Source: Alphaproteobacteria bacterium
Lineage (GTDB): Bacteria; Pseudomonadota; Alphaproteobacteria; SP197
Length of the DNA stretch: 64,000 nucleotides
Assembly (NCBI GenBank): GCA_965242595.1
Contig: OZ251464.1
Span: forward strand, 1,188,301 to 1,252,300
Reading direction: 5' to 3'
The translations under genes were made by a program, and so were the position numbers. This document shows, piece after piece, positions 1 through 64,000 of this stretch. Position 1 is the first letter of the stretch, and every line of letters starts with the position of its first letter. The notes below the pieces were generated by a model that did no database searches, was not told the DNA's origin, and was given only the letters and a program-made list of their open reading frames with translations.

Positions 1-1
1 C

Positions 2-1252
2 CCCTACGGCTATGCCCCGCCCCAGGATGGCGAGCGGCCCTTCGCCATCCACGTCGCGGCGATGCCCACGCCCTGGAACGACGCCACCACGCTGCTGCGC
101 ATCGCCATCCAGGGCCGGCGGCTGGAACGCGCCGCCGCCCCGCGCGCCAATCTGGTGTTCCTGATCGACAGCTCGGGCTCCATGGACGCGCCGGACAAGC
201 TGCCGCTGCTGATCGCCTCGTTCAAACTGTTGCTGGAGACGCTGAACGACGACGACAGGGTGGCCATCGTCACCTATGCCGGGGCGGCCGGCACGGTGCT
301 GCCACCCACCAGAGCCGCCCGCCGCGCCCGCATCCTGGCCGCCCTGGAAAGCCTTCATGCCGGCGGCTCCACCGCCGGCGGCGAGGGGCTGCGCCAGGCC
401 TATCTGCTGGCCCAACGCCATTTCGTGCCAGACGGCATCAACCGCGTCATCCTGGCCACCGACGGCGATTTCAACCTGGGCATATCCGATCCGGACCAGC
501 TGGAAGGCTACATCGCCCGCCAGCGGGAAGGCGGCGTCTTCCTCTCGGTGCTGGGCTTCGGCATGGGCAACTACAACGACGCGCTGATGCAGCGCCTGGC
601 CCAGAACGGCAACGGCAACGCCGCCTATATCGACTCCCTGCCAGAGGCGCGCAAAGTGCTGGTGGAGGAGGCGACGGCGATGCTGTTCCCGATCGCCGAA
701 GACGTGAAGGTGCAGGTGGAGTTCAACCCGGCCATGGTGGCCGAATACCGGCTGATCGGCTACGAAACCCGCTTGCTGGCCCGGGAAGACTTCGCCAACG
801 ACAAGGTCGATGCCGGCGAAATCGGCGCCGGCCACGCCGTCACCGCCCTCTACGAGCTGACGCCGCCAGACTCGCCCGCCCGCCTGATCGAACCGCTGCG
901 CTACGGCCAGCCGCAAGGGGAAGGGAGAGCCTTCGCCGGCGAGATCGCTTTCCTGAAGCTGCGCTACAAGCTGCCAGGGGCCGAATCCGGCGCCACAATC
1001 GCCCACCCGGTGACCGCCGCCGATCTTTTCGAAAGCAGCGCACAGGCCCCCGAAAACCTGCGCTTCGCGGCGGCGGTGGCCGCCTTCGGCCAGCTGCTGC
1101 GCGGCGGGCGCTACACCGGCGCCTTCGATTACGACCGCGTCATCGCCCTGGCCCAGGGCGCCAGGGGCGACGACCCGTTCGGCTATCGGGCCGAGTTCGT
1201 CACCCTGGTGCGCCTGGCGAAATCCGCCGCCGCCATGGCGCCGCCGCCCTGA
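2..1252 (+). CDS. von Willebrand factor A (VWA) domain protein, YfbK-like; 5' end truncated by window edge
   Basis: Frame is open from position 2, so the listed M at 62 is probably internal. DxSGS MIDAS motif (LIDSSGSMD) and ...TDGDFN... are typical of VWA; a long C-terminal region resembles YfbK/DUF3520. Confidence 0.7.
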   Translation, partial: PYGYAPPQDGERPFAIHVAAMPTPWNDATTLLRIAIQGRRLERAAAPRANLVFLIDSSGSMDAPDKLPLLIASFKLLLETLNDDDRVAIVTYAGAAGTVLPPTRAARRARILAALESLHAGGSTAGGEGLRQAYLLAQRHFVPDGINRVILATDGDFNLGISDPDQLEGYIARQREGGVFLSVLGFGMGNYNDALMQRLAQNGNGNAAYIDSLPEARKVLVEEATAMLFPIAEDVKVQVEFNPAMVAEYRLIGYETRLLAREDFANDKVDAGEIGAGHAVTALYELTPPDSPARLIEPLRYGQPQGEGRAFAGEIAFLKLRYKLPGAESGATIAHPVTAADLFESSAQAPENLRFAAAVAAFGQLLRGGRYTGAFDYDRVIALAQGARGDDPFGYRAEFVTLVRLAKSAAAMAPPP

Positions 1253-1350
1253 TCGCCCCCACCGCGCCGGGAAAGGCCCGGAAAGACAGGGGTGAGAATT
1301 TTCTCCCCCGCCCCCTTGCCAGCGCCGGCGGCGGCGGTTAGGGTGGCGCC

Positions 1351-1671
1351 ATGGCGAACGTTCTCTCCTTCGTTTCCTTCGCGCGCAAGCGCAAGGAAGC
1401 CGCCGCCCTCGAAGAGGCCAAGGACGCCCTCGAAGAGGCCAAGGCCAAGGACGCCCTCGTCAAGGCCGTCATCAAGGGTCTGGACACCGAGGGTTTCGTC
1501 ACCAAGGCCGAGCTGGAGGCGCTCGAGGCCAAGCTCAACGCCGAGATGGCCCGTATCCACGCCGAGATGGCGGAGTTGAGGGCCGCCGTCGCCGCCGTGG
1601 AACGCTATGCGCTGCTGACCGCAATCGCCTTGAACTGCCTCGTCGCCGTCGCCGTCAAGCTGGGAGGCTGA
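1351..1671 (+). CDS. small coiled-coil protein with hydrophobic C-terminal anchor (DUF1640-like?), hypothetical
   Basis: 106 aa with an EEAKDALEEAKAKDAL repeat-like coiled coil and a C-terminal LLTAIALNCLVAVAV hydrophobic segment. No recognisable enzymatic motif. Confidence 0.4.
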   Translation: MANVLSFVSFARKRKEAAALEEAKDALEEAKAKDALVKAVIKGLDTEGFVTKAELEALEAKLNAEMARIHAEMAELRAAVAAVERYALLTAIALNCLVAVAVKLGG

Positions 1672-1688
1672 CGCCGCCCCGCCCCGCC

Positions 1689-2573
1689 TCAGACGAAGGC
1701 CTGCCCGGTCAACCGCTCGAACGCCTCGACATAGCGCGCCCTGGTGCGCCGGACGATATGGGCGGGCAGGGCCGGCCCCGGCGGGCGCCGATCCCAGCCG
1801 GGCAGCGAATCCAGCCAGTCGCGCACGAACTGCTTGTCGAAGCCGGCGCTCATATGGCCGGGGCGCCAGTCCGCGGCCGGCCAATAGCGGGCGCTGTCGC
1901 CGGTCAGGCATTCGTCGGCCAGCACCAGGGCGCCATCCACCACGCCCATTTCGAACTTGGTGTCGGCCAGGATCAGGCCGCAGCCTTCGGCATGGGCCGC
2001 CGCCGCCTCGTAAAGCGCCAGCGCCGCCGCCCGCGCCTGGCGGGCAAGCCCCCCGCCCACCAGCGCCGCCATGCGGGCAAAATCGATGGCCTCGTCATGG
2101 CCGCCATGGTCGGCCTTGGTGGCGGGCGTGAAGATGGGCCGCGCCAGCCGCTCGCCCTGGGCCATGCCGGGCGGCAGCGCCATGCCGCAAACCGCGCCGC
2201 TGGCCCGGTAATCGCGCCAGGCGCTGCCGGCCAGATAGCCGCGCACCACCAGTTCCACCGGCAGCATCCGTGCCTCGCGCACCACCATGGCGCGCCCTTG
2301 CAGCCAGGCGCGCTCGTCGTCCGTCAGCGCCAGCCCGTCCAGCTCGCAGCCCAGCACATGGTTGGGCAGAATGGGGGCGAGGCGTTCGAACCAGAACAGC
2401 GACAGGGCGGTCAGCAGGCGGCCCTTGTCGGGAATCGGCGTCGGCAGCGCCACGTCGAAGGCGCTGATGCGGTCGCTGGCGACCATCAGCAGGCGCCCGC
2501 CATCCAGACGGTAAAGGTCGCGCACCTTGCCGCGCCGGAAAGGCGCCAGATGCCGAAGCCTGTGATCGCCCAT
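1689..2573 (-). CDS. purC: phosphoribosylaminoimidazole-succinocarboxamide synthase (SAICAR synthetase)
   Basis: Translation MGDHRLRHLAPFRRGKVRDLYRL...MVASDRISAFD...LADTKFEMG matches PurC N- and C-terminal motifs. It is the lower part of the listed 755-aa composite ORF; the start was taken at the ATG at 2571-2573. Confidence 0.9.
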   Translation of the reverse strand: MGDHRLRHLAPFRRGKVRDLYRLDGGRLLMVASDRISAFDVALPTPIPDKGRLLTALSLFWFERLAPILPNHVLGCELDGLALTDDERAWLQGRAMVVREARMLPVELVVRGYLAGSAWRDYRASGAVCGMALPPGMAQGERLARPIFTPATKADHGGHDEAIDFARMAALVGGGLARQARAAALALYEAAAAHAEGCGLILADTKFEMGVVDGALVLADECLTGDSARYWPAADWRPGHMSAGFDKQFVRDWLDSLPGWDRRPPGPALPAHIVRRTRARYVEAFERLTGQAFV

Positions 2574-2647
2574 GGCCGCCGCGCCAGCTTGCCCAGGTTG
2601 CAAGGCCTTTTCATTGGCGGCGCCCACCGCCGCCGTCAAGGGCGCGT

Positions 2648-3892
2648 TCAGACCAGCGCCACCTTGTTGCCGGGGTGGCGCTCGATGCGGCCCGCCAGCT
2701 CCATCTCGATCAACAGAGTCTGGAGGGCGGCCGGCGCGATGCGGCAGCGGCGCACCAGCTCGTCCACCTCCACCGCCTCGCTGCCCAGCGCGCTGGCCAG
2801 CCGCTGGCGGGCATCGTCCGCCTCGCCTTCCGCGCCGCCCCGCCCGCCATCGCCCGCAGCGGCGCGCTCCTCTGCCCCGGGCGGCGGCGCCAAGGGTTCG
2901 GGCCCGGCGCTGTCGTCCGTTCCGGGCGCTGGCGCCAGCGCGAACACCGGGCTGTCGGCGGCCAGAGGCGGGCGGGCCGCCAGCGTTTCCAGACCGGCGA
3001 TGACATCGGCGCCGCTTTCCACCAGCACCGCGCCGGCGCGGATCAACTGGTTGGGCCCACGCGCGCGTTGGTCGCGCGGCGAACCGGGCACGGCGAACAC
3101 CCGGCGTCCGTTCTCGGCCGCCAGCCGGGCGGTGATCAGCGCGCCCGAGCGCAAGGTCGCCTCCACCACCACCACGCCCAGCGCCAGCCCCGCCAGGATG
3201 CGGTTGCGGCGCGGGAAATGGCCGGGGCGCGGCACCGTGCCCAGGGGCTGGTCGCTGACGATCAGGCCGCGCCGGGCGATGTCGTCGCGCAGGGCGGCGT
3301 TTTCCGGCGGATAGACGTGATCGATCCCGCCCGCCACCACGGCGATGGTGCCGCCCGCCGCCGTGCCGCCCTCTGGCGCGTCGCCCGCCAATGCGCCGCC
3401 CGCCAATGCGCCGCGATGGGCGGCGGCGTCGATGCCCCGCGCCAGGCCGGAGACGACGGCATAGCCGGCCCGGGCCAGATCGCGGGCCAGGGTTTCCGTA
3501 AAGCGTCGCCCGCCGGCCGAGGCGTTGCGGGCGCCCACCACCGCCACCGCCGGGCGGGCGAGCAGGCGCGGCTGCCCCAGCAGGGCCAGGGCGGCGGGCG
3601 CATCGGCGATCTCGTCCAGCAGCGGCGGCCAGGCGCTGTCGCCGCCCACGGTCATGCGCCCGCCGATCCCGGCAAGCTCTGCCAGTTCGCGCCGGATCGG
3701 CCCGGCGGCGGGGATGCGCACGCCTGCGAAGCGCCCGGGGGCGGCAGCCAACCTGGGCAGCGCCTGCAACGCCGCCTGGGGACTGGAGAAGCGGCGCAGC
3801 AGGGCGGCCCGGCGGCGCGGCCCCAGCCCGGCGGCGCGCGCCAGGGTGAGGATGGCGACCAGGCGCTCCTCGCTCGCCTCTGCCGTGCTCAC
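2648..3892 (-). CDS. dprA: DNA processing protein DprA (Smf)
   Basis: 414 aa with a Rossmann-like DprA core (VVGARNASAGG...AVVSGLARGIDAAAHRGAL...VVAGGIDHVYPPEN...VFAVPGSP) and a C-terminal winged-helix. Contains a perfect 15-bp tandem duplication at 3383-3412. Confidence 0.9.
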   Translation of the reverse strand: MSTAEASEERLVAILTLARAAGLGPRRRAALLRRFSSPQAALQALPRLAAAPGRFAGVRIPAAGPIRRELAELAGIGGRMTVGGDSAWPPLLDEIADAPAALALLGQPRLLARPAVAVVGARNASAGGRRFTETLARDLARAGYAVVSGLARGIDAAAHRGALAGGALAGDAPEGGTAAGGTIAVVAGGIDHVYPPENAALRDDIARRGLIVSDQPLGTVPRPGHFPRRNRILAGLALGVVVVEATLRSGALITARLAAENGRRVFAVPGSPRDQRARGPNQLIRAGAVLVESGADVIAGLETLAARPPLAADSPVFALAPAPGTDDSAGPEPLAPPPGAEERAAAGDGGRGGAEGEADDARQRLASALGSEAVEVDELVRRCRIAPAALQTLLIEMELAGRIERHPGNKVALV

Positions 3893-3974
3893 GGCGGCGC
3901 GCTCCGGCGCGGGCAGGGGGCGCGCCTGCCGCCTCGAGGCCGCGCCGCCATGCCACCCCGTCCGCAGGCCGCGC

Positions 3975-5195
3975 TCAATGCCGCGTCTTTTCCGGGTGCA
4001 GCCGCGTCTTGTCGGGATCGACGAAGGGAACCGGCGTCACCGTGGCGGCGATGGCCCCCGACGGCGTTTCTATGGCGAGCTCCTGGCCGGGGGCGGCCAG
4101 CGCCAGCGGCACCATGGCATAGCCGATGGTCCGTTGCAGCGCGAAGGACCACACCGCGCAGGTGGCCTTGCCGACCCTTTCGCCGCCGTGGCAGACCGGC
4201 CAGGGCAGGGTGTCCCGCCCGCTTTCCCAGGGCATCTTGCCCCTGTCAGTGTCGATTCGTTCCGGCGTGGCATAGCCCACCAGCTTGCGGGCGATGCCCT
4301 GGGCGTGGATGCGGCGCAGCGCCTCGCGCCCGATATAGGGCAGCTCTTTTTCCAGATCGATCAGCCGCCCCAGCCCGATCTCGAACGGGTTGTGCTCCGG
4401 GCAGGCTTCGCGGGCGGTGTCCAGGATGCCGGCCTCGATGCGGCGCGCCTCCGAGGTGCCCGCCGCCGCCAGGCCGAAGGGGCGCCCGGCGGCCAGGATG
4501 GCGTCCCACAGCTCCACCCCCCGCGCCAGGTCGGTGAGATAGACCTCATAACCGAACTCGCCGGTCCAGCCGGTGCGGGTGATCACCAGCTCCATATCGC
4601 CCAGCGCCGCCCGCGTCAGCCGGTAGAAGCCCAGCCCGGCCACCTCCTCGCCCAGCAGGGCGGCCACGACCCGGCGCGCCTTCGGCCCCTGCACCTGCAG
4701 CGGGGCGGCCTCGGCCAGGGCAACCTCCACCTCCATGCCCAGCCCCGCCGCCAGCCCCCGCATCCAGCCCAGATCGCCGGAAAGCCAATAGCGGTTTTCC
4801 TCCAGCCGCAGGATCACCGAATCCATCAGCACCCGCCCGGCCTGGTCGCACAGCAGCACATAGCGGCACTGGCCCGGCGCGCAGCGGCGCATGTCGCGGG
4901 CCAGCATCAGATCGACGAAGGCGGCCGCCTGCGGCCCGGCGATCTCCACCGGCCGTTCCACCGGCGGGTCGAACAGCACGGCGTCGTTCACCAGCTTGCG
5001 GTATTCCTGTTCGGCGTCCAGCAGCTGCAGGGGATAGTAGGTCTGATGCGAGATGTTGTAGGAGGCGACGGAATAGGCGCTGCAACCGTCGCGCAGGGTG
5101 GCCCGGTGAAAGGGGGAGGGCCGCACCGAGCGCGCCGCCACCAGACGCACCCCGCCGCCTGCCTGGGCGCCCCGCCCCATGCTGCCGATGGCCAT
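3975..5195 (-). CDS. glycine-cleavage T-protein family aminomethyltransferase (GcvT/DmdA-like)
   Basis: Folate-binding aminomethyltransferase fold: N-terminal SPFH..LRDGC..YSVASY resembles the GcvT start, and the C-terminal barrel domain is present. The ORF extends to 5276; start chosen at MAIGSM (5195), uncertain. Confidence 0.7.
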   Translation of the reverse strand: MAIGSMGRGAQAGGGVRLVAARSVRPSPFHRATLRDGCSAYSVASYNISHQTYYPLQLLDAEQEYRKLVNDAVLFDPPVERPVEIAGPQAAAFVDLMLARDMRRCAPGQCRYVLLCDQAGRVLMDSVILRLEENRYWLSGDLGWMRGLAAGLGMEVEVALAEAAPLQVQGPKARRVVAALLGEEVAGLGFYRLTRAALGDMELVITRTGWTGEFGYEVYLTDLARGVELWDAILAAGRPFGLAAAGTSEARRIEAGILDTAREACPEHNPFEIGLGRLIDLEKELPYIGREALRRIHAQGIARKLVGYATPERIDTDRGKMPWESGRDTLPWPVCHGGERVGKATCAVWSFALQRTIGYAMVPLALAAPGQELAIETPSGAIAATVTPVPFVDPDKTRLHPEKTRH

Positions 5196-5316
5196 CTCTC
5201 GCTCCCCCTTCAGTGCGCGCGGTGCCCGTCGGCCGGGCGCTTGGCAGAGACTGGCGGGGCGGGCGGGCACGGTCAAGCGGCGGCGCCCGTCGATGCCAGG
5301 TCGATGGCGACCGGCG

Positions 5317-6219
5317 TCAATGCCAGCTGGCCTCGCCCAGCCGGGCGGTTTTCATCAAGCGGCTGTCTTCGACATATTCGCCGCCCTCCGGCGAGGCCGG
5401 CATCACCTCGGCATAGCGATCTTCCAGCACCACATGGGGATCCTGGCCTTCCACCCAGCCCAGGAAGCTGCCGTGGAGCTTGTAGCCGATCAGCTCCTGC
5501 ACATTGCGGGGCAGGTTTCTGGCGATCTGGGGCGGCACGGCCAGATACTGGTTTTCCTCCTGGCGCAGCCAGCCCAGGCTGTAGCCGGTGATCATGCCGG
5601 TGCGGACCTCTTCGGCGCTGCGGTTGCGCCCGCCGCCGTGGAACACCGAGCCCAGATAGAGCAGGCAGGAGCCCCGGGGCATGACCGCCTGCGCGATCTC
5701 GTGCTCGGGGCCGGGATAGCTGTCGTCGTCCCACAGATGGCTGCCCGGCACCACATTGGTGGCGCCGTTTTCGGCCGTGAAGTCGGTCAGCGCCCACATG
5801 GTGTTGCACAGGCATTGCGGGCCGGGGTGGCGGAACGGTATCAGCCCATCGTCGCGGTGGAGGATCTGGCGGCCTTCGCCGGGGCCGATGGCGACCGCCT
5901 GGGTGACGTGCAGCTGATAGCTTTCGCAGCGCGGCAGAAGCAGCTTGTCCATCACCGCCAGGATGGCGGGATGGGCCGCCAGCTCTGTGCCATAGCTGGG
6001 CGATTTGGCCACCAGGGCCGCCACCCGCTTGGTCTTGTAGCCCCAGAACTCGCCCTCGCCGTGATAGGCGCGGGCGAGATAGGGTTGCAGCTCGGCGGCG
6101 ACGCGGTCGATGACGCCATCGTCCACCAGCTGGCGATAGATGACGGCGCCGTCCTGCTCCAGCACGGCCAGCGCCTCCTCGGCGGATGCGTGGCGGTCCA
6201 GTGAACGGATTTCGGCCAT
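5317..6219 (-). CDS. phytanoyl-CoA dioxygenase (PhyH) family Fe(II)/2-oxoglutarate oxygenase
   Basis: 300 aa with HxD...H facial-triad context (ILHRDDG... NVVPGSHLWDDD ... SVFHGGGRNRS) typical of the PhyH family. Confidence 0.6.
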   Translation of the reverse strand: MAEIRSLDRHASAEEALAVLEQDGAVIYRQLVDDGVIDRVAAELQPYLARAYHGEGEFWGYKTKRVAALVAKSPSYGTELAAHPAILAVMDKLLLPRCESYQLHVTQAVAIGPGEGRQILHRDDGLIPFRHPGPQCLCNTMWALTDFTAENGATNVVPGSHLWDDDSYPGPEHEIAQAVMPRGSCLLYLGSVFHGGGRNRSAEEVRTGMITGYSLGWLRQEENQYLAVPPQIARNLPRNVQELIGYKLHGSFLGWVEGQDPHVVLEDRYAEVMPASPEGGEYVEDSRLMKTARLGEASWH

Positions 6220-6256
6220 GGCAGCTTCTCCCCCCTATTGTTGCGATGCGGCGATG

Positions 6257-6673
6257 CTAGCGCCCGCCGCCCGGCGGCGACAGCCCCGCGCCGCCGTGGC
6301 GGGCGAGCCAGGGCGCCAGCCCGTCCGGGTTCGCCGCCAGGTCGAAGGCAGGCGGCAGCGCCGGATGAAAGCGGGCGCCGCACCCGGCCGCCATGGCGGC
6401 GATGGGGGCTGTGGCATGGGGCGGGCCGGCGAGATGCAGATCGCGCCAGCCCAGGCGCAGGGCGAGCATGGCCCAGCCGGGATCGCTGCCGCAATCCAGC
6501 AGCGCCGGCGGGCTGCCGGCCTGGCGCATGGCCTCCAGCAGATAGCCCGGCCCCAGCCGCGCGCAGGCCTCCGGCGCCGTCACCAGCAGCGCCGTCACGC
6601 CCATGGCGGCGGCGGTGGCGCTGGCGTGGCGGGCCTGCTGCGCGCTGGCGACCAGGATGGCGGGCGCCGTCAT
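6257..6673 (-). CDS. hypothetical protein, translationally coupled to pgk (ATGA overlap)
   Basis: 138-aa ORF starting MTAPAILVASAQQ; its ATG overlaps the pgk stop (ATGA at 6670-6673). No motif recognised. Confidence 0.35.
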   Translation of the reverse strand: MTAPAILVASAQQARHASATAAAMGVTALLVTAPEACARLGPGYLLEAMRQAGSPPALLDCGSDPGWAMLALRLGWRDLHLAGPPHATAPIAAMAAGCGARFHPALPPAFDLAANPDGLAPWLARHGGAGLSPPGGGR

Positions 6674-8007
6674 CGCGCCGCCGCCTCCAGGGCGGCGATG
6701 GCGGGCAGGGTGTGGCCCGCCAGCCATTCCAGGAAGGCGCCGCCGGCGCTGGAGACATAGGAGAAATCGTCGCCGACGCCGGCCCGGGCCAGCGCCGCCG
6801 CGGTGTCGCCGCCGCCGGCCACCGAATGCAGGCGCCCGGCGCGGGTCAGCGCCGCCGCGTGGCGGGCCAGCGCCACGGTGCCATGCTCGAAGCCGGCCAG
6901 CTCGAAGGCGCCCAGCGGCCCGTTCCAGATCAGGGTTTCGGCCTCTTCCAGGCGCCGGGCGATGGCGGCGACGCTGGCCGGGCCGATATCCAGCACGATG
7001 GCGGCGGCGGGAACGGCATCGATGGCCACGGTGCGCGCCGGCGCGCCGGCGGCGATGCGCTCTGCCACCACCGCATCCCGGGGCAGCAGCAGCTCGCAGC
7101 CACGCTCGCGCGCGTCCTTCAGGATGGCGCGGGCGGCAGCCATCATGGCGGTCTCGACCGGCGAGGCGCCGGTGGCGATGCCGCTGGCGGCCAGGAAGGT
7201 GTTGGCCATGGCCCCGCCGATGGCCAGCACATCGGCCCGTTGCGCCAGCCGCCCCAGCAAGGCCAGCTTGGTAGAAACCTTGGCCCCGCCGACGATGGCG
7301 GCCACCACGCCGCCCCGCAGCTGGTCGGCGTGATCGAACGAGTCGCCGCCCCGTAGCTGGCCGGCGTGATCGGAAGAGCCGCCGCCCCGCAGCTGGTCGG
7401 CGTGATCGGAAGAGCCGCTGCCCCGCAGCTGACCCCCGCGGGCGGAATCGGGCGCGGGGAAGGCCGCCTCCAGCGCCTCCAGCTCGCGCTGCATGGCGCG
7501 CCCGGCCGCGGCGGGCAGGCGCGCCGCCAGGGCGGCGGTGGAGGCGTGGGCGCGATGGGCGACCGAAAAGGCATCGTTGACATAAAGCTCGCCATGGCCG
7601 GCCAGGGCGTCGGCGAAGGCGCCGTCATTGGCCTCTTCCCCGGCGTGAAAGCGCAGATTCTCCAGCATGACGACCCCGCCCGGGGCCAGGGCGGCGACGG
7701 CGGCGCTGGCGGCGGGGCCGACGCAATCGGCGGCGAAAGCCACCGGCCGCCCCAGGCGCCGGGCCAGCGCCCGGGCCACCGGGGCCAGCGACAGCTCCGC
7801 CCGCGCCTGCCCGCCGGGGCGCCCGAGATGGGAGAGCACGACGATCTTCGCGCCCGCCGCCATCAGCTCGCGCAGGGTGGGCAGCGCCCGTTCCAGGCGG
7901 GTGGCGTCGGCGATCTCGCCCTCCGCCAGCGGCAGGTTGAGGTCCAGCCGCAGCAGCACCCGCCGCCCGGCGGGGCGGAGACGGTCCAGGGTGTGGAAGC
8001 GTCGCAC
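6670..8007 (-). CDS. pgk: phosphoglycerate kinase with in-frame repeat insertion
   Basis: FHTLDRLRPAGRRVLLRLDLNLPL N-terminus, then ...MLENLRFHAGEE..., ...VVAAIVGGAKVSTKL..., ...LIWNGPLGAFE. Start assigned to the GTG at 8005-8007, 8 bp after the gap stop. About 45 extra aa come from a 36-bp tandem repeat at 7305-7436. Confidence 0.88.
   Translation of the reverse strand: MRRFHTLDRLRPAGRRVLLRLDLNLPLAEGEIADATRLERALPTLRELMAAGAKIVVLSHLGRPGGQARAELSLAPVARALARRLGRPVAFAADCVGPAASAAVAALAPGGVVMLENLRFHAGEEANDGAFADALAGHGELYVNDAFSVAHRAHASTAALAARLPAAAGRAMQRELEALEAAFPAPDSARGGQLRGSGSSDHADQLRGGGSSDHAGQLRGGDSFDHADQLRGGVVAAIVGGAKVSTKLALLGRLAQRADVLAIGGAMANTFLAASGIATGASPVETAMMAAARAILKDARERGCELLLPRDAVVAERIAAGAPARTVAIDAVPAAAIVLDIGPASVAAIARRLEEAETLIWNGPLGAFELAGFEHGTVALARHAAALTRAGRLHSVAGGGDTAAALARAGVGDDFSYVSSAGGAFLEWLAGHTLPAIAALEAAAR
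7305..7436. repeat. 36-bp tandem repeat, about 3.4 copies, in-frame within pgk
   Basis: Units CGCCCCGCAGCTGGTCGGCGTGATCG(A/G)A(C/A)GAG(T/C)CGC at 7311-7346, 7347-7382 and 7383-7418, plus a partial copy. Encodes SDHADQLRGGGS-like repeats. Confidence 0.85.
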
Positions 8008-8015
8008 GCGCCCTG

Positions 8016-9023
8016 TCAGAGCAGGGCGGCCATGGCGGCGGCGGTATCGCCCATGCGGTTCGAGAAGCCCCATTCGTTGTCGTACCAGGCCAGCACGCGC
8101 ACGCAGCGCCCGTCGGTGACCTTGGTTTCGGCGAGGTCGAAGGTGGCGCTGGCCGGGTTGTGGTGGAAATCGGCCGAGACCAGCGGCTCGTCCGTCACCG
8201 CCAGCACGCCTTGCAGGGGGCCGGCGGCGGCCTCGCGCATGGCGTCGCCGATGGCCTCTGCCGTGGTCTGGGCCTCGGCCTCGAAGGTGAGGTCGATCAG
8301 GCTGACATTGGGCACCGGCACCCGGATGGCGGTGCCGTCCAGCCTGCCGGCGAGCTCCGGCAGCACCAGCCCCACCGCCCGGGCGGCGCCGGTGGAGGCG
8401 GGGATCATGGAAAGCGAGGCGGCGCGGGCGCGGCGCGGATCGCCATGCAGGCTGTCCACCGGGCGCTGATCGCCGGTGAAGGCGTGGACGGTGGTCATGA
8501 AGCCGTGGCGGATGCCCACCGCACGGTGCAGCACCTGGGCCACCGGCGCCAGGCAATTGGTGGTGCAGGAGGCGTTGGAGACTACCTTGTGAGTGCTGGC
8601 GAGCGCCTGGTGGTTGACGCCATAGACCACGGTGAGATCGGCCCCCGCCGCCGGTGCCGACACCAGCACCCTGGCGGCCCCGGCCGCGAGATGGGCGGCG
8701 GCCTTGTCTCTGGTGGCGAACAGGCCGGTGCATTCCATGGCGATATCGATGCCGAGCTCGGCCCAGGGCAGGGCGGCGGGATCGCGTTCGGCCAGCACGG
8801 CGATGCGCCGGCCGTCCACCTCCAGCCCGTCGCCCACCGCCGCCACCGCGCCCGGATAGGGGCCGTGGACGGAATCGCGCTTCAGCAGCTGGGCGTTGGC
8901 CTGGGGCGAACCCAGATCGTTGATGGCGACGATCTCCAGATCGTCGCGGCCCGCCTCCATGGCGGCGCGGAAGACGAGGCGGCCGATGCGGCCGAAACCG
9001 TTAATGGCGACGCGCGCGGGCAT
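8016..9023 (-). CDS. gap: glyceraldehyde-3-phosphate dehydrogenase
   Basis: MPARVAINGFGRIGR ... SNASCTTNCLAP ... WYDNEWGFS; 335 aa. Strong SD GGAGGAG lies 7 nt upstream. Confidence 0.95.
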   Translation of the reverse strand: MPARVAINGFGRIGRLVFRAAMEAGRDDLEIVAINDLGSPQANAQLLKRDSVHGPYPGAVAAVGDGLEVDGRRIAVLAERDPAALPWAELGIDIAMECTGLFATRDKAAAHLAAGAARVLVSAPAAGADLTVVYGVNHQALASTHKVVSNASCTTNCLAPVAQVLHRAVGIRHGFMTTVHAFTGDQRPVDSLHGDPRRARAASLSMIPASTGAARAVGLVLPELAGRLDGTAIRVPVPNVSLIDLTFEAEAQTTAEAIGDAMREAAAGPLQGVLAVTDEPLVSADFHHNPASATFDLAETKVTDGRCVRVLAWYDNEWGFSNRMGDTAAAMAALL

Positions 9024-9087
9024 GATCTCCTCCGGGACAGCAGCCTTACCTAGGCGATGGCGGCGGCGGCGGTCAACGGTGAGCGCG

Positions 9088-11094
<2,007 letters not shown>

Positions 11095-11260
11095 GCCCCG
11101 ATCTCCGGCGCCAGCCCCCCGAGAGGCCAGGGCCGGCACCTTGGCCGCCCCACCCCGCAGCGTCAACCGCCCGCCGGCCTGGACGCGCCACCCCATGGCG
11201 CCCGCCTTCTTCCCATGCTATCTTAGCAAGTGGCGATAACATATCGATCCAGGGTGGACA

Positions 11261-11509
11261 ATGAGCAACGAAGATGCGGCCATCGCGACGCTGGACCGGG
11301 CGCTGGCCCGCCTGGAACGGGCGCTGGAGCGCCTGTCGAACCGGGCGGATGGCGCCGCGCTGGAGGCGCTGGAAGGCGAAAACCGGCGCCTGAGCGGCGC
11401 CCTGGACGAAGCCAGACGCCACCACAAGCGGCTGGAGGGGCGCATGATGGATGTCAGCGGCAGGCTGGACGGTGTGATCGGCGACCTGAAAGCGGTGCTG
11501 GAGCGCTGA
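11261..11509 (+). CDS. small coiled-coil protein (DUF4164-like) preceding zapA
   Basis: 82 aa, entirely coiled-coil (LDRALARLERALERL...); conserved position upstream of zapA in alphaproteobacteria. Confidence 0.55.
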   Translation: MSNEDAAIATLDRALARLERALERLSNRADGAALEALEGENRRLSGALDEARRHHKRLEGRMMDVSGRLDGVIGDLKAVLER

Positions 11510-11513
11510 GGCG

Positions 11514-11852
11514 ATGGCCCAGGTGACGGTGACCATCGGCGGGCGGGCCTACGACATCGCCTGCGGCGCGGGCGAAGAGGAACGCATCGCCGGCCTTGCC
11601 GCCCATGTCGATGGCAAGGTGCGCGAGCTGGCCGGCCCTTCGGGCCATGCCGGCCATCCGCGCCTGTTGGCGATGGCCAGCCTGCTTCTGGCCGACGAGC
11701 TGTGGGAGCTGCGCGACAACGCCGCCGCCCGCCCGCCCGCCGCCGGCGGGAACGGCGCCGAAGCGGGGGAGGCGGCGGCGCGCAGGGCCGCCTCCATCCT
11801 GGCGCTGGCCGAGCGTCTGGAACGGCTGGCGGAGAAGCTGGAGGCGTCGTGA
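11514..11852 (+). CDS. zapA: cell division protein ZapA
   Basis: VTVTIGGRAYDIACGAGEEERIAGLAAHVDGKVREL matches the ZapA N-terminal signature; coiled-coil C-terminus. Confidence 0.8.
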   Translation: MAQVTVTIGGRAYDIACGAGEEERIAGLAAHVDGKVRELAGPSGHAGHPRLLAMASLLLADELWELRDNAAARPPAAGGNGAEAGEAAARRAASILALAERLERLAEKLEAS

Positions 11853-11862
11853 GCGCCGCTGG

Positions 11863-13308
11863 CTAGCCGGCGCGGGTGCCGCCCACGGTCAGCCCTTCGA
11901 GCAGGACGGTGGGCTGGCCGACCCCCACCGGCACGGTCTGCCCGTTTTTGCCGCAGATGCCGATGCCGCCGTCCAGCGCCATGTCGTTGCCGACCGCCCG
12001 CACCCTGGTGAGGATGTCGGTGCCGTTGCCGATCAGGGTGGCGCCCTTGACCGGGGCGCCGATTCTGCCGTTTTCGATCAGATAGGCCTGCGCGGCCGAG
12101 AACGAGAATTTGCCGTTGGTGGTGTCCACCTGGCCGCCGCTGAAATGGGCGGCGTAGAGGCCCTTTTTCACCGAGGCGACGATCTCGCCCGGCTCTTGCC
12201 CGCCCGCCGTCATGCCCGCCATCATGAAGGTGTTGGTCATGCGCGGCATGGGCCGATGGGCATAGCTCTGGCGGCGTCCGTTGCCGGTGGCCGCCTGGCC
12301 CATCAGGCGGGCGTTCATGCGGTCGTGCATATAGCTTTTCAGGATGCCGTCCTCGATCAGCACGGTGGCGGAGGTGGGCGTGCCTTCGTCATCGACGGTC
12401 AGCGAGCCGCGCCTCTCGTCGAGGGTGCCGTCGTCCACCACGGTGATGCCCGGCGCGGCCACCCGCTCGCCCATCAGCCCGGCGAAGGCGGAGGTTTTCT
12501 TGCGGTTGAAATCGCCTTCCAGGCCGTGGCCGACGGCCTCGTGCAGCAGAATGCCGGGCCAGCCGGGGCCCAGCACCACCGCCATTTCGCCGGCCGGTGC
12601 GGCCACCGATTCCAGATTGACCAGGGCGGCCGCCAGCACCTCGTCGGCCAGTGCCCGCCAGGCGTCTTCGGCGACGATGGCGCGGTAGAGCGCGCGGGCG
12701 CCGCGCCCGTTGCGGGCCGATTCCATGCGTCCCCCGGCCTCCACCACGCAGGAGATGTCGATTCGCACCAGCGGCCTGATGTCGTCTGCCCGGCGCCCGT
12801 CGGGGCGCAGGATCGAGACCGCCTGCCAGCTGCCGGAAAGCGCCGCCTGCACCTGGCGCACCCGCTCGTCCTTGGCGCGCAGATAGGAATCGATCCGTTG
12901 CAACAGCCGCACCTTGTCGTCGAAGGCCATGTCGCCCAGCGGGTTGGCCTCGCCGTAGAGGCGGCGGTTGGTGGCCGGCGGGGCCGGTGCCAGGCGGGCC
13001 GTGCCGCCGGCGATGCCGGCCACTGCCCGCCCGGCGCGGGCGAGCGCGGCCTGCGACAGCTCGCTGGCATGGGCATAGGCGGCGGCCTCGCCGACCACCC
13101 GGCGCAGGCCCAGGCCCTGGGAGACATCGTAGCTTGCCGTCTTCAGCCTGCCGTCGTCGAACTCCAGCGTTTCCGCCTGGCGGTGTTCCAGGAACAGCTC
13201 GCCATCGTCGGCCCCTGCCAGCGCCTCGCCGAGCATGGCGACGGTCTGGCCCCGGTCGAGGTCGGTGCGGGCGAAGAAGAGCTCGTCTGTGGTGGGGGTC
13301 TGGGGCAT
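11863..13308 (-). CDS. tldD: metalloprotease TldD
   Basis: PmbA/TldD family: ...HEAVGHGLEGDFNRKKTSAF... and ...GLYAAHFSGGQVD...; 481 aa from MPQTPTTDEL. Confidence 0.9.
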   Translation of the reverse strand: MPQTPTTDELFFARTDLDRGQTVAMLGEALAGADDGELFLEHRQAETLEFDDGRLKTASYDVSQGLGLRRVVGEAAAYAHASELSQAALARAGRAVAGIAGGTARLAPAPPATNRRLYGEANPLGDMAFDDKVRLLQRIDSYLRAKDERVRQVQAALSGSWQAVSILRPDGRRADDIRPLVRIDISCVVEAGGRMESARNGRGARALYRAIVAEDAWRALADEVLAAALVNLESVAAPAGEMAVVLGPGWPGILLHEAVGHGLEGDFNRKKTSAFAGLMGERVAAPGITVVDDGTLDERRGSLTVDDEGTPTSATVLIEDGILKSYMHDRMNARLMGQAATGNGRRQSYAHRPMPRMTNTFMMAGMTAGGQEPGEIVASVKKGLYAAHFSGGQVDTTNGKFSFSAAQAYLIENGRIGAPVKGATLIGNGTDILTRVRAVGNDMALDGGIGICGKNGQTVPVGVGQPTVLLEGLTVGGTRAG

Positions 13309-13502
13309 GGCAGCCTCCTTCAGACTGCATGTCACGGCTTTGCCCCGTCCGTCAAGGGTTGCCTGGGCGCCCCTCCGCCGGTGGGGAGCGAGGGCTTGTG
13401 AAGGAAAGGCGGGGTCGTGTATGGTCCGCCGCCAGGCCGGGGCGCTGGCGGGGTTTCGCGGCAAGGTCGCATCCGGCCCCGCACATGCCAGGGAGGAAGG
13501 CG

Positions 13503-16005
<2,503 letters not shown>

Positions 16006-16022
16006 CCGGTAGGCCCCTCGAC

Positions 16023-16904
16023 GTGACGATCGCCGCCGCCACGGTTGCCTCGCCAGGCGATTTCCTGGCGCTGCTGAAGCCGCGCGTCATGTCGCTGGTC
16101 ACCTTCACCGGTGCCGTCGGGCTGGTGGTTGCGCCCGGCCAGTTGCATCCGCTGCTGGCGGCCGTGGCCGTGCTGTGCATCGCCGTCGGTGCCGGCGCCG
16201 CCGGCTGCATCAACATGTGGTATGAGCGCGACCTGGACGCCGTTATGGAGCGCACGCGCCAGCGCCCGCTGCCGGCCGGGCGCATCGCGCCGCAGAGCGC
16301 GCTGGAATTCGGCGTCATGCTGGCGGTGGCGTCGGTCACCGTGCTCGGTCTGGCCGCGGGCTGGCTGGCGGCGGCCCTGCTGGCGGCGGCCATCGCCTTT
16401 TATGTCTTCGTCTATACGGTCTGGCTCAAGCGGCGCACGGTGCACAACATCGTCATCGGTGGCGCGGCCGGTGCCTTCCCGCCGCTGATCGGCTGGGCGG
16501 CGGCGGCGGGCGAGCTGGCGCCCCTGCCGCTGGCGCTCTTCGCCATCGTCTTCTTCTGGACACCGCCCCATTTCTGGTCGCTGGCGCTCTGCCGCGCTCA
16601 GGATTATGCCGCCGCCGGCGTCCCCATGCTGCCGGTGGTGGCAGGTGGGCAGATCACGCGCCGCCACATCCTGTTCTACAGCCTGCTCATGGTGCCACTG
16701 TCGCTCGCTCCCTGGTTCCTGGGCGCGGCCGGGCTGCCCTATGCTTGCGGTGCCGGCGCGCTGTCGGCGCTTTTCGCCGGCGGGGCGATCAACCTCCTGT
16801 GCCGTCGTTCCCAGGCGGCGGCGCTGTGGTTGTTCCGCTATTCCATTCTGTATCTGGCCCTGCTGTTCGCGCTGCTGGTGGCAGACCATGCCGTCGCTTC
16901 GTGA
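16023..16904 (+). CDS. ctaB: protoheme IX farnesyltransferase (heme O synthase)
   Basis: DFLALLKPRVMSLV...NMWYERDLDAVMERTRQRPLPAGR...GWAAAAGEL...FFWTPPHFWSLA. GTG start at 16023, uncertain. Confidence 0.88.
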   Translation: MTIAAATVASPGDFLALLKPRVMSLVTFTGAVGLVVAPGQLHPLLAAVAVLCIAVGAGAAGCINMWYERDLDAVMERTRQRPLPAGRIAPQSALEFGVMLAVASVTVLGLAAGWLAAALLAAAIAFYVFVYTVWLKRRTVHNIVIGGAAGAFPPLIGWAAAAGELAPLPLALFAIVFFWTPPHFWSLALCRAQDYAAAGVPMLPVVAGGQITRRHILFYSLLMVPLSLAPWFLGAAGLPYACGAGALSALFAGGAINLLCRRSQAAALWLFRYSILYLALLFALLVADHAVAS

Positions 16905-17022
16905 TGCGTCCCCGGGCGAGGGCCGGCGCCTGCGCCTCAGGCGCAACGCCGCCCTGGGCCTCGCGCTGGCGGGCCTGGTGGCGCTGCTCTACGCCGTGAC
17001 CGTCGTCAAGCTGGGTGGGTAA
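16888..17022 (+). CDS. small membrane protein between ctaB and ctaG (CoxF-like, hypothetical)
   Basis: 44 aa, MPSLRDASPGEGRRLRLRRNAALGLALAGLVALLYAVTVVKLGG, with a single predicted transmembrane helix. A small ORF at this position occurs in other aa3 oxidase clusters; its 5' end overlaps the ctaB 3' end by 17 bp. Confidence 0.35.
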   Translation: MPSLRDASPGEGRRLRLRRNAALGLALAGLVALLYAVTVVKLGG

Positions 17023-17025
17023 GCG

Positions 17026-17685
17026 ATGAGCGCGCCGCGCCATGTCAGGGGCAAGCGGGCCACGCTGTTGGCGGTCGTCGCCGTGCTGCTGGGCATGGCG
17101 GGGCTAACCGCTGCCGCGCCGGACCTCTATCGCCTGTTCTGCCAGGTCACCGGCTATGGCGGCACCACCGCCACCGCCCCTCAGGCCCCGGGCGCTGCGC
17201 CCGATGCGGCGCAGGTCACGGTGCGCTTCAACGCCGACACCGGCCAGGGCATGCCCTGGCGGTTCCACCCCGTGCAGGAACGCATCGCCCTTGCCATGGG
17301 CGAGCGGGCGACCGCCTATTACGAGGCCTTCAATCCCACCGGGCGGCCGGTCGCCGGCATGGCCACCTTCAACGTCACGCCCATGAAGGCCGGCCCCTAT
17401 TTCACCAAGATCGCATGTTTCTGCTTCACCGAGCATGTGTTGCAGCCGGGCGAGCGGATCGCCATGCCGGTCACCTTCTTCGTGGCGCCCGAAATGGCAA
17501 CGGACCCGCTGACCGAAGAGGTTCGCACCGTCACCCTCTCCTATACCTTCTTCGAACTCGAAGGGGAGGGCGGTGCCGGAGACGCCGCCGCGACGCTGGA
17601 AAGCGCCATGGCCGATGGCGATGGCGCCCGCGCGGGCCAGCCCGGCAACCATGACGATCACGCAGGCGAGAGCAGCATCCACTGA
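17026..17685 (+). CDS. ctaG: cytochrome c oxidase assembly protein CtaG/Cox11
   Basis: N-terminal transmembrane helix, then LFCQVTGYGG ... KIACFCFTEHVLQPGE (the Cox11 copper-binding CFCF motif). Confidence 0.9.
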   Translation: MSAPRHVRGKRATLLAVVAVLLGMAGLTAAAPDLYRLFCQVTGYGGTTATAPQAPGAAPDAAQVTVRFNADTGQGMPWRFHPVQERIALAMGERATAYYEAFNPTGRPVAGMATFNVTPMKAGPYFTKIACFCFTEHVLQPGERIAMPVTFFVAPEMATDPLTEEVRTVTLSYTFFELEGEGGAGDAAATLESAMADGDGARAGQPGNHDDHAGESSIH

Positions 17686-17706
17686 CCGACCGGCAAGGAG
17701 AGGCCC

Positions 17707-18519
17707 ATGGCCGATCACGCACAGAAGCACCCCTACCATATGGTCGATCCCAGCCCCTGGCCGGCCCTGGGCGCCTTTTCGGCCCTGGTTCTGGCGGCGG
17801 GCGCGATCATGATGTTCGCCCAGCCCGAACGCTGGTGGATGCTTTTGCCCGGCGCCGTGCTGGCGCTTTCCACCATGTTCTTCTGGTGGCGCGACGTCAC
17901 CCGCGAGGCCGAGGTGGAAAAGGCGCACACACCCGTGGTCCAGCTCGGCCTGCGCTATGGCATGGCGCTCTTCATCGCCTCGGAGGTCATGTTCTTCGTC
18001 GCCTGGTTCTGGGCCTATTTCAACGCCGCCCTGTTCCCCACCGTGCAGATGGGCGATATCTGGCCGCCGGCCGGCATTCTCACCTTCGATCCGTGGGATC
18101 TGCCCTTCATCAACACGCTGGTGCTGCTCACCTCCGGCACCACCGTCACCTGGGCGCATCACGCCCTGAAGGAGGGCAACCGGGACCAGCTGGTCGCCGG
18201 CCTGTGGGTCACGGTGGTGCTGGGCGTCACGTTCACCGCCTTCCAGATCGTCGAATACAGCGAGGCGCCCTTCGCCTTCAGCGGCGGCATCTACGGCTCC
18301 ACCTTCTACATGGCCACCGGCTTCCACGGCTTCCACGTCGTCGTCGGCACCGTCTTCCTCACCGTGTGCCTGGTGCGCGCCCATAAGGGGCATTTCACGC
18401 CGCAGCAGCATTTCGGCTTCGAGGCGGCGGCCTGGTATTGGCATTTCGTGGATGTGGTCTGGCTGTTCCTGTTCTGCTGCATCTACTGGTGGGGCGCGGG
18501 CGAGATCGCCCCGCATTGA
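17707..18519 (+). CDS. coxC: cytochrome c oxidase subunit III
   Basis: HPYHMVDPSPWP...MFFWWRDV...GFHGFHVVVGT; 270 aa. Confidence 0.95.
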   Translation: MADHAQKHPYHMVDPSPWPALGAFSALVLAAGAIMMFAQPERWWMLLPGAVLALSTMFFWWRDVTREAEVEKAHTPVVQLGLRYGMALFIASEVMFFVAWFWAYFNAALFPTVQMGDIWPPAGILTFDPWDLPFINTLVLLTSGTTVTWAHHALKEGNRDQLVAGLWVTVVLGVTFTAFQIVEYSEAPFAFSGGIYGSTFYMATGFHGFHVVVGTVFLTVCLVRAHKGHFTPQQHFGFEAAAWYWHFVDVVWLFLFCCIYWWGAGEIAPH

Positions 18520-18539
18520 TCGTCCCCGCACTGATTGTC

Positions 18540-19268
18540 ATGGCACGGGCCGGGCGCGGCGGCGGCAAGGGGGGCGCTTCGCGCCCCGTTGCCATCGTTC
18601 TGGCGGCCACGGTGGTGCTGGCGCTGCTGGCCCTCGGCGGCTGGCAGTTGCAGCGGCTGGGGTGGAAAAACGCCACCATGGCCGCCATCGCCCAAAGGCT
18701 GGAAGCGCCGCCGCTCACGCCGGCCGCCCTCATGGCCCTGCCCGAGGATCGGCGGGAATGGCGGCCCGTGCGCGCCCGCGGGCGTCTGCTGGGCGATGCC
18801 AGCTTCGCGCTCTACCGGGCCGGTGCCGATGGCAGGCCGGGCTACCGCATCCTCACGCCGCTGGCGCTGGCCGATGGCCGCCATGTCCTGGTCGAACGCG
18901 GCTGGGTCCGGGCCGCCTCCTTCGCCGCCGCGCTGGCCACGCTGCCGCCCGTGCCGCCGGCGCCGGTCGAGGCCCATGGGGTGGCGCGCCTCGGCGAGGC
19001 TGGGGGGCCGTTCGCCAACGCCAACGACCCCGCCGCCGGCGCCTGGTATTGGATCGAGCTCGATCGCATGGCCGCCACGGCCGGCGTGGCGCTGCTGCCG
19101 GTGGTGATCGCCGCCCGCAGCGATCCCGCCGGCGCCGCCCTGGCCGCCGTTCCCACCCGCCCGGCGTTTTCCAACCGCCATCTGGAATATGCGCTCACAT
19201 GGTTCGCCCTGGCGGCGGGCGCGGGCGCGGTCTTCTTCCTGCGCCTGCGCCGGGGGGCCGGCACGTGA
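18540..19268 (+). CDS. SURF1 family cytochrome oxidase biogenesis protein
   Basis: Transmembrane segment, then GGWQLQRLGWK ... ILTPL ... RGWV ... AWYWIELD...NRHLEYALTWF; typical SURF1. Confidence 0.8.
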   Translation: MARAGRGGGKGGASRPVAIVLAATVVLALLALGGWQLQRLGWKNATMAAIAQRLEAPPLTPAALMALPEDRREWRPVRARGRLLGDASFALYRAGADGRPGYRILTPLALADGRHVLVERGWVRAASFAAALATLPPVPPAPVEAHGVARLGEAGGPFANANDPAAGAWYWIELDRMAATAGVALLPVVIAARSDPAGAALAAVPTRPAFSNRHLEYALTWFALAAGAGAVFFLRLRRGAGT

Positions 19269-20755
19269 ACGCCGCCTATCCCGAGCTGGAACGGCGCTTC
19301 GCCCATATCCAGGCGCTGGACCAGGCCCTGGAGATGCTGAACTGGGACCGGGAAACCCATATGCCGCCGGGCGGGGCGGCGGCGCGCGGCGAACAGCTGG
19401 CGGCGCTGGAACGGGCGATCCACGCGTGCCTCACCGATCCCGCGCTGGCCGATGTGCTGGCGGCGGCCGAAGATTGCCCGCCACCGGATCCCTGGCAGGG
19501 CGCCAATCTGCGCCTGATGCGGCGCCGCTGGCGCCACGCCACCGCCCTCGCTGCCGATCTGGTGGAAGCCTCCTCGCGCGCCGTCTCGGCCTCCATCGCG
19601 GCCTGGTCGCAGGCGCGCCCGGCGGGCGATTTCGCCCACTTCCTGCCCGCCCTGCGCGAGGTCGTGCATCTGGAGCGTCAGAAGGCCGCCGCCAAGGCCG
19701 AGGCCTTCGCCACCGAACCCTACGATGCCCTGCTGCTCGCCTTCGAAGACGCCATCCCCAGCCAGCGCATCGATGCCCTGTTCGCGCGCCTGGCCGCCGT
19801 GCTGCCGCCCCTGCGCGACAAGGCGATGGCGCGCCAGCGCCGCCGCTCCGCCCCCCGCCTGCCGCCGGGGCCGTTCCCGCCCGCCCGCCAACGGGCGCTG
19901 GGTCGGCGCTTGATGGCGCTGGCGGGCTTCGATGGCCAGCGCGGGCGCCTCGATGTCAGCGCCCATCCCTTCACCTGCGGCGCGCCGAGCGATGTGCGCA
20001 TCACCACCCGTTTCGATGAAAACGACTTCACGAGCTCGGTCATGGCCGTCATGCACGAAACCGGCCACGCCCTCTACGAACAGGGCCTGCCGCCGGCGTG
20101 GCGCGCCCAACCCGTGGGCCAGGCCGCCAATATGACGATCCACGAAAGCCAGTCCCTGCTGCTGGAAATGCAGGCCTGCCGCAGCCAGGCCTTCCTCGCC
20201 TTCGCCGCCCCTCTCATGCGCCGGCAGCTGGGCGGTCGCGGCCCCGGCTGGAACGGCGCCAATCTCTACCGCCTGGCGACGCGGGTGGCGCCGGGCTGCA
20301 TCCGGGTCGATGCCGATGAAATCCACTATCCGCTCCACATCGTGCTGCGCACCCGCCTGGAACGGGCGCTGATCGCCGGCGCCCTGGAGGCGGCGGATGT
20401 CCCGGCGGCCTGGAACGAGGCCATGGCCGAGCTGGTGGGCACGGTGCCGCCCGATCACGGCCAGGGCTGTCTTCAGGATATCCACTGGGCGGCGGGCCTG
20501 TTCGGCTATTTTCCCACCTACACGCTGGGCGCGCTGGCCGCCGCCCAGCTCTACCGCGCCGCCTGCCGCCAGGCGCCCGCCATCGTCCCCGGCCTCGCCC
20601 GGGGCGATTTCGCCCCGCTGCTGGCGTGGCTGCGGCACAATGTGCATGGCCACGGCGCCTCCCTCGACACGCAGGAGCTCATCGCGCGCGCCACCGGCGC
20701 TCCGCTCTCCACAGACGCCTTCGAGGCCCATCTCGAAGAGCGTTATCTGGCCTGA
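19265..20755 (+). CDS. carboxypeptidase Taq (M32) family metallopeptidase
   Basis: HExxH site HETGHALYEQG, plus ...IHESQS..., HYPLH and DIHW motifs. The GTG start overlaps the SURF1 stop (GTGA). Confidence 0.8.
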   Translation: MNAAYPELERRFAHIQALDQALEMLNWDRETHMPPGGAAARGEQLAALERAIHACLTDPALADVLAAAEDCPPPDPWQGANLRLMRRRWRHATALAADLVEASSRAVSASIAAWSQARPAGDFAHFLPALREVVHLERQKAAAKAEAFATEPYDALLLAFEDAIPSQRIDALFARLAAVLPPLRDKAMARQRRRSAPRLPPGPFPPARQRALGRRLMALAGFDGQRGRLDVSAHPFTCGAPSDVRITTRFDENDFTSSVMAVMHETGHALYEQGLPPAWRAQPVGQAANMTIHESQSLLLEMQACRSQAFLAFAAPLMRRQLGGRGPGWNGANLYRLATRVAPGCIRVDADEIHYPLHIVLRTRLERALIAGALEAADVPAAWNEAMAELVGTVPPDHGQGCLQDIHWAAGLFGYFPTYTLGALAAAQLYRAACRQAPAIVPGLARGDFAPLLAWLRHNVHGHGASLDTQELIARATGAPLSTDAFEAHLEERYLA

Positions 20756-20763
20756 GGCTGGCC

Positions 20764-22194
20764 ATGCGCTATCTCAGCACGCGCGGGCGGGCGCCGGTGC
20801 TGGGCTTCGGCGAGGTGCTGCTGGCCGGGCTTGCCGCCGATGGCGGCCTCTACCTGCCGCAATCCTGGCCCCGCTTCGACCCCGCCCAGCTGCGCGCCAT
20901 GAGAGAGCTTCCCTACGCCGCCATCGCGGCGCGAATCATGGCGCCCTTCGTCGCGCCCTGGATGGAGGAAGACGAGCTCCAGGCCCTGGCCCGGCGCAGC
21001 TATGCCGCCTTCAACCACGCCGCCGTGGTGCCGCTGGTGCAAACCGGCGACAACCGCTGGCTGCTGGAGCTCTTTCACGGCCCCAGCTTCGCCTTCAAGG
21101 ATGTGGCGTTGCAGTTGCTGGGGCGCCTGTTCGATCGCGCCCTGGCGCGTGCGGGCCGCCGCGTCGCCGTCGTCGGCGCCACTTCGGGCGATACCGGCGC
21201 GGCCGCCATCGCCGGCTGCGCCGGGCGGGCCGCCATGGAGGTCTTCATCCTGTTCCCGCAGGGCCGGATATCGCCGGTGCAGCGCCGGCAGATGACCACG
21301 GCTGCCGATGCCAACATCCACTGCATCGCCGTGGAAGGCACCTTCGACGATTGCCAGCGGCTGGTGAAGGCCATGTTCGGCGATGCCGCCTTCCGCCGCC
21401 GCGTCGATCTGGTGGCCGTCAATTCGATCAACTGGGCGCGGGTGATGGCCCAGGCGGTCTATTACATCGCCGCCGCGCTGCGCCTGGGCGCGCCGGAGCG
21501 CGAGATCGCCTTCTGCGTTCCGTCCGCCAATTTCGGCGCCGCCTTCGCCGGCTATGCGGCCTGGCGCATGGGGCTGCCGATTCGCCGCCTGGTGGTCGCC
21601 ACCAACGCCAACGACATCCTCTGCCGCTTCTTCGAAAGCGGCAGCTACCGCCCGGGCGCCGTCGCGCGCACGCTTTCGCCCAGCATGGATATCCAGGTCT
21701 CCAGCAATTTCGAACGCCTGCTGTTCGAGCTCCACCACCGCGATGGCGCCGCCACCGCCCGGCTGATGGCACAGCTGGCGGCAAAGGGCGGCTTCACGGT
21801 GGCCCCGGAGGTGCATCGCCGCGCCGGGCAGCTGATGGCCGGCCACCGCCTCGACGATGCCGGCATCCGCGCCGAGATCGCGCGCATGGCGGACGAATGC
21901 GGCATGGTCGTCGATCCCCACACCGCCTGCGGCACGGCGGCCGCCCGCGCCCTGGATGCCGAGCTGCCGGTGGTGGTCCACGCCCAGGCCCATCCCGCCA
22001 AATTTCCCGATGCCGTCGCCTCGGCCATCGCCCGGCGCCCGCCCCTGCCCGCGGCCCTGGCCCGCGTCATGGAGGCGCCGGAACGCTTCGCCGTCTTGCC
22101 AAACGATCTCGCCGCCGTGCAGGCTTTCATCGCAGGCGCAGCTGGCGGGGGCGGCGGCGCGCAAGAGGCCGCGCCCCCCGGGGGGAGGCCATGA
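20764..22194 (+). CDS. thrC: threonine synthase
   Basis: MRYLSTRG...ELFHGPSFAFKDVALQ (PLP lysine)...GATSGDTGAAA...; 476 aa. Confidence 0.9.
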   Translation: MRYLSTRGRAPVLGFGEVLLAGLAADGGLYLPQSWPRFDPAQLRAMRELPYAAIAARIMAPFVAPWMEEDELQALARRSYAAFNHAAVVPLVQTGDNRWLLELFHGPSFAFKDVALQLLGRLFDRALARAGRRVAVVGATSGDTGAAAIAGCAGRAAMEVFILFPQGRISPVQRRQMTTAADANIHCIAVEGTFDDCQRLVKAMFGDAAFRRRVDLVAVNSINWARVMAQAVYYIAAALRLGAPEREIAFCVPSANFGAAFAGYAAWRMGLPIRRLVVATNANDILCRFFESGSYRPGAVARTLSPSMDIQVSSNFERLLFELHHRDGAATARLMAQLAAKGGFTVAPEVHRRAGQLMAGHRLDDAGIRAEIARMADECGMVVDPHTACGTAAARALDAELPVVVHAQAHPAKFPDAVASAIARRPPLPAALARVMEAPERFAVLPNDLAAVQAFIAGAAGGGGGAQEAAPPGGRP

Positions 22195-23462
22195 CAGTCA
22201 ACACGACCACATTGGCGGGGGGCATGCGGGTGGCCACCGACGCCATCGCCGGGGCCGAATCGGCCGCCGTGGGGGTATGGGTCGATGTCGGCGCCCGCGA
22301 CGAGCCGGCGCGGCTGAACGGCATCTCCCATCTGCTGGAACACATGGCCTTCAAGGGCACAAGGCGGCGCGATGCGCGCGCCATCGCCCAGGAGATCGAG
22401 GATGTCGGCGGCCATGTCAACGCCTACACCTCGCGCGAATACACCGCCTATTACGCCCGCGTGCTCGCAAACGATGTGCCGCTCGCCATCGAGATCCTGG
22501 CCGATATCCTCCAGAACGCGACCTTCGCGCCCGACGAGCTGGAGAAGGAACGCTGGGTGGTCATGCAGGAGATCGCCCAGGTGTTCGACACCCCCGACGA
22601 CCTGATCTTCGATCTGTTCCAGGAATGCGCCTTTCCCGATCAGCCCATGGGCCGCTCCATCCTGGGCAGCAGCGCGGGCGTGGCGGCGCTGGGGCGCGAG
22701 GCGCTGATCGATTTCATGGGCCGCTACTACACGGCCGATGCCATGGTGCTGACGGCGGCCGGCGCCGTCGATCACGACCGGGTGGTGCGCTTGGCCGAGC
22801 GGCATTTCGCCGGCCTCTCCCCCGCCAACGGCCACACCGCCCAGCCGGCCGCCTATGGCGGTGGCGCGGCCGAGCACGAGGACGATGTCGAACAGCTCCA
22901 CCTGGTGGTGGGCTGCGGCGGCTTCGGCTTCGAAGACGAAGATTACGACCCGGCCCAGCTGCTCACCGGCGCCCTGGGCGGTGGCATGTCGTCGCGCCTG
23001 TTCCAGGAGGTGCGCGAAAAGCGCGGGCTGGCCTACAGCATCTATGCCTTCCATTCCGCCTTCGTCGATAGCGGCCTGTTCGGCGTCTATGCCGGCTGCG
23101 CGCCCGAAGACGCGGCCCAGGTGGCAGAGCTGATCGCCGACGAGCTGCTGCGGGCCGGCGACGGGCTTTCCCCGGAAGAGCTGGAACGCGCCCGCACCCA
23201 GCAGAAGGCCGGCCTGCTGATGGCGCGCGAAAGCACCTCGGCCCGCTGCGAGGCCCTGGCCCGCCAGATGCTGGTCTATGGCCGCCCGCTGCCGCCCGAG
23301 GAGATCGTCGCCCGCCTCGATGCGGTCGGCCCGCGCGAGCTGTGCCGTTGCGCCCGTCGTCTGCTGGCCATGCCGAAACCCACCGTCGCTACCATTGGCC
23401 CCAGGGGCGGTCCCGGGGACGACATGAGCCAGTTCGACCGCATCGCCTGGCGGCTGAACTGA
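22191..23462 (+). CDS. M16 family zinc peptidase (insulinase/MPP-like)
   Basis: Inverted zinc motif GISHLLEHMAFKGT...E...; 423 aa. Its ATG overlaps the thrC stop (ATGA); preceded by GGGGGGAGG. Confidence 0.85.
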   Translation: MTVNTTTLAGGMRVATDAIAGAESAAVGVWVDVGARDEPARLNGISHLLEHMAFKGTRRRDARAIAQEIEDVGGHVNAYTSREYTAYYARVLANDVPLAIEILADILQNATFAPDELEKERWVVMQEIAQVFDTPDDLIFDLFQECAFPDQPMGRSILGSSAGVAALGREALIDFMGRYYTADAMVLTAAGAVDHDRVVRLAERHFAGLSPANGHTAQPAAYGGGAAEHEDDVEQLHLVVGCGGFGFEDEDYDPAQLLTGALGGGMSSRLFQEVREKRGLAYSIYAFHSAFVDSGLFGVYAGCAPEDAAQVAELIADELLRAGDGLSPEELERARTQQKAGLLMARESTSARCEALARQMLVYGRPLPPEEIVARLDAVGPRELCRCARRLLAMPKPTVATIGPRGGPGDDMSQFDRIAWRLN

Positions 23463-23473
23463 AGGCGGCGCCG

Positions 23474-24067
23474 GTGTTCGGCCTTCTGGGCGCGGCTGGC
23501 GACGAAACGGTTCTGAAAGGCGCCGGCGTGGTGCTGCGCCGCCCGCTGGCAGACGATTGGCCCGCCTGGGCGCGGCTGCGCAGCGAAAGCCGCGATTTCC
23601 TGCGCCCGTGGGAACCCGACTGGCCGCGCAACGCGCTCACCCGTTCCGCCTTTCGCCGCCGCTTGCGGGCGCTGGCCCGCGACCGCGAGGCCGGCACCGG
23701 CTTCGGCTTTCTGGTCTTGCGCCGCGCCGATAAGGCGCTGCTGGGCGGGCTGACCCTGTTCGACATCCGGCGCGGCGCCGCCCAGGCCGCCACCCTGGGC
23801 TACTGGATCGGCCAGCGCTACGCCCGCCAGGGCCATATGGCCGATGCCGTGGCGGTGGCGGCGGCCCATGCCTTCGGCCCGCTCGCCCTCCACCGCCTGG
23901 AGGCGGCCTGCCTGCCCGCCAATCTGGCCAGCCGCCGCCTGCTGGAAGGGCGCGGCTTTCGCCTGGAAGGCGTGGCGCGCGGCTATCTGAAGATCGGCGG
24001 CGCCTGGCGCGACCACCTGCTGTTCGCGCTGCTGGCAGGGGAATGGCGCCCCCCCGCGCCGCCATGA
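23474..24067 (+). CDS. GNAT family N-acetyltransferase (RimJ/RimL-like)
   Basis: Acetyl-CoA motif ...GYWIGQRYARQGHMADAV..., plus ...LHRLEAACLPANLASRRLLEGRGF... GTG start at 23474 after AAGGCGG, uncertain. Confidence 0.7.
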   Translation: MFGLLGAAGDETVLKGAGVVLRRPLADDWPAWARLRSESRDFLRPWEPDWPRNALTRSAFRRRLRALARDREAGTGFGFLVLRRADKALLGGLTLFDIRRGAAQAATLGYWIGQRYARQGHMADAVAVAAAHAFGPLALHRLEAACLPANLASRRLLEGRGFRLEGVARGYLKIGGAWRDHLLFALLAGEWRPPAPP

Positions 24068-24738
24068 CGCCGCCGCCGGGGCTGGAAGATGTGCTGGGCC
24101 ACGCCTTTCGCGATGCCGGCCTGTGGCAGCGCGCCGTCACCCATCGCAGCGCGGCGCCGGGCGGCGGCCATAGCTACGGGCGCCTGGAATTCCTGGGCGA
24201 CCGGGTGCTGGGCATGGCGGTGGCGGCGATGCTCTATCGCCACTTCCCGACCGAGCGCGAAGGCCGGCTCTCGCAGCGCTATGTCCAGCTGGTGCGCAAG
24301 GAAACCCTGGCCGCCATCGCCCGCGAACTCGCCATCGGCGACCATCTGCGCATGGCGGCAGGCGAGGAACAACGCGGCATCCGCGACAACCCGGCGGTGC
24401 TGGCCGATGTGCTGGAGGCGCTGGTGGCCGCGCTTTATCTCGACGGTGGCCCCGCGCCCGCCTTCGCCTTCGTGGAACGGCACTGGCGCCCGCATATGAC
24501 GGCCCAGCGCGAGCCGCCGCGCGACGCCAAGACCCGGCTGCAGGAATGGGCGCTGGCGCGCGGCCTGCCGCTGCCGTCCTATCGTCTGCTGGCCCGCAGC
24601 GGCCCGGACCACGCCCCCACCATCGCCGTGGCGGCCAGCGTCGAGGGCCTGGCGCGCCAGGAGGCCAGCGGCCCGTCGCGGCGCGCGGCCGAACAGGAAG
24701 CGGCCAGAAAGCTGCTGGAGAAGGCGGGGGTGCCGTGA
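24064..24738 (+). CDS. rnc: ribonuclease III
   Basis: RNase III signature ERLEFLGDRVLG, a catalytic domain, then a dsRBD (...AKTRLQEWAL...EQEAARKLLE). The ATG overlaps the GNAT stop. Confidence 0.9.
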   Translation: MTPPPGLEDVLGHAFRDAGLWQRAVTHRSAAPGGGHSYGRLEFLGDRVLGMAVAAMLYRHFPTEREGRLSQRYVQLVRKETLAAIARELAIGDHLRMAAGEEQRGIRDNPAVLADVLEALVAALYLDGGPAPAFAFVERHWRPHMTAQREPPRDAKTRLQEWALARGLPLPSYRLLARSGPDHAPTIAVAASVEGLARQEASGPSRRAAEQEAARKLLEKAGVP

Positions 24739-25637
24739 GCGGCGCGGAAAGCCGCTGCGGCACCATCGCCGTCATGGGGCCGCCCAATGTCGGCAAATCG
24801 ACCCTGGTCAACGCCATGGTGGGCGCCAAGGTCTCCATCGTCACCCACAAGGTGCAGACCACGCGCGGGCGCGTCACCGGCATCCGCACCATCGGCGCCG
24901 ACCAGCTGGTTTTCATCGACACCGCCGGCATCTTCCAGCCCAGAAGGCGGCTGGAGCGGGCGGCGGTGGAGGCCGCCTGGGCCGGCGCCGAAGGCTCGGA
25001 TCTGCGCCTGCTGCTGGTGGATGCGGCCCGCGGCCTGCGCGGCCTGGCCCATGTCGCCGACCGTCTGCAACGGCGGCGCCAGAGCGCGCTGGTCGCCGTC
25101 AACAAGATCGACAAGGTCGCCAGGCGGACGCTGCTGCCGCTGGCCCGCGCCCTGGCCGATACCGGCATCGCCCGGGACATCTTCTATGTTTCGGCCACCG
25201 GCGGCGACGGCGTGGGCGAGCTGGTGGAACAGCTGCGCGCCCGCCTGCCGCCGGGGCCATGGCTGTTCCCCGGCGACCGCCCCGGCAACCTGCCGCTGGA
25301 GCGTCTGGCGGCCGAGATCACCCGCGAAAAGCTGTTCCTGCGCGTCCACCAGGAACTGCCCTATGGCCTTTCCGTGGAAACGGAGCTGGTGACCGAGCTG
25401 CCCCAGGATGGCGGGGTCAGGATCGACCAGGTGATCCATGTCGCCAAGGCGGGCCATCGCCCGATCCTGCTGGGCAGCGGCGGGCGCACCGTGAAGGAGG
25501 TGAGCATGGCGGCCCGCAAAGAGCTGGAGGCGATGCTGGGAAGGCGCGTCCATCTCTTCCTCCACGTCAAGGTTTCCACCGGCTGGCAGGACGACCCGGC
25601 GCGCTATGCCGCCATGGGCCTGGATTTTCCGGGCTGA
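24735..25637 (+). CDS. era: GTPase Era
   Basis: G1 GPPNVGKSTL, G3 DTAGI, NKID, and a KH domain at the C-terminus. GTG start overlaps the rnc stop (GTGA). Confidence 0.9.
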   Translation: MSGAESRCGTIAVMGPPNVGKSTLVNAMVGAKVSIVTHKVQTTRGRVTGIRTIGADQLVFIDTAGIFQPRRRLERAAVEAAWAGAEGSDLRLLLVDAARGLRGLAHVADRLQRRRQSALVAVNKIDKVARRTLLPLARALADTGIARDIFYVSATGGDGVGELVEQLRARLPPGPWLFPGDRPGNLPLERLAAEITREKLFLRVHQELPYGLSVETELVTELPQDGGVRIDQVIHVAKAGHRPILLGSGGRTVKEVSMAARKELEAMLGRRVHLFLHVKVSTGWQDDPARYAAMGLDFPG

Positions 25638-25649
25638 GCCGTGCCGCCA

Positions 25650-26413
25650 TGGAGTGGCATGACCGCGCCATCGTGCTGGCCGCCCGCCGCCATGGCGAAG
25701 GCGGCGCCGTTGCCAGCCTGCTGACCCGCGACCACGGGCGCCATGCCGGCCTGGTTCGGGGCGGCGCCGGGCGCCGGCTGCGCCCGGTGCTGCAACCCGG
25801 CAATCTGGTTGCCGTCCGCTGGCGCGCCCGGCTGGCCGAACAGCTGGGCAGCTTCACGCTGGAACAGGAGGCGGCGCCGGCGGCTTCCTTTCTGGACGAT
25901 GCCGACCGGCTGGCCTGCCTTGCCAGCGCCGCCGCCATCGCCGAGAAGGCGCTGCCCGAACGCCACCCCTATCCGGCGCTGTTCGACGGCTTCATGGCGC
26001 TGATCGACGCCCTGGCGCGGGGCGCTGCCTTGTGGCCGGCGGTTTATGTGCGCTGGGAGTTGGGGGTGCTGGAGGCGGTGGGTTTCGGCCTCGACCTCGA
26101 GACCTGCGCGCTGACCGGCGCCCGCACCGGCCTTGCCTATGTTTCGCCGCGCAGCGGCCGCGCCGTCTCGGCCACGGCCGCCGCCGCCTGGCGCGAACGG
26201 CTGCTGCCGCTGCCGGCCTTCCTGACGGGCGGCGAACGGGTGGCACCGGACGACATCCGGGACGGGCTGCTTCTGGCCGGCCATTTCATGGCCCGCCACC
26301 TGTTCGCCGGCGCCGACCTGCCCGCCGCCAGGGAGCGGCTGGCCACCCGCCTGACCCGCGCGGCGACGGGCCATCAGCCGGGGCGTTCGGACTCGCCAGA
26401 GCGCAAGATCTAG
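25650..26413 (+). CDS. recO: DNA repair protein RecO
   Basis: MEWHDRAIVLAARRHGEGGAVASLLTRDHGRHAGLVRGG (OB-fold N-terminus); typical length of 254 aa and the era-recO synteny. Confidence 0.85.
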
Positions 26414-26419
26414 TGGTAT

Positions 26420-28654
26420 ATGCGGCTTATGGCCGCAAATCTGCTCGACACCCCCCGTATCGAACCCGTCGCATTCGCCGATGCGCTGACCCAGCGTTAT
26501 CTCTCCTATGCGATGTCGACCATCACCTCGCGTTCCCTGCCCGATGCCAGGGACGGGTTGAAGCCGGTCCATCGCCGCCTGCTTTATGCCATGCGTCAGC
26601 TGCGGCTGGACCCGCGCCAGGGCTTCAAGAAATCCGCCCGCGTGGTGGGCGATACCATCGGCAAATACCACCCCCATGGCGATCAGGCGATCTACGACGC
26701 CTTGGTGCGGCTGGCGCAGGGCTTCGCCGCTCGCTATCCCCTGGTGGATGGCCAGGGCAATTTCGGCAATGTCGATGGCGATAACGCCGCCGCCATGCGC
26801 TATACCGAGGCGCGGCTGACCGATGTCGCCATGGCGCTGCTGGAAGGGATCGACGACGACGCGGTGGACTTTCGCGCCACCTATGACGGCTCCGAGACGG
26901 AACCGGCGGTGCTGCCGGCCCGCTTTCCCAATCTGCTGGCCAACGGCGCCAGCGGCATCGCCGTCGGCATGGCGACCAGCATCCCGCCCCACAATGCGGA
27001 CGAGCTGTGCCGGGCGCTGATTCATGTGCTGGAACGCCCGCGCGCCAGCGTCGAGACGCTGACCGGCTTCATCCCCGGCCCCGACTTTCCCACCGGCGGC
27101 GAACTGGTGGAGGCGCCGGACGCTATCGCCGAGGCCTATGCTTCGGGCCGCGGCGCCTTCCGCCTGCGCGCCCGCTGGGCCAGCGAGGAGAGCGGGCGCG
27201 GCACCTGGCGCATCGTCGTGGGCGAAATCCCCTACCAGGTGCAGAAATCGAAGCTGGTGGAGAGGATCGCGCAGCTGATCGAGGGCCGCCGGCTGCCGCT
27301 GCTGGAGAGCGTGACGGACGAATCGGCCGAAGACATCCGCCTGGTGCTGACCCCGAAGAGCCGCAGCGTCGATGCCGCCGTGCTGATGGAATCCCTGTTC
27401 CGGGCCACCGATCTGGAAACGCGCGTCCCGCTCAACATGAACCTGCTGGATGCCGCCGGCGTGCCGCGGGTGATGAACCTGCGCGAGACCTTGCAGGCCT
27501 TCATCGACCATCGGCTGGAGGTGCTGTTGCGCCGCTCGCGCCACCGCCTGGCGAAGATCGACCGGCGGCTGGAGGTGCTGGAAGGCTATCTGGTGGCCTA
27601 TCTCAACCTGGACGACGTCATCCGCACGATCCGCGAGGAGGACGAGGCGAAGGCGGCGTTGATGCGGCGCTTCGGCCTCAGCGAAGTTCAGGCCGAGGCC
27701 ATCCTCAATATGCGTCTGCGCGCCCTGCGGCGGCTGGAGGAGATCGAGATCGCCCGCGAAAAGGAGGCGCTGACCGGCGAGCGGGCCACCATCGCGGCGC
27801 TGCTTGCCAGCGAGGCGAAGCAGAAGACGGCGCTGAAGCGCGAATTCCGCGACATCCGCGCCAGATTTGGGGCCAACAGCGAAGGCGGGCGCCGGCGCAC
27901 GACGGTGGGCAGCCCGCCGCCGGCGCTGGAGATGCCGGCCATCGCCACCGTTCCACGCGAGGCGGTGACGGTGACGCTTTCGGCCAAGGGCTGGGTGCGG
28001 GCCGGGCGCGGCCATGGCGAACAGGCGGGCAGCCTGCGCTATAAGGAGGGCGACCGCGAGCGTTTCCGCATCGAAGCCTGGACCACCGACCGCCTGCTGC
28101 TGTTCGCCAGCGACGGGCGCTTTTACACCCTGGGCTGCGAGCGGCTGCCCGGCGGGCGCGGCTATGGCGACCCGCTGCGGCTGATGGTGGATCTCGGCAA
28201 TGACACCGATATCGTCTGGATGGCCGTTTTCCAGGGCGGGCGCCGTCTGCTGGTGGCCTCCAGCGAGGGCCGCGGCTTTCTGGTGCCGGAAGACGCCGTG
28301 GCCGCCCAGACGCGGGCCGGCAAACAGGTGCTGAACCTGCCGCCGGGCGTGGAGGCCGCCGCCGCCTGCATCGCCGATGGCGACCATGTGGCGTCGGTGG
28401 CCAGCAATCGCCGTCTGCTGGCCTTTCCGCTTGCGGAACTGCCGGAGATGACCAGGGGGCGCGGCGTGATCCTGCAACGCTTCGGCGAGGGCACGCTTTC
28501 GGATGTCACCGTTTTCGCGCTGGCCGACGGCCTTTCCTGGCAGACAGGCAGCCGCCGGCGCCGGCTGGAGCGGCTGGGAGGCTGGCTGGGCAAGCGCGGC
28601 CAGCCCGGCCGGGCGGTGCCGCCCGGCTTTGCCAGCAACAAACGTTTTGGGTGA
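26420..28654 (+). CDS. parC: DNA topoisomerase IV subunit A
   Basis: [29 protein letters not shown] ... catalytic Tyr region [10 protein letters not shown]; 744 aa and the recO-adjacent synteny favour ParC over GyrA. Confidence 0.88.
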
Positions 28655-28727
28655 GGGCAGAGCGACGAGGTGAAGTGCGCCGCAATTCCCGCTCTGCACT
28701 AACCTTGATCTGAATAGGTCATGGAAT

Positions 28728-28967
28728 TCACTCCACGCTTTCTCGGTTATCGGGGGCGAGGAGTTCTCGCTTGACCTGCTCCCAATCCAGGAATGGGTCA
28801 TCGGGATCGCCGAGCCGTTCGGTGGCCACCGCGAGGTCTTCCAGATCTTCGAGATAATGTTCGAGCGCCTGGCGGACGATCTCCGCCCGGCTGCGCCTGA
28901 GCCGGGCCGCCGTCACACCCAGTGCTTCGGCAAGCCCATCCGGCAAGCGCGCAGTGACCTGGCTCAT
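28728..28967 (-). CDS. ribbon-helix-helix (CopG/RelB-like) antitoxin-type DNA-binding protein, no toxin partner
   Basis: 79 aa; N-terminal RHH (VTARLPDGLAEALGVTAARLRRSRAEIVRQALEHYLE) and an acidic C-terminal tail (DPDDPFLDWEQV). No adjacent toxin ORF on either side. Confidence 0.6.
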   Translation of the reverse strand: MSQVTARLPDGLAEALGVTAARLRRSRAEIVRQALEHYLEDLEDLAVATERLGDPDDPFLDWEQVKRELLAPDNRESVE

Positions 28968-29041
28968 GGCACAACCCCTGTGACGGCGCTTTCAGCCATA
29001 GGGCCGGGGCAGGGCGCCGGTCAATCCGCCCCATTGCTGCC

Positions 29042-29071
29042 CTGGCCACCGTTCCGCTAGGCTGGCCACCG
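29042..29071 (+). promoter_or_regulatory. direct repeat CTGGCCACCG, two copies 20 bp apart, immediately upstream of the nthA RBS
   Basis: CTGGCCACCG at 29042-29051 and 29062-29071; the second copy abuts the SD GGGAGG (29071-29076) before the nthA ATG at 29085. Confidence 0.3.
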
Positions 29072-29084
29072 GGAGGACGCGCCC

Positions 29085-29675
29085 ATGGCGGCACATGCCC
29101 ACGGACGGCCCGAATCGGATCTGGCACTGCGCGTCAAGGCGATCGAGCAGCTCCTGAGCGAGAAGGGGATCGTCGATCCCGCCGCCATCGACCGGCTGGT
29201 GGAACTCTACGAAACCCGCATCGGCCCCCACAACGGCGCCAGGGTGGTGGCCCGGGCCTGGAGCGATTCCGCCTACAAGGCCAGGCTGCTGGAGGACGCC
29301 AGCGCCGCCATCGCCGAGCTGGGCATCTCCGGCATGCAGGGCGAGAACATGGTGGTGGTGGAGAACACGGAAAGCGTCCACAACGTGGTCGTGTGCACGC
29401 TGTGTTCCTGCTACCCCTGGCCGGTGCTGGGCCTGCCGCCGCGCTGGTATAAAAGCCCGCCCTACCGGGCGCGGGTGGTGCGCGAACCGCGCGCGGTGCT
29501 GGCCGAGCTGGGCTGCCCGGTGGCCGATGAGGTGGAGGTCCGGGTGTGGGATTCCAGCGCCGAGATCCGCTACATGGTGCTGCCGCGCCGGCCCCAGAGC
29601 AGCGACGGGCGGCGGGAAGACGAGCTGGCCGCCCTGGTCACCCGCGACGGCATGATCGGCGTCGCGCCGCTGTAG
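29085..29675 (+). CDS. nthA: nitrile hydratase alpha subunit, cobalt-type
   Basis: Metal-binding motif [10 protein letters not shown] (Co-type is CTLCSC; Fe-type is CSLCSCT); 196 aa. Confidence 0.9.
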
Positions 29676-29685
29676 GGAGGCGTCC

Positions 29686-30357
29686 TTGGACGGCATCCAC
29701 GATCTGGGCGGCATGCACGGCTTCGGCCCCATCGCGCGCGAGGCGGACGCGCCCCTGTTTCACGCCGAATGGGAAAGGCGGGCCTTCGGCATCGCCTTGC
29801 AGGCCGCCGACGGCGTCGGCTTCGGCGACGACCATCTGCGCAGCCATATCGAACGCATCCCGCCGCAGACCTATCTGCGGGCCAGCTATTACGAGCTGTG
29901 GCTGCGCGCCGTCGAGGCCATCCTGACCGAACGCGGCATCCTTTCCGCGCCCGAGATCGCCGCGCGCATGGCGGCCCCGAAGGACCCCGGACACAGGGCG
30001 CCGGGCAGCGGCCCCAGCCTGGACGAGGTCGAAGCGGCCGTCGCGGCCGGGGCCAGCACCAGGCGCCCCGGCGCCCATATTGCGGCGCGCTTTCACATCG
30101 GCCAGGCGGTGCGGGTGAAAAACGACCACCCCGCCCATCACACCCGCGTCCCGCGCTATGTCCGCGCCCGGCGGGGCCAGGTGGTGGCCGGTCACGGCGT
30201 CTTCGTCTTCCCCGACAGCAACGCCCAGGACCGGGGCGAGCAGCCCCAGCACTGCTACACGGTGAAGTTCGCCGCCGAAGAGTTGTGGGGGGCGCAGGCG
30301 CGCGCGGGCGACAGCCTCTGCCTGGACCTGTGGGAGTCCTATCTGGAAGCGGCATGA
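29686..30357 (+). CDS. nthB: nitrile hydratase beta subunit
   Basis: MDGIHDLGGMHGFGPI N-terminus characteristic of NHase beta; 223 aa. Confidence 0.9.
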   Translation: MDGIHDLGGMHGFGPIAREADAPLFHAEWERRAFGIALQAADGVGFGDDHLRSHIERIPPQTYLRASYYELWLRAVEAILTERGILSAPEIAARMAAPKDPGHRAPGSGPSLDEVEAAVAAGASTRRPGAHIAARFHIGQAVRVKNDHPAHHTRVPRYVRARRGQVVAGHGVFVFPDSNAQDRGEQPQHCYTVKFAAEELWGAQARAGDSLCLDLWESYLEAA

Positions 30358-31247
30358 ACGCCCCGCCCTGCCGCCCCACCACCCTGGCGGGCTATCGGCG
30401 GGTTTCGGCGCGCTACACCACGGCTGAGGCCATGCGGCGCGGCCTGGCCTTCCGCCCGCGCCCCAGCGATGTCTTCATCGCCACCTATGCCAAGGCCGGC
30501 ACCACCTGGATGCAGCAGATCGTCCACGGCTTGCGCACATCGGGTGCCATGGATTTCGCCGAAATCACCGAGGCGGTGCCCTGGATCGAGGTGGCCTACG
30601 ATCTCGGCATCGATCCCGGGGCCGAACAGGCCGCCTGGCCACGCGCCTTCAAAACCCATCTCGCCTGGCACGATGTGCCCAAGGGCGGGCGCTATATCGT
30701 TGTCTTTCGCGATCCGCAGGCGGTGGCGGTCTCGCTTTACCGGTTTCTGGCGGGTTGGATGTTCGATCCCGAAGGCATTTCCCTCGCCACCTTCCTGCGC
30801 CAGGAATTCGCCGCCGGTGGCGCGGGCGACGATTACTGGCGCAACACGCTTTCCTGGTGGCAGGTGCGCGGGCGCCAGGATGTTCTGCCCCTGATCTACG
30901 AGGATATGGATGCCCGCCTGCCGCAGGTGGTGGCGCGGGTGGCCCGCTTCATCGGCCTTGGCCCGTCGCCCCAGGTGCTGGAGATCGCCACCCGCCAGGC
31001 GCGCTTCGATTTCATGAAGGCCCATGCCGGCCGCTTCGACGACAACCTGCTGCGCCGCCACCGCGACCGCGCCGCCAGCCTGCCCGACGACGGCGAATCG
31101 AACAAGGTCGCCAACGGGCGTTCGGGCGAAGAGCGCCTCGGCGACGATCTCCTGCGCCTGCTTGCGCGCTGCTGGCAGGATGGCATCGCCCGCCACGGCG
31201 GCCCGGCCGATTACGCCGCCCTGCGCCGCTCTGTCGCCATGCCCTGA
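30354..31247 (+). CDS. PAPS-dependent sulfotransferase domain protein
   Basis: 5'-PSB-like YAKAGTTWMQQIV and 3'-PB-like VVFRDPQAVAVSLY motifs of cytosolic-type sulfotransferases. The ATG overlaps the nthB stop (ATGA). Confidence 0.7.
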   Translation: MNAPPCRPTTLAGYRRVSARYTTAEAMRRGLAFRPRPSDVFIATYAKAGTTWMQQIVHGLRTSGAMDFAEITEAVPWIEVAYDLGIDPGAEQAAWPRAFKTHLAWHDVPKGGRYIVVFRDPQAVAVSLYRFLAGWMFDPEGISLATFLRQEFAAGGAGDDYWRNTLSWWQVRGRQDVLPLIYEDMDARLPQVVARVARFIGLGPSPQVLEIATRQARFDFMKAHAGRFDDNLLRRHRDRAASLPDDGESNKVANGRSGEERLGDDLLRLLARCWQDGIARHGGPADYAALRRSVAMP

Positions 31248-31373
31248 CGCGGCGGCGCCCTCCGCCCTTGCATTCGCCGGCTGCTTCCTCTCTTATTCGT
31301 CCATTCCAGGGCGGTGCCGAACGCGGGCTTCGGCCCGGCGGCGCCGGGGGGTTCGAACAGGGAGGATGTTGCC

Positions 31374-32462
31374 ATGAAGAGGCGCAAATTTCTCACCGCT
31401 GCCGGTCTGGCGGCAGGCGGGGCGGCCGCTGCCGCCGCATTCCCGAAACCCGCCATTTCCCAGGGGCGCATGAGGCTGACCATGGTCACCTCCTGGGGCC
31501 GCGGCCTGGCCGGTGTGCACGATGCGGCGCAGCGCTGCGCCGACAACATCGTCGCCATGTCGGACGGCATGCTCGATGTCGATCTGAAGGCCGCTGGCGA
31601 GCTGGTGGGCGCCTTCGAATGTTTCGATGCGGTCTCGTCGGGCCAGGCCGACATGTATCACGCCGCCGATTACTATTTCGTCGGCCAGAACCCGGCCTTC
31701 GCCTTCTTCACCTCGCTGCCCTTCGGCATGACGGCGCAGGAACTCAATACCTGGTATTACCACATGGGCGGGCGCGAGCTGCAGGACGAGCTGACCGAGC
31801 TCTTCAATCTGAAGACCTTCGAGGCCGGCAACACCGGTGCCCAGGCCGGCGGCTGGTTCCGCAAGGAAATCCAGGGGCCGGAGGATTTCAACGGCCTCAA
31901 ATTCCGCATGCCGGGCCTGGGCGGCAAGGCGCTGGGCCTGCTGGGCGCTTCGGTGCAGAACCTGCCGGGGGCCGAGGTCTATCAGGCGCTGGCCTCGGGC
32001 GCCATCGACGGCACCGAATGGATCGGCCCCTGGGCCGACGAGAAGGCCGGCTTCTTCGAGATCACCAAGATCTACTACACCTCCGGCTTCCACGAGCCCG
32101 GCCCCGGCCTCTCGCTGGCGGTCAACCGCGAGGTTTTCAACCGCATGTCCGCCTCGCAGCAGAAGATCGTCGAGGCCGCCGCCGCCGAGGCCAATGTCTG
32201 GAATCTGGCGCAGTTCCTCGCCAACAACGGCGCCGCGCTGCAACGGCTGGTCGCCGCCGGCGTCAAAACCATGACCTTCCCCGATTCGGTCTGGGATGCC
32301 TTCGGCCAGGCTGCGCAGCAGGTCTATGACGACAACATGGCCGATCCCATCTTCGCCAGAACCTTCGCCTCCTACCGCGACGCGCTGGCAAAGCTGGCGG
32401 GCTGGGGCGCGCTGTCGGAAGGCGCCTATATGGCCCAGCGCAACCGCGTGCTGGGCATCTGA
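31374..32462 (+). CDS. dctP: TRAP transporter substrate-binding protein (DctP family), TAT signal
   Basis: MKRRKFLTAAGLAAGGAAAAAA twin-arginine signal; DctP-type periplasmic receptor of about 360 aa. SD GGGAGGATG. Confidence 0.8.
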   Translation: MKRRKFLTAAGLAAGGAAAAAAFPKPAISQGRMRLTMVTSWGRGLAGVHDAAQRCADNIVAMSDGMLDVDLKAAGELVGAFECFDAVSSGQADMYHAADYYFVGQNPAFAFFTSLPFGMTAQELNTWYYHMGGRELQDELTELFNLKTFEAGNTGAQAGGWFRKEIQGPEDFNGLKFRMPGLGGKALGLLGASVQNLPGAEVYQALASGAIDGTEWIGPWADEKAGFFEITKIYYTSGFHEPGPGLSLAVNREVFNRMSASQQKIVEAAAAEANVWNLAQFLANNGAALQRLVAAGVKTMTFPDSVWDAFGQAAQQVYDDNMADPIFARTFASYRDALAKLAGWGALSEGAYMAQRNRVLGI

Positions 32463-32537
32463 TCTGCGTGCGGGGGCGCGGGGGCGCGGCGGCGTCCCCG
32501 CCCGCGGCGCCCGCGCGCCATCTCGCGGCCCTGGGCC

Positions 32538-33440
32538 ATGTTCGATCCCGTCCTCTGGCTGGCGCGCCATCTGCTGGGGGGAATCGCCGATCTGGCCACG
32601 CTGCTGGCGCCCGCCTCCTGGCCGGATCCGTCCCGTCCCGAAGGCATCGTGCGCATCGTCCATTACGGCGCCTCGGTCGAGTTGCTGTTCGTCATCGTCG
32701 ATGTCGCGCTGATCCTGCTGGTCGCCGGCCTGTTCTGGCACGCCCTGCTGTGGCGGGTGGTGCGCGTCATCGAGGGCATCGCCAATGTCGTCGGGCGCTG
32801 GGCCGCCTGGGCCGGGCTGGCGATGGTACTGCAGCAGGTGATGATCGTCGCCCTGCAGCGCATCTTCCGCGTCTCCGAGATCACGCTGGGGCCGTTCGGT
32901 CTGGTCTTTACCAAGGATTTGAGCTGGTTCGGCGAGGAGCTGAAGCTCTACAACGCCGCCATCGTCACCCTGTGCGCTGCCTACACCTTCGTCCAGGGCG
33001 GCCATGTGCGGGTCGATCTGTTCTATTCGGCCATGGGCTACCGCGCCCGGCGCCTGGTCGATATGGCCGGTTCGCTGCTGTTCGTGCTGCCGTTCACCGC
33101 CGTCGTCTGGCTGTTCGGCTGGTCCTTCCTGTGGCGCCACCTGGTCACGCCCAAGGTCTCGGCGAGAGATACCCTGGAGACTCTGGAGCGCAAGGCGGCC
33201 GTGCTGCGCTGGAATGTGGAGACCATCGGCTTTTCGCCCAATGGCTTCGATGCCTATTTCCTGTTCAAGGTGCTGCTGCTGGCCTTCGCCGGGCTGATGT
33301 TCCTGCAAGGCCTGGGCTTCTTCTACCGCCGCCTGCTGGAATATCTGGAAGGGCCGGAGGCGGAAGACCGCTTCAGGGATCTGGACGAGGCCCCGGCCAC
33401 CGCCCTGCCGCCCGCCCCGGCATCCACCGATAAGGTTTAG
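32538..33440 (+). CDS. dctQ: TRAP transporter small permease (DctQ family, long form)
   Basis: Multiple transmembrane helices; its position between dctP and dctM. Confidence 0.7.
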   Translation: MFDPVLWLARHLLGGIADLATLLAPASWPDPSRPEGIVRIVHYGASVELLFVIVDVALILLVAGLFWHALLWRVVRVIEGIANVVGRWAAWAGLAMVLQQVMIVALQRIFRVSEITLGPFGLVFTKDLSWFGEELKLYNAAIVTLCAAYTFVQGGHVRVDLFYSAMGYRARRLVDMAGSLLFVLPFTAVVWLFGWSFLWRHLVTPKVSARDTLETLERKAAVLRWNVETIGFSPNGFDAYFLFKVLLLAFAGLMFLQGLGFFYRRLLEYLEGPEAEDRFRDLDEAPATALPPAPASTDKV

Positions 33441-33449
33441 GGGGCGGCG

Positions 33450-35798
33450 ATGGGGCTGGACGGGGTCGAAATCGGCCTTCTGATCGTCTTCGCCTGCCTG
33501 TTCGCCGGCATTCTCTCCGGCTATCCGGTGGCCTTCGCCATCGGTGGCGCGGCGCTGGCCGCCTTCGCCATCCTGGCGCTGCTGGGCGATGCCGGCTGGC
33601 TGGTGCGCGAGACCATCGACGACCGCAGCGACGCCTATCGCGCCCTGGTGGAAAGCGGCGTCAGCGAGCACGCCATCACCCTGTTCCGCTATCCCGATCT
33701 GCCCACCTATGCCGCGCCGCTGTTCGAAGGCGGCGCCGAGGGCGCCTTCTTCCGCACACTCGCCTTCGTCGTCAACCGCATGAACGAGCGGGTGCTGGCC
33801 GGCCAGTCGATCGAAACCCTGCTGGCGGTCGCCATGTTCGTGCTGATGGGGATCGCGCTGGAACGCTCGCGCATCGCGCAGGATCTGCTCACCACCATGG
33901 CGCGGGTGTTCGGCGCTCTGCCGGGCGGGCTGGCGGTGTCGGTGGTGGTGGTGGGCGCCTTTCTAGCGGCATCCACCGGCATCGTCGGCGCCACCGTCGT
34001 CACCATGGGCCTGCTGTCGCTGCCTACCATGCTGCGCCACCGCTATGCGCCGGAGCTCGCCACCGGCATCATCTCCGCCTCCGGCACGCTGGGCCAGATC
34101 GTGCCGCCCTCCATCGTCATCGTGCTGCTGGGCACGCTGGCGGGCGATCTCTACGCCACCGCCCAGGAAAAGCGGGCGCTGGCCGCCGGCTGCCCCGACG
34201 CGCTCACCTATCTGGGCGAGGCGGCGGTGGTCTCGGTCGGCACCCTGTTCAAGGCGGCGATCGTGCCCGGCCTGATGCTGGCTCTGCTCTATGCCGGCTA
34301 TGTCTTCGTCTATGCCCTCATGCGCCCCCACAAGGCGCCGCCGGTCCCGGCCGCTGCCGCAGGCGGGGGCGCCACCGTCGCCCTGCCGGCCAGGCTGCTG
34401 TGGCTGCTGGCCGTTCCGGCCATCGCCGTCGCCCTGGCCGGCGGGCTGTTCACCTTCGGCATGGCCGGGCCGCAGGCGCCCGATATCGCCGCCCTGCAAG
34501 GCCAGCCCCCGGCGCCGCAGCTGCGCACCCATGTCGATGAGCGCTGCCAGGCAGCGATGATCGAACTCCACGGCCAACAGGCGTGGGATCGGTCCGTGGC
34601 GGCGCAGGCGGCGCTTGCCGCCCTGGAAACCGCGCCGCCCGAACCGGAGGAGCTGGCCCGCCTGGAAGCCGAAGCGCTGGCCGCCGTGGCGCCACTGGCC
34701 GAAGGCATGGTGGTGGCGATGCTGTTTCTGGCCCTGGTCCTGGCGGTGGCGCGGGGCGTGGCGCCGGATGCGCCGGTGCTGCCGCTGCTGGCCGGCGGCG
34801 GCGGCATCCTGGCGGTGCTGGCGGCCGATGCCCTCTGGGTCGGCCCTCACACCAGCCCCGGCACGGCGGCGCTGATCTATGCGCCACCCTTCGCCGCCGT
34901 CCTCTACGGGCTGCGCCACGCGCTGAAACGGCTGGCGGCGGTGGAGCTGCTGCGGGTGGTGTTCCCGCCGCTGGTGCTGATCGTGGCGGTGCTGGGTTCC
35001 ATATTGGGCGGCATCACCAATCCCACGCCGGCGGCGGCGCTGGGCGCGGCCGGCGCGCTGATGCTGGCCGCCCATCGCAAGCTGGCAGAGGCCGGCAGGC
35101 GCCAGGGCATGCGCTTCATCCTGATGGCGGCCTTCGCCATCGTCGTCTTTCTGCTGGTGGGCGTGAACTTCGACCTCAGAACCTCCATCGAGGAGGTCGG
35201 TTTCGAAAACTGGACCGCCTTCGCGGTTGCGGCCCTGGCCTATCACCTGGCCTTCGCCGGCTTGGTCTATGCCTGCTGGGTGCTGCTGAGGGGCGGCGTT
35301 CTGACCTCGGTGGTGCGCGATACCGCCAAGGTCACCGCCATGGTGTTCGCCATCCTGATCGGCTCGCAGATGCTGAATCTGGTGGTGATCTCGTTCGGCG
35401 GCGAAACCTATATCCAGGATCTGCTGCGCTCCTTCGACGAGGAATGGATGGTCTTTCTGGTGGTGATGGCGGTGCTGTTCGTGCTGGGCTTCGTGCTCGA
35501 TTTCCTGGAGATCATCTACATCGTCATCCCCATCGTCGGCCCGGTGATCTATGGCGGCGCGCTGGATCCCAAATGGGTCACGATCATGATCGCGGTCAAT
35601 CTGCAAACCTCGTTCCTCACCCCGCCCTTCGGTTTCGCCCTGTTCTATCTGCGCGGCGTGGCGCCTCCCGGCATCACCACCGGCCAGATCTACCGCGGCG
35701 TCGTGCCCTTCGTCGTCATCCAGATGGTGGGGCTGGCCCTGATGTGGCTGGCCCCGGAGATCGTGACCTTTCTGCCAGACCTGCTGCCGGAAAACTGA
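33450..35798 (+). CDS. dctM: TRAP transporter large permease (DctM family) with a long Ala/Pro-rich inserted loop
   Basis: 782 aa, many transmembrane helices with DctM-like N- and C-terminal halves, and a roughly 200-aa low-complexity insertion in the middle. Confidence 0.8.
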   Translation: MGLDGVEIGLLIVFACLFAGILSGYPVAFAIGGAALAAFAILALLGDAGWLVRETIDDRSDAYRALVESGVSEHAITLFRYPDLPTYAAPLFEGGAEGAFFRTLAFVVNRMNERVLAGQSIETLLAVAMFVLMGIALERSRIAQDLLTTMARVFGALPGGLAVSVVVVGAFLAASTGIVGATVVTMGLLSLPTMLRHRYAPELATGIISASGTLGQIVPPSIVIVLLGTLAGDLYATAQEKRALAAGCPDALTYLGEAAVVSVGTLFKAAIVPGLMLALLYAGYVFVYALMRPHKAPPVPAAAAGGGATVALPARLLWLLAVPAIAVALAGGLFTFGMAGPQAPDIAALQGQPPAPQLRTHVDERCQAAMIELHGQQAWDRSVAAQAALAALETAPPEPEELARLEAEALAAVAPLAEGMVVAMLFLALVLAVARGVAPDAPVLPLLAGGGGILAVLAADALWVGPHTSPGTAALIYAPPFAAVLYGLRHALKRLAAVELLRVVFPPLVLIVAVLGSILGGITNPTPAAALGAAGALMLAAHRKLAEAGRRQGMRFILMAAFAIVVFLLVGVNFDLRTSIEEVGFENWTAFAVAALAYHLAFAGLVYACWVLLRGGVLTSVVRDTAKVTAMVFAILIGSQMLNLVVISFGGETYIQDLLRSFDEEWMVFLVVMAVLFVLGFVLDFLEIIYIVIPIVGPVIYGGALDPKWVTIMIAVNLQTSFLTPPFGFALFYLRGVAPPGITTGQIYRGVVPFVVIQMVGLALMWLAPEIVTFLPDLLPEN

Positions 35799-36525
35799 CC
35801 CGCCCCAGCTCGCGCCAACCGCCGGCCTCCAGCGCCTCCAGAGGGCGAAAACGGACCTTGTAGTCCATCTTCGGCGAGCCTTCGATCCAATAGCCCAGAT
35901 AGACATGGCCCAGGCCCAGGGCGCGCGCCCTGGCCACATGCCACAGGATCAGCCAGGTGCCCAGGCTGCGGCGCGCCAGCCCCGGTTCGTAGAAGGTATA
36001 GACGGCGGAAAACCCGTCGCTCAGCCGGTCGGTCAGCGCGGCGGCGACCAGCCGGCCGCTGCCGTCGCGGGCCTCCACCAGCCAGGTGGCCACCGGCGTT
36101 TCTTCCACCATGGCGCGGAAATCGGCGAACGACATCGCCGCCATGGCGCTGCCCGCATGATGCGCCCGCTGATAGCGCGCGAACAGCGCATAGTGTTCGG
36201 GCGTGGCCACCGCCGCCGCAGCGCGGACCTCCAGATCGCCGTTGCGCCGCCAGCTGCGCCGCTGCGAGCGCGACGGGCGGAACCTGGCCACCGGGATGCG
36301 CACGGGAACGCAGGCCCGGCAGCCCGCGCAGACCGGGCGATAGGCAAAGCCATGGCTGCGGCGAAACCCGGCCCCTACCAGCCGGTCGTGAAGGGCGCCG
36401 GCATCCGCCAGCCCCAGCTCGGTGACAACCTTGCTCTCCGCCCGCCCCGGCAGATAGGAGCACGGCTCTTCGCGGGTGCCGAAGAAGAAGACAGGCCCGC
36501 CGCCACTCTCATGTACCCTCGCCAC
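35716..36525 (-). CDS. bpt: arginyl/leucyl-tRNA-protein transferase (Bpt/Ate1 family)
   Basis: Bpt signatures CSYLPGR, GFRRSHGF and CxxCRxC (CAGCRAC), plus a GNAT-like C-terminal half. Start is GTG at 36525 or TTG at 36531. The 3' end overlaps the convergent dctM by 83 bp. Confidence 0.75.
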   Translation of the reverse strand: MARVHESGGGPVFFFGTREEPCSYLPGRAESKVVTELGLADAGALHDRLVGAGFRRSHGFAYRPVCAGCRACVPVRIPVARFRPSRSQRRSWRRNGDLEVRAAAAVATPEHYALFARYQRAHHAGSAMAAMSFADFRAMVEETPVATWLVEARDGSGRLVAAALTDRLSDGFSAVYTFYEPGLARRSLGTWLILWHVARARALGLGHVYLGYWIEGSPKMDYKVRFRPLEALEAGGWRELGRVSFPAAGLAERSRSPGPATSGPAPPSG

Positions 36526-36541
36526 GGCCAATCTATAACCA

Positions 36542-36552
36542 CCCCCCCCCCC
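36542..36552. repeat. C11 homopolymer (G11 on the bpt coding strand) about 12 nt upstream of the bpt start, at the island junction
   Basis: accCCCCCCCCCCCtcatcc read directly. Confidence 0.9.
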
Positions 36553-36633
36553 TCATCCACCATGCGCTTTGGCGCCTTCCGGGTGTGAATGACAACGGAA
36601 CGAGACACAAACATAGGGTGTAGGAGGGATGAA

Positions 36634-39600
36634 TCATGAGAGGTCAGGCTGCGGCGCCGTCGTCTCGCCATCCGACATCTCTTCGTCTGCCCCAGCCTCA
36701 ACGGCCTTGCGAGACTTTCGATCCTCTTCAAGAAGTCGCTCGAGTTGGTCGTGGATCCTTTTGGCAGTAGCATCGGGGTTCCGAAACCAGTCGGTCGACC
36801 AGACCCGAAGAATCGTCCAGCCAAGCTCCTCCAGCACAGCTTGGCGGAGCTTGTCGCGATCACGTGCCGTCGCTGAGGAATGATACCGAGCTCCATCGCA
36901 CTCAATGCCCGCAAGATAGTTCCCAGCAGCGTCAGGATGGATGACTCCAAGATCCACGCGAAAACCGGATACCCCGATCTGGGTGCGGATTTCCCATCCC
37001 TTTGCGCGAAACGCCTCAGCCACCGCTTCCTCGAAAGGGCTCTCCGCGGGACCGAGGGAACCTTCATCACGAGAAAACAGTGCGATGGCCCCTCGCTCTG
37101 CGTAGTCAAGAAAGCTCTTGAGGTGTTTTACCCCGTCGGCCCGTGTGCGTCCGAGATCGACCTGTTCAGCCTGGATCGAAGAAAAGACATGAAGCTCGCG
37201 GCGTGCTCGGGTGATAGCGACATTGAGGCGTCTCTCCCCTCCTGTATCGTTGATTGGGCCGAAGTTCATCGTAAGTTTACCGGCACGATCAGGTCCAAAG
37301 GTGATTGAGAATAATATCACATCGCGCTCATCTCCTTGGATGTTTTCGAGATTTTTCACAATGACTGGTTCCTCGCGCTCATCTGAAAAAAACCATTCCA
37401 GGCGAGGATCTTTTCGACAAATCTGGTCGAGAAAATCCTGGACCAGAGACTGCTGTTGAATATTGAAGGTAATGACACCAAGGCTATGGCGATCACTTTC
37501 AGGGACCGCAAGCCAATCCGTGAGGCGCTGCCTCACTACTTCAGATATTGCCTTCGCCTCCTTCTCATTCACGCGAGCCTGCCCCCGCGCGTACACTCCG
37601 TCGACTTTGTGGAATTTGACCGCTTTGGAACCGGTAGAAGGTGCCGGGAAAGTAACAAGCCTGTCATTGTAGTAAAAGTGGTTGGAGAAGGCGATGAGAG
37701 CCTCGTCGCGACTCCGGTAGTGCCATTCGAGGCGTCGCTGGCGAACTCCTGCGGTCAAGACTTCTTCCAGGATTGATGGTAAGTCGCGTTCAAACTCCAG
37801 AAAATCTTCATCTTCGTCATCGGCACGTCCAAAGAAATACGTCGGTGGAAGTTGCATAGGATCACCTACAACGATTGTCTGACGAGCTCGTGCAATGGCG
37901 CCGATTGCATCCCAGGTCGTGATTTGAGAGGCCTCGTCAAAAATGACAAGGTCGAAGGTCGTGTGATCTGCTGGGAGATACTGGGCTACAGACAGAGGAG
38001 ACATCAACACACACGGCGCAAGTTTTCCGAATGTCTTTGGAAGATTTGTCAGAAGTTGACGAATCGGCATGGAGGGGCGTTTGAGTCCAAGTTGGTGTCG
38101 GAGAATTCCGGGTTCAGATCTCCTTGTCACAACGTCTTTCGCCGGGAGCCCGTGGTCAATACGTCGCATCACCTCAGCAGGCGCAAGCTCCGCCGCGATA
38201 CCATCGAGTTTGCGGAAGTTCTCAACAACGTTTCTATGCTTCCAATGGATGAAGCGTCGAAGCTCGTCGCTTGCATCCATTGCAAGAGGTAGCCACCAAG
38301 CTGCATAAGACTGTTCGAATGCCTCTTCCGCCGACCCTTCGATTAACCCAGACTCAAGTGCCTCAAGTAGTGGACCTAGCCCACGTTGTTTCGCACGATT
38401 GGATTTTTCTACCCACTGGGCCCAGTCAACAAGGTGTGCGCGCTCGGTCACAATGGTAGACAGAGCTACCTCAATCTCCGTAACGCTCAATCCATTAGGA
38501 ATCACACCACCCTTTTGTGCAAAAGCATGAATTCCTTCACGGATTTCTTCTTCTGCAGAGAGATACGCTTTGAGAACATCGAGAAGAGCCCCGGGGGAAG
38601 CTGAACCAAGGGTGTCCATAGCCGACTCAAAGCGAATCGAATTTTCTGCTTCTGAACGTAGATTGGATACAGCTTTCCGAAATGTGATAGCCTGTCGCAC
38701 GACTTCCGTCGATTGTGTCACATCCGTTCCATCAAGAGTTTTAGCAACCTGTTCAATGGGGTTTTCGTGGATAGCACGATCTCGCTCCTGCACCACGAAA
38801 AGTGCTTTCAAGTCCACGCTAGGATCGGCTAAACCGCTGTCAGCGTAGGTTTGTAGAAGTTTCCGAACCTTCTTCTGTGCAAAAATGGAAATGGGCCAGA
38901 ATTTCGCCTGAGCTTCGCGCCAACTTACGTCCAACTGCTCAAGAGCCATTCTTCGCACCGTATCAAGCGAATAGGTAGCCATTGTGCTGGACACCGCGGT
39001 GTCGCGTTCTCTAACATCTTTCGAAAATGCTTCAGCCAGCAGTGAGAGTTGCTCGGCAGGCAAATTGGGCACAGATGAGAAATCGAGTGCAGAGCTTTCT
39101 GTACGGGATGCGAGAGCCATGAGGCGTGTGCGACGCCCGCTCTCAAGGTTCGGATTTGAACAAAGGCCGAGCCCGCGGGCGAGTGCGTGTTCCGCCTGCC
39201 TCAAACGGGTAAGTGTCGCGCGGAGGGTCTCCACAACCTCAAGGAGTTCAGTTTCCCACTTGTGGGACCAATGCTCGCCGCGAACAAAAGAAAGGGCAGG
39301 TCTGTCCTTGACTACGTCATGCGTCTGCGCAAGTTCGACGGCAAGTGACACCAAGTTTCGGTAACTCTCCACATCATGTGCGTCCTTGGAGGTGAAAGAG
39401 AGTTCGAAGAGTGCCTTGCCGCGAGCGATACGAGTCACTGCTTCAAAGACGCTGAACCCTTGAGTTCCCTTGGCGTGGAGAGCCTGAACATAGGCATTCA
39501 AACGATCTCGTGACAGCTTCAAATCTTCAGTGACTCGGATCCACTTCTTTTCGTCTGTATCGGGGGAACGATCCCATCCGCGACCGAGTTGTGCAAGAAC

Positions 39601-41892
39601 CGATTTACGGTCGGTTTTGTTTGAGTGAAGTTCGAGTACTGCATCACCAAGGCCGGTTTTTGCCAAGCGGCGATGCACAACATCGAGCGCCGCCGCTTTC
39701 TCGGCAACGAAAAGCACAGTCATACCCTCACCCAGGCACTGGGCAATGATATTGGTGATGGTCTGGCTCTTTCCGGTTCCCGGCGGTCCGATGAGGACGA
39801 AGTCACGGCCCTCCGAAGCTGCAACGACTGCGGCAAGCTGTGAACTGTCCACCGACAACGGGGTAAGGAGGTCCCGTGGGGTGCGACGTTGATCAATCTC
39901 TTCTGGGGCGATATCGATGCCCGATTCAGATCTTTCGTGTGAGTATTCAGTCTCGCCGATAAGATATTTCACCAAACGATTCTTGCGAAGCTCCCTTTCG
40001 CGATCAACAAGATCTTTCCACATCAAATATTTTGCAAAAGAAAACGTCGAAAGTGCCAATTCCTCAACCACTTCGAAGCCTGTGATGTTGCGCACCTTGC
40101 GACGTATAGTGTCGAAAACAAGCGGAAGATCAATGCCACTCTCGTCGCGTGGTAACTCACCCTCAAGTTCCGGGATTCGAAGATCAAAGTCTCGCTTCAG
40201 GAACTCCAATAGAGTGAGATTAAATCGGACGTCGTCTTCGTGGTGCGCGATTCGAAAGGGAGATTGGGCGGAACGGCGTTCGAGTTTGGTTGGCACCAGG
40301 ATTAAAGGCGCATGATAAAGGCGCGTATCGCCTTCCGTCCTCTTCCAGCGCAGGAATCCTGCAGCGAGGAAGAGTGTGTTCGTGCCACCTTCCTGCATGT
40401 CGCTCTTTGCGCGGCGGTAGAGGGTTAGCAGGCGGCTATTCATCTCTTTGCTAGTGAGTGGAACGACGAGTTGACGACACTCGAAGGCATCACGAATTAC
40501 ATCTTCCTCTATTCGTTGCGCTTCTTGAGGGGAGACGGTACGGTTGCCAATAGGATCCTCGTCGTTGAGCGAAAGTGTGCGGAACTTCTTTCCGGCAGCG
40601 AGAGCGTCTTCGAGAGTGCCAACATCGGGGCAGCGCAGAGGCAGGGTCTGCTTACTTTCACGGTAGTTGAGAAGTCGATTACGAAGCGAGAGGTCAAGAA
40701 GCTTGCGCTGCCAGCGTTTGATTCGATCCTGGGGCGTGTCTGGTTCCTCTTCTCCAATCTCGCTCGGAAGAAGGCCGAAATCGGGTAATGGTGGAAGGGC
40801 GGCGGGTTTCACGTCGTCCGATGAGCTGGAATCGGGCGAATCCGGTGCTCTGTGGCTCGCGAGCGGGCGAATCCGCGCCGAACGGGAGCGCGAGATATCA
40901 ACTGCGATCACGAACTCCGGGTCGCGGTCCTCCGAGAAACGACGTCGGCCCTCGTCGACTGCTTGATCAAAACGAATCGAAGGTCGGCTGGTCAAGAGGG
41001 TAGTTTCGATTGGCACGAACTCCCGGGCTTGCACAGCCTTGCGGATGGCGACCACATCGGGCTCCGTCACATGGCCGAAATCTCGTTTGCAAACCCAGAC
41101 GCCGACCCAGGCATGACCTTGAGAGAACAGGACGACCGAATTGAGACCGGCAGCCTCGAAGGCTGCGGCAAGGAAAAGGGAAGAATCGAGGCAAGTCGCA
41201 AGACCCTCCCTTGTCATCCGGCCAGGGCTCCGAATTTTTTGACCCTCCCGTTCGAACGAGGTGGGTGGTTCGGCATATGTGAGTCCCAAGCCAGTGGTGG
41301 CCGACCAGATGGCGGCGGCAAGAAGATATGCACGCCTTGGGTCTCCAGACTGATAGCCGTTCATTGAACCGTCCCGGCCCGCGGCTTCCAGAATCCGCGC
41401 CGCGTCTTTCACCACATCTGCAATAGCCGAATCGTTCGGAGAGACGAACGCCGCAAGAATCTGGGCCATGTCGCCCACTCCACCCCACTCGTCGCGCGCA
41501 AGAAGGTCGATCTGGCACTTCTCCTTGAGTGTTGGAATGTCCTTTGCCTCTAAGCTGAACTCGAGTTCTCCAACCTCCGCTTCGTCGAGGCCTGCCAAGT
41601 GTTCGATATCGAGGGACGTGGTCATGTCGCGGACCGCGAACTCCTCCCCACTCCCGATCCGATCGACGTTCCATATCTTCTCTCGGATGACGGGCGGTGC
41701 GGAACGGAGCGTGATCCGCACATCCGTGAGGGCCTCAGCAGTAAGGTTGTTAATCGCGAGCCGCTCGATGATCGTGACGCCGTTCTGGGCGGAGGCAAAG
41801 TTGACCCTCCGCAAAACTTGATGCTGGAGAGATACGACGCCGGATTCCTTCTGCCCGCCGTGAACATCGATGTTGTTGTTATCGTTTGACAA
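36634..41892 (-). CDS. giant multidomain protein: TGc-like domain, DUF4011-like region, Upf1-like SF1B helicase, C-terminal Vsr/DUF559-like endonuclease; candidate defense helicase-nuclease
   Basis: Upf1-like SF1B helicase motifs: Walker A VLIGPPGTGKSQTI; FDLVIFDEASQIT (motif II); TIVVGDPMQLPP (III); YRSRDEALIAFSNHFYY (IV); QGDERDVILFS; NVAITRARREL (VI). DUF4011-like LLDLSLRNRLLNY upstream of the helicase. C-terminal GFRVDLGV...YLAGIECDGARYHSS..RDRDKLRQAVLEELGWTILRVWSTDW is DUF559/Vsr-like (REase_MTES_1575-type). N-terminal GLATCLDSSLFLAAAFEAAGL ... GHAWVGVWV ... PIETT looks like a transglutaminase-core Cys/His/acid triad. GC is about 50% against about 68% in the flanks. The listed ORF begins at a TTG at 41985; a better start is the TTG at 41890-41892, 8 nt after GGAGGAG (41901-41907), exactly where GC drops. 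Confidence 0.85.
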   Translation of the reverse strand: MSNDNNNIDVHGGQKESGVVSLQHQVLRRVNFASAQNGVTIIERLAINNLTAEALTDVRITLRSAPPVIREKIWNVDRIGSGEEFAVRDMTTSLDIEHLAGLDEAEVGELEFSLEAKDIPTLKEKCQIDLLARDEWGGVGDMAQILAAFVSPNDSAIADVVKDAARILEAAGRDGSMNGYQSGDPRRAYLLAAAIWSATTGLGLTYAEPPTSFEREGQKIRSPGRMTREGLATCLDSSLFLAAAFEAAGLNSVVLFSQGHAWVGVWVCKRDFGHVTEPDVVAIRKAVQAREFVPIETTLLTSRPSIRFDQAVDEGRRRFSEDRDPEFVIAVDISRSRSARIRPLASHRAPDSPDSSSSDDVKPAALPPLPDFGLLPSEIGEEEPDTPQDRIKRWQRKLLDLSLRNRLLNYRESKQTLPLRCPDVGTLEDALAAGKKFRTLSLNDEDPIGNRTVSPQEAQRIEEDVIRDAFECRQLVVPLTSKEMNSRLLTLYRRAKSDMQEGGTNTLFLAAGFLRWKRTEGDTRLYHAPLILVPTKLERRSAQSPFRIAHHEDDVRFNLTLLEFLKRDFDLRIPELEGELPRDESGIDLPLVFDTIRRKVRNITGFEVVEELALSTFSFAKYLMWKDLVDRERELRKNRLVKYLIGETEYSHERSESGIDIAPEEIDQRRTPRDLLTPLSVDSSQLAAVVAASEGRDFVLIGPPGTGKSQTITNIIAQCLGEGMTVLFVAEKAAALDVVHRRLAKTGLGDAVLELHSNKTDRKSVLAQLGRGWDRSPDTDEKKWIRVTEDLKLSRDRLNAYVQALHAKGTQGFSVFEAVTRIARGKALFELSFTSKDAHDVESYRNLVSLAVELAQTHDVVKDRPALSFVRGEHWSHKWETELLEVVETLRATLTRLRQAEHALARGLGLCSNPNLESGRRTRLMALASRTESSALDFSSVPNLPAEQLSLLAEAFSKDVRERDTAVSSTMATYSLDTVRRMALEQLDVSWREAQAKFWPISIFAQKKVRKLLQTYADSGLADPSVDLKALFVVQERDRAIHENPIEQVAKTLDGTDVTQSTEVVRQAITFRKAVSNLRSEAENSIRFESAMDTLGSASPGALLDVLKAYLSAEEEIREGIHAFAQKGGVIPNGLSVTEIEVALSTIVTERAHLVDWAQWVEKSNRAKQRGLGPLLEALESGLIEGSAEEAFEQSYAAWWLPLAMDASDELRRFIHWKHRNVVENFRKLDGIAAELAPAEVMRRIDHGLPAKDVVTRRSEPGILRHQLGLKRPSMPIRQLLTNLPKTFGKLAPCVLMSPLSVAQYLPADHTTFDLVIFDEASQITTWDAIGAIARARQTIVVGDPMQLPPTYFFGRADDEDEDFLEFERDLPSILEEVLTAGVRQRRLEWHYRSRDEALIAFSNHFYYNDRLVTFPAPSTGSKAVKFHKVDGVYARGQARVNEKEAKAISEVVRQRLTDWLAVPESDRHSLGVITFNIQQQSLVQDFLDQICRKDPRLEWFFSDEREEPVIVKNLENIQGDERDVILFSITFGPDRAGKLTMNFGPINDTGGERRLNVAITRARRELHVFSSIQAEQVDLGRTRADGVKHLKSFLDYAERGAIALFSRDEGSLGPAESPFEEAVAEAFRAKGWEIRTQIGVSGFRVDLGVIHPDAAGNYLAGIECDGARYHSSATARDRDKLRQAVLEELGWTILRVWSTDWFRNPDATAKRIHDQLERLLEEDRKSRKAVEAGADEEMSDGETTAPQPDLS

Positions 41893-41964
41893 TTTCTTCT
41901 CTCCTCCAGGCTTCCCCTTCGGGGGATCCCGGCTGCTCGACACCCCGAATGCGCCCCGCGAATC

Positions 41965-41992
41965 TTCTAAGGCCGAACGCAGCAATTTTCAA
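41965..41992 (-). promoter_or_regulatory. candidate sigma70-like promoter for the island gene (TTGAAA-N16-TTAGAA)
   Basis: On the minus strand: TTGAAA (complement of 41987-41992), a 16-nt spacer, then TTAGAA (complement of 41965-41970). It lies about 75 nt upstream of the proposed TTG start, and a small CCCCC-GAA-GGGG hairpin sits in the leader. Motif-by-eye only. Confidence 0.25.
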
Positions 41993-42317
41993 GTCAGCCC
42001 TGGAGAGCGATCTGGGCGGTCAGTCGGGCCGATGCCGGCTATCCACAGCACATGGGAGGAGGTCTCCAAGGGCAAGCATCACCGCCCCTCTATGAATTCG
42101 GTGAAACCGCGACGCTCGACGGAGGGCTGGTGGTGATCGGCTCCAGAAAGGTGGATGCTGGGTTGGTGGCTCATGCGGGTGCTTTGCAGGCAGGCGGCAG
42201 GCTGGTCCTGATTTGTCCCGCCGCCCGTCACGAGCTTCCCCGCGCCCACCTACCGCGCCGTTGCCGCCCCGTCCGGCCTCTGCTATCGCTCGTCCCGGCA
42301 GCGGCAGCGGGGGCGCC

Positions 42318-43142
42318 ATGTTCGCAAGGACGCTGGCAGGCTTGAGGGCGGCGGGCGAAGAGAAGGTCGTCGCCCACGGCAAGGCGCGGGTGGTGCGCCT
42401 GGTGACGCGCCGCGACGGCATGGGCTTTTCCATGTCGGATGTGCGCGTCGCTGCCGGCGTGGTGAGCGAGCTTTGGTATAAACACCATTGGGAAGCCAAC
42501 TACATCGTCGCCGGCACCCTGGGCGTGGAGGAGGTGAACGGCGGGCGTTCCTGGACCCTGGGGCCGGGCGGCCTCTATTGCGTCGGGCCTCGCGACCGCC
42601 ACCGCCTGCGCGCGGTGAGCGATGTGCAGGCCGTCAGCATCTTCAATCCGCCGCTGACCGGCGACGAAAACCACGACAACGACGGCGCCTATCCGCCCGG
42701 CGGCGATGTTCCGGAGGGCCAGCCAGCGATGTTCGTGCGCACGCTTGCCGAGCTGCGCGCCGCCGGGCGGGAGATGACGGTGGCCGATGGCAGCGCCCGC
42801 AGCCTGCGCATGGCGCTGAAGGCCGACGGGCTGGGTTTCTCGGTCAGCGATGTCCGGCTGGCGGCCGGCAGCCGCAACAGGCTTTGGTATAAGAACCATT
42901 GGGAGGCCAACTATGTCCTGGCGGGCAAGGGCGCCGTCACCGCCCTGGCAACGGGCCAGGAATGGGCCCTGGCGCCCGGCATGCTCTATTGCGTCGGCCC
43001 CAGCGACCGCCACGCCATGCACGCCCACAGCGATCTGCACCTGGTCTCCATCTTCTGCCCGGCGCTGATGGGCCACGAACAGCACGACGCCGAAGGCAGC
43101 CTGGCCGCCAGCGGCCCCGTGCCGCCCGGCCCTTCCGCCTGA
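42318..43142 (+). CDS. tandem double-cupin protein with two ectoine synthase (EctC)-like domains
   Basis: Two consecutive copies of about 137 aa, each with the EctC-like WYKHHWEANY(I/V)(V/L)AG and L(Y)CVGP(R/S)DRH motifs. No ectA or ectB nearby. The ORF begins at 42213, but MFARTL (42318) matches the start of the second copy (MFVRTL). Confidence 0.7.
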   Translation: MFARTLAGLRAAGEEKVVAHGKARVVRLVTRRDGMGFSMSDVRVAAGVVSELWYKHHWEANYIVAGTLGVEEVNGGRSWTLGPGGLYCVGPRDRHRLRAVSDVQAVSIFNPPLTGDENHDNDGAYPPGGDVPEGQPAMFVRTLAELRAAGREMTVADGSARSLRMALKADGLGFSVSDVRLAAGSRNRLWYKNHWEANYVLAGKGAVTALATGQEWALAPGMLYCVGPSDRHAMHAHSDLHLVSIFCPALMGHEQHDAEGSLAASGPVPPGPSA

Positions 43143-43152
43143 CCGGCGGGCG

Positions 43153-43725
43153 TCAGTTGGGCCGCCCGCTGTCGTCGGCGGCGGTGGAAAGCAGGGCCGG
43201 GTCGATGCCGATCCGGGTCAGCGCCTTGTGCCATTTGCCGCCCAGGTCGCGGTCGAACAGCAGTTCGGGGTCGGCCTCGCAGGTCAGCCAGCCATTGGCC
43301 TGGAGTTCCGCATCCAGCTGGCCGGGCGCCCAGCCGGCATAGCCCAGGGCCAGGATGCTGCTCTGCGGTCCGCTGCCCGCCGCCATGGCGCGCAGCACCT
43401 CGACGGTGGCGGTCAGCGCGATGCCGCCGGCGATGCGCAGGCTGCCATCGTTCATATAGTCGTCGGAATGCAGCACAAAGCCGCGCCCGGTCTCCACCGG
43501 CCCGCCGAAATGCAGCCGGATGGTGCCGCCGCCGCGCTCTTCGATCCCCATCTGCTCCAGCAGGTCGGCGAAGGAAAGCTCGTCCAGCGGCTTGTTCACC
43601 ACCAGGCCCATGGCGCCCTCCGTGCTGTGGGCGCAAACATAGATCACGCTGCGCTCGAAACGGGGATCGCCCATGGTCGGCATGGCGACCAGGAAACGGC
43701 CTTCCAGATAGCGGTCGTCGGCCAT
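43153..43725 (-). CDS. yqgE: YqgE/AlgH family protein (UPF0301)
   Basis: LEGRFLVAMPTMGDPRFERSVIYVCAHSTEGAMGLVVNKP is the conserved YqgE N-terminus. Confidence 0.85.
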   Translation of the reverse strand: MADDRYLEGRFLVAMPTMGDPRFERSVIYVCAHSTEGAMGLVVNKPLDELSFADLLEQMGIEERGGGTIRLHFGGPVETGRGFVLHSDDYMNDGSLRIAGGIALTATVEVLRAMAAGSGPQSSILALGYAGWAPGQLDAELQANGWLTCEADPELLFDRDLGGKWHKALTRIGIDPALLSTAADDSGRPN

Positions 43726-43880
43726 GGCGTCGGCTCCCCCGTCGTTCGTGGCCCATGGTCGGGATAATCGCTGCCACTGGCAAGGGCGGGCGCCGCCTCT
43801 GGCGCGGCCTGGCGCTCGCCACGCGGCTTGAGCACGGCGGGAAAGCGGGCCATACCGGGCCAGACATCCGGGAGGAAACC

Positions 43881-44363
43881 ATGACCATTCAGGTTGGCGA
43901 CAGCATGCCCAAGGGCACCTTGCACCGCATGGGCGAAGGCGGGCCGAAGGCCATCGCCACCGACGAGCTCTTCGCGGGCAAAAAGGTGGTGCTGTTCTCG
44001 GTGCCGGGCGCCTTCACGCCCACCTGTTCCCAGCGCCATCTGCCGGGCTTCGTCCACCATGCCGATGCCCTGAAGGCCAAAGGCATCGACACCATCGCCT
44101 GCATGGCCGTGAACGATGCCTTCGTGATGGGCGCCTGGGGCGAGGATCAGAATGTCGGCGACAAGGTGCTGATGCTGGCCGACGGCTCGGCCAGCTATGC
44201 CAGGGCGCTGGGGCTGGAGCTGGACCTGACCGCCGTCGCCTTCGGTGTGCGCGGCAAGCGGTTTTCGCTGCTGGTGGAGGATGGCGTGGTCCGCAGCGTC
44301 AACATCGACGAGGAGGGCCTGGCGAGCAGCAGCGCCGAGGCCATGCTGGAACAGCTGGGCTGA
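43881..44363 (+). CDS. peroxiredoxin (Prx5-like, AhpC/TSA family)
   Basis: GAFTPTCS peroxidatic cysteine motif; 160 aa; SD GGAGGAAACC. Confidence 0.85.
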   Translation: MTIQVGDSMPKGTLHRMGEGGPKAIATDELFAGKKVVLFSVPGAFTPTCSQRHLPGFVHHADALKAKGIDTIACMAVNDAFVMGAWGEDQNVGDKVLMLADGSASYARALGLELDLTAVAFGVRGKRFSLLVEDGVVRSVNIDEEGLASSSAEAMLEQLG

Positions 44364-44386
44364 AGCGGCGGGGGCCTTCAGCGGGG
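44361..44386. terminator. candidate bidirectional hairpin between convergent prx and rnhA
   Basis: GCTGAAG-cggcggggg-CCTTCAGC inverted repeat (7-bp stem) spanning both stop codons; no clear U-tract. Confidence 0.2.
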
Positions 44387-44836
44387 CAGAAAGGGCGCCA
44401 TTCCCCGCCGGGCCAGGGCGTCGGCGCGTTCGTTGCCGGGATCGCCGCTATGGCCCTTCACCCACCGCCAGTCGATGCGATGGGGCGCGGCCGCCTCGGC
44501 CAGCCGCCGCCACAGATCGGCGTTCTTGACCGGCGCGCGGGCCGATGTGCGCCAGCCATTGGCCTGCCAGCGGGGCAGCCAGGCGGTGATGCCCTGGCGC
44601 AGATAGGTGCTGTCGGTGTGCAGCACCACGGCGCTGGCGCGCTTCAGCGCCCCCAGGGCGCGGATGGCCGCCTCCAGCTCCATGCGGTTGTTGGTGGTCT
44701 CTGCCATGCCGCCGCAGAGCTCCCGCTCCCGTTCGTGCCACAGCAGCAGCGCGCCCCAGCCGCCGGGGCCGGGATTGCCGGCGCAGGCGCCGTCGGTATA
44801 GACGACGATGGGCCGGTCGCCGCCGGTCCTAGCCAT
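44378..44836 (-). CDS. rnhA: ribonuclease HI
   Basis: [20 protein letters not shown]...[13 protein letters not shown]...HTDSTYL...[15 protein letters not shown]; start at MARTGG, with alternative upstream ATGs. Confidence 0.85.
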
Positions 44837-45797
44837 CCGCCAGGCCATAGGCGGCGGCGCTGGCCACGCCCCGGTGGAAACGCAGCCGGGCGAGATAGGC
44901 CCGGGGATCTTTGGGCTGCACCAGGGCGCCATCCACCGGGTGGAGGCGGTCGTAAAGGCGGGTCAGCAGAAAGCGCAGCGCCGCGCCGCGGGCCAGCAGC
45001 GGCAGGGCCTGGAGCTCGCCCGCCTCGAACGGGCGCACCCGGCGATAGGCATGGAGCAGCGCCCGCGCCTTGGTGACGTTGAACTCGCGGGCGTGCTCGA
45101 AGCACCAGGCGTTGAGGCAGATCGCCACGTCGTAGGCGAACAGGTCGTTGCAGGCGAAGTAGAAATCGATCAGCCCGGTCAGCGCGCCGCCCTCGAAAAA
45201 GGCGTTGTCGCGAAACAGGTCGGCATGGATGACGCCGGCGGGCAAATCCCGGGGCCAGCCCGCCTCCATGGCCGCGATCTCGCCCGCGATCTCGCCCGCC
45301 AGGCCCGCCTCGATGCGGTCGGCATCGCGGCCGCAGCGCTCCGCCAGGCGCCGCCAACCTGCCAGGGAAAGGTCGTTCGCCCGTCCGATGGCGAAATCCG
45401 CCCCTTTCAGATGCATGTCGGCCAGGGCGCGCCCGACACCGGCGCAATGCTCCACCCGCGCGCGCGAGGGCGAGACGCCCTTCAGAAAGCTGACCAGGGC
45501 GGCCGGGCGCCCGTTCAGCTGCTTCAGCGCGATGCCGTTGCGGTCGCCGATGGGGGTGGGGCAGGGCACGCCGCGCGCCGCCAGATGCTCCATCAGCCCC
45601 AGGAAAAAGGGCAGGTCGCAGGCGGCGACACGCTTCTCGTAAAGGGTAAGGATGAAGGGGCCGGCCTCCGTCATCACGAAATAGTTGCTGTTCTCGATGC
45701 CTTCGGCGATGCCTTTCAGCGACAGCAGGGCGCCCAGGTCGTAATCGGCCAGGAAGGCGGCCAGTTCCTCGGCGGCAACCTCGGTATAGACGGCCAT
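44829..45797 (-). CDS. thrB: homoserine kinase, type II (APH-fold)
   Basis: Aminoglycoside-phosphotransferase-like kinase: IENSNYFV..., [11 protein letters not shown], and Brenner motif ...IDFYFAC.D. Typical alphaproteobacterial ThrB next to ispH. Confidence 0.75.
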
Positions 45798-45798
45798 G

Positions 45799-46785
45799 TC
45801 AGCCGGCCAGGGCGCGGGGCAGCTTGAAGCGCACATCCTCGTGGCGCAGCACCACCTCTTCCACCTCCAGCGCGCGGCGCCGGGCCAGGGCGGCCATGGT
45901 CTCTTCCACCAGCGCCTCCGGGGCCGAGGCCCCGGCCGTGATGCCCAGCGTGGCGACCCCGTCCAGGGCCAGGGCGCCCAGCTCCCCCGCCCGCGCGATC
46001 AGCGCCGCGCGCGTGGCCCCGGCGGCGCGCGCCACCTCCACCAGCCGCAGCGAATTGGAGGAATTGGCGGCGCCGATCACCAGCAGCAGATCGCAGCGGG
46101 GCGCGATCGCCTTCACCGCCTGTTGGCGGTTGGTGGTGGCGTAGCAGATGTCCTGGCGATGCGGCCCGCGAATGGCGGGAAAGCGGCGCCGCAGGCAGGC
46201 GACGATGGCGGCGGTGTCGTCCAGCGAAAGGGTGGTCTGGGTGATATAGGCCAGCTTTTCGCCGTCGCCGGGCGCGAAGGCTTCGGCCTCTTGCACGGAT
46301 TGCACCAGGGCGATGGCGCCTTCGGGCAGCTGGCCCATGGTGCCCACCACTTCGGGATGGCCGGCATGGCCGATCAGCACGATCTCCCGCCCGGCCGCAT
46401 GGTGTTTTTCCGCCTCGCGGTGGACCTTGGAGACCAGCGGGCAGGTGGCGTCCAGCTGGAACAGGCCGCGCCTTGCCGCCGCCGCCGGCACCGCCTTGGG
46501 CACGCCATGGGCGGAAAAGATCACCGGGCGGTCGTCGTCCGGCACATCGTCCAGCTCTTCGACGAACACCGCGCCTTTCGCCTCCAGGGCCGCGACCACG
46601 AAGCGGTTGTGGACGATCTCGTGGCGCACATAAACCGGCGCGCCATAGCGTTGCAGCGCCTTCTCCACGATCTGCACGGCGCGATCGACGCCGGCGCAAA
46701 AGCCCCTGGGGCTGGCCAGCAGCACCTTCAGCGGCGCCAGCCCTTCGCCCCTCTCTTCCGCCTCGCCGCGCTTGCCATGGTTCAT
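45799..46785 (-). CDS. ispH: 4-hydroxy-3-methylbut-2-enyl diphosphate reductase
   Basis: [15 protein letters not shown]...HEIVHN...ATCPLV..; three Cys ligands; 328 aa. Confidence 0.9.
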
Positions 46786-46869
46786 GTCGTCTCTTGCCCG
46801 CCGCCGCCGCCGCCCCTATGGTGGCGGCGTTTCCATAGCCGTTCCCGTCGCGCCATGGAAGGAGGAGGG

Positions 46870-47112
46870 ATGAGCGAAGGCGTCGTCGTCGCCCGCAAGA
46901 GCCCCTATAAGGTGGCGCTGAAACAGGGCAAGAAGTATTTCTGGTGCAGCTGCGGTCGCAGCGCCAGCCAGCCGTTCTGCGACGGTTCCCACAAGGGCAG
47001 CGGCCTGCTGCCCGCCATCTTCACGGCCGAGAAGGACGAGGACGCCTGGCTGTGCGGATGCAAGCACACCGAAGGCAGGCCGTTCTGCGACGGCAGCCAC
47101 AACAGCCTGTGA
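46870..47112 (+). CDS. CDGSH iron-sulfur domain protein (two CDGSH motifs)
   Basis: CSCGRSASQPFCDGSH and CGCKHTEGRPFCDGSH; SD GGAGGAGGG. Confidence 0.8.
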   Translation: MSEGVVVARKSPYKVALKQGKKYFWCSCGRSASQPFCDGSHKGSGLLPAIFTAEKDEDAWLCGCKHTEGRPFCDGSHNSL

Positions 47113-47684
47113 TCGCTGCGCTCTGCGCCCGTCCGGCGGCGGCGCTGCGCCGCGTGGCGGGCGGCCTGCGGCGCCGGGCGCTGCTGGGGGCGCTGCTGGC
47201 GCTGGCCGGCTGCGGCGGCGAGGATGGCGCCTATGTGCTGACCTGCCCCCAGGCGCTGATCGTCGCCGACGCCGCGCGCCTGACCCTCTATGCCCCGGGC
47301 GCGGGGCGCGACCTGCTGGATATGCGCTTCGACGCCTCCATCGCCGCCCTGGACTGGACCTGCGAGTTCTTCCCCGGCGAGAACCGGGTCGATGTCGAGC
47401 TGCGAACGGCGCTGCGGGCGCTGCGCGGGCCTGCGGCCGAGGCGCCGTCGGTCAGCCTGCCGGTCTTCGTCGCCGTCGCGGATCCGCAGGGCCAGCTGCT
47501 GGCCAGGCGCGTCTTTCAGCTGGAGATCGGCTTTCCCGGCGCCGAGGTCGAGGTTGGCCACATCTGGCCCACGCGCCAGAGCCTGCCGCTGGGCCCGGGC
47601 CGGGCGGCGGCGGACTACACCCTTTATGTCGGCTATCGGCTGACCCGCGACCAGCTGGCCGAAGCGCGCGCCGCCGCCCCGTAG
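47109..47684 (+). CDS. predicted lipoprotein, hypothetical
   Basis: Lipobox LLALAGCGG following a basic n-region; the GTG start overlaps the CDGSH stop. Confidence 0.45.
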   Translation: MIAALCARPAAALRRVAGGLRRRALLGALLALAGCGGEDGAYVLTCPQALIVADAARLTLYAPGAGRDLLDMRFDASIAALDWTCEFFPGENRVDVELRTALRALRGPAAEAPSVSLPVFVAVADPQGQLLARRVFQLEIGFPGAEVEVGHIWPTRQSLPLGPGRAAADYTLYVGYRLTRDQLAEARAAAP

Positions 47685-47701
47685 GGCGGGCCGGCGCCGC
47701 G

Positions 47702-48193
47702 TCAGTGCAGGCGCCTGCCGATGTCGTCTATGGCCCTTTCCACCAGCTCCGCCTGGCGGGCTTCGTCCAGCTTGTCGCCCAGCAGCTTGCGGGCGGCTTT
47801 CAGGGCCAGTTCGGCCGTGGCGGCGCGCAATGCGCGCATGGCGTCGGCTTCGGCCTGGGCGATGCGCTCGTCCGCCAGCCGACGGCGGCGTTCCACCTGA
47901 CGCTCCAGGTCTTCGATGGCGCGTTTCGCCAGCCTGTCCGCCTCCTCCCTGGCCTGGGCCAGAATCGCCTCCACCTCGCGGTCGGCCTCGCGCTGTTTGC
48001 GTTCCTGCGCGGCCAGCAGCTCCTGCGCTTCCTCGCGCAGGCGCCGCGCCTCCTCCAGCTCGCCGGCGATGCGCTTGCCCCGCCTGTCCAGGCCCGCCAG
48101 GGCCATCCTGGAAAGCGGCCTGGCGACCATGGCGATGGCGACGACGAAGGCGACGGCGACCCAGAAGGTCGGGTCTGCGAACAGATGTTCCAT
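47702..48193 (-). CDS. atpF: ATP synthase F0 subunit b
   Basis: N-terminal transmembrane helix followed by a long charged helix; its position in the F0 operon. Confidence 0.85.
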   Translation of the reverse strand: MEHLFADPTFWVAVAFVVAIAMVARPLSRMALAGLDRRGKRIAGELEEARRLREEAQELLAAQERKQREADREVEAILAQAREEADRLAKRAIEDLERQVERRRRLADERIAQAEADAMRALRAATAELALKAARKLLGDKLDEARQAELVERAIDDIGRRLH

Positions 48194-48194
48194 G

Positions 48195-48680
48195 TCAGGC
48201 CTCCCCGGCAGCGTCCACCGCCCGCAGCGCCTCGTCCTCGCCGGCCTCGATGCCGGCCAGCTTCGCCGCCGCCAGCCGCGCCGCTTCGGCGGCCATGGGC
48301 ACCAGGCGCTCCATGGCCTCGGCTCTGGCGCTGGCGATGGCCTGCTGCGCCTGGTCGATGCGCTCTGCCAGTTCCGAATCCAGGGCGCGGTTGCGCGTCT
48401 CGGCCGCCTCGCTGCCGGCCTGGGCGGCCCGGGCTACGGCCTGGCGGGCGCGGTCGCGGGCATCGGCAAGGGCCGCCTCATAGGCGGATGCCGCCTGTTC
48501 GGCCTCGCTCCTGGCCCGTTCGGCGGCATCCAGGTCGTTCGCCCGCCGCCGCTGGCGTTCGGCCAGCACGCCGCCGATGCGGGGCAGGGCGATGCGGGCC
48601 ATGGCCAGATAAAGCACGGCAAAGCAGACCGCCAGCCAGAAGACCTGCGGCAGAAAATGCCAGAATTCCAGCTGAGGCAT
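48195..48680 (-). CDS. atpF2: ATP synthase F0 subunit b'
   Basis: MPQLEFWHFLPQVFWL (typical b' start), a transmembrane helix, then a charged helix. Confidence 0.85.
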   Translation of the reverse strand: MPQLEFWHFLPQVFWLAVCFAVLYLAMARIALPRIGGVLAERQRRRANDLDAAERARSEAEQAASAYEAALADARDRARQAVARAAQAGSEAAETRNRALDSELAERIDQAQQAIASARAEAMERLVPMAAEAARLAAAKLAGIEAGEDEALRAVDAAGEA

Positions 48681-48714
48681 GGGCCGGACCTCGCGCGAAG
48701 CGTGCGGCGCCGGC

Positions 48715-48942
48715 CTAGAACACGAACAGCAGCAGCAGGGCGATCAGCAGGGCATAGAGCGCCACCGCCTCGACCAGCGCGAAGCCGATCCACATGAAGC
48801 CCTGGACATGGCCGGCGGCGGCCGGATTGCGCCCCACCGATGAGATCATGGAGGCGAAGATGTTGCCGATACCGGCCCCCACGCCCCCCAGGCCGATCAC
48901 GGCCAGACCGGCTCCGATCAGCTTTGCAGCTTCAGCATCCAT
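48715..48942 (-). CDS. atpE: ATP synthase F0 subunit c
   Basis: 75 aa hairpin with GxGxGxG ...R.P... and a conserved acidic residue (E) in transmembrane helix 2. Confidence 0.9.
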   Translation of the reverse strand: MDAEAAKLIGAGLAVIGLGGVGAGIGNIFASMISSVGRNPAAAGHVQGFMWIGFALVEAVALYALLIALLLLFVF

Positions 48943-49029
48943 AATCCTTGTCCTCTCCTTGTCTGCGAGGTGGTTCGGGTGGCGGCGCGGCGGCCGCCAG
49001 GGTTCGGCCCATGGTTCGGTGCCCGGCGC

Positions 49030-49785
49030 TCAGTGCATGTGGATGGCGTCGTGCAGATAGATGCAACTCAAAACCGCGAACACATAAGCCTGAAGAAAGG
49101 CGATGGCGAATTCCAGCACGGTCAGCCCCACCACCGCCGCCATGGGAATGGCTGCGGGCACAACATAAAACGCCCCCAGCGGCACCACGAAGCCGGCGAA
49201 CACCTTCAGCATGGTATGGCCGGCGGTAAGGTTGGCGAACAGGCGCAGCCCCAGGCTGACCGGGCGGATGAGGTAGCTCAGCACCTCGATGGGGATCACC
49301 AGCGGCGCCAGAAAGCCCGGCACGCCGGTCGGCAGGAAGAAGTGGAAAAAGCCCAGGCCGTGCCTGACGAAGCCAACCACGGTTACGCCGATGAAGACCG
49401 CCAGCGCCAGGCCGAAGGTGACGACGACCTGGCTGGTGACCGTGAAGCCGTAGGGCAGCATGCCCAGCATGTTGCAGGCCAGCACGAACATGAACAGCGT
49501 GAAGACGAAGGGGAAAAAGGGCCGCCCCTCCTGGCCGACATTGTCGCGCACCATGTTGGCGACGAACTCATAGGCGAGCTCCACCAGGGATTGCATGCGC
49601 CCCGGCACCATGGCGCGCTTGCCGATGAAAACGGTGGTGAAGGCGATCACCAGCGCCGTGGCCGCCATCATCCACACGGCCGAATTGGTCACATCCAGCG
49701 CCAGACCGCCGACATCGATCTCGACCAGGGGCCGCACCGCGAATTGTTCCAGCGGGTTGTGCCCGCCCTGGGATTCAGCCGCCAC
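49030..49785 (-). CDS. atpB: ATP synthase F0 subunit a
   Basis: NPLEQF N-terminal motif, with LRLFANLTAGH containing the essential Arg. GTG start assumed. Confidence 0.88.
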   Translation of the reverse strand: MAAESQGGHNPLEQFAVRPLVEIDVGGLALDVTNSAVWMMAATALVIAFTTVFIGKRAMVPGRMQSLVELAYEFVANMVRDNVGQEGRPFFPFVFTLFMFVLACNMLGMLPYGFTVTSQVVVTFGLALAVFIGVTVVGFVRHGLGFFHFFLPTGVPGFLAPLVIPIEVLSYLIRPVSLGLRLFANLTAGHTMLKVFAGFVVPLGAFYVVPAAIPMAAVVGLTVLEFAIAFLQAYVFAVLSCIYLHDAIHMH

Positions 49786-50140
49786 GCCCGGCCTCGTTCT
49801 TGCTGCCGCCCAGCGGGGCGCCCGGCAGGCCGCCGCCCGCCCCATGGACCACGCGATAGACGTTCATGAACCCGGCCGCCATGCCCATGATCAGCAGCAG
49901 GATCAGAAACAGGGGCGCGCTGCCCAGCTCCCGATCGAGCCACAGGCCCAGGAACACCGATACGCCCAGGGCGGCCACCAGCTCGATCGCCAGCCGCATG
50001 GCCATGCCATAGCCGGAGGCGGCGGCCCGGCCAGCGGCGGCGGGGCGAGGGCTGGCGCGGGCGGCGGCGATCCGCTCCCGCAGGCCGGGCGCTTCCCCAC
50101 AGCCACCCTCGCGGGCCGGGGAACGGTCATGCTGGGTCAT
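49775..50140 (-). CDS. atpI: ATP synthase protein I-like small membrane protein
   Basis: Two hydrophobic helices (LAIELVAALGVSVFLGLWLD, LFLILLLIMGMAAGF), immediately upstream of atpB; start uncertain. Confidence 0.5.
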   Translation of the reverse strand: MTQHDRSPAREGGCGEAPGLRERIAAARASPRPAAAGRAAASGYGMAMRLAIELVAALGVSVFLGLWLDRELGSAPLFLILLLIMGMAAGFMNVYRVVHGAGGGLPGAPLGGSKNEAGRGG

Positions 50141-50272
50141 GCGAGCGTCCCGCGCGCGAATAGCTACCCTTGCAGCCTAGGGTGGCGCCCGCCCGCCCGT
50201 CAAGCTCCACCGCCGCCAGCGCAAAAGCCCACCCGGCCGCGCCAGCCGCAATGTCGCGCCCCATGGCGCGCG

Positions 50273-52366
50273 TCATGCCGGCGACAGCGTCACCTCCACC
50301 GCATGCACGCTGGTGCTGGCGCCCATATCGGTTTTTTGCGGGATGTGCAGCAGGTTGACATTGCTGCCGCCCCGCCCGCCCGGCCAGCGGCTCTTGTCGG
50401 TCAGCAGGGTGCCGGCCGGCACCAGGTCCGCCACCCGCGCGGTCATGGCGAGGCTGCCGGCCCGGTTGGAAAGCACAACCTTCATGCCATCCCGGATGCC
50501 GCGCGCCCGGGCATCCCGGGGGTGAACCGCCACCCAGGGCGCGCCCATCAGTTCGCGGATACGGGGATCGTTGCCATAGCTGGAGTTCATCAGCCATTTC
50601 CCGGCCGGGCTCAGCAGCCGCAGCCGCCCCCCGCCAGGGCGGGGGTCCACCGACGGTTGCGGGATGCGGGGGTGGCCGTCGGCCTCGGCGCGCGCGCTGG
50701 CGATCTCGATCTTGCCGGAGGGCGTCGGGAAGCGTCCCTCGCGCCACAGCACCAGCGCCTCGTCGCCAGCCCGCATCCAGCCCTTTTCCTTCAGCTCCTC
50801 CCAGCCGAACCCCAGCCCGTCCAGGGCGGCGTCGATCAGTTCGCGGTCGCTGCGCAAAAGCTCCGGATCGCGAAATCCCATCGCCCTGGCCAGGCGGCGA
50901 AAGATCTCCTGGTTGGGCAGGCTTTCGCCCATGGGTTCGGCGCAGGCCACCTGGGCGCCGGCCGTCAGGTGGAAATAGCTCCACGAGACGTCGTCGAATT
51001 CCAGAAAGCTGGCGGCGGGCAGGACGATATCGGCATGGTTGACGGTATCGGTGGCAAAGCAATCGATGGCGACGGTGAACAGATCCTCCCGCTCCAGGGC
51101 CGAACGCATCCTGGCCTGGTCCGGATTGGAGGCCAGCGGGTTGCAGTTCCAGACCATATAGGCGCGAAACCGCTCCGGATCGTTCAGCGCCGCCGGCACA
51201 TCCATTTGGCTTATGGTGGGCATCTGACTTATCGTGGGCATCTGGCCGCTGGCAGGCCCCTCCGCCTGCCGCTGCCGGTATTCGGGCGCCGCGCCGCGCC
51301 GCCGGGCGATGCCGGCGCTGTCGTTCAGATAATAGAATCCGGCCCCCGGCTTGCCGATGTTCCCGGTCAGGGCGGGCAGCATGGCGCAGGCGCGGAAAAT
51401 GTTGCCACCCCTGGGCTGGCGTTGCAGGCCCTGGCCCAGCCACAGCAGGGAAGGCGAGGCGCCATAAAGCCGGGCGGCCCGTTCGATCTGCGCCGCATCC
51501 AGGCCGGTCTTTGCCGCCGTCCATGGCGGCGTCGCGGCCGCGATGGCGCCTTCGACTTCGCCATAGCCCAGAACCCGGTCCGCGATCCAGGGCAGGTCCA
51601 GCAGGCCGTCGCGGCGCAGAATGTGGCACATGCCGAAGGCCAGCGCCGCGTCGCTGCCGGGGCGAAGTTGCAGATGCAGGTCGGCCTCGGCGGCGGTGGC
51701 GTGGCGCACCGGATCGATCGCAACCACCTTGGCGCCGCTTTCCTTCAGCCAGTGCCTGTGGGCGTGGGGGGCGCTGTGGCTGGGATTGGCGCCCCAGACC
51801 AGGATGCAGGCGCTGTCCTGGGCCGTGCGCGGATCGAAGCCTGCCAGGCTGGTGCCGAAGACATAGTCCAGGGCGGTGTGGCCGGCGTTGTTGCAGATGG
51901 TGTCGGGCGTGGCCTCGCATGCCCCCAGCCGCGCGAAGAAGCGTTCGGGAAAGCCGTTGGCGATGGTGGAGCAGGTGCCGGTGTAATGGCTGTGGAGGAT
52001 CGTTTCCGGCCCATGGGTCCGCGCGATGGCTGCCAGCCGCTCCGCGATCGCGGCCAGCGCCTCGTCCCAGGTCAGCGGTTCGAAGCGTCCGCTTCCCTTG
52101 GGGCCGGCGCGGCGCAGGGGATGCAGCAGGCGCGCCTCGGGGTCCAGCCAGACGCCGTTATAGGCGATGGCGCATTTTCCGCACAGCGCCCCACGGCTGA
52201 CCGGATGGCCAGGATCCCCCAGCACGCGGGCGATGCGGCCGTCGCGTTTGACCACCGCGATGCCGCACCCGTCGTAGCAATCGCGAGGACAGGTCGTCTT
52301 GACGATCTCGCGTCCGATCCCGTGCCCCTCCCATCGCGGCGCCGCCCCGATGGCGGCCCCATTCAT
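50273..52366 (-). CDS. molybdopterin-dependent oxidoreductase (MopB superfamily) with N-terminal 4Fe-4S motif
   Basis: TCPRDCYDGCG (C-x2-C-x3-C), then a molybdopterin-binding domain; 697 aa. No small/electron-transfer subunit adjacent. Contains an 18-bp tandem duplication at 51210-51245. Confidence 0.75.
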   Translation of the reverse strand: MNGAAIGAAPRWEGHGIGREIVKTTCPRDCYDGCGIAVVKRDGRIARVLGDPGHPVSRGALCGKCAIAYNGVWLDPEARLLHPLRRAGPKGSGRFEPLTWDEALAAIAERLAAIARTHGPETILHSHYTGTCSTIANGFPERFFARLGACEATPDTICNNAGHTALDYVFGTSLAGFDPRTAQDSACILVWGANPSHSAPHAHRHWLKESGAKVVAIDPVRHATAAEADLHLQLRPGSDAALAFGMCHILRRDGLLDLPWIADRVLGYGEVEGAIAAATPPWTAAKTGLDAAQIERAARLYGASPSLLWLGQGLQRQPRGGNIFRACAMLPALTGNIGKPGAGFYYLNDSAGIARRRGAAPEYRQRQAEGPASGQMPTISQMPTISQMDVPAALNDPERFRAYMVWNCNPLASNPDQARMRSALEREDLFTVAIDCFATDTVNHADIVLPAASFLEFDDVSWSYFHLTAGAQVACAEPMGESLPNQEIFRRLARAMGFRDPELLRSDRELIDAALDGLGFGWEELKEKGWMRAGDEALVLWREGRFPTPSGKIEIASARAEADGHPRIPQPSVDPRPGGGRLRLLSPAGKWLMNSSYGNDPRIRELMGAPWVAVHPRDARARGIRDGMKVVLSNRAGSLAMTARVADLVPAGTLLTDKSRWPGGRGGSNVNLLHIPQKTDMGASTSVHAVEVTLSPA

Positions 52367-52414
52367 GCTATCCCACCCTCGCCGGCGCGCAAGCCCACCG
52401 CCCCCGGCCTGCCG

Positions 52415-55400
52415 TCAGGAAGCCTCGCGGCGGGCATAGAGTCGTTCCGCCCGGGCCATATCGACCGAGACCAGCTGCGAAACCCCGGCCTCGCCCATGG
52501 TCACGCCGAACAGGCGGTCCATGCGGGCCATGGTCATGCGGTGGTGGGTGATGATCAGAAATCGGATGCGGCCGGGGCGGGCGAACTCGTCCAGCAGGTC
52601 GCAGAAACGCTCGACATTGGCATCGTCCAGAGAGGCATCGACCTCGTCCAGCACGCAGAGCGGCGACGGGTTGGTGAGGAACAGGGCGAACACCAGGGCG
52701 ATGGCCGTCAGCGCCTGCTCGCCCCCCGACAGCAGCGACAGCGCCTGCAACCGCTTGCCCGAGGGGCTGGCCTCGATCTCCAGACCGGCTTCCAGCGGGT
52801 CGTCGCCGGCGGTCATCTTCAGCCGCGCATGGCCGCCGAACAGGCGCGTGAACAGGCGCTGGAAATGGCCGTCGATCTCTTCGAAGGCGGCCTTCAGGCG
52901 CTGCCGGCCTTCGCGGTCCAGTTCGGCGATGCCGTGCCGCAGGCGGGCGATGGCGGCCTCCAGGTCGGCGCGTTCGGCGATCATGGCGGAAAGGCGGCGC
53001 TCGATCTGGTCGGCCTCGCCCTCGGCGCGCAGATTCACCGCCCCCATGCCGTCGCGCTCCTGCGCCAGGCGGCGCCAGCTCCGCTCCAGATCCTCGGCCG
53101 TTCCCAGCCGTTCGCCTTCGCCCCGCGCCGCCAGCGCTTCGGGCGCCAGCTGCAGCCGCTCGCCGATGCGCCGGGCGATCTCGTCGGCCGCCTGGCGCGC
53201 CCGTTCCACGGCGCCGCTGCCATGGGCGCGTTCCTCACGGCGGTCGGCCAGGCGCCCTTCGGCCTCGCGCAGGGCGCGGTCCGCCGCCGCCAGCGCGTTC
53301 TCGGCCTCCGCCCGGCGGTCGCTGGCGCGGCGGTGCCCGGCCTCGGCCGCCGCCAGCTTTTCGGCCAGCGCCTGGCGCTGGCGGGCGATGCAGGCGGGCT
53401 GCGCCGCCAGCGCCTCCTGCTCGCGGCGCCCGTCCTTGCGCTGGCGCTCCAGCCCGGCGATGCGGGCGCGGGCGCTCTTTGCCCGTTCCTGCCAGGATTT
53501 TCGCTCGCGAGCGATGGCCGCCAGCCGCGCGCGGCGCAATGCGGCCTCGTTGCCCAGGCGGTCGTGCTCGCCCTGGCGGCCGGTCAGCAGCTCGCGCTGG
53601 CGCCGCAACTCGCCGCGCAGGGCATCCAGCCCGTCGTCGGCGTCCGCCGGCGGCATGGCGGCCAGCTCGCGCGCCGTCCGCTCCCGCCCGGCGGCGATCT
53701 CGTCCCGCTCGGCGGCGATGCGCCGGGCGATGGCGGCAAAATCGCGCCTTCTGGCGGCGGCGGCCTCCATGCGGTCCTCCTGCCGCCGCCGCGCTTCGCG
53801 GGCCTGCGCCAGCGCCCGGGTGGCCCTGTCGTCGCTGTGGCGGGCGCCGTCCTCGCCATCGCTGGCTTGCGCCAGGGCGGCGCCGGCGGCGCCCAGCGCC
53901 TGCGCCGCCTCCTCCCTGGCGCGGGTGGCGGCGGCGATCTCGCCCGCCAGCGCCTGCAGCCGCGCGCGGCGCGCCAGACGCGCGGCGGCCCCGTCGCCGG
54001 CCCGGCGGTGAACGAAACCGTCCCAGCGCCAAAGCCGGCCAGAACGGCTGGCCAGGCGCTGGCCGGGCTTCAGCAGGCGCGCCAGCCGGTCGCCATCGCC
54101 ATCCGCCACGATGCCGGTCAGGGCCAGGCGCCGCGCCAGCTCCGGCGGCGCCCGGACATGGCGGCTCAGCGGCTCGGCGCCGGTGGGCAGGGCAGGGGCG
54201 TTCTCCAGCGGCGGCAGCAGAGTCCAGCCGGCCGCCGCGTCCTGGCCCAGCGGAGCGTCCAGATCGTCGCCCAGGGCCGCGCCCAGGGCCGCCTCGCAGC
54301 CCTCCGCTACCTGCAAGCTGTCCAGAACGGGCGCGCCGGCCTCGTCCGGCCCGGCCAGGGCGGCCAGCGCGTCCCGTTCCGCCCGCAGCCCGGCCAGCGC
54401 CGCCTCGGTGTCGCGCATATGGGCGCGGCAGGCGTCTTCCCGCTGGCGTCCTGCGCGCGCCGCTTGCCGGGCGGCCTCCAGGCCGCGCCTGGCGGCCGCC
54501 AGCGCCTTTTCGGTTTCGGCCTCCACGCTCTTCAGACGGGCGGCGCTCTCGCCATCACCGCCTTCCAGGCGCTCTTGCCCGGCGGCGATCTCGCCCGCCT
54601 GGCTCTCCAGGCGGGCGCGGCGGCGGTCGAGTTCGGCGGCGCGTTCTTCCAGCGCCCGGCGCGCGGCCTGGCGCCGCGCCCGTTCTTCGGCCAGGGCGGT
54701 CGCCTGCGCTTCCAGGGCGGCGGCTGTGGCTGCGGCCTGTTCCAGCGCGGCCCGCGCCGCGTCCATGGCCGCATCCTCGCCCGCCCGCAACTGCGTCAGG
54801 CGCGCCTCTTCCTGCCCCAGCCCGGCCAGGGCGCGCCCGGCATCGTCATCCAGCGTGGCTTCCCGCTCCAGGTCGGCGCCGATCCGCTCCAGCTGCCGGG
54901 CCAGGTCGCGGCGCCGATCCTCCAGCCGGTCATCCTCCGCGTCCAGCGCCACGCCGGCCAGCCGCAGCTCGCCCAGGGCGCCGCCGGCCTGCGTCTCGCC
55001 CGTTCGCGCCGGCGCCAGGGCGGCGGTGGCTTCGGCCTGGCGGGTCGCCGCCGCCGCCGCCAGGCGGGTGGCCTGCTCCAGGGCGGCCTGCACCGCCGCC
55101 AGCGCCCGTTCGCTCGAAGCCAGCGCCGCCCGGGCGTCCTGCCAGCGGCGCAGCAGCCAGCGCCCTTCGGCCGCGCGGATGCGCTCGCCCAGGCGGCGAT
55201 AGCGCCTGGCCTGGCGCGCCTGGCGCTGCAAGGCGTGCAGCTGCTCTTCCAGCCCGCCTGCGGCATCGCCCAGCCGTTCCAGATTGGTTTCGGCGGCGGC
55301 CAGCCGCAGCTCCACCTCGTGGCGGCGCGCCTGCAGGCCGGCGATCCCCGCCGCCTCCTCCAGCACCTGGCGCCGGGCCTGGGGGCGGGCGCGGATCAGG

Positions 55401-55855
55401 GCGGCGATGCGGTCCTGGCCCACCAGGCCGGAACTGCGGATGCCGGTCGCCATATCGGCGAACAGCAGCTGCACGTCGCGGGCGCGGGCTTCGGCGCCGT
55501 TGATGCGATAGCCGCTGGCCCCGGCGCCGCGCTGGATGCGCCGCGCCACCTCCACCTCTTCGCCGCCGTTCCAGGCGGCCGGCGCGTCGCGCCCGCGGTT
55601 GTCCAGGGAAAGCGTCACCTCGGCAACATTGCGGGGTGGGCGCGATTCGCTGCCGGAAAAGATGACATCGTCCATGCCGGCCCCGCGCATCTTGCGGGCC
55701 GAGGCTTCGCCCATCGCCCACAGCAGCGCCTCCAGCAGATTGGATTTGCCGCAGCCATTGGGGCCGACGATCCCCGTCAGCCCCGGCGCGATCGCCAGTT
55801 CCGTGGCATCGACGAAGGATTTGAAGCCGCTCAGCCGCAGGCGGGAGAAATGCAC
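52415..55855 (-). CDS. smc: chromosome segregation protein SMC
   Basis: N-terminal FKSFVD...GIVGPNGCGKSNLLEAL Walker A; long coiled coils; a hinge; C-terminal LSGGEQALTAIALVFALFL...LDEVDASLD signature/Walker B. GTG start at 55855. Confidence 0.9.
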   Translation of the reverse strand: MHFSRLRLSGFKSFVDATELAIAPGLTGIVGPNGCGKSNLLEALLWAMGEASARKMRGAGMDDVIFSGSESRPPRNVAEVTLSLDNRGRDAPAAWNGGEEVEVARRIQRGAGASGYRINGAEARARDVQLLFADMATGIRSSGLVGQDRIAALIRARPQARRQVLEEAAGIAGLQARRHEVELRLAAAETNLERLGDAAGGLEEQLHALQRQARQARRYRRLGERIRAAEGRWLLRRWQDARAALASSERALAAVQAALEQATRLAAAAATRQAEATAALAPARTGETQAGGALGELRLAGVALDAEDDRLEDRRRDLARQLERIGADLEREATLDDDAGRALAGLGQEEARLTQLRAGEDAAMDAARAALEQAAATAAALEAQATALAEERARRQAARRALEERAAELDRRRARLESQAGEIAAGQERLEGGDGESAARLKSVEAETEKALAAARRGLEAARQAARAGRQREDACRAHMRDTEAALAGLRAERDALAALAGPDEAGAPVLDSLQVAEGCEAALGAALGDDLDAPLGQDAAAGWTLLPPLENAPALPTGAEPLSRHVRAPPELARRLALTGIVADGDGDRLARLLKPGQRLASRSGRLWRWDGFVHRRAGDGAAARLARRARLQALAGEIAAATRAREEAAQALGAAGAALAQASDGEDGARHSDDRATRALAQAREARRRQEDRMEAAAARRRDFAAIARRIAAERDEIAAGRERTARELAAMPPADADDGLDALRGELRRQRELLTGRQGEHDRLGNEAALRRARLAAIARERKSWQERAKSARARIAGLERQRKDGRREQEALAAQPACIARQRQALAEKLAAAEAGHRRASDRRAEAENALAAADRALREAEGRLADRREERAHGSGAVERARQAADEIARRIGERLQLAPEALAARGEGERLGTAEDLERSWRRLAQERDGMGAVNLRAEGEADQIERRLSAMIAERADLEAAIARLRHGIAELDREGRQRLKAAFEEIDGHFQRLFTRLFGGHARLKMTAGDDPLEAGLEIEASPSGKRLQALSLLSGGEQALTAIALVFALFLTNPSPLCVLDEVDASLDDANVERFCDLLDEFARPGRIRFLIITHHRMTMARMDRLFGVTMGEAGVSQLVSVDMARAERLYARREAS

Positions 55856-55920
55856 CTTGCCTTTCCCGGCATGCCAGCTGTGGCGAGGCTCATGGCGGCT
55901 GGAACGGCCCCCGGCATGGT

Positions 55921-56526
55921 TCAGCCATCGCCTTCGATGGCCCGCAGCAGGCGGTCGAACTGTTCGAACGAGAGATGGCCGGCATGAACCTCGCCAGCGA
56001 TGACGAAGGTGGGGGTCGAGCGGATGTCGTATCTGCGGTCGCCGTCCAGCCGCACGGCCAGAATGCCATCCACGATCGCCCGGTTTTCCAGGCAGGCGGC
56101 AACCATATCCGGCGGCTGGCCGCTCATGCGCAGGATGCGTTCGATGGCCGCCACCGCGTCCGCCGCATGGGCCCAGCTGTGCTGGGTTTCGAACAGGACA
56201 TGGATGAAGGAGAAGAACCGCTCGCGCCCGGCGCAGCGGGCGATGGCGGCGGCGGTCAGCGCCGCCCGGTCCAGGGGAAATTCGCGAAACACCAGCCGGG
56301 CACGCCCGGTGTCCAGATAGCGCTCCTTCAGCAGCGGCAGGGTGTCGAGGTGAAAGGCGGCGCAGTGATGGCAGGTCATCGAGGCGTATTCCACGATCTC
56401 GATGGGGGCGTCGCCATCGCCCAGCACCATGTCGGGCAGGGGCGCGCTGTCCTGGGCCGTCGCGTGGGCAAAGGGCCATGCCGCGCCGGCGGCAGCGGTG
56501 GCCAGAAACCGGCGTCGTTGCAGCAA
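55921..56526 (-). CDS. DsbA-like thiol:disulfide oxidoreductase with TAT-type signal
   Basis: RRRFLATAAAGAAW signal; thioredoxin-fold CHHC active site (EYASMTCHHCAAF). TTG start inferred after GGGAGAGAG. Confidence 0.7.
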   Translation of the reverse strand: MLQRRRFLATAAAGAAWPFAHATAQDSAPLPDMVLGDGDAPIEIVEYASMTCHHCAAFHLDTLPLLKERYLDTGRARLVFREFPLDRAALTAAAIARCAGRERFFSFIHVLFETQHSWAHAADAVAAIERILRMSGQPPDMVAACLENRAIVDGILAVRLDGDRRYDIRSTPTFVIAGEVHAGHLSFEQFDRLLRAIEGDG

Positions 56527-56588
56527 GGTCTCTCTCCCGGAAGGCAGGGCCGCCAGGCGGCCAGTATAGGGCGCGCGAATCGGGCCTC

Positions 56589-57149
56589 TCAAGGGCGCTC
56601 TCCGGCCTCTGCCGGCGCTCCCTCTGTGGATGAATCTCGCGGCTGCGGCGCGGCGCCCAGCACGGCGCGTCCCAGCCGCCTCAGGGCCTGGCGCAGGTCG
56701 TCGCGGTCGATGGCGGCGATCCTGTCCTCCAGCCAGCGCGCCTCGGCGGCGGCCAGTGGCCGCAGCCGCACCGTCGGCGGCGCCCGTCGGCGGCGGATAT
56801 CGCCCTGGCGCAGCTTCAGGCGCCTCACGGCGCGGTGGCCGAAAAAGGTGGCGATCCGCTCCAGCAGCTGCGGTTCCAGATGCTGCAATTCCAGCGCGAA
56901 GGCAGGCGCCACGCGCAGGCTGAGAACGCCGTCGCGGCTCAGCCGTTCCGGCTGGCAGATCGCGGCCACCCGCTCCCCCGCCACCGCCGCCCACTCGGCG
57001 ACCAGGCTGGCTTCGGCAAAGCCGAAACGGCGCCAGGCCGCCGGCACCGCCCGAGGCAGAAGCTGCCCGGCGCGCAGGGGATGGCGGCGGCGCCTGTCGC
57101 CGCCGTTCTGTTGGCGCTGGCCGGCGCGGTTGTTCCTGCCTGCCGCCAT
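56589..57149 (-). CDS. DUF721 (DciA-like) domain protein
   Basis: The C-terminal half has the DUF721 pattern (...WAAVAGERVAAICQPERLSRDGVLSLRVAPAFALELQHLEPQLLERI...). Divergent from mutY, as in many alphaproteobacteria. Start uncertain. Confidence 0.55.
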   Translation of the reverse strand: MAAGRNNRAGQRQQNGGDRRRRHPLRAGQLLPRAVPAAWRRFGFAEASLVAEWAAVAGERVAAICQPERLSRDGVLSLRVAPAFALELQHLEPQLLERIATFFGHRAVRRLKLRQGDIRRRRAPPTVRLRPLAAAEARWLEDRIAAIDRDDLRQALRRLGRAVLGAAPQPRDSSTEGAPAEAGERP

Positions 57150-57227
57150 CCTCTCCGCCCCACTTCGTCGCGCCCGCCATCCTGCCGCCAGCGAAGCGGG
57201 CCGATAGCGGGCTAATATGGCACCGCC

Positions 57228-58367
57228 ATGGCGCAACCGCACCCCGCAGACCTGCTGGCCTGGTACGACATCCACCGCCGCCGCCTGCCGTGGCGGGCCG
57301 GGCCGGGCCAGCGCGCCGATCCCTACCGCGTCTGGCTTTCCGAAACCATGTTGCAGCAGACCACGGTGGCGGCCGTCATCCCCTATTTCCACGCCTTCGT
57401 GGCACGCTGGCCGAATCTGGCCAGCCTGGCCGCCGCCCCGCGCCAGGAGGTGATGGCCGCCTGGTCGGGCCTGGGCTATTACGCCCGCGCCAGGCGCCTC
57501 CACGCCTGCGCCCGCCATGTGGCAGAGCGGCTGGGCGGCGCCTTTCCCCGCACGCCGGACGAGCTCGCCCGCCTGCCGGGCATCGGCCCCTATACGGCGG
57601 GGGCCATCGCCGCCATCGCCTTCGGCCACAGGGCGGCGGCCATCGACAGCCATGCGCGGCGCATCGCCGCCAGGCTGCTGGCCATCGATCTGCCGCCCGC
57701 TGCCGCCGCCTCGCGCATCCGCCGCTTCGTCCAGGCGCTGGTTCCCGGCGACCGGCCAGGCGATTTCGCCCAGGCGCTGATGGATCTGGGCGCCGCCGTC
57801 TGCACGCCGCGCAAGCCCGCCTGCCAGGCGTGCCCGTGGCAGCGCGCCTGCGCCGCCCACCGCACCGGCAGGGCGGGCGAACTGCCGCCCCCCGCCCGCC
57901 GCCGCCAGCGCCCCCTGCAGCACGCCCTGGCCTTCTGGCTGCGGGCGGGCGATGGCAGGGTGCTGCTGTGCTTCAGGGCCGATAATGGCCTGCTGGGCGG
58001 GATGCTGGAGCTGCCCTCCACCCCCTGGCGCCAGCGCCCCTGGGGCCTGGACGAGGCCCGCCGCCATGCCCCTTGCCCCGGCCCCTGGCGGCTGCTGGCG
58101 GGTGGCGTGCGCCATGTCTTCACCCATCTCGAGGTGGAATTGCGCCTGGCGGTGCTGGAGGTGGGCGCGGCCGGCTGCGAAGGCATCTGGCATCGCCCGG
58201 AAGGCGGCGAGCGGCTGCCTTTGCCGACCATGACCCGCAAGCTCATCCGTCACGCCCTGGCCGCGCCCCCGGCCGGGCGATCTGGGCGATCTGGGCGGTC
58301 TGGGCGGTCTGGGCGTCCTGGGCGATCTGGGCCACCGGACGGAACGACAGCCGGTGATGGCGGGTGA
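57228..58367 (+). CDS. mutY: A/G-specific adenine DNA glycosylase
   Basis: HhH-GPD domain (LPGIGPYTAGAIAAIAFG), the 4Fe-4S cluster loop CTPRKPACQACPWQRAC, and a C-terminal NUDIX-like domain. Ends in a GRS repeat tail from a 9-bp microsatellite. Confidence 0.9.
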   Translation: MAQPHPADLLAWYDIHRRRLPWRAGPGQRADPYRVWLSETMLQQTTVAAVIPYFHAFVARWPNLASLAAAPRQEVMAAWSGLGYYARARRLHACARHVAERLGGAFPRTPDELARLPGIGPYTAGAIAAIAFGHRAAAIDSHARRIAARLLAIDLPPAAAASRIRRFVQALVPGDRPGDFAQALMDLGAAVCTPRKPACQACPWQRACAAHRTGRAGELPPPARRRQRPLQHALAFWLRAGDGRVLLCFRADNGLLGGMLELPSTPWRQRPWGLDEARRHAPCPGPWRLLAGGVRHVFTHLEVELRLAVLEVGAAGCEGIWHRPEGGERLPLPTMTRKLIRHALAAPPAGRSGRSGRSGRSGRPGRSGPPDGTTAGDGG

Positions 58368-58866
58368 CGCCCAGGCGCTCCAGGGCGCGGCGGTGTTCCT
58401 GCGTGCCATAGCCGGCATTGCGCTCCCAGCCATAGCCGGGATGCTCGCGGGCCAGCGCGGCCATGATGCCGTCGCGCGTCACCTTGGCGACGATGGAGGC
58501 GGCCGCGATGGAAAGCGCGCGCCTGTCGCCCTTCACCACCGCCGTGGCCGGGCAGGGCAGGCGGGGCAGGCGGTTGCCGTCCACCAGGGCGTGGGCCGGC
58601 GGGAAGGGCAGGGCGCAGAGCGCGCGCCGCATCGCCAGCAATGCGGCCGCCAGCACGTTCAGCCGCTGGATTTCGGCGACGCTGGCCATGCCCACGGCCA
58701 AGGTAGCCCGCTGACGCAGCTGCGCGAACAGCGCCTCGCGCCGCGCTTTGGGCAGCCGCTTGGAATCGTCCAGGCCGGGTGGGATGGCGGCGGCATCCAG
58801 CACCACGGCGGCCGCCACCACCGGCCCCGCCCACGGCCCGCGCCCGGCCTCGTCGATGCCGGCCAC
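58243..58866 (-). CDS. rnhB: ribonuclease HII
   Basis: VAGIDEAGRGPWAGPVVAAAVVL...DDSKRL...IAAASIVAKVTRD. GTG start at 58866 chosen; the listed ORF extends to 58947 through a repeat-encoded Pro/Thr stretch. The C-terminal tail AQIAQDAQTAQTAQIAQIA is read from the same microsatellite as mutY, on the opposite strand. Confidence 0.82.
   Translation of the reverse strand: MAGIDEAGRGPWAGPVVAAAVVLDAAAIPPGLDDSKRLPKARREALFAQLRQRATLAVGMASVAEIQRLNVLAAALLAMRRALCALPFPPAHALVDGNRLPRLPCPATAVVKGDRRALSIAAASIVAKVTRDGIMAALAREHPGYGWERNAGYGTQEHRRALERLGVTRHHRLSFRPVAQIAQDAQTAQTAQIAQIARPGARPGRDG
58276..58331. repeat. 9-bp microsatellite (CTGGGCGAT-like), 6 copies, in the convergent mutY/rnhB overlap
   Basis: GGGCGATCT GGGCGATCT GGGCGGTCT GGGCGGTCT GGGCGTCCT GGGCGATCT read directly from the sequence. 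Confidence 0.85.
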
Positions 58867-58879
58867 CGGGGCCGGCAGC

Positions 58880-58935
58880 CCCCGCTCCAGCGTGAGATCG
58901 GGCGTCAGGTCGGGCGTCGGACCGGGTGTCGGATC
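58880..58935. repeat. imperfect 12-bp tandem repeat between vapC and rnhB
   Basis: TCGGGCGTCAGG TCGGGCGTCGGA CCGGGTGTCGGA TCGGGGCGCGCC. Confidence 0.6.
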
Positions 58936-58953
58936 GGGGCGCGCCAAGGCGGT

Positions 58954-59352
58954 TCAGTGGGCGGTCCGGGCGCTGGCGATATCGGTGCGGGCGAAATCGG
59001 CGCCCTTGAACAGCAGCGGCTCGCCGGTCGTCCTGGCCAGCGCATAGGCCAGGCAGTCGCCGAAATTCAGCCCCGCCGGACGGTTGCCCTTGCCGAAGCG
59101 CCGCCAGGCGCGGCGCGCGGCGGCGGCATGCTCGGGCGTGACGGCCTCCAAGGCGATCGCCGCTTTCTCCAGCAAGGCATCGAGTTCCCGGCCCGCCACC
59201 GGCCCGCCCCTGCTCTCGACCGCCAGCGCGGCTTCCAGCAACGCCAGCGCCGACATGCGGCGGGGCCATGCCGCCGCTATCGCATGTTCGTAACGTGCCG
59301 CATCCGGCGCGCCCAGCAGAATGGCAAGAATCGCCGATCTATCGACGATCAT
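58954..59352 (-). CDS. vapC: PIN-domain toxin VapC (type II toxin-antitoxin)
   Basis: MIVDRSAILAIL ... GDCLAYALA; PIN acidic residues; 132 aa. Its start overlaps the upstream antitoxin stop (ATGA). Confidence 0.78.
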   Translation of the reverse strand: MIVDRSAILAILLGAPDAARYEHAIAAAWPRRMSALALLEAALAVESRGGPVAGRELDALLEKAAIALEAVTPEHAAAARRAWRRFGKGNRPAGLNFGDCLAYALARTTGEPLLFKGADFARTDIASARTAH

Positions 59353-59612
59353 CTGGGCAGCCCCCTGTCGTCGTAGAGCAGGTCGCCATGCTCTACGGAG
59401 GCAGGCCCCGGCCCCAGCAGACGGGCGCAGCGTTGTCCGATGGCGTGCAGCTCCCGAGCCAGGGCGTCCACCCCGCGGCGGCGCCTTTCACGCTCCAGCC
59501 GCTCCTTCAGCGCAACGGTCATGGCACCCGTCATCGTCTCACCGGTTATCTGCGCCAGTTCGCGAGCCAGCCGGCAGGTCTCGTCGTTCTCGATGTCGAG
59601 GCCCATCGCCAA
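59349..59612 (-). CDS. vapB: VapB-type antitoxin
   Basis: 87 aa small DNA-binding protein immediately upstream of and overlapping vapC. Confidence 0.65.
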   Translation of the reverse strand: MAMGLDIENDETCRLARELAQITGETMTGAMTVALKERLERERRRRGVDALARELHAIGQRCARLLGPGPASVEHGDLLYDDRGLPR

Positions 59613-59715
59613 ACCGCAGGCAGGCGTTGGACATCGCTTTCGCCATCTACCATGTCGTGTGCGCCCACAACACCCCTCGGATGCGCCGTCGCCTTGCGGT
59701 GCGTCCCGCGGGCGC

Positions 59716-60813
59716 TCACAGCAGCGCCAGCTGCCCTTCCTGCCGCGGCGGCTTCACGAAGCGCGAGCAATCCAGCGGCCGGCCCCATCCGGGCAGCCCC
59801 AGGCGGCGGACGGCCAGGGCAAAGCGCTTCGCCGTCATCTCGGCGATGGGGCCTTCGCCCTTCATGCGCCGGCCCCATTGGGGGTCGTAGTCGCGCCCGT
59901 TGCGGCAGCTGCGCAGCAGGGCGCGGACGCGGGCGGCGCGCTCGCCGTAATGGGTGTCCAGCCATTCCCAGAACAGCTCCTTCACCTCCCGCGGCAGGCG
60001 CAGCATGGACCAGGCGGCCGTCACCGCCCCGGCGTCGCGGGCGGCCTGCAGCACCGCCTCCATCTCGTCGTCGTTCAGCCCCGGTATCGCCGGCGCGAAC
60101 ATCGCCCCCACCGGCACCCCGGCCCGGGCCAGCGCCTCCATCGCCGCCAGCCGCCGGGCCGGAGTCGGGGCGCGCGGGTCCATGCGCCGCGCCAGATCGC
60201 GCCGCAGGGTGGCGATGGAGATCGAAACCCGCACCAGCCCGGCGCCGGCCATCTCCCCCAGAATGTCGGCGTCGCGGACCACCAGCGCCGATTTGGTGAC
60301 GATGCCCACCGGATGGCGGCATTGCCACAGCACCTCCAGAATGCGCCGGGTGATGCCGAGGCGCCGTTCCACCGGCTGATAGACATCGGTGGCGGTGCCC
60401 AGGGCGATCACGCGCGGGCGATAGCCGGGCCGGGCCAGCTCGCGCCTCAGCAGGCGGTGGGCCTCCGGCTTGGCGAACAGCCTGGTTTCGAAATCCTGCC
60501 CCGGCGACAGGCCCAGCCAGGCATGGGTGGGGCGGGCGAAACAATAGATGCAGCCATGCTCGCAGCCGCGATAGGGGTTGATCGAGCGGTCGAAGGAGAT
60601 ATCGGGGGAATCGTTGCGGGCGATCACGCTGCGGCTGCTGTCCCAGGCGACGCCGGTCTCCAGCCTGGGCAGGTCGTCTTCGACGGTGCCCCAGCCGTCG
60701 TCGAACGCCTCCCGGCTGTGGACCTCGAAGCGGCCGGAACGGTTGCTGATCGCCCCCCGCCCCCGCCGCGCCATGCGCCGTTCCATCCGCCGTTCCGGGC
60801 GCGCGTCGCTCAT
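59716..60813 (-). CDS. PA0069-family radical SAM protein
   Basis: CEHGCIYCFA matches the CxxxCxxC radical SAM motif; 365 aa. Strong SD AAGGAGGGGG before the ATG at 60811-60813. Confidence 0.78.
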   Translation of the reverse strand: MSDARPERRMERRMARRGRGAISNRSGRFEVHSREAFDDGWGTVEDDLPRLETGVAWDSSRSVIARNDSPDISFDRSINPYRGCEHGCIYCFARPTHAWLGLSPGQDFETRLFAKPEAHRLLRRELARPGYRPRVIALGTATDVYQPVERRLGITRRILEVLWQCRHPVGIVTKSALVVRDADILGEMAGAGLVRVSISIATLRRDLARRMDPRAPTPARRLAAMEALARAGVPVGAMFAPAIPGLNDDEMEAVLQAARDAGAVTAAWSMLRLPREVKELFWEWLDTHYGERAARVRALLRSCRNGRDYDPQWGRRMKGEGPIAEMTAKRFALAVRRLGLPGWGRPLDCSRFVKPPRQEGQLALL

Positions 60814-60883
60814 CGCCCCCTCCTTCGTCCCGCCATGATGAGCGAACGATAAGCGAACACGCGCCGGCGCGCAAGCTGCTACG

Positions 60884-61573
60884 ATGGCGGCCATGCCACG
60901 CCTCACCGTCATCGTTCCCACCCTGGATGCCGCCTCCGGCCTGGCGGCCACCCTGGCCTCGCTGCGCGCGGGGCGGGCGCTGGACGTCGATCTGCTGGTG
61001 GTCGATGGCGGCTCGCGCGATGCCACCCACGCCCTGGCGCTGGCCCATGGGGCGCGGCTGCTGGCCTCGCCGCCCGGGCGCGGCCTGCAGCTGGCGGCGG
61101 GCGGGGCGGCGGCAGAGGGCGACTGGCTGCTGTTCCTGCACGCCGACACCCGCCTGCAAGCGGGCTGGGATGCGGCCGCCGCCGCCTTCATGGCGGTTGC
61201 TGCCAATCGCCGCCGGGCGGCCTGTTTTCGCCTGCGCTTCGATCACGATTCGCCCGCCGCCCGGCGGGTGGCGTGGTTCGCGGCCCGGCGCTGCCGCTGG
61301 CTGGGCCTGCCCTATGGCGATCAGGGGCTGCTGCTGGCGCGCGATTTCTACCGCGCCCTGGGCGGCTTCCGCCCGCTGCCGCTGATGGAGGATGTCGATC
61401 TGGTCCGCCGCATCGGCCGCCGCCGCCTGGTCGTGCTGGAATGCGACGCCGTCACCAGCGCCGAACGCTATCGCCGCGCTGGCTATGCGCCGCGCGTGGC
61501 GCGCAATCTGTTGTGCCTGGCCGGCTATATCCTGGGCGTGCCGCCGCGCCTGCTGCTGCGCCTCTATGGCTGA
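60884..61573 (+). CDS. family 2 glycosyltransferase (TIGR04283-like)
   Basis: LTVIVPTLDAASGL ... VVDGGSRD ... LFLHADT (DxD-type GT-A fold); conserved partner of the downstream DUF2064 gene. Confidence 0.65.
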   Translation: MAAMPRLTVIVPTLDAASGLAATLASLRAGRALDVDLLVVDGGSRDATHALALAHGARLLASPPGRGLQLAAGGAAAEGDWLLFLHADTRLQAGWDAAAAAFMAVAANRRRAACFRLRFDHDSPAARRVAWFAARRCRWLGLPYGDQGLLLARDFYRALGGFRPLPLMEDVDLVRRIGRRRLVVLECDAVTSAERYRRAGYAPRVARNLLCLAGYILGVPPRLLLRLYG

Positions 61574-61609
61574 GGGCGGGTCGTGAGGCGGCGCCGCCAC
61601 GCGCTGGCC

Positions 61610-62206
61610 ATGGCGCGCCGTCCCCAGGCGGGCCGGGTCAAGACGCGCCTGGCCGCCGACCTGGGCGAGCGGGTGGCGCTGGCCTGCTATGCCCGCAGCC
61701 TGCGCCGCACCCTGCGTCAGCTGGCCGCCGGCCGCCGCTGGCGGGCGGTGGTGGCGGCAACGCCCGCCGCCGATGCCTGCCGTCGCCGCCGCTGGCTGCG
61801 TTCTCTGCCGGCGCTTCCCCAGGCCCGGGGCGATATCGGGCGCCGCATGCAGGCGGCCATCGATGGCGTGCCGCCCGGCGCCGTGGTGGTGGTGGGCAGC
61901 GATGCCCCCGGCCTGGCGCGGCGCCATATCGCCCGCGCCTTCCGCGCCCTGCGGCGCTGCGATGCCGTTATCGGCCCCGCCGCCGACGGTGGCTTCTGGC
62001 TGCTGGGGGTGGCCGCCTGGCGCCGCCCGGCGCGCCTGTTCGCAGCCGGCATCCGCTGGTCGACGCCCCATGCTCTGGCCGATACCCTGCGCGGCCTGCC
62101 GCCGGACTGGCGCGTCGCCATGCTGGAGGTGCTGGACGACATCGACGATGGCGCCGATTTCCGGCACTGGCGCGCGCGGCGCGGCGGCGAAAGCGAGACC
62201 TTATGA
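61610..62206 (+). CDS. DUF2064 (TIGR04282-like) protein
   Basis: MARRPQAGRVKTRLA start and VVVGSDAPGL...AVIGPAADGGFWLLG are typical of DUF2064. Confidence 0.65.
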   Translation: MARRPQAGRVKTRLAADLGERVALACYARSLRRTLRQLAAGRRWRAVVAATPAADACRRRRWLRSLPALPQARGDIGRRMQAAIDGVPPGAVVVVGSDAPGLARRHIARAFRALRRCDAVIGPAADGGFWLLGVAAWRRPARLFAAGIRWSTPHALADTLRGLPPDWRVAMLEVLDDIDDGADFRHWRARRGGESETL

Positions 62207-63471
62207 CCGGCCCCGGCAGCCCCCCGGCCCGCGCAGGCCCCCCCGTTCGCGAAGGCGTGGCCGACAGCCTGGCCGCCTGGCGGGTGGCGCTGGCCTCGCT
62301 GCTGCTGATCGCCTGCGCCATGGGCGTGGTCTATCTGCTGTGGTCGAACGTCAAGACCATCTCCGACGATATGGGCTGGTCCAGGGGCACCACCTCCGCC
62401 GCCTATGCCCTGGAGATGCTGGGCACCGGCATCGGCGGCATCCTGATGGGCCGCCTTGCCGATCGCATCGGCGCGGCCCGGGTGGCGTTCATCGGCGCCC
62501 TGGCCATCGTGGCAGGCGCGCTGCTGCTGACCCAAATCGAAAGCGCCTGGCAGTTCTGCCTGATCTTCGGCCTGGTGATCGGTTTTCTGGGCAATGCCGC
62601 CCTGTTCGCGCCGCTGATCGCCGCCGCCACCCGCTGGTTCGAACGCCATCGCGGCCTTGCCGTGGCGGTGGTGGCGTCGGGCCAGGGGCTGGCGGGGGCC
62701 GTCTGGCCCATGGTGTTCGATCTGCTGATCGCTGCCCATGGCTGGCGCGGGGCGCTGCTGATCTATGGCCTGATCGCCGCCATCGCCATGCCGCCGCTGG
62801 TGCTGCTGCTGCGCGGCCAGCCGCCGGGCTGGGCGGCGTTGCAGGCCAGCCAGCGCGCGCTGGCCGCCGGGCGGCGCTTTGCCGTCGGCCCCGGCAATCT
62901 GCCGCTGGCCCTGCTTTGCGCCGCCATCGTCTGCTGCTGCACCTCCATGTCCATGCCGCTGCTCCACCTCGCCTCCCACGCCCGCGATCTGGGCTACAGC
63001 AGCACCCAGGGCGCCTCCCTGCTGGCCTGGATCATGGCGCTCTCCCTGGTCGGGCGGCTGGGGCTGGGCTATTTCGCCGATCGCATCGGCACCTTTCGGG
63101 CCATGATGTTCGCCTCGGCCGCCCAGGGCGCCGGCGTCTTCCTGATGGCGCCCTTCGATGCCCTGGCGGTGCTCTATGCCGGCGCCACCCTGTTCGGGCT
63201 GGGCTTCGGCGGCCTGGTGCCGATCTATGCCGTGGTGCTGCGCAATGTCTATCCCGCCCACGCCATCGGCTGGCGGGTGGGGGCGATCTTCCTGTTCGGC
63301 GCCCTGGGCATGGCCTTCGGCGGCCAGTTCGCCGGCTCCCTGTTCGATTGGACCGCAACCTATCGCTGGGCCTTCCTGGCCGGGGCCGCCTTCAACGCCG
63401 TCAATCTGCTGCTGCTGGCGACGGTGCGGACGGTGGCCCGCCATCCGCTTCCGGCCGCGCCCGGCCCATGA
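62203..63471 (+). CDS. MFS transporter (OFA-like)
   Basis: 12 predicted transmembrane helices and an MFS GRLADRIG loop motif. The ATG overlaps the DUF2064 stop. Confidence 0.8.
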   Translation: MTGPGSPPARAGPPVREGVADSLAAWRVALASLLLIACAMGVVYLLWSNVKTISDDMGWSRGTTSAAYALEMLGTGIGGILMGRLADRIGAARVAFIGALAIVAGALLLTQIESAWQFCLIFGLVIGFLGNAALFAPLIAAATRWFERHRGLAVAVVASGQGLAGAVWPMVFDLLIAAHGWRGALLIYGLIAAIAMPPLVLLLRGQPPGWAALQASQRALAAGRRFAVGPGNLPLALLCAAIVCCCTSMSMPLLHLASHARDLGYSSTQGASLLAWIMALSLVGRLGLGYFADRIGTFRAMMFASAAQGAGVFLMAPFDALAVLYAGATLFGLGFGGLVPIYAVVLRNVYPAHAIGWRVGAIFLFGALGMAFGGQFAGSLFDWTATYRWAFLAGAAFNAVNLLLLATVRTVARHPLPAAPGP

Positions 63472-63612
63472 CGTCTCCTGGCCTCCCTGGCCCATGACTT
63501 CGTTCCGGTCTGGTGCCACACTTGGCGGCGGCGCCGGGTGCTAATCCGGATGCCAAGTCCGGGGCTTTGCGATGGCCGCAACGGCCCGGCCCAAAGGGAG
63601 GAACGATCCCAG

Positions 63613-64000
63613 ATGAACATGAGAAAGCTTGCCCTGGGCGCGGTGGCCGGCGTTGCCGCGCTCGTCTCGGCTTCTGCCGCATCGCTGGCCAGCCATGTGG
63701 ACGACGGCGTCCTCATCGTCGCCTATTTCCTGGAATGGCCCACCGCCAACCAGGTCGCCCAGGTCGAGAAGACCTATGACGATGCCCTGGGCCTGGAGGT
63801 CGAGTGGCGCGCCTTCGGCAATGGCAACGAAATGACCCAGGCCATGGTCTCCGGCGATGTCGATATCGCCTACAGCCAGGGCTTCGTGCCCTTCGTGGTC
63901 GGCGTCTCCAACGGCGCGCCGCTCAAGCTGGTGGGCATCGCCGTCACCTATGCCGAAAACGACCTCTGCATCGTGCGCGACGATGCCGGCATCGCCCAGG
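63613..64000 (+). CDS. ABC transporter periplasmic substrate-binding protein (NitT/TauT-type), 3' partial
   Basis: Signal peptide MNMRKLALGAVAGVAALVSASAA, then an SsuA/TauA-like domain start. SD GGGAGGAACG; runs off the window end. Confidence 0.7.
   Translation, partial: MNMRKLALGAVAGVAALVSASAASLASHVDDGVLIVAYFLEWPTANQVAQVEKTYDDALGLEVEWRAFGNGNEMTQAMVSGDVDIAYSQGFVPFVVGVSNGAPLKLVGIAVTYAENDLCIVRDDAGIAQ

Follow-up and report, generated by a model that had tools for sequence, protein, structure and literature searches.

The window analysed here is a 64-kb stretch of alphaproteobacterial DNA. Six genes lie on its plus strand between parC and ate, in the order nthA, nthB, SULT, dctP, dctQ and dctM, all at or near the positions given in the original prediction. 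The first two encode the alpha (nthA, 29085..29675, 196 aa) and beta (nthB, 29686..30357, 223 aa) subunits of a Co-type nitrile hydratase (NHase), the third a cytosolic-type PAPS-dependent sulfotransferase (SULT, 30354..31247, 297 aa), and the remaining three a TRAP transporter, made up of a TakP-family solute-binding protein (SBP) with a twin-arginine signal (dctP, 31374..32462, 362 aa from its ATG), a small membrane subunit (dctQ, 32538..33440, 300 aa) and a large membrane subunit (dctM, 33450..35798, 782 aa). A ribosome-binding site, GGGAGGA, stands 7 nt upstream of the nthA ATG. At the nthB/SULT junction, GCGGCATGAAC, the ATG of SULT and the TGA of nthB overlap by 4 nt, and the ATGA that had been predicted there can be read directly. 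The six genes are bordered by an RHH gene and a low-GC island.

Related loci and their inheritance

About 20 related loci were found in uncultured Rhodospirillales-like metagenome-assembled genomes (MAGs), where a TakP-family TRAP transporter occupies the same slot between parC and ate. They fall into four arrangements. Type A reads parC-dctQM-nthAB-SULT-<dctP-<ate (L001, L074, L081, L083-85, L087, L088), and type A' is the same without nthAB (L082, L174); in both, the enzyme genes are placed between dctQM and dctP. Type B reads parC-nthAB-SULT-dctPQM-<ate (the window and L166, with a partial copy in L086), and type B' is the same without SULT (L167, L168/169, L172, L173). The 4-nt overlap of nthB and SULT is present in type A and type B loci alike. 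The predicted linkage of NHase, sulfotransferase and TRAP transporter thus holds as a recurrent association, found in about a dozen related loci with two gene orders and two TRAP paralogs, but types A' and B' demonstrate that NHase and SULT need not occur together. The transporter is the constant part of the locus, while NHase and SULT are each dispensable.

The genomes with these loci are related, their ParC proteins being 70-89% identical, and among named taxa ParC places them nearest to Rhodospirillales, Pelagibius, Kiloniellales and Dongiaceae. The relatives are uncultured, known as MAGs or metagenome contigs, and several are aquatic or marine by record name (Caspian Sea bins, CEU-series contigs). 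We propose that the group carrying the locus is a family-level one within uncultured Rhodospirillales-like alphaproteobacteria, in which the locus is conserved with its parts present or absent. The NthAB tree largely mirrors the ParC tree, which indicates that the NHase was inherited vertically with the locus; because the source genomes are all related, inherited synteny could explain much of the conservation, which would then not be independent evidence. The slot itself is prone to rearrangement, as seen from the RHH gene and low-GC island beside the locus in the window and from a three-gene insertion in L173.

A promoter-like block, TTGCTG-N17-CTAGGC, is common to the window (29034..29065, plus strand) and L166 at the putative promoter position 5' of nthA, where a generic sigma-70 scan reported no site. 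A second putative element, TTGCAT-N17-TCTTAT (31268..31296, plus strand), lies in the 126-nt spacer 5' of dctP and is kept in L166 and L167 as well as in the window, with either SULT or nthB as the upstream gene. The six genes are presumably co-transcribed; as dctPQM possess a conserved promoter-like element of their own, a single six-gene transcript is not certain.

Nitrile hydratase and the missing accessory gene

NthA matches Pfam NHase_alpha at 1.7e-88 and scores 301 bits against the NCBIfam equivalog TIGR01323 (cutoff 250). Its metal site is VCTLCSC, with CTLCSC at residues 104-109 (nt 29394-29411; VVCTLCSC spans residues 102-109). Threonine in this motif is the mark of the cobalt type, the iron type having serine, and the best PDB matches of NthA are all Co-type NHases, so that motif, family model and structures agree with the cobalt assignment made originally. 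NthB scores 249 bits against TIGR03888 (cutoff 152) and keeps Arg52, Glu56, Tyr68/69, Trp72 and the HTRxPRY motif (as HTRVPRY) of the Pseudomonas putida Co-NHase beta subunit (3QXE_B). A comparison of the clade with its outgroup found in NthB no clade-specific basic residue that would hint at an anionic nitrile. By motif and family models the enzyme is a genuine Co-type nitrile hydratase, and its activity is predicted on the same basis. Thiocyanate hydrolase was considered as another identity and rejected, with 184 bits against the gamma-subunit equivalog TIGR03887 (cutoff 291) and one undivided 223-aa beta chain, where thiocyanate hydrolase divides the beta function between two subunits.

Reviews describe a three-gene operon as the norm for Co-type NHase (PMC7321127). 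The TIGR03889-type accessory gene of such operons is absent from the locus, from the 64-kb window and from every related locus, in accordance with, and extending, the original claim that no activator gene is present. A phmmer search for NthB homologues among all the window's 561 stop-to-stop segments (50 aa or longer) returned nthB alone, and tblastn of the window with two real accessory proteins (from L170 and L171) matched only the nthB N-terminal domain; run against all the loci fetched, the same two proteins revealed no distinct accessory ORF at any locus of the clade. Pfam scans of most long ORFs of the window gave no CobW/COG0523, NiCoT, amidase or aldoxime dehydratase, and the 64 kb showed neither a PAPS-synthesis gene nor a cobalt transporter. 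The closest outgroup NHases, with 52-54% NthB identity, carry an NHase_beta_N gene of 86 aa or 124 aa directly after nthB, the accessory gene being present in both L170 and L171. The latter contains a beta-like gene and the accessory gene but no alpha gene, and comes from the assembly that also contains the type B' locus L167, which it matches in GC content; an accessory gene may likewise lie elsewhere in the window's genome.

The lack of an accessory gene is common to the whole clade and not peculiar to the genome of the window. As this gene is a feature of the operon and not of the enzyme, its absence leaves the enzyme-family membership intact. Either the NHase matures unaided or its accessory protein is encoded at some other place in the genome; we infer that maturation is accessory-independent.

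Sulfotransferase

The PAPS-type domain assigned to SULT at the outset is recovered as Sulfotransfer_1 (PF00685) at 5.7e-32. The 5'-phosphosulfate-binding (PSB) loop, YAKAGTTW at residues 45-52, aligns with TYPKAGTTW of SULT1C2, and K47, G49, T50, T51 and W52 are invariant in 29 homologues, as are H102 (KTHL), R119 and S127 (RDPxxxxVS). In the SULT1C2 alignment, the counterparts of K47, H102, R119 and S127 are the Lys of the PSB loop, the catalytic His and the 3'-PB Arg/Ser. The AF2 model (pLDDT 90.5, pTM 0.90) retrieves with Foldseek SULT1/2/3 structures with PAP or PAPS bound, over the full length, at E ~1e-14 and TM 0.66-0.72. The Pfam match ends at residue 224, leaving the C-terminal 70 residues outside it; a candidate there for the C-terminal RKGxxGDWK-type 3'-phosphate motif is the segment SNKVANGRSGE, with K251, G255 and G258 conserved and low pLDDT at residues 252-257. 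With the checked catalytic residues kept and a modelled cytosolic-SULT fold, the protein looks catalytically competent.

SULT is one of a highly conserved bacterial subfamily that numbers more than 1,200 members in many phyla and has a mean column identity of 63% across phyla. In most lineages the gene is solitary, the 147 neighbouring ORFs representing 120 Pfam families; 78 of 80 genome loci have no adjacent NHase, and outside the clade no NHase neighbour occurs. In the phylogeny of SULT, which the original prediction had suggested, the 12 TRAP-linked proteins form an exclusive clade among 156 members.

TRAP transporter

The dctP ORF opens at 31314, and its real start is the ATG at 31374, which is preceded by GGGAGGA; with the start moved there, the protein begins with MKRRKFLTAAG, the twin-arginine signal that had been predicted. 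DctP belongs to the DctP family, with 219-239 bits to TakP (2HZK/2HZL), 7UG8, 4PET, 5CM6 and 4YIC. TakP contacts sodium-pyruvate through Y100, Q156, R177, E214, W215 and E240 (PMC1839085). All six contacts are identical in the SBPs of the window and of types A, B and B', and E214 is replaced by Asp in type A'. The SBPs of types A, B and B' also have in common the pocket changes F40W, V97A and V245L, of which type A' keeps F40W and V245L and has Thr at 97. These similarities join two paralogs that are only 40-42% identical: type A DctP scores 292 bits with solved TakP-family proteins versus 243 bits with the DctP of the window. DctQ is unusually long, with orthologues of 298-308 aa in L166, L167, L168 and L172, and DctM contains an insertion of ~200 aa that has no Pfam match, its orthologues in the same four loci measuring 780-784 aa.

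A TakP-type alpha-keto-acid family SBP with its six cation and 2-oxo-acid contacts kept fits the organic-acid-like substrate envisaged originally. The substrate class is most likely a 2-oxo- or 2-hydroxy-acid-like carboxylate, which would then be processed by the NHase and/or SULT.

Discussion

What could be the role of a nitrile hydratase and a sulfotransferase in a transporter locus? Gene context suggests a functional link between the transporter and the enzymes, and we favour, with moderate confidence, the explanation that this is a lineage-specific locus built around a TakP-type TRAP importer, in which an accessory-less Co-NHase and an add-on SULT process the imported carboxylate. Tat-exported DctP would capture, in a TakP-like manner, a cation along with a small monocarboxylate whose C2 bears an oxygen or similar substituent, and DctQM would import this solute. 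In the cytoplasm, the NHase would hydrate a nitrile group carried by, or arising from, the imported compound, and SULT, as a PAPS-dependent small-molecule enzyme, would O-sulfonate compounds of the same substrate family at a hydroxyl or N-hydroxyl group. The NHase would have been tied to the transporter, with its accessory gene already lost, before SULT was inserted directly after nthB, taking the translationally coupled position that the accessory gene normally holds. We accordingly propose that SULT is an add-on enzyme and not a maturation factor.

Could the three modules simply be neighbours by descent, each with an unrelated substrate? We regard such an absence of functional coupling as rather unlikely, if well worth weighing. 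It agrees with the confinement of all the loci to related genomes and a single slot, with the separate loss of every module, with the solitary state of SULT, which lacks conserved neighbours in most lineages, with the promoter-like elements before both nthA and dctP, and with the foreign DNA inserted around the locus. It is harder to reconcile with the recurrence of the trio in two gene orders with two TRAP paralogs, with the enclosure of the enzyme genes by dctQM and dctP in types A and A', and with the nthB/SULT overlap being retained in both orders. The common pocket substitutions of the SBP paralogs, moreover, change in A', where the NHase has been lost.

A more specific scheme, which we consider improbable, is a sequential oxime-to-amide pathway. 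The transporter would import a 2-oxo-acid oxime, such as pyruvic oxime formed from hydroxylamine and a 2-oxo acid; SULT would O-sulfonate its N-OH, loss of sulfate (and CO2) would give the nitrile, and the NHase would produce the amide; in this way SULT, with PAPS and without heme, would take over the function of aldoxime dehydratase. The retained TakP head-group site, suited to ligands that resemble 2-oxo acids, the translational coupling of SULT to nthB and the absence of an aldoxime dehydratase among the window ORFs scanned are all compatible with it, and pyruvic oxime is a real microbial metabolite (PMC5216522). Precedents exist in the same family, in that SULT matches retinol dehydratase (1FMJ/1X8J) at ~5e-7 and the plant enzymes SOT16/18 (5MEK, 8K9Y) at ~1e-8. 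Retinol dehydratase dehydrates its substrate via sulfonation followed by elimination, SOT16/18 sulfonate the N-OH of desulfoglucosinolates, and SULT1A2 acts on N-hydroxy-arylamines. Against the scheme, NHase and SULT occur apart in the same slot (types A' and B'), the NHase-TRAP pairing seems older than SULT from the ParC and NthAB trees, one PAPS per nitrile is expensive for catabolism, and the wider SULT family has no NHase neighbour. The bolder combination, in which SULT is a nitrile-forming enzyme acting with PAPS on an imported oxime, for example pyruvic or glyoxylic oxime from environmental hydroxylamine, and, separately, the clade comprises the first natural bacterial group of activator-free two-subunit Co-NHases, is a long shot.

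SULT might instead replace the missing activator in a chaperone, metallochaperone or cysteine-oxidation role, as its exact overlapping position after nthB, that of the accessory gene in the outgroup (L171), would allow. This idea is largely refuted: in four type B' lineages the same NHase is accompanied by neither a SULT nor an accessory gene, two type A' loci keep SULT without NHase, more than 1,200 homologues across many phyla have no NHase beside them, the PAPS-binding and catalytic residues are invariant, and phmmer and tblastn over the 64-kb window revealed no similarity of SULT to NHase beta or accessory proteins. With NHase and SULT each dispensable, SULT is not a substitute activator. 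Equally improbable is a pathway of glucosinolate or aldoxime-nitrile type in a plant-associated bacterium. Plant desulfoglucosinolate sulfotransferases, distant relatives within the same Pfam family, offer a chemical analogy for it; the window showed neither aldoxime dehydratase (Oxd) nor amidase, myrosinase or thioglucosidase, the SBP is of TakP type and nothing links the relatives to plants, so that the analogy drawn in the original prediction is one of chemistry.

Returning to the importer-centred explanation, the NHase-TRAP pairing suggests that uncultured alphaproteobacteria use an as yet unrecognised natural compound, a nitrile, cyanohydrin or oxime carboxylate, and the link to a TakP-type SBP offers concrete ligand classes for a conserved bacterial SULT subfamily. 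Co-type NHases are industrial catalysts whose heterologous production depends on a cognate activator. A natural activator-less clade, if truly self-maturing, would be useful for biocatalysis and bears on the self-subunit-swapping model. If SULT does form nitriles, it would offer a way around aldoxime dehydratase that needs no heme, and a new route of oxime or hydroxylamine nitrogen scavenging.

Comparison with known systems

Our literature search found no published description of an NHase within a TRAP locus or of an NHase-sulfotransferase pairing. With the nthA-nthB-P14K operon of P. putida NRRL-18668 (3QXE) and nhlBAE of Rhodococcus rhodochrous J1, the locus shares the alpha and beta subunits and VCTLCSC, and its alpha-then-beta gene order is common to known Co-type operons with an accessory gene; best PDB matches among known Co-NHases reach 278 bits for alpha and 189-192 bits for beta. 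Known operons carry a beta-homologue accessory gene, which the window and the ~20 related loci lack, and the position after nthB is taken in the clade by the sulfotransferase or dctP. Unlike those operons, the NHase genes here sit within a TRAP transporter locus, and beta position 71 is Leu where 3QXE has His.

TakPQM of Rhodobacter sphaeroides is of the same family, with all six contacts and a Tat-type signal (TakP MDRRSFITKAA). The pocket of the window DctP differs by F40W, I47V, V97A, A212G and V245L, so the side chain of its ligand is probably different, and the ligand may be an analogue of a 2-oxo acid. DctQ and DctM, unlike their TakPQM counterparts, have large extensions or insertions that match no Pfam family. 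SULT has the PF00685 fold, the Lys of the PSB loop, the catalytic His and the Arg/Ser that bind the 3'-phosphate in common with mammalian SULT1/2/3, plant SOT16-18 and insect retinol dehydratase, and its identity to solved members is no more than 21-27%; its bacterial subfamily is highly conserved, and the link to NHase and TRAP is confined to this clade.

The oxd-nha-ami clusters of Rhodococcus, Pseudomonas and Bacillus also place an NHase beside a possible substrate-making or substrate-modifying enzyme. They contain aldoxime dehydratase, amidase and a regulator, none of which was seen here, and in whose place our locus has a transporter and a sulfotransferase; neither aldoxime dehydratase nor amidase was found beside the NHase among the window ORFs scanned and the called genes of related loci. 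Cyanide assimilation via 2-oxo-acid cyanohydrins in Pseudomonas pseudoalcaligenes CECT5344 (nit1C/NitC; PMC6627978) relies on a nitrilase, not an NHase, with no TRAP or SULT, and provides a conceptual, for our locus hypothetical, connection of 2-oxo acids with enzymes that hydrolyse nitriles; the carboxylate and C2 oxygen recognised by a TakP-type site are still present in a cyanohydrin.

Gene content and surroundings

All six genes of the original prediction are confirmed as real, as are the ATGA overlap and the twin-arginine signal on dctP. On the plus strand, nthA (29085-29675; TIGR01323, 301 bits against a cutoff of 250) carries the motif VCTLCSC at nt 29394-29411 and is followed by nthB (29686-30357; TIGR03888, 249 bits against a cutoff of 152), the stop codon of which overlaps the start of the sulfotransferase gene, SULT (30354-31247; PF00685, 5.7e-32), as ATGA. 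The transporter genes complete the series: dctP, whose actual start codon, the ATG at 31374, has GGGAGGA ahead of it and whose product begins MKRRKFLTAAG, dctQ (32538-33440) and dctM (33450-35798). The successive intergenic gaps measure 10, -4, 126, 75 and 9 nt. The spacer before dctP contains TTGCAT-N17-TCTTAT (31268-31296), conserved in the window and in the related loci L166 and L167 regardless of the upstream gene, and a similar promoter-like block lies ahead of nthA. Because such conserved motifs precede both genes, two promoters probably drive the locus, and read-through is possible. Generic scans found no promoter, and terminator-like matches inside coding regions only, with no intrinsic terminator between the locus genes; Rfam at gathering thresholds gave no match in the whole 64 kb, hence no cobalt/NiCo or cobalamin riboswitch.

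Housekeeping genes surround the locus, in a chromosomal region of high GC content (about 70%): rnc, era, recO and parC lie upstream and the arginyltransferase gene ate downstream on the opposite strand; the remaining genes encode cytochrome oxidase, transketolase, ATP synthase F0, ispH, rnhA, SMC and similar functions. The segment at 18.8-23.3 kb is syntenic with the M32 peptidase, thrC, M16 peptidase and GNAT genes of the closest relative, L166. The convergent dctM and ate overlap by 83 nt at their 3' ends (35716-35798), as they do in L166. Between parC and nthA lies an antitoxin-like RHH ORF of 79 aa (CopG/RHH_1, 4e-09; 28728-28967, minus strand), with only a 7-codon remnant (MTYSDQG, then stop) at the expected position of the toxin gene; in the related loci, parC and nthA are separated by a short spacer instead. 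At about 36-42 kb the GC content falls from about 70% to 53-59%. This low-GC island carries, on the minus strand, a gene (36634-41985) for a protein of 1783 aa that combines DUF4011, AAA_11/AAA_12 helicase and MTES_1575 nuclease domains. The island is possibly defence-related and looks like a recent insertion, since L166 has putA at the same position, between ate and an ectoine-synthase-like gene. The ORF at 42105-43142 (plus strand), also present in L166, has two matches to the Ectoine_synth/cupin domain along its length and may thus encode a protein with tandem domains. Beside rnhB, a PIN-domain (VapC-like) ORF (58954-59487, minus strand) and a small upstream ORF (59349-59753) possibly form a toxin-antitoxin pair.

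The transporter is the constant part of the locus

About 20 related loci (designated by L-numbers) were assembled from SULT searches of genome and metagenome collections, SULT and NthB protein lists and context look-ups. Their ParC proteins are 70-89% identical to that of the window, and the nearest named taxa by ParC (64-77%) are Rhodospirillales, Dongiaceae, Arenibaculum, Pelagibius and Kiloniellales. Every one of these loci has a TRAP transporter between parC and ate, while the nitrile hydratase (NHase) and SULT can each be absent. Type A reads parC-dctQ(175 aa)-dctM(518 aa)-nthA-nthB-SULT, with dctP and ate on the opposite strand (L001, L074, L081, L083-85, L087, L088), and type A' is the same without nthAB (L082, L174). 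Type B, found in the window, in L166 and partially in L086, reads parC-nthA-nthB-SULT-dctP-dctQ(300 aa)-dctM(782 aa), with ate again reversed; for L089/90 and L108 the sequence covers the nthAB-SULT part. Type B' lacks SULT (L167, L168/169, L172, and L173 with three inserted genes). The insert in L173 (9108-16235, between nthB and dctP) encodes an 870-aa fibronectin-III repeat protein and ORFs of 239 and 932 aa, which shows that the slot between parC and ate tolerates insertions.

ParC and NthA+NthB give largely congruent neighbour-joining trees, so the NHase was inherited vertically with the locus; the deepest branches (L168, L172, L173) are of type B'. Among 156 sampled family members, the 12 SULTs linked to a TRAP system group in a clade that holds no others, and types A and B are interleaved within it. 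On the simplest reading, an accessory-less NHase would already have been paired with the TRAP system; SULT would then have been inserted directly behind nthB, the TRAP paralog swapped later in some lineages, and the NHase lost in the A' lineage. As these are distance trees on few taxa, we only infer this order of events.

A nitrile hydratase without its accessory gene

The enzyme is a member of the Co-type family: its best solved relatives are all Co-type, the closest being that of Pseudomonas putida. Thiocyanate hydrolase is rejected, as its model scores below its cutoff, and so is an NHLP-type RiPP leader, NHLP/TOMM models matching only short nthA stretches, far under the NHase equivalog score. 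When 19 NthB sequences of the clade are compared with 102 from outgroups, the only features specific to the clade are the residues Q39, G45 and L112 and a short insertion in a linker; no basic residue suggesting an anionic nitrile is among them.

The missing activator had been noted from the sequence alone, and the observation was borne out within the 64-kb window and the related loci. When all stop-to-stop segments of the window were searched by phmmer with NthB as query, nthB alone was recovered. Two genuine accessory proteins, one of 86 aa encoded in L170 (Hypericibacter adhaerens) and one of 124 aa encoded in L171, were also compared by tblastn with the window and all the loci retrieved; they matched the N-terminal domain of each nthB only. 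These two outgroups have NthB proteins 52-54% identical to that of the window, and in both the accessory gene directly follows nthB, in L171 with the same 4-nt overlap with the preceding gene as between nthB and SULT. Since neither search finds an accessory ORF in the window or related loci and the outgroups have one, the absence is real and a property of the whole clade. The gene could lie elsewhere in the genome. In L171 (6001-7028), a 218-aa NHase beta-like gene precedes the accessory gene, and no alpha-subunit gene is detectable in that locus. L171 and the type B' locus L167 belong to one assembly (ERZ19488992; GC 69.2% versus 69.3%), and the gene pair of L171 could supply the accessory protein in trans to accessory-less L167.

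The sulfotransferase

SULT is a member of PF00685. The residues K47-G-T-T-W, H102, R119 and S127 are invariant in 29 homologues spanning 46-95% identity, and alignment with SULT1C2 equates K47 with the PSB-loop lysine, H102 with the catalytic histidine and R119/S127 with the 3'-phosphate-binding Arg/Ser. The AlphaFold model (pLDDT 90.5) matches cytosolic SULT1/2/3 structures over its full length (TM 0.66-0.72). More than 1,200 members of the wider family were detected, spread over Proteobacteria, Acidobacteriota, Chloroflexota, Actinomycetota and other groups, and an NHase adjoins SULT in only two of 80 genome loci, the two closest ones. The 147 ORFs flanking SULT in about 75 loci fall into 120 Pfam families, with no conserved neighbour and thus no substrate clue; the commonest, exonuclease III (8 loci), is rejected as a partner, its recurrence reflecting lineage synteny. 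With catalytic residues invariant, the fold matched and the family living elsewhere without an NHase neighbour, SULT appears to be a working sulfotransferase of small molecules that has its own role and was recruited to the locus a single time. A role as NHase activator is rejected because type B' runs the same NHase without SULT and type A' keeps SULT without the NHase.

The transporter and its ligand

The transporter belongs to the TakP family: for both DctP types the best solved relatives are alpha-keto-acid receptors of this group (7UG8, 2HZK/2HZL, 4PET, 5CM6, 4YIC). Type A and type B DctP are only 40-42% identical, and solved TakP-family proteins match type A with a higher score (292 bits) than the window DctP does (243 bits), so the two are distinct paralogs. 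TakP holds sodium-pyruvate by Arg177, Tyr100, Gln156, Glu214, Trp215 and Glu240 (PMC1839085). All six are identical in the DctP of the window and of types B, B' and A. In the pocket, both paralogs differ from TakP in the same way, by F40W, V97A and V245L. A monocarboxylate is the most likely ligand, one that bears an oxygen-type substituent at C2 and differs in its side chain from the ligands of TakP. In the A' lineage, which lost nthAB, the pocket has T97, V213 and G243, differing from type A at these TakP-equivalent positions, and Asp replaces Glu as the cation ligand at 214. The ligand may thus have changed along with the loss of the NHase; as the lineage represents a single event, the evidence is weak but suggestive.

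The type B membrane subunits are unusually large: DctQ has 300 aa and DctM 782 aa, compared with 175 and 518 aa in type A, and these large sizes are kept in L166, L167, L168 and L172 (298-308 and 780-784 aa). An Ala-rich insertion of about 200 aa in DctM includes predicted hydrophobic helices, and the extra segments of DctQ and DctM have no Pfam match.

Discussion

What could a nitrile hydratase and a sulfotransferase be doing beside such a transporter? In the best-supported account, the Tat-exported binding protein and DctQM would import a carboxylate resembling a 2-oxo or 2-hydroxy acid, and in the cytoplasm the NHase would act on a nitrile function, and SULT on a hydroxyl or N-hydroxyl function, of the same substrate family. 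The interpretation in the original prediction is thus supported in part: its organic-acid-like uptake fits the TakP-type DctP and the six retained contacts, while the proposed link to glucosinolate or aldoxime-nitrile metabolism of plant-associated bacteria found no support. A head-group site of the TakP type is compatible with three classes of substrate: 2-oxo acids with a cyano substituent, 2-oxo-acid oximes, of which pyruvic oxime is an example (PMC5216522), and 2-oxo-acid cyanohydrins, which occur in Pseudomonas cyanide assimilation (PMC6627978). The oximes would allow a route in which SULT O-sulfonates a 2-oxo-acid oxime, elimination gives the nitrile and the NHase hydrates it. Retinol dehydratase and the plant desulfoglucosinolate sulfotransferases provide precedents from the same family; the independent occurrence of NHase and SULT, however, speaks against an obligatory two-step pathway, and we consider this route improbable.

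Full-text literature searches found no paper describing an NHase operon with a sulfotransferase or a TRAP system. The three-gene operon is the norm in the NHase literature (PMC7321127), and usual Co-type operons include the accessory gene; the present locus departs from them in three new respects, namely the clade-wide loss of that gene, the position of the nitrile hydratase genes inside a TRAP locus and the insertion of a sulfotransferase in the accessory position.

Follow-up and report, generated by a model that had tools for sequence, protein, structure and literature searches.

How did a single giant gene of foreign composition come to lie between two housekeeping genes of an alphaproteobacterium, and what might it do there? 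The gene sits in a window of 64,000 nucleotides (contig OZ251464.1, positions 1,188,301–1,252,300), flanked on the left by bpt, an arginyl/leucyl-tRNA protein transferase gene (35716–36525, minus strand; start GTG 36525 or TTG 36531; Pfam ATE_N and ATE_C), and on the right by an ectC-like gene with two tandem ectoine-synthase/cupin domains (42318–43142, plus strand; Pfam Ectoine_synth in two stretches, called as 274 aa in sister contigs). We consider it probable that a foreign, short-form ProA defense gene displaced a resident PsyrTA system at this site, and that it acts by a helicase-nuclease mechanism of the kind its domains suggest.

The GC drop over ∼5.4 kb reported in the original prediction is pronounced. 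GC ranges from 0.49 to 0.60 in 500-nt windows at ∼36500–42000 and from 0.66 to 0.75 on both sides, and 11 consecutive 1-kb island windows (0.508–0.622) fall ∼2.5 to 5.6 sd below the mean of those outside the island (0.711, sd 0.036). The dinucleotide distance delta* (×1000) between island and rest of window is 181, compared with 21–84 for non-overlapping 5-kb windows. GC3 is 0.40–0.60 in the proA ORF vs 0.85–0.89 in bpt and the ectC-like gene. The predicted codon shift holds for leucine (CTG 11% in proA vs 74% in the comparison, CTT 37% vs 7%) and for lysine AAA (49% vs 23%), but not for GAA, which is equal (48% vs 47%), nor for TTA, which is rare in proA (8 codons).

A second lower-GC patch at 13.5–16 kb was rejected as another island: it consists of native cytochrome c oxidase I/II genes and a UbiA-family gene, so composition alone can mislead. 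This precedent favors reading proA likewise as a native gene with merely odd composition, arising for example from the amino-acid constraints of a giant protein, with no horizontal transfer. We regard that as extremely unlikely, given that GC3 is lowered by 30–45 points and synonymous choice is inverted, neither of which depends on amino acids, that the homolog at locus L057 matches its host in GC, that proA is absent from a sister contig (L064), as expected of the predicted horizontal acquisition, and that its closest relatives include Nitrospira proteins. Substitutions polarised with two outgroups show a GC-to-AT excess (80 vs 18 and 45 vs 28), which supports no conclusion on amelioration because the outgroups are GC-richer and bias parsimony in that direction.

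By GC, GC3 and dinucleotide signature, the foreign segment spans 36553–42003 (∼5.45 kb) and comprises proA with ∼80 nt downstream and ∼110 nt upstream of it. Both flanks are syntenic housekeeping DNA, 85–87% identical to the nearest genome, L001 (87.5% nucleotide identity for bpt). On the left, homology to L001 ends at ∼36504–36555, and a C11 homopolymer (36542–36552), which reads as G11 on the strand of bpt and lies in its 5′ leader, 10–20 nt before the bpt start, borders the foreign DNA as predicted; its counterpart in the alignment to L001 is GGCGGGGGCGG, also upstream of bpt, and the run appears to be native. The right end had been placed at the ribosome-binding site of the gene, but ∼110 nt of foreign DNA (41893–42003) extend beyond the start codon, up to a gene remnant that begins at 42004. 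The ends given in the original prediction are roughly, not exactly, correct.

The large minus-strand ORF is the proA coding sequence (36634–41892, stop at 36634–36636), which encodes 1752 aa from a TTG start at 41892. This start is backed by a collinear homolog (P0002) that begins at the same residue, and a ribosome-binding site, GGAGGAG (41901–41907, minus strand), was read 8 nt before it. Promoter and terminator scans gave matches not above those in shuffled sequence. The protein passed the cutoff of the NCBIfam equivalog NF058533, “anti-phage protein ProA” (1971 bits vs 1500), with residues 62–1767 of a 1783-codon reading aligned to model positions 1–1722 of 1903, and matched the PADLOC single-gene candidate system PDC-S37 (1146 bits, residues 419–1765 vs model positions 7–1354 of 1550). 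It failed the NCBIfam Hhe_antiphage cutoff (818 vs 2000 bits) and scored 552 bits against the PADLOC Hhe model, well below PDC-S37. Hhe is said to go back to Gao and colleagues in 2020. Judged from its sequence, the island gene is thus a short-form member of an already catalogued family, ProA, of giant single-protein anti-phage helicase-nucleases, and the predicted role as defense cargo finds backing in this family assignment. Exact database look-ups with Bpt and with the database's own call of the gene (P0001) returned no match.

The original prediction, which saw one ORF and nothing else in the island, was right about the ORF but overlooked a pseudogene fragment beside it. At 42004–42228 (plus strand) lie 225 nt of psyrA, corresponding to aa 96–174 of the intact gene (tblastn E 7.6e-21, 65% identity; 80% nucleotide identity to L064). 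The PsyrTA system is said to have been described by Millman and colleagues in 2022, and reportedly pairs a RecQ-PRTase toxin with a DprA-like antitoxin. Two ProA-bearing sister contigs, L063 and L065, have the same psyrA remnant. In sister contig L064 (flank identity 95.3% to the window and 98.4% to L063), and likewise in L106, the ectC-like gene instead adjoins psyrTA of native GC, with matches to PsyrA at 413 bits and to PsyrT at 140 bits over a C-terminal fragment; both contigs end inside psyrT, and the left junction of the PsyrTA-bearing strain lies beyond them. A more distant relative (L105) likewise has psyrTA in the neighborhood, and in L001, the nearest other species, putA lies between the same flanks. 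The window holds no psyrT remnant.

The surviving psyrA fragment in the window marks the event as a replacement, and we infer that ProA took the place of an older PsyrTA defense system at a strain-variable site. PsyrTA, a protein family unrelated to ProA, would thus be the displaced predecessor: a sister strain has it in this very chromosomal slot, and part of its antitoxin gene persists in the window. The simpler event originally predicted was a one-gene insertion between previously adjacent bpt and ectC-like genes. The single intact gene between the flanks and the sharp drop in composition at both ends are what such an insertion would leave, but it is very unlikely, since the psyrA fragment is retained between proA and the ectC-like gene and no relative recovered has bpt directly beside the ectC-like gene, the site being occupied by putA in L001 and by psyrTA in L064 and L106. 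A metagenome scan with Bpt recovered distant relatives only (≤68% identity), none with ProA, PsyrTA, putA or ectC beside bpt.

A chimera from assembly or binning, joining DNA of two organisms, might be suspected in what is evidently a metagenome-derived genome with a homopolymer at one junction. Its probability is nonetheless close to nil: the ProA-remnant junction on the right and the psyrA remnant itself are shared by the window with L063 and L065, which are independent assemblies from other samples, and proA is an intact ORF kept in its short form under purifying selection (dN/dS 0.20 over 1431 codons against the sister-strain allele of L063, which has no stop codon).

No tRNA gene was found in the window and no mobility genes near proA, in line with the original prediction. 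Flanking repeats had also been judged absent, and a search for terminal direct or inverted repeats and for target-site duplications, the latter suggested as a possible mark of the ends, found none that was convincing, with only short, low-identity matches among those listed. With no integrase, tRNA or terminal repeats, the segment does not classify as a classical integrative island. Recombination at a site that was variable beforehand, not a self-mobile element, probably brought about the transfer: proA would have landed between the ectC-like gene and bpt and displaced the resident PsyrTA, perhaps with further genes such as putA, leaving 225 nt of psyrA, and purifying selection would have maintained it since. 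The vehicle may plausibly have been a plasmid. Near-full-length ProA homologs occur in 71 plasmid records and in essentially no phages, and a Paracoccus yeei plasmid carries one as a solo gene. The closest homolog among the candidates scored (77% identity, collinear over residues 1–1752) has a large serine recombinase ∼5 kb away.

From the N-terminus, ProA comprises a beta-sandwich, a putative transglutaminase-like domain, DUF4011, an Upf1-like SF1B helicase with a helical insert, and a Vsr/DUF559-like nuclease (all coordinates on the minus strand). The beta-sandwich (aa 20–130, 41503–41835) comes from the predicted structure, with pLDDT ∼90. The adjoining papain-fold domain (aa 139–340, 40873–41478) carries invariant Cys234, Asp236 and His260; its putative transglutaminase-like assignment rests on the predicted fold and two of these invariant residues (Cys234/His260), taking as the criterion a papain-like core whose Cys sits at the N-terminus of a helix, whose His lies on the strand that follows, and whose third residue is acidic. 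Pfam gave no match in the N-terminal 400 aa at E ≤ 10. DUF4011 (aa 397–565, 40198–40704) matches PF13195 at 158 bits.

The helicase core (aa 682–1571, 37180–39849) contains an insertion of ∼470 aa, entirely helical, that divides it in two (aa ∼779–1245, 38158–39558). Motifs I, Ia, II, III, V and VI are intact, including Walker A GPPGTGKS (702–709), DEASQ (1319–1323), GDPMQLPP (1343–1350), QGDERD (1519–1524) and NVAITRAR (1557–1564), and the RecA-pair fold is closest to Upf1/Sen1/Dna2. The RecA1 half is of poor quality in the structure model. Eukaryotic Upf1-like helicases (Sen1/SETX, Upf1, IGHMBP2, Dna2, and ZNFX1) are the best sequence and fold matches to the motor, but the ProA motor differs in its ∼470-aa insertion and in being joined to a putative transglutaminase-like domain and a Vsr-like nuclease. 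The nuclease, a PD-(D/E)xK endonuclease of the MTES_1575 type (aa 1620–1717, 36742–37035), scores above the Pfam gathering threshold, adopts a Vsr-like fold and conserves its acidic residues (D1647, E1664-x-D1666), so that, as in the helicase, all motifs are intact.

The protein ends in a linker after the nuclease, and the C-terminal DUF3320/double wHTH module is absent; DUF3320 has no match in ProA or anywhere in the window. The copy in the window thus shares with NF058533/PDC-S37 the N-terminal domain, DUF4011, the split SF1B helicase, the MTES_1575 nuclease and the single-gene habit, but not the last ∼180 model positions. DUF3320/wHTH is part of the NF058533 model and of most members, yet lies outside NCBIfam's membership rule. 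Among the 120 best of 2249 homologs at E ≤ 1e-10 in the candidates scored, ∼22 are shorter than 1800 aa (most of them 1720–1775 aa) and have no DUF3320 Pfam match, and these short forms fall at eight or more distinct positions of the tree, indicating that the module has been lost repeatedly in the family. No DUF3320 remnant was found downstream of the other short forms; their recurrence across the tree with no such decayed module argues that they are functional.

Other ProA genes lie between housekeeping genes (L057 and L059) or adjoin two SLFN_AlbA_2 genes (L058). In L058 and L059 the gene is 12–14 GC points below its flanks, and apart from the sister strain no non-coding DNA is shared between the window and other ProA loci.

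Read from domains only, the mechanism would begin with the Upf1-like SF1B motor loading on invading nucleic acid and translocating 5′-to-3′, the C-terminal Vsr/DUF559-like endonuclease would cut DNA with no modification-based self-marking, and the N-terminal beta-sandwich and transglutaminase-like Cys-His domain may serve as sensor, regulator or second effector. Modification-independent restriction was proposed for the related HEPN-transglutaminase-SF1 helicase-Vsr-wHTH giants by Anantharaman et al. 2013 (PMC3710099). Hhe and these MTES_1575-type giants resemble ProA in having DUF4011, an Upf1-like SF1 helicase, a Vsr-family REase and, putatively in ProA, a transglutaminase-like domain and in being single-gene, modification-independent systems; they differ in that their N-terminus is an all-helical HEPN domain, whereas ProA in the window has a beta-sandwich and no wHTH/DUF3320.

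Since ProA in the window has no DUF3320 (double wHTH), target recognition would have to lie elsewhere in the protein. One speculative possibility, to which we give a small chance, is that the recurrent short forms, with neither DUF3320 nor HEPN, are a functionally distinct lineage of single-protein immunity in which the invariant N-terminal beta-sandwich and transglutaminase-like domain, not a wHTH, recognize the invader, for instance when they sense or cleave a phage protein, and the helicase-nuclease is the triggered effector. If so, short ProA would be no restriction-like enzyme but a nuclease gated by a protease or a sensor.

A full-text search of a literature library found neither an experiment nor a primary paper on ProA, and candidate preprints make no mention of it, so the “anti-phage” label rests on NCBIfam and PADLOC names and may have been over-extended to the DUF3320-less form, which could instead serve genome maintenance, interfere with plasmids or conjugation, or be an addictive selfish element. 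The missing wHTH module, proposed to recognize invading DNA, would fit such a role, as would a conserved DUF4011 gene that is core in Pseudomonas aeruginosa and flanks, rather than lies inside, a defense hotspot (PMC10250203), so relatives need not behave as mobile defense cargo. A non-immune role is nevertheless unlikely: the curated equivalog cutoff was passed, proA occupies the exact slot of another defense system, members of the family have a patchy distribution and are often low in GC and carried on plasmids, and the recurrence of short forms with no decayed DUF3320 downstream argues for their being functional.

The site itself behaves as a defense hotspot, with ProA in the window, L063 and L065 and PsyrTA in L064 and L106, between flanks 95–98% identical, in a small sample. 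It resembles core-gene-flanked hotspots such as cDHS1 of Pseudomonas aeruginosa (PMC10250203) in its fixed housekeeping flanks, differing defense systems and lack of dedicated mobility genes, but differs in that only two defense contents, plus putA in another species, are seen in a handful of contigs. The locus offers a clean natural example of one defense system swapped for another at a fixed slot with no mobility genes, in which a remnant of the predecessor is still visible and both states segregate among closely related strains. Although this is clear but fairly ordinary defense-gene turnover that leaves the current understanding of defense islands unchanged, it is a well-resolved case and a candidate for probing the role of the transglutaminase-like domain, and repeated loss of DUF3320/wHTH together with purifying selection on the short form constrains ideas on which domain recognizes the invader.

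The proA allele carries a further trace of its past. Between the window and L063, synonymous divergence is 0.22 in proA and 0.10 in the flanking genes; at twice the value of its flanks, the history of the allele is not simply vertical.

Sliding windows of 500 nt place an island with a GC content of 0.49–0.60 at ~36500–42000, between sides of 0.66–0.75, in a 64-kb window with an overall GC of 69.7%. In 1-kb windows, 11 consecutive island windows have GC values of 0.508–0.622, against a mean of 0.711 (sd 0.036) outside the island, so the GC drop of the original prediction is borne out at both scales. The strand-symmetric dinucleotide signature distinguishes the island from the remainder of the window by 181 (×1000), compared with 21–84 for non-overlapping 5-kb windows. 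GC3 of the big ORF is 0.40–0.60 (neighbouring genes, 0.85–0.89), and codon shares differ from those of comparison genes for Leu CTG (11% vs 74%), Leu CTT (37% vs 7%), and Lys AAA (49% vs 23%); the compositional shift lies in synonymous choice, beyond amino-acid content alone. The anticipated change in codon usage thus holds for GC3, Leu, and Lys AAA, but not for GAA, which is used equally, or TTA, which is rare. A scan of the 64-kb window found no tRNA and nothing convincing by way of terminal direct or inverted repeats at the island ends, as predicted. A second, milder GC dip (13500–16000, GC 0.59–0.63) was rejected as an island, since it holds native membrane-protein genes encoding cytochrome c oxidase subunits II and I and a UbiA-family prenyltransferase. 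At the opposite extreme of composition (GC 0.74–0.75), a 2130-aa ORF at 49595–55987 (plus strand) lacks a Pfam match and is overlapped by long opposite-strand ORFs; it may encode a genuine giant protein or be an artefact of high GC.

Just one long ORF with coding-like frame statistics lies in the island, on the minus strand. Its mechanical start at 41985 was rejected as too far upstream: the N-terminus of the closest homolog, P0002 (MSNDNSNID...), matches the window's (TTG)SNDNNNID... at the same residue, and the TTG at 41892 stands 8 nt past GGAGGAG, so the gene, proA, spans 36634–41892 (minus strand, 1752 aa). Because the true start is a TTG, the public gene call for the same protein (P0001, 1611 aa, on a 2.82-Mb contig) is misplaced, starting at an internal ATG 141 residues too late and omitting 141 conserved N-terminal residues (window 41470–41892) that make up most of the beta-sandwich domain.

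The protein matches Pfam models for DUF4011, a split AAA_11/AAA_12 (Upf1-like SF1) helicase, and the MTES_1575 restriction-endonuclease-like domain. It passes the NCBIfam equivalog "anti-phage protein ProA" with 1971 bits (curated cutoff 1500), covering model positions 1–1722 of 1903, with the last ~180 missing. Identity with the related giant Hhe was rejected (Hhe_antiphage, 818 bits, under the cutoff of 2000); the best PADLOC model is the single-gene candidate PDC-S37 (1146 bits), followed by Hhe (552 bits). The family is therefore already catalogued and named, and since a literature search turned up no original publication for the name ProA, the anti-phage label is taken over from these two databases.

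Pfam gave no match to the N-terminal region even at E ≤ 10. An AlphaFold2 model of residues 1–400 (56-sequence alignment, mean pLDDT 82) predicts a beta-sandwich at residues 20–130 and an alpha/beta domain at 139–340, in which Cys234 sits at a helix N-terminus and His260 opens the next strand pair; Cys234, His260, and Asp236 are invariant across 56 family members. The alpha/beta domain probably has a papain/transglutaminase arrangement, which agrees with the transglutaminase-like reading of Anantharaman et al. 2013 (PMC3710099). The SF1 motifs are complete: GPPGTGKS (702–709), DEASQ (1319–1323), GDPMQLPP (1343–1350), QGDERD (1519–1524), and NVAITRAR (1557–1564). Motifs I and II are ~610 residues apart, and a second model, in which the RecA1 half of the helicase is poorly modelled, fills most of this interval with a confident all-helical insertion (~residues 779–1245). 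By sequence and fold, the motor's nearest solved relatives are IGHMBP2, Sen1/SETX, Upf1, Dna2, and ZNFX1, all SF1B 5′–3′ motors.

ProA is collinear with P0002 over residues 1–1752 and ends in the linker right before the DUF3320 module, of which no trace occurs anywhere in the 64-kb window. Local truncation as the cause was rejected, as short forms recur among homologs: about 22 of the 120 best homologs are <1800 aa and without a DUF3320 Pfam match, most of them 1720–1775 aa. In a neighbour-joining tree, short forms fall at at least eight separate places, and the window protein groups with the short forms P0010 and P0014, sister to long forms. No decayed DUF3320 was found downstream at three short-form loci. 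The module has thus been shed repeatedly in the family, and it was already missing in the donor lineage of the window gene.

The original prediction had the island inserted between adjacent bpt and ectC-like genes. Among the species-level genomes searched, the nearest is an alphaproteobacterial MAG (L001, OZ241369.1), whose Bpt is 78% identical to that of the window and whose DNA is 85–87% identical over 30004–36504 and 42254–47676; there, these flanks enclose a Pfam-confirmed, 1077-aa putA of native GC, a gene found nowhere in the 64-kb window. Sister-strain contigs from other samples were recovered by exact-match look-up of the neighbouring AlgH protein. Two of them (L063 and L065) contain proA and match the window at 93% identity over the junction. 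A third, L064, with flanks 95.3% identical to the window and 98.4% to L063, has in proA's place two genes of native GC (0.67–0.71), identified by PADLOC as PsyrA (413 bits) and the PsyrT C-terminus (140 bits); L106 shows the same arrangement, and the more distant relative L105 likewise has psyrTA in the neighbourhood. The window retains a psyrA remnant at 42004–42228 (plus strand; PsyrA residues 96–174, 65% identity, E 7.6e-21), shared by L063 and L065, and the foreign DNA therefore spans ~36553–42003. These alignments indicate that foreign DNA displaced psyrT and the psyrA 5′ end, and that the 3′ two-thirds of psyrA (~1 kb) were also deleted. The event reads as a swap of PsyrTA for proA, a clearly resolved case of turnover between defence systems at a hotspot flanked by core genes. 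The prediction of foreign, immobile, single-gene defence cargo thus stands in substance, but not in its details: the remnant and the PsyrTA loci refute a simple insertion, no empty site turned up in any relative recovered, and the right boundary is not the gene's RBS, as foreign DNA continues to 42003.

On the left, the L001 bpt leader has GGCGGGGGCGG aligned with a C11 tract (36542–36552) that is apparently native DNA. This C11/G11 homopolymer, whose counterpart in the nearest species is interrupted, lies 10–20 nt upstream of the bpt start. It could influence how bpt is translated, be variable in length, or mark a spot prone to assembly error. There is no terminator between proA and bpt, so bpt may be read through from proA. 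Upstream of bpt lies putA in the nearest species (L001 6378–9611) and a CitMHS/TrkA_C transporter in two more distant relatives (L044 8051–9901; L002 54–929), and the junction has therefore been reshuffled more than once. On the right, the product of the ectC-like gene (42318–43142, plus strand) is a single 274-aa protein with a tandem pair of ectoine-synthase/cupin domains (two Pfam stretches). The gene contains an internal 47-nt repeat (42470 and 42881, 83% identical, 411 nt apart); in L105, it is absent between psyrA and algH.

Between the proA alleles of the window (36634–41892) and L063 (5206–9498), dS is 0.22, dN 0.043, and dN/dS 0.20 over 1431 codons with no stop codon; proA is thus maintained by purifying selection. 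Six flanking core genes have a dS of 0.10, half that of proA, and a dN/dS of 0.17, so the proA alleles are older than the divergence of their flanks. L063 flanks are also closer to those of ProA-less L064 than to the window, which puts proA presence and absence out of step with flank phylogeny. The simplest reading is that psyrTA and proA-with-remnant are two segregating alleles of the locus in the population, transferred by homologous recombination via the conserved flanks. An amelioration test was confounded by GC-rich outgroups.

Domain content, complete catalytic motifs, purifying selection, and occupancy of a defence slot are established, as is a single-gene organisation with no methyltransferase or partner gene beside proA. 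The SF1B motor would load on invading nucleic acid and translocate 5′–3′, and the Vsr-like nuclease would cut DNA without relying on modification to discriminate, in line with the proposal of Anantharaman et al. for related giants (PMC3710099). The protein has neither HEPN nor wHTH, which would place target recognition in the N-terminal module, DUF4011, or the helical insertion; the invariant N-terminal sandwich and Cys-His domain may sense, gate, or add proteolytic activity. We regard the helicase-driven DNA-cleavage core as an even proposition, and a specific role for the transglutaminase-like domain as much less likely.

The closest non-self homolog (77% aa and 76% nt identity, gene GC 0.64) lies on a metagenomic contig (L056 3010–18960), ~5 kb from a large serine recombinase; the surrounding mobile-looking island also holds HTH genes, a PIN gene, and an M78-peptidase/DUF4411 pair, and it shows that the ProA family can ride integrative elements. 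Near-full-length homologs occur in 71 plasmid records, including Thioclava, Paracoccus, Rhizobium, and Mesorhizobium, with a solo gene on a Paracoccus yeei plasmid, and essentially none in phage genomes. One homolog cluster, with a 71% identical representative, holds proteins annotated from Nitrospira MAGs, and the family therefore crosses phyla; the immediate donor of the window gene is absent from databases. At two further loci (L057 and L059), the homolog stands solo between housekeeping genes; it has the host's GC in L057 and lies 12–14 GC points under the flanks in L058 and L059. In L058 (5080–8001), a short-form ProA gene, 12–16 GC points under its flanks, comes right after two SLFN_AlbA_2 + HATPase_c_4 genes, the upstream one overlapping its start by 1 base, and this arrangement may be a small composite defence island.

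Follow-up and report, generated by a model that had tools for sequence, protein, structure and literature searches.

A ProA-family helicase-nuclease gene on a one-gene, low-GC island in an alphaproteobacterial chromosome

Introduction

A tested defence system closely related to the locus presented here is Hhe, in which a single gene encodes a DUF4011 domain, followed first by a split Upf1-like helicase and then by a nuclease of the MTES_1575/Vsr-like type. In experimental work performed in E. coli, it is reported to be active against lambda, T3, T7 and PhiV-1, and to lose this activity when its nuclease carries the mutation E1731A (10.1101/2022.06.16.496414). Genes of the T7 DNA-metabolism cluster behave as triggers of the system, as does g40 of Bas63, which is toxic only when hhe is present (10.1101/2024.10.10.617714). 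Our own comparisons refer to the copy of Hhe from a Klebsiella plasmid, WP_021314612.1. An Upf1-like SF1 helicase core is also found in Mokosh (MkoA, MkoC), which in its type II form (MkoC) is a fusion of helicase and PLD-type nuclease, and the SF1B motor motifs recur in Upf1, Sen1, IGHMBP2 and Dna2, with differing accessory domains. In Dna2, a PD-(D/E)xK nuclease is coupled to the SF1B motor as well, with the nuclease at the N-terminal side.

A further family is named in collections of annotation models, as 'anti-phage protein ProA' in NCBIfam (NF058533, an equivalog with a curated cutoff of 1500 bits) and as the candidate PDC-S37 in PADLOC. In the literature searched, we found neither a publication naming ProA nor a mention of the PADLOC candidate PDC-S37, and matches to 'proa' concerned proactive, proaerolysin or a proline gene; the anti-phage support for ProA therefore rests on the name curated by NCBI. 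Here, we describe a real defence-type gene, initially read from its sequence as a candidate undescribed system, which is a new member of this already named family.

Results

In the window, that is, the whole 64,000-nucleotide stretch that was analysed, an open reading frame of 1752 codons plus stop, with a 1752-aa product, is present at 36634..41892 on the minus strand, in agreement with the ~1750 aa proposed in the sequence-only reading. While the listing of open reading frames opens this frame at the first TTG (36634..41985, minus strand), the TTG at 41892 is backed by a GGAGGAG upstream, with an 8-nt spacer, and by the residue encoded there, which is the start point of most full-length homologs. 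The public gene call at the locus begins 141 codons late, cutting off an N-terminal sandwich domain. The features of the gene and its flanks are as follows.

35716..36531, minus strand: host flank outside the system, bpt-type aminoacyl-tRNA-protein transferase (Pfam ATE_N and ATE_C; GC about 0.70-0.76)
36634..41892, minus strand: proA-family gene (open reading frame; homolog starts; NCBIfam ProA; PADLOC PDC-S37)
36634-36636, minus strand: stop codon of the proA-family gene
36637..36741, minus strand: short low-complexity C-terminal tail, DUF3320 absent (homolog comparison; tblastn; ProA profile)
36742..37035, minus strand: MTES_1575/Vsr-like PD-(D/E)xK nuclease domain, residues 1620-1717 (Pfam PF18741, E 8e-36; DUF559, E 1.4e-5, weak)
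37180..37971, minus strand: motif II (DEASQ), motif III (GDPMQLPP) and domain 2A (QGDERD, NVAITRAR), residues 1308-1571 (C-terminal part of Pfam AAA_11, AAA_12; PDB Sen1, Upf1, Dna2)
37993..39465, minus strand: insertion of ~490 aa (residues 810-1300) that separates helicase motifs I/Ia from motif II, conserved among homologs
39466..39849, minus strand: N-terminal part of helicase domain 1A (Pfam AAA_30, AAA_19, AAA_11; PDB match to IGHMBP2 at residues 189-254)
39766-39789, minus strand: Walker A motif GPPGTGKS, residues 702-709, invariant in homologs
40198..40704, minus strand: DUF4011 domain, residues 397-565 (Pfam PF13195, E 2.4e-46, full profile 1-158)
40873..41478, minus strand: predicted TGc, papain-like domain, residues ~139-340, with C234, H260 and D279
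41503..41835, minus strand: predicted N-terminal beta-sandwich domain, residues ~20-130
41901..41907, minus strand: Shine-Dalgarno sequence GGAGGAG, separated from the TTG start by 8 nt (identified by inspection of the letters)
42318..43142, plus strand: host flank outside the system, tandem double ectoine-synthase-like cupin (Pfam Ectoine_synth, two stretches)

The gene is the sole occupant of a 5.4-kb segment with 54.5% GC, within a genome of 71% GC. Its GC content of 0.545 lies 16 points below the 0.71 of the remaining window, and its GC3 of 0.56 contrasts with 0.86-0.91 (about 0.88) in the neighbouring genes, so that its codon usage is unameliorated and the isolated low-GC island suspected from the letters is indeed one. 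Around this island, the window yielded no tRNA and no Rfam family, the flanks share no direct or inverted repeats of note, and promoter and terminator matches are not enriched; no defence gene or integrase is found next to the gene in the window. On the bpt side, a plus-strand reading frame at 35905-36588 was considered as the flank and discarded, as it has no Pfam match and the actual gene is bpt on the minus strand.

All motifs that had been quoted for the protein are contained in its translation (LLDLSLRNRLLNY, GPPGTGKSQTI, DEASQ, GDPMQLPP, QGDERD, NVAITRAR, IECDGARYHS, RDRDK and GWTILRVW), and Pfam supports the helicase and nuclease domains behind them, with matches to DUF4011, AAA_11, AAA_12, MTES_1575 and, weakly, DUF559. 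Within the motor, AAA_11, AAA_30 and AAA_19 match residues 682-809 and 1308-1353, followed by AAA_12 at residues 1373-1571 (E 2.2e-16), and the sequence matches in the PDB (IGHMBP2, Sen1, Upf1 and Dna2) are Upf1-like SF1B helicases. It differs from these by the 490-aa insertion, for which Pfam returned nothing useful even at E=10. As had been proposed, the nuclease at the C-terminus of the helicase is Vsr-like and not of the PLD type, given the match to PF18741 and the absence of a PLD domain in Pfam. Walker A, DEASQ and QGDERD are invariant in the alignment of homologs, and D1647, E1664, D1666 and K1681 of the nuclease are invariant in 28 aligned sequences; the protein joins DUF4011, a split SF1B helicase and an MTES_1575 nuclease with intact catalytic motifs.

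To which family does this protein belong? The sequence-only reading was aware of no named system with such an architecture, a claim that fails, as the NCBIfam model for ProA matches residues 31-1736 along profile positions 1-1722 of 1903 with 1971.1 bits, well above its cutoff. The homologs P0002, P0092, L002, L003, P0183 and L019 likewise exceed this cutoff. Plasmid-borne members are 43-58% identical to the window protein, and the one from P. aeruginosa also lies above the cutoff. With the ProA family it shares the order of modules, a sandwich and a TGc domain, DUF4011, the split SF1B helicase and the MTES_1575 nuclease, whereas the C-terminal DUF3320 region of ProA (profile positions ~1723-1903) is missing. 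In PADLOC, the best match is PDC-S37 with 1146 bits, compared with 552 bits for Hhe; the PDC-S37 profile aligns from residue 388 onward only, so that the N-terminal module is not covered by this model.

The core is the same in Hhe. Like Hhe, the window protein is encoded by a single gene and has DUF4011, helicase and Vsr-like nuclease in the same Pfam order. The two are 41% identical along the 545 aa at the C-terminal end and 35% identical in a 312-aa segment around DUF4011 and Walker A. A long gap separates the helicase halves in both proteins, but the central insertions do not align. In Hhe, DUF4011 begins at residue 30, which implies that, unlike ProA, it has no beta-sandwich/TGc module. 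The models keep the two families apart: on the NCBIfam model for Hhe (NF042953), the window protein attains 818.5 bits, below the cutoff of 2000, while Klebsiella Hhe attains 2735 bits there and 1131 bits on the ProA model, below the 1500 bits required. The view of the protein as a single-polypeptide helicase-nuclease of defence type is supported. Its presumed likeness to Mokosh extends to the helicase but not to the nuclease: the PADLOC matches to MkoA (105 bits) and MkoC (94 bits) are confined to the helicase region and lie far below family level, and the window protein has neither a PLD nuclease nor an MkoB partner, its nuclease being of the PD-(D/E)xK type.

The extra N-terminal region, suspected of being TGc-like, is predicted to comprise a beta-sandwich and a transglutaminase-like (TGc) domain over ~345 aa, placed ahead of DUF4011 as in ProA. 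Pfam was uninformative for the N-terminal 395 aa, also at a threshold of E=10. A Foldseek search with a model of both domains gave transglutaminase matches of ~118 columns alone; because these might reflect the sandwich domain, the TGc fold was established with a separate model restricted to residues 135-345. The predicted structure has a papain-like alpha/beta fold with the cysteine at the N-terminus of a helix, the histidine on the next strand and an aspartate, as expected for a TGc domain, and there is hardly any variation in this Cys-His-Asp triad among members of the ProA family. The N-terminal domain has ~3000 relatives.

At the other end, the protein stops short of most of its relatives. 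About 100 of the 117 close homologs (~85%) extend for ~245 further residues that contain DUF3320 (PF11784), of which tblastn found no remnant in the window. The stop codon is situated in a linker at the edge of the island, with host-level GC setting in at a distance of ~100 bp, so that the loss of DUF3320 could be a truncation at insertion. Together with the incomplete match to the ProA profile, this is what would be expected of an inactive, C-terminally truncated remnant that lost DUF3320 at insertion, or by a later deletion, and its defence function with it. We consider this unlikely, however. The 1752-codon frame is intact and has a good ribosome-binding site, and at strongly conserved columns (>=97%, n=538) the protein deviates seven times, which is within the range of the family (median 5, IQR 2-7). 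Moreover, DUF3320 is absent polyphyletically from 16 of the 117 close homologs (~1/7), and 15 of these short forms have almost exclusively long forms as their closest relatives, so that the domain was lost repeatedly and independently from genes that are otherwise intact; at two short-form loci the domain is truly absent, since the next gene is unrelated. As the short form P0092 still passes the ProA cutoff, DUF3320 appears not to be obligatory for membership, and Klebsiella Hhe has no Pfam match to it either. Judging from the sequence, the DUF3320-less copy is most likely still functional.

The close homologs, 61-77% identical to the window protein, are found in unrelated lineages, including one cluster at 71% identity with members from Nitrospira metagenome-assembled genomes, and related proteins occur in Kushneria, Akkermansia, Solibacteraceae and Planctomycetaceae. 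A scan of genome contigs with a promiscuous Walker A pattern returned 10 loci, five of them with full or near-full relatives. Relatives are also present on 484 plasmid records, of which 214 are conjugative, among them a P. aeruginosa plasmid; full-length relatives are found on 71 plasmid records. A phage origin was considered and rejected, a relative being carried by just one unannotated 11-kb 'Bacteriophage sp.' contig. In seven homolog loci, no conserved neighbour or partner gene was found. The neighbours are CRISPR-Cas and McrBC at one locus, GmrSD and a TrwC relaxase in an ICE-like region at another, and, at one locus each, a serine recombinase with M78/DUF4411 and PIN, transposases with integrases, and AlbA_2/Schlafen-like genes.

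The remaining two loci have metabolic neighbours only, as does the window itself, and a related DUF4011 gene belongs to the conserved core of P. aeruginosa (PMC10250203). Quality control and repair of RNA and DNA are among the roles of Upf1-like helicases and Vsr-like nucleases, and the protein could accordingly be a housekeeping or repair helicase-nuclease that works on, for example, stalled forks, R-loops or mismatches instead of serving immunity. This is rather improbable in view of the GC content, 16 points below that of the surroundings, the unameliorated codon usage, the spread of close homologs across unrelated lineages, the frequent presence of the family on conjugative and mobilizable plasmids, the CRISPR-Cas, McrBC, GmrSD and recombinase genes adjoining family members elsewhere, the curation of the family as anti-phage and the experimental validation of the related Hhe. 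That plasmids or conjugative elements are the main targets instead of phages, by entry exclusion or competition between elements, as the plasmid-borne relatives and the one beside TrwC might suggest, is highly improbable for a chromosomal copy with no mobile-element genes nearby and a relative, Hhe, that acts on phages.

Discussion

What can be deduced about the role of this gene and its arrival in the genome? It probably encodes a single-polypeptide anti-phage helicase-nuclease of the ProA family, a sister of Hhe, and entered the genome by horizontal transfer, as a single-gene insertion with bpt on one side and the ectC-like gene on the other. From the domains and from the work on Hhe, we infer the steps by which such a protein may act. 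The split Upf1-like SF1B motor would, together with the DUF4011 region, load on nucleic acid and translocate with ATP, and both may respond to structures or activities that arise from phage DNA metabolism. Once licensed by this response, the Vsr-like PD-(D/E)xK nuclease at the C-terminus would cut DNA and so halt phage replication, perhaps with some cost to the cell itself. The sandwich and TGc module could serve in this scheme as a sensor, a regulator or a second effector; with its Cys-His-Asp triad, the TGc-like domain is probably an active thiol enzyme, be it a protease, an isopeptidase or a transglutaminase.

A more far-reaching proposal, which we put forward tentatively, is that such a thiol enzyme provides ProA with a second, protein-directed activity, by which it would sense or cleave a protein of the phage or process itself so that the helicase-nuclease is released, and that the forms without DUF3320 represent a functional minimal version. 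If this holds true, ProA would be mechanistically distinct from Hhe, and DUF3320 would be dispensable.

In kind, the locus adds little that is new, as the ProA family already has a name in annotation models and experiments have been done on its sister Hhe. It is, however, a clean natural example of a ProA gene inserted on its own, with compositional borders that stand out sharply in a high-GC genome, and, as a natural variant devoid of DUF3320, it could reveal which modules are needed for defence.

Assignment to the ProA Family

What kind of gene is the long minus-strand ORF of the low-GC island? By profile score its product is a member of ProA: the NCBIfam equivalog NF058533, "anti-phage protein ProA", aligns over residues 31-1736 with 1971 bits (cutoff 1500), as compared to just 818 bits (cutoff 2000) for the Hhe model NF042953. 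In PADLOC, the best match is the candidate model PDC-S37 with 1146 bits (residues 388-1734; 36634-40729, minus strand), Hhe is second with 552 bits, and Mokosh MkoA and MkoC are far weaker, helicase-only matches. As the PDC-S37 alignment begins only at residue 388, which corresponds to profile position 7, this model lacks the N-terminal β-sandwich and transglutaminase-like (TGc) module that the NCBIfam profile covers.

As a comparator for Hhe we used WP_021314612.1, encoded by a Klebsiella plasmid gene annotated hhe. In it, Pfam places DUF4011 (from residue 30) first, then a split helicase and last MTES_1575, a Vsr-like PD-(D/E)xK nuclease; it differs from ProA, which carries the additional module in front and usually DUF3320 (PF11784) behind, in having neither the former nor a match to the latter. 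Aligned with the window protein, it shows 41% identity across the final 545 aa and 35% across a 312-aa segment around DUF4011 and Walker A; its profile scores are 2735 bits for Hhe and 1131 for ProA. Of the proteins scored here, a 2221-aa one from a P. aeruginosa conjugative plasmid (MOBH/MPF_G; L019, 5911-12576) has the highest ProA value, 2372 bits. ProA and Hhe are thus sister families with a common core. The annotation of the P. aeruginosa protein went no further than "DUF3320 domain-containing protein", and close to its gene are a ParDE toxin-antitoxin pair and the bacteriocin gene paeM.

The sequence-only reading, which had proposed an undescribed single-protein defense system, thus stands in every observed detail and was right about the kind of gene, but its novelty does not hold: Hhe has this core architecture, and the family is already known under the name ProA, whose anti-phage designation is a curated NCBI label, and as PADLOC candidate PDC-S37.

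Gene Start and Composition

The GC content of the window, about 71%, drops to 0.44-0.63 between ~36.5 and 42.1 kb, a stretch containing this single long ORF (36634-41985, minus strand, counted from the first in-frame TTG). An alternative TTG at 41892, with GGAGGAG 8 nt upstream, is the start residue of most full-length homologs and yields 1752 aa; it is the start originally chosen, and all motifs originally quoted are found in the translation. The overall GC of the gene is 0.545 and its GC3 is 0.56, far below the 0.86-0.91 of the genes around it, by which measure the gene is foreign and barely ameliorated. The deposited protein, P0001 (1611 aa), begins at an internal Met 141 codons 3' of this TTG (41470-41892, minus strand), so that the public annotation removes the conserved β-sandwich.

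Other compositional features of the window are a second GC dip, to 0.61, at 14000-16000, where the AT skew is strongly negative, and an unusually GC-rich segment (0.78-0.80) at 53000-55000.

Domain Architecture

Pfam matches in the window protein (36634-41892, minus strand)
Residues 397-565: DUF4011 (E 2.4e-46)
Residues 682-809: AAA_11, AAA_30 and AAA_19, first part of the split SF1 helicase
Residues 1308-1353: second AAA_11 match of the split helicase
Residues 1373-1571: AAA_12 of the split helicase
Residues 1620-1717: MTES_1575 (E 8e-36), overlapped by a weak DUF559 match

The ~490 residues between helicase motifs I/Ia and II are without Pfam assignment. By sequence, the closest solved structures to the helicase are IGHMBP2, Sen1, Upf1 and Dna2, which makes "Upf1-like SF1B" the right label. 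Walker A, DEASQ, GD..QLPP, QGDERD and TRAR are invariant in a 28-member family alignment, as are D1647, E1664, D1666, K1681 and Q1684 of the nuclease.

Residues 1-395 have no Pfam match, even at E=10. An AlphaFold2 model with 57 homologs as input (pLDDT 76.9, pTM 0.75) predicts a β-sandwich (~20-130) followed by an α/β domain (~139-340). Listed fold relatives of the region include TGc-domain axonemal proteins, PNGase, LapG, TglA, PeiW and Rad4/XPC, and further TG2, TG3 and arylamine N-acetyltransferases. In the model, helix 234-247 opens with C234 and strand 260-266 with H260, matching the TGc fold. Among 132 cluster representatives (clustering at 50% identity) that share only 30-75% identity with the window protein, C234 and H260 are each conserved in 131, position 279 (D279) is D or E in 125, and Q218 is present in all 132. 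Modelled fold and conservation across such diverged proteins support the TGc label, and suggest a domain capable of enzymatic activity. Searching 1.84 billion representatives recovered it from 3151 clusters, 717 of them at E<=1e-30; in complete listed proteins it opens a protein of ~1700-2300 aa.

Loss of DUF3320

Close homologs (120 among the matches listed) are 61-77% identical and mostly ~1995 aa long; about 100 of 117 aligned homologs extend ~245 residues (PF11784) beyond the stop of the window protein, which terminates within the low-complexity linker that follows the nuclease domain. Neither the downstream sequence nor the rest of the window holds a DUF3320 remnant, and high-GC host DNA with bpt on the same strand begins within ~100 bp of the gene's end. 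A dead, truncated ProA copy nevertheless seems unlikely. DUF3320 is absent from 17 of 118 aligned sequences (homologs P0002-P0132), the window protein included, and for 15 of the 16 other short homologs the closest relatives are nearly all long forms; the loss is thus repeated and polyphyletic. The gene following the short form is unrelated in two such loci (L012, L017). Of 538 columns with >=97% conservation among the other sequences, the window protein departs in 7 (same count per homolog: median 5, IQR 2-7); we see no sign of decay in its sequence, and short forms may be functional.

Genomic Context

The gene's neighbours are a TRAP transporter, bpt, a tandem ectC-like cupin, an AlgH-like gene, a redoxin, an APH-family kinase and IspH; the cupin ORF (42318-43142, plus strand), directly upstream of the island, encodes two tandem ectoine-synthase-like domains. 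PADLOC models match none of the ten nearest genes; searches for a tRNA, an integrase, Rfam families and flanking repeats around the gene were likewise negative.

Neighbours of ProA homologs at seven loci
L011: serine recombinase, M78/DUF4411, PIN
L012: metabolic genes only
L013 (1-9591 and 22894-25328): CRISPR-Cas (Cas3, Cas4-Cas1 fusion, Cas2), McrBC nearby
L014 (7712-9775): TrwC relaxase, adjoining GmrSD type IV restriction gene, patatin
L015: transposases and integrases
L016: metabolic genes only
L017: two AlbA_2/Schlafen-like genes

The seven loci have no neighbour in common. In L013 the homolog directly adjoins the CRISPR-Cas locus, and in L014 the GmrSD gene, there on a TrwC-relaxase element. 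Full-length relatives occur on 71 plasmid records, chiefly alphaproteobacterial megaplasmids, where the 2024 annotation still read DUF3320 or DUF4011 protein and nothing more; phage genomes are essentially devoid of the family. This is the pattern of a mobile, stand-alone, defence-type gene rather than of a member of a housekeeping operon. A role as a repair enzyme is improbable, and one as an anti-plasmid weapon is less probable still.

Possible Mechanism

Hhe is reported to defend against lambda, T3, T7 and PhiV-1, and the nuclease mutation E1731A to abolish its weak anti-T7 activity (10.1101/2022.06.16.496414). Bas63 g40, whose toxicity is seen solely in hhe cells, acts as a trigger, and so do several class II genes of T7 that serve DNA metabolism (10.1101/2024.10.10.617714); a phage encodes an hhe inhibitor (10.1101/2024.04.14.589459). 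On grounds of homology, the ProA motor would detect products of phage DNA metabolism and then license the Vsr-like nuclease, with the TGc-like domain serving as an extra sensor, regulator or effector. What remains of interest in this protein is modest: the conserved TGc triad and a possible dispensability of DUF3320.

Follow-up and report, generated by a model that had tools for sequence, protein, structure and literature searches.

The locus considered here lies on the minus strand of a 64,000-nt window (the whole stretch of DNA analysed) from an alphaproteobacterial genome, and it encodes a large helicase-nuclease whose N-terminal region carries three short motifs, read in the first-pass annotation as a transglutaminase-core (TGc) cysteine-protease domain. 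It raises the question of whether this region has a TGc fold with an intact active site, and of what such a module would do in front of a helicase and a nuclease. The question extends beyond one gene: ProA-type proteins, to which this one belongs, are widespread, and no description of their mode of action was found in the literature searched. Their unannotated N-terminal third can now be recognised as a beta-sandwich followed by a TGc-like domain, whose predicted catalytic site is strictly conserved.

The gene, its product and its family

The three motifs do occur, all in a single minus-strand ORF whose codons were checked (Table 1), and this ORF runs uninterrupted across the module and the helicase-nuclease within the window. 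As for the start, the real product is probably a protein of 1752 aa initiated at TTG 41892: a GGAGGAG can be read at a suitable place upstream of this codon, and the resulting N-terminus fits the homologues, which in the family alignment have about 30 residues ahead of a conserved N-x-A-S-x-Q-N motif. Residue numbers are counted from TTG 41985, and 31 must be subtracted from them for the likely start at 41892. The upstream edge given in the first-pass annotation, 41892, is the position of this most plausible start codon. A search for an exact match to the 1752-aa protein returned no entry.

Table 1. Features of the gene and its product; residues are numbered from TTG 41985 and positions are those of the window.
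Feature	Residues	Position	Strand	Basis
Complete ORF, from TTG 41985	1783 aa	36634-41985	-	ORF list
Probable translation start, TTG 41890-41892		41890-41907	-	GGAGGAG 41901-41907, 8-nt spacer
Ig-like beta-sandwich, N-terminal (predicted)	51-161	41503-41835	-	Predicted structure and comparison
Transglutaminase-like (TGc / papain-like) alpha+beta domain (predicted)	162-371	40873-41502	-	
Family signature YAEPPTSFEREGQKIR, upstream of the Cys helix	237-252	41230-41277	-	
Cys box GLATCLDSSLFLAAAFEAAGL	261-281	41143-41205	-	Translation; codons checked
His box GHAWVGVWV	290-298	41092-41118	-	Translation; codons checked
PIETT	325-329	40999-41013	-	Translation; codons checked
Variable Pro/Ser/Asp-rich linker, TGc-like domain to DUF4011	372-427	40705-40872	-	
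DUF4011	428-596	40198-40704	-	Pfam PF13195, E 2.5e-46
Upf1-like SF1 helicase core	707-1606	37168-39867	-	AAA_11, AAA_12, AAA_30, AAA_19
MTES_1575 / DUF559 (Vsr-like, PD-(D/E)xK) nuclease, C-terminal	1651-1748	36742-37035	-	

Regarding the parts downstream of the module, the linker is modelled with low confidence (pLDDT block means mostly of 63-83, with one block at 93), and its alignment columns are variable. The helicase translation contains, in order, the Walker A motif GPPGTGKS, an insert of about 480 aa, DEASQ, VGDPMQLPP, QGDERD and NVAITRAR; its assignment as an Upf1-like SF1 enzyme follows from AAA_11 and AAA_12 (65.9 and 60.4 bits, respectively; cut-off 27 bits), and its matches among PDB sequences are IGHMBP2, Sen1, Upf1 and DNA2. 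The nuclease scored 122.4 bits with PF18741 (cut-off 38.2) and was matched by DUF559 as well; the protein terminates shortly past this domain, and Pfam gave no match to DUF3320.

The protein adds a new member to a known family, since it passes the equivalog cut-off of the NCBIfam model NF058533, "anti-phage protein ProA" (1971 bits against 1500; relatives score 1926-2336 bits), and its N-terminal region lies inside that model: residues 62-1767 align with model positions 1-1722 of 1903. It is one of the shorter ProA proteins, of about 1,720-1,800 aa; the relative P0128, of the same short class, likewise has no DUF3320, while longer relatives carry it. The fusion of the module to a helicase-nuclease had been taken as unusual; instead, the curated ProA family has it throughout, as do thousands of relatives. 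The PADLOC model PDC-S37 also gave a very strong match (E = 0), spanning DUF4011 to the nuclease. The anti-phage role rests on the NCBIfam label and on this PADLOC candidate model, because literature searches returned no paper that defines ProA or PDC-S37. As a guess, ProA may be the "Prometheus" of recent DefenseFinder releases, a system name described in the literature as common in Pseudomonas and archaea; no link from "Prometheus" to ProA was found there.

The module was matched by 6,070 cluster representatives, and it is present in more than 549 species and on 82 plasmids; the plasmids include examples from Klebsiella, Raoultella and Acinetobacter. Of the best 150 matches, those that are complete proteins are about 1,730-2,400 aa long and have the module at the N-terminus. 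In the phage collection, a single unannotated 11-kb contig was matched. No universally conserved partner gene was found among the neighbours of the family loci. Within the window, the gene stands alone on a low-GC island. Searches there found neither a tRNA nor direct repeats on its flanks, and no promoter or terminator that was convincing. For this window the result is an ordinary one: the gene is typical of its family and was acquired as an island of one gene.

Predicted fold and Cys-His-Glu site of the N-terminal module

In the structural models, the first ~370 residues form a beta-sandwich and then a transglutaminase/papain-like cysteine-enzyme domain. AF2 gave a pLDDT of 91.1 for residues 42-445 and of 92.6 for the domain modelled alone, and Foldseek with the whole model matched TG2 and TG3 at E ~1e-4, bearing out the TGc fold proposed in the first-pass annotation. 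Structure comparison found a nucleophile helix on an antiparallel sheet, as in the TGc/papain-like superfamily, and the structural neighbours of the domain were PNGase and TglA (both 8.4), PeiW (7.9), Rad4/XPC (7.7), TG2 and TG3 (7.5) and LapG (7.3). The roughly 120 upstream residues that had been left unplaced are accounted for in the predicted structure by the Ig-like beta-sandwich.

The TGc assignment is thus structural, because Pfam, the PDB profile searches and hhalign all gave no significant match; it is absent from Pfam and PDB sequence searches. Transglut_core (PF01841) gave no match to this protein even at E ≤ 10, hence none at its gathering threshold, and nothing relevant was found among PDB sequences with profiles from two family alignments. 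With hhalign, the family profile aligned to approximate core segments of TG2 and yeast PNGase at E 0.16 and 0.71, respectively; in the TG2 alignment, both His boxes were paired in register. A weak, sub-threshold Pfam match to PF04473 ("Transglutaminase-like domain") occurred in 10 of 62 homologues and covers the Cys-to-His stretch in the one homologue where it was located. Regular expressions applied to the window and to 81 fetched loci found no canonical TGc gene. By the statistics of motifs or sequence on their own, the similarity to TGc is not significant.

As for the geometry of the motifs, the distance between the Cys and His boxes, estimated earlier at about 15 residues, is in fact 8 from the end of the Cys box, and the Cys precedes the His by 26. 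An aspartate, Asp310, has the canonical TGc spacing, 19 residues after the His. In the AF2 model, a DSSP helix begins exactly at Cys265 (41191-41193), the putative nucleophile; His291 (41113-41115) opens a beta-strand, and Glu327 (41005-41007) comes immediately after the next one. This layout, as judged from secondary-structure positions and conservation, is that of a TGc triad, with the Cys at a helix start, the His on a strand, the acid on the next strand, and all three conserved.

Conservation was counted over 135 representatives of 50%-identity clusters. Cys265 and His291 are present in all of them, and the acidic residue noted earlier in PIETT, Glu327, is Glu in 127 and Asp in 7 of 134; the motif pattern thus goes beyond chance. 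Around them, Asp267 is Asp in 133 and Glu in 2, Glu277 is invariant (135/135), and Trp297 is kept in 134/135. In the family signature, Gly248, Gln249 and Arg252 are each invariant (135/135) and also kept in Microbacterium and Acinetobacter; Gln249 may be an oxyanion-hole residue. The Cys, the His and the acid persist in ~30%-identical homologues from these two genera. On this evidence, Glu327 is the strongest candidate for the acid of the triad, ahead of Asp310, which is disfavoured because it varies across the family (Asp in 103, Glu in 20 and another residue in about a dozen) and is Ala in Microbacterium, where Glu327 is retained.

The Cys-His-Glu active site therefore appears intact in the model, and the original TGc guess holds because this site is kept in all the relatives examined. 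It is likely that a domain of TGc fold whose catalytic site is preserved forms an integral part of ProA. The N-terminal region, now without a Pfam domain, could be modelled as one for genome annotation.

Possible roles of the module

Most microbial TGc domains are predicted peptidases or amidases. By analogy, the TGc-like domain would be a catalytically active thiol enzyme, of which a peptidase or an amidase is the most likely kind, forming with the beta-sandwich the N-terminal part of a single-gene ProA-family anti-phage protein, in which a flexible linker of ~55 residues would join it to DUF4011, the Upf1-like SF1 helicase and the Vsr-like nuclease. The helicase-nuclease would act as the DNA-degrading effector, and the thiol enzyme would sense infection or license this effector, regulating it; what it cleaves or modifies could be a protein of the phage or of the host, or the linker within ProA itself. 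The protein-sensing or processing role suggested in the first-pass annotation may likewise apply. Such a protease-switch step is possible, though doubtful. The narrower version, in which ProA is protease-gated, with the TGc-like domain cutting a phage protein or ProA's own disordered linker (residues 372-427) on infection and so licensing helicase and nuclease, is unlikely. If true, it would make ProA the single-polypeptide counterpart of defence effectors that proteases activate, and give TGc domains a catalytic role in prokaryotic immunity, for which no description was found in the literature searched. Cys265, His291 and Glu327 offer a concrete handle on a possible role of a thiol enzyme in sensing infection or controlling the helicase-nuclease.

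The module might instead keep the TGc fold without enzyme activity, and bind, or act as a scaffold for, DNA or a protein partner. Non-catalytic TGc folds exist elsewhere: Rad4/XPC and erythrocyte protein 4.2 have both lost the catalytic residues, and in Rad4/XPC the TGc-like domain helps clamp DNA. However, Cys and His kept in 135/135, and the acid in 134/134, across clusters sharing no more than 50% identity, and again at 30% identity, argue against a non-catalytic module, which we regard as quite improbable.

An active Cys-His enzyme of this fold but with another chemistry, such as an acyl/acetyl transferase (arylamine N-acetyltransferase-like), a cross-linking transglutaminase or a deamidase, is very improbable. 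The closest structures are those of TGc proteins that carry protease, amidase or isopeptidase annotations (3kd4, PNGase, PeiW, LapG), and the helical N-terminal region gave a weak match to DUF6197 and none to NAT-specific domains.

Finally, the idea that the N-terminal region belongs to a gene of its own, or was joined to the helicase-nuclease in this window alone by an error of annotation or assembly, is effectively refuted. In Microbacterium plasmids, module, DUF4011 and helicase are indeed annotated as three genes that overlap one after another, short ORFs are seen for some relatives, and several long-read MAG loci are truncated; but the ORF is continuous here, the module heads one ORF of 1,720-2,170 aa in most of 80 loci, and one match to the ProA model extends over both parts.

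Comparison with known systems

The predicted domain shares its core fold with the TGc superfamily (PF01841, PNGase, LapG, PeiW, and BDI_1141 = 3kd4), and in both the nucleophile Cys is at a helix N-terminus with His and acid on adjacent strands; it differs in having Glu, not Asp, as the acid, an inserted loop and helix between His and acid (36 residues), and its own signature, YAxPPxSFxxxGQKxR. In animal transglutaminases, a beta-sandwich likewise stands ahead of the core. Rad4/XPC offers another case of a TGc fold embedded within a DNA-handling protein, but one without catalytic residues, whereas Cys and His are invariant in the ProA-family module.

Among defence systems, Hhe is said to have been described by Gao et al. 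in 2020 as a single-gene defence consisting of a helicase and a Vsr-like endonuclease. It has in common with the present protein DUF4011, the Upf1-like helicase and the Vsr-like nuclease, all in a single gene; its model (NF042953) gave 818 bits against an equivalog cut-off of 2000, and the best-scoring aligned stretch is the C-terminal part, residues 1087-1764. Hhe is reportedly triggered by phage genes and toxic upon expression of a trigger (bioRxiv 10.1101/2024.10.10.617714). As for PDC-S37, its model begins at DUF4011, residue 419 here being model position 7, and so does not include the TGc-like module. ProA (NF058533) is the closest match: its order of DUF4011, Upf1-like helicase and MTES_1575 nuclease is identical, and model positions 1 to ~370 include the N-terminal beta-sandwich and the TGc-like module; compared with most ProA members, the present protein is without the C-terminal DUF3320 (model positions ~1723-1903), and its match stops short of the full model length.

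Predicted fold and putative active site of the N-terminal region

Regarding the N-terminal region of the ProA-family protein, an AlphaFold2 model of residues 42-445, built from an alignment of 62 homologues, had a mean pLDDT of 91 and contained a beta-sandwich and an alpha/beta domain, followed past residue 371 by a lower-confidence linker and the first DUF4011 helix. The list of structural neighbours was almost purely the transglutaminase-core (TGc) superfamily, with axonemal TGc-domain proteins (8.1-9.2), PNGase (8.4), TglA (8.4), PeiW (7.9), Rad4 (7.7), bacterial TGase (7.7), TG2 and TG3 (7.5), and LapG (7.3); the arylamine N-acetyltransferases, which have the same fold, came after the TGc proteins. 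Both the model and its neighbours agree with the TGc-like domain proposed in the first-pass annotation, and the three motifs described there, namely the Cys box, the His box and PIETT, all lie in one ORF, although the first two are separated by 8 residues instead of about 15. In the model, a helix begins at Cys265, a strand begins at His291, and Glu327 is found immediately after the next long strand, a predicted placement that is the canonical TGc arrangement.

Features of the ProA-family gene and its neighbours (residues numbered from TTG 41985; for the likely product, subtract 31)
Feature	Residues	Position in window	Strand	Basis or remark
ProA-family ORF		36634-41985	minus	1783 aa counted from the first TTG
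Beta-sandwich	51-161			AlphaFold2 model
Alpha/beta domain	162-371			AlphaFold2 model
Cys box	261-281	Cys265 codon 41191-41193	minus	Checked in translation
His box	290-298	His291 codon 41113-41115	minus	Checked in translation
PIETT	325-329	Glu327 codon 41005-41007	minus	Checked in translation
DUF4011	428-596			Pfam
AAA_11/AAA_12, Upf1-like SF1 helicases				Pfam
MTES_1575/DUF559 nuclease, C-terminal	1651-1748			Pfam
Arginine-tRNA-protein transferase gene		35716-36531		Neighbour of ProA gene
Double ectoine-synthase-like cupin gene		42213-43142	+	Neighbour on the opposite side

Conservation of these residues across homologues, the check suggested with the original proposal, was read from 135 informative cluster representatives after their realignment to the module-only profile: Cys265 and His291 were kept in 135/135, and position 327 was Glu in 127 and Asp in 7; Gly248, Gln249, Arg252 and Glu277 were invariant, and Asp267 nearly so. 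As for the acid, Asp310 has the textbook His-to-Asp spacing, yet it is less conserved than Glu327 and gives way to Ala in a homologue from Microbacterium whose Cys, His and Glu are all retained; therefore, the PIETT glutamate, already the first choice, is the better-supported member of the triad.

The links to TGc detectable by sequence comparison are weak. The assignment is absent from Pfam, which matched no domain in the first 427 residues, and is not found by PDB sequence searches, in which the family profile gave no significant match to TGc; hhalign of this profile against TG2 and PNGase segments was not significant either. Sub-threshold matches to PF04473 ("Transglutaminase-like domain") occurred in 10 of the 62 homologues, spanning the Cys-to-His stretch in the single one where the match was located. 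Weak DUF6197 matches occurred in 19 of the 62 (best E 2.4e-5), and in the two homologues where they were located, P0053 and P0064, they fell in the helices that directly precede the putative catalytic Cys (residues ~151-211; ~41250-41430 in the window); DUF6197 may be a related, unrecognised TGc-like family.

The complete gene and its genomic setting

The NCBIfam equivalog model "anti-phage protein ProA" matched the protein with 1971 bits (cut-off 1500) over residues 62-1767, and therefore this curated model takes in the N-terminal region. Between the Walker A and Walker B parts of the helicase, ~480 residues had no Pfam match (residues ~850-1330; window 37900-39400), a large insertion inside its first RecA-like domain. 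The start codon is likely TTG 41892, because GGAGGAG occurs eight bases upstream and because, as in the homologues, ~30 residues then come before the first conserved family motif; it coincides exactly with the left boundary given by the first-pass annotation.

The G+C content of the gene stretch (window 36550-42200) is 47-60%, against ~70% for the genome and the surrounding region, and its borders had no tRNA gene, integrase, flanking repeats, convincing promoter or terminator. Given this composition, the flanking genes and the unmarked borders, the gene has the appearance of a single-gene island gained by horizontal transfer. The neighbouring cupin gene, beyond which AlgH-like and peroxiredoxin genes are found, encodes 309 residues with two tandem Ectoine_synth/cupin repeats (two Pfam stretches), a duplicated, fused form as opposed to the usual single-domain EctC of ~130 residues.

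Distribution of the module

At E <= 0.001, the profile of the N-terminal module retrieved 6,070 cluster representatives (50% identity); among the best 150, those that are complete proteins have ~1,730-2,400 residues and carry the module N-terminally. When one genome per species was scanned, >549 loci were found, in Alpha- and Gammaproteobacteria, Nitrospirales, Binatia, Acidobacteriota, Planctomycetota, Rhodothermales and Desulfovibrionaceae; in most of 80 fetched loci, one ORF of 1,720-2,170 residues begins with the module. ProA proteins fall into two size classes, a longer one with a terminal DUF3320, and a shorter one that stops after the nuclease, to which the protein in the window belongs. 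The module also occurs on 82 plasmids, including those of Klebsiella, Raoultella and Acinetobacter.

No conserved neighbour gene was found across the related loci, and an annotated Paracoccus plasmid copy has no companion genes. In 18 of 69 loci, ProA is preceded within 3.5 kb by genes for an SbcD-like metallophosphoesterase and an AAA_27 (SbcC/YhaN-like) ATPase, which in most cases share its strand; the examples looked at are from Rhodobacterales (L033:5240-9955, a Gemmobacter MAG), and these genes are absent from the window. On the Microbacterium chocolatum plasmid NZ_CP015812.1 (L082, 5173-10093), three consecutive genes are annotated, for the module, for a DUF4011 protein and for a DEAD/DEAH helicase; the first two overlap, and Cys, His and Glu are kept. 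This is either a split or a frameshifted ProA. One alphaproteobacterial MAG chromosome (OZ253490.1) has two copies (L008 and L011), one full length (~2,170 residues) and one truncated (~1,160 residues). Finally, the sole phage-collection record with the module (MT836269.1, 10326-11300; 32% identity, E 1e-47) is an unannotated 11.4-kb contig of human faecal origin, filed as "Bacteriophage sp.", which could be a piece of bacterial DNA that was classified wrongly.

Probable role and relation to known systems

The protein, as modelled, joins a domain of the TGc fold, in which the Cys-His-Glu site is preserved, through a flexible linker to a PD-(D/E)xK nuclease and an Upf1-like helicase that looks intact; it has no partner gene, and its family is labelled anti-phage. 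The TGc-like domain is a putative active thiol enzyme, most probably a peptidase or amidase, whose processing of a phage or host protein, or of its own linker, would serve to sense infection or to license the effector; transferase chemistry, as in N-acetyltransferases or true transglutaminases, is possible. The strict conservation of the triad speaks against a role that is structural only, as in Rad4/XPC. The helicase-nuclease would be the effector that degrades nucleic acid, as assumed for the related Hhe.

The gene is an additional member of the curated ProA family; the result offers a clear starting point for tests on a defence protein that is abundant, but the system is not of a new kind. 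A literature search did not find the publication behind the ProA name. Several genome surveys list a system that DefenseFinder names "Prometheus", and that ProA is Prometheus is only our guess.

Hhe is also a single-gene system, with phage genes as trigger (bioRxiv 10.1101/2024.10.10.617714); its PADLOC match to this protein is only partial, and its NCBIfam cut-off was failed (818 bits against 2000), while the PADLOC candidate PDC-S37 matches only from residue 419 onward. The fusion of a TGc-like module to a helicase-nuclease, which had been considered unusual, is so only when set against the current models of Hhe and PDC-S37, whereas within the ProA family it is the normal architecture.
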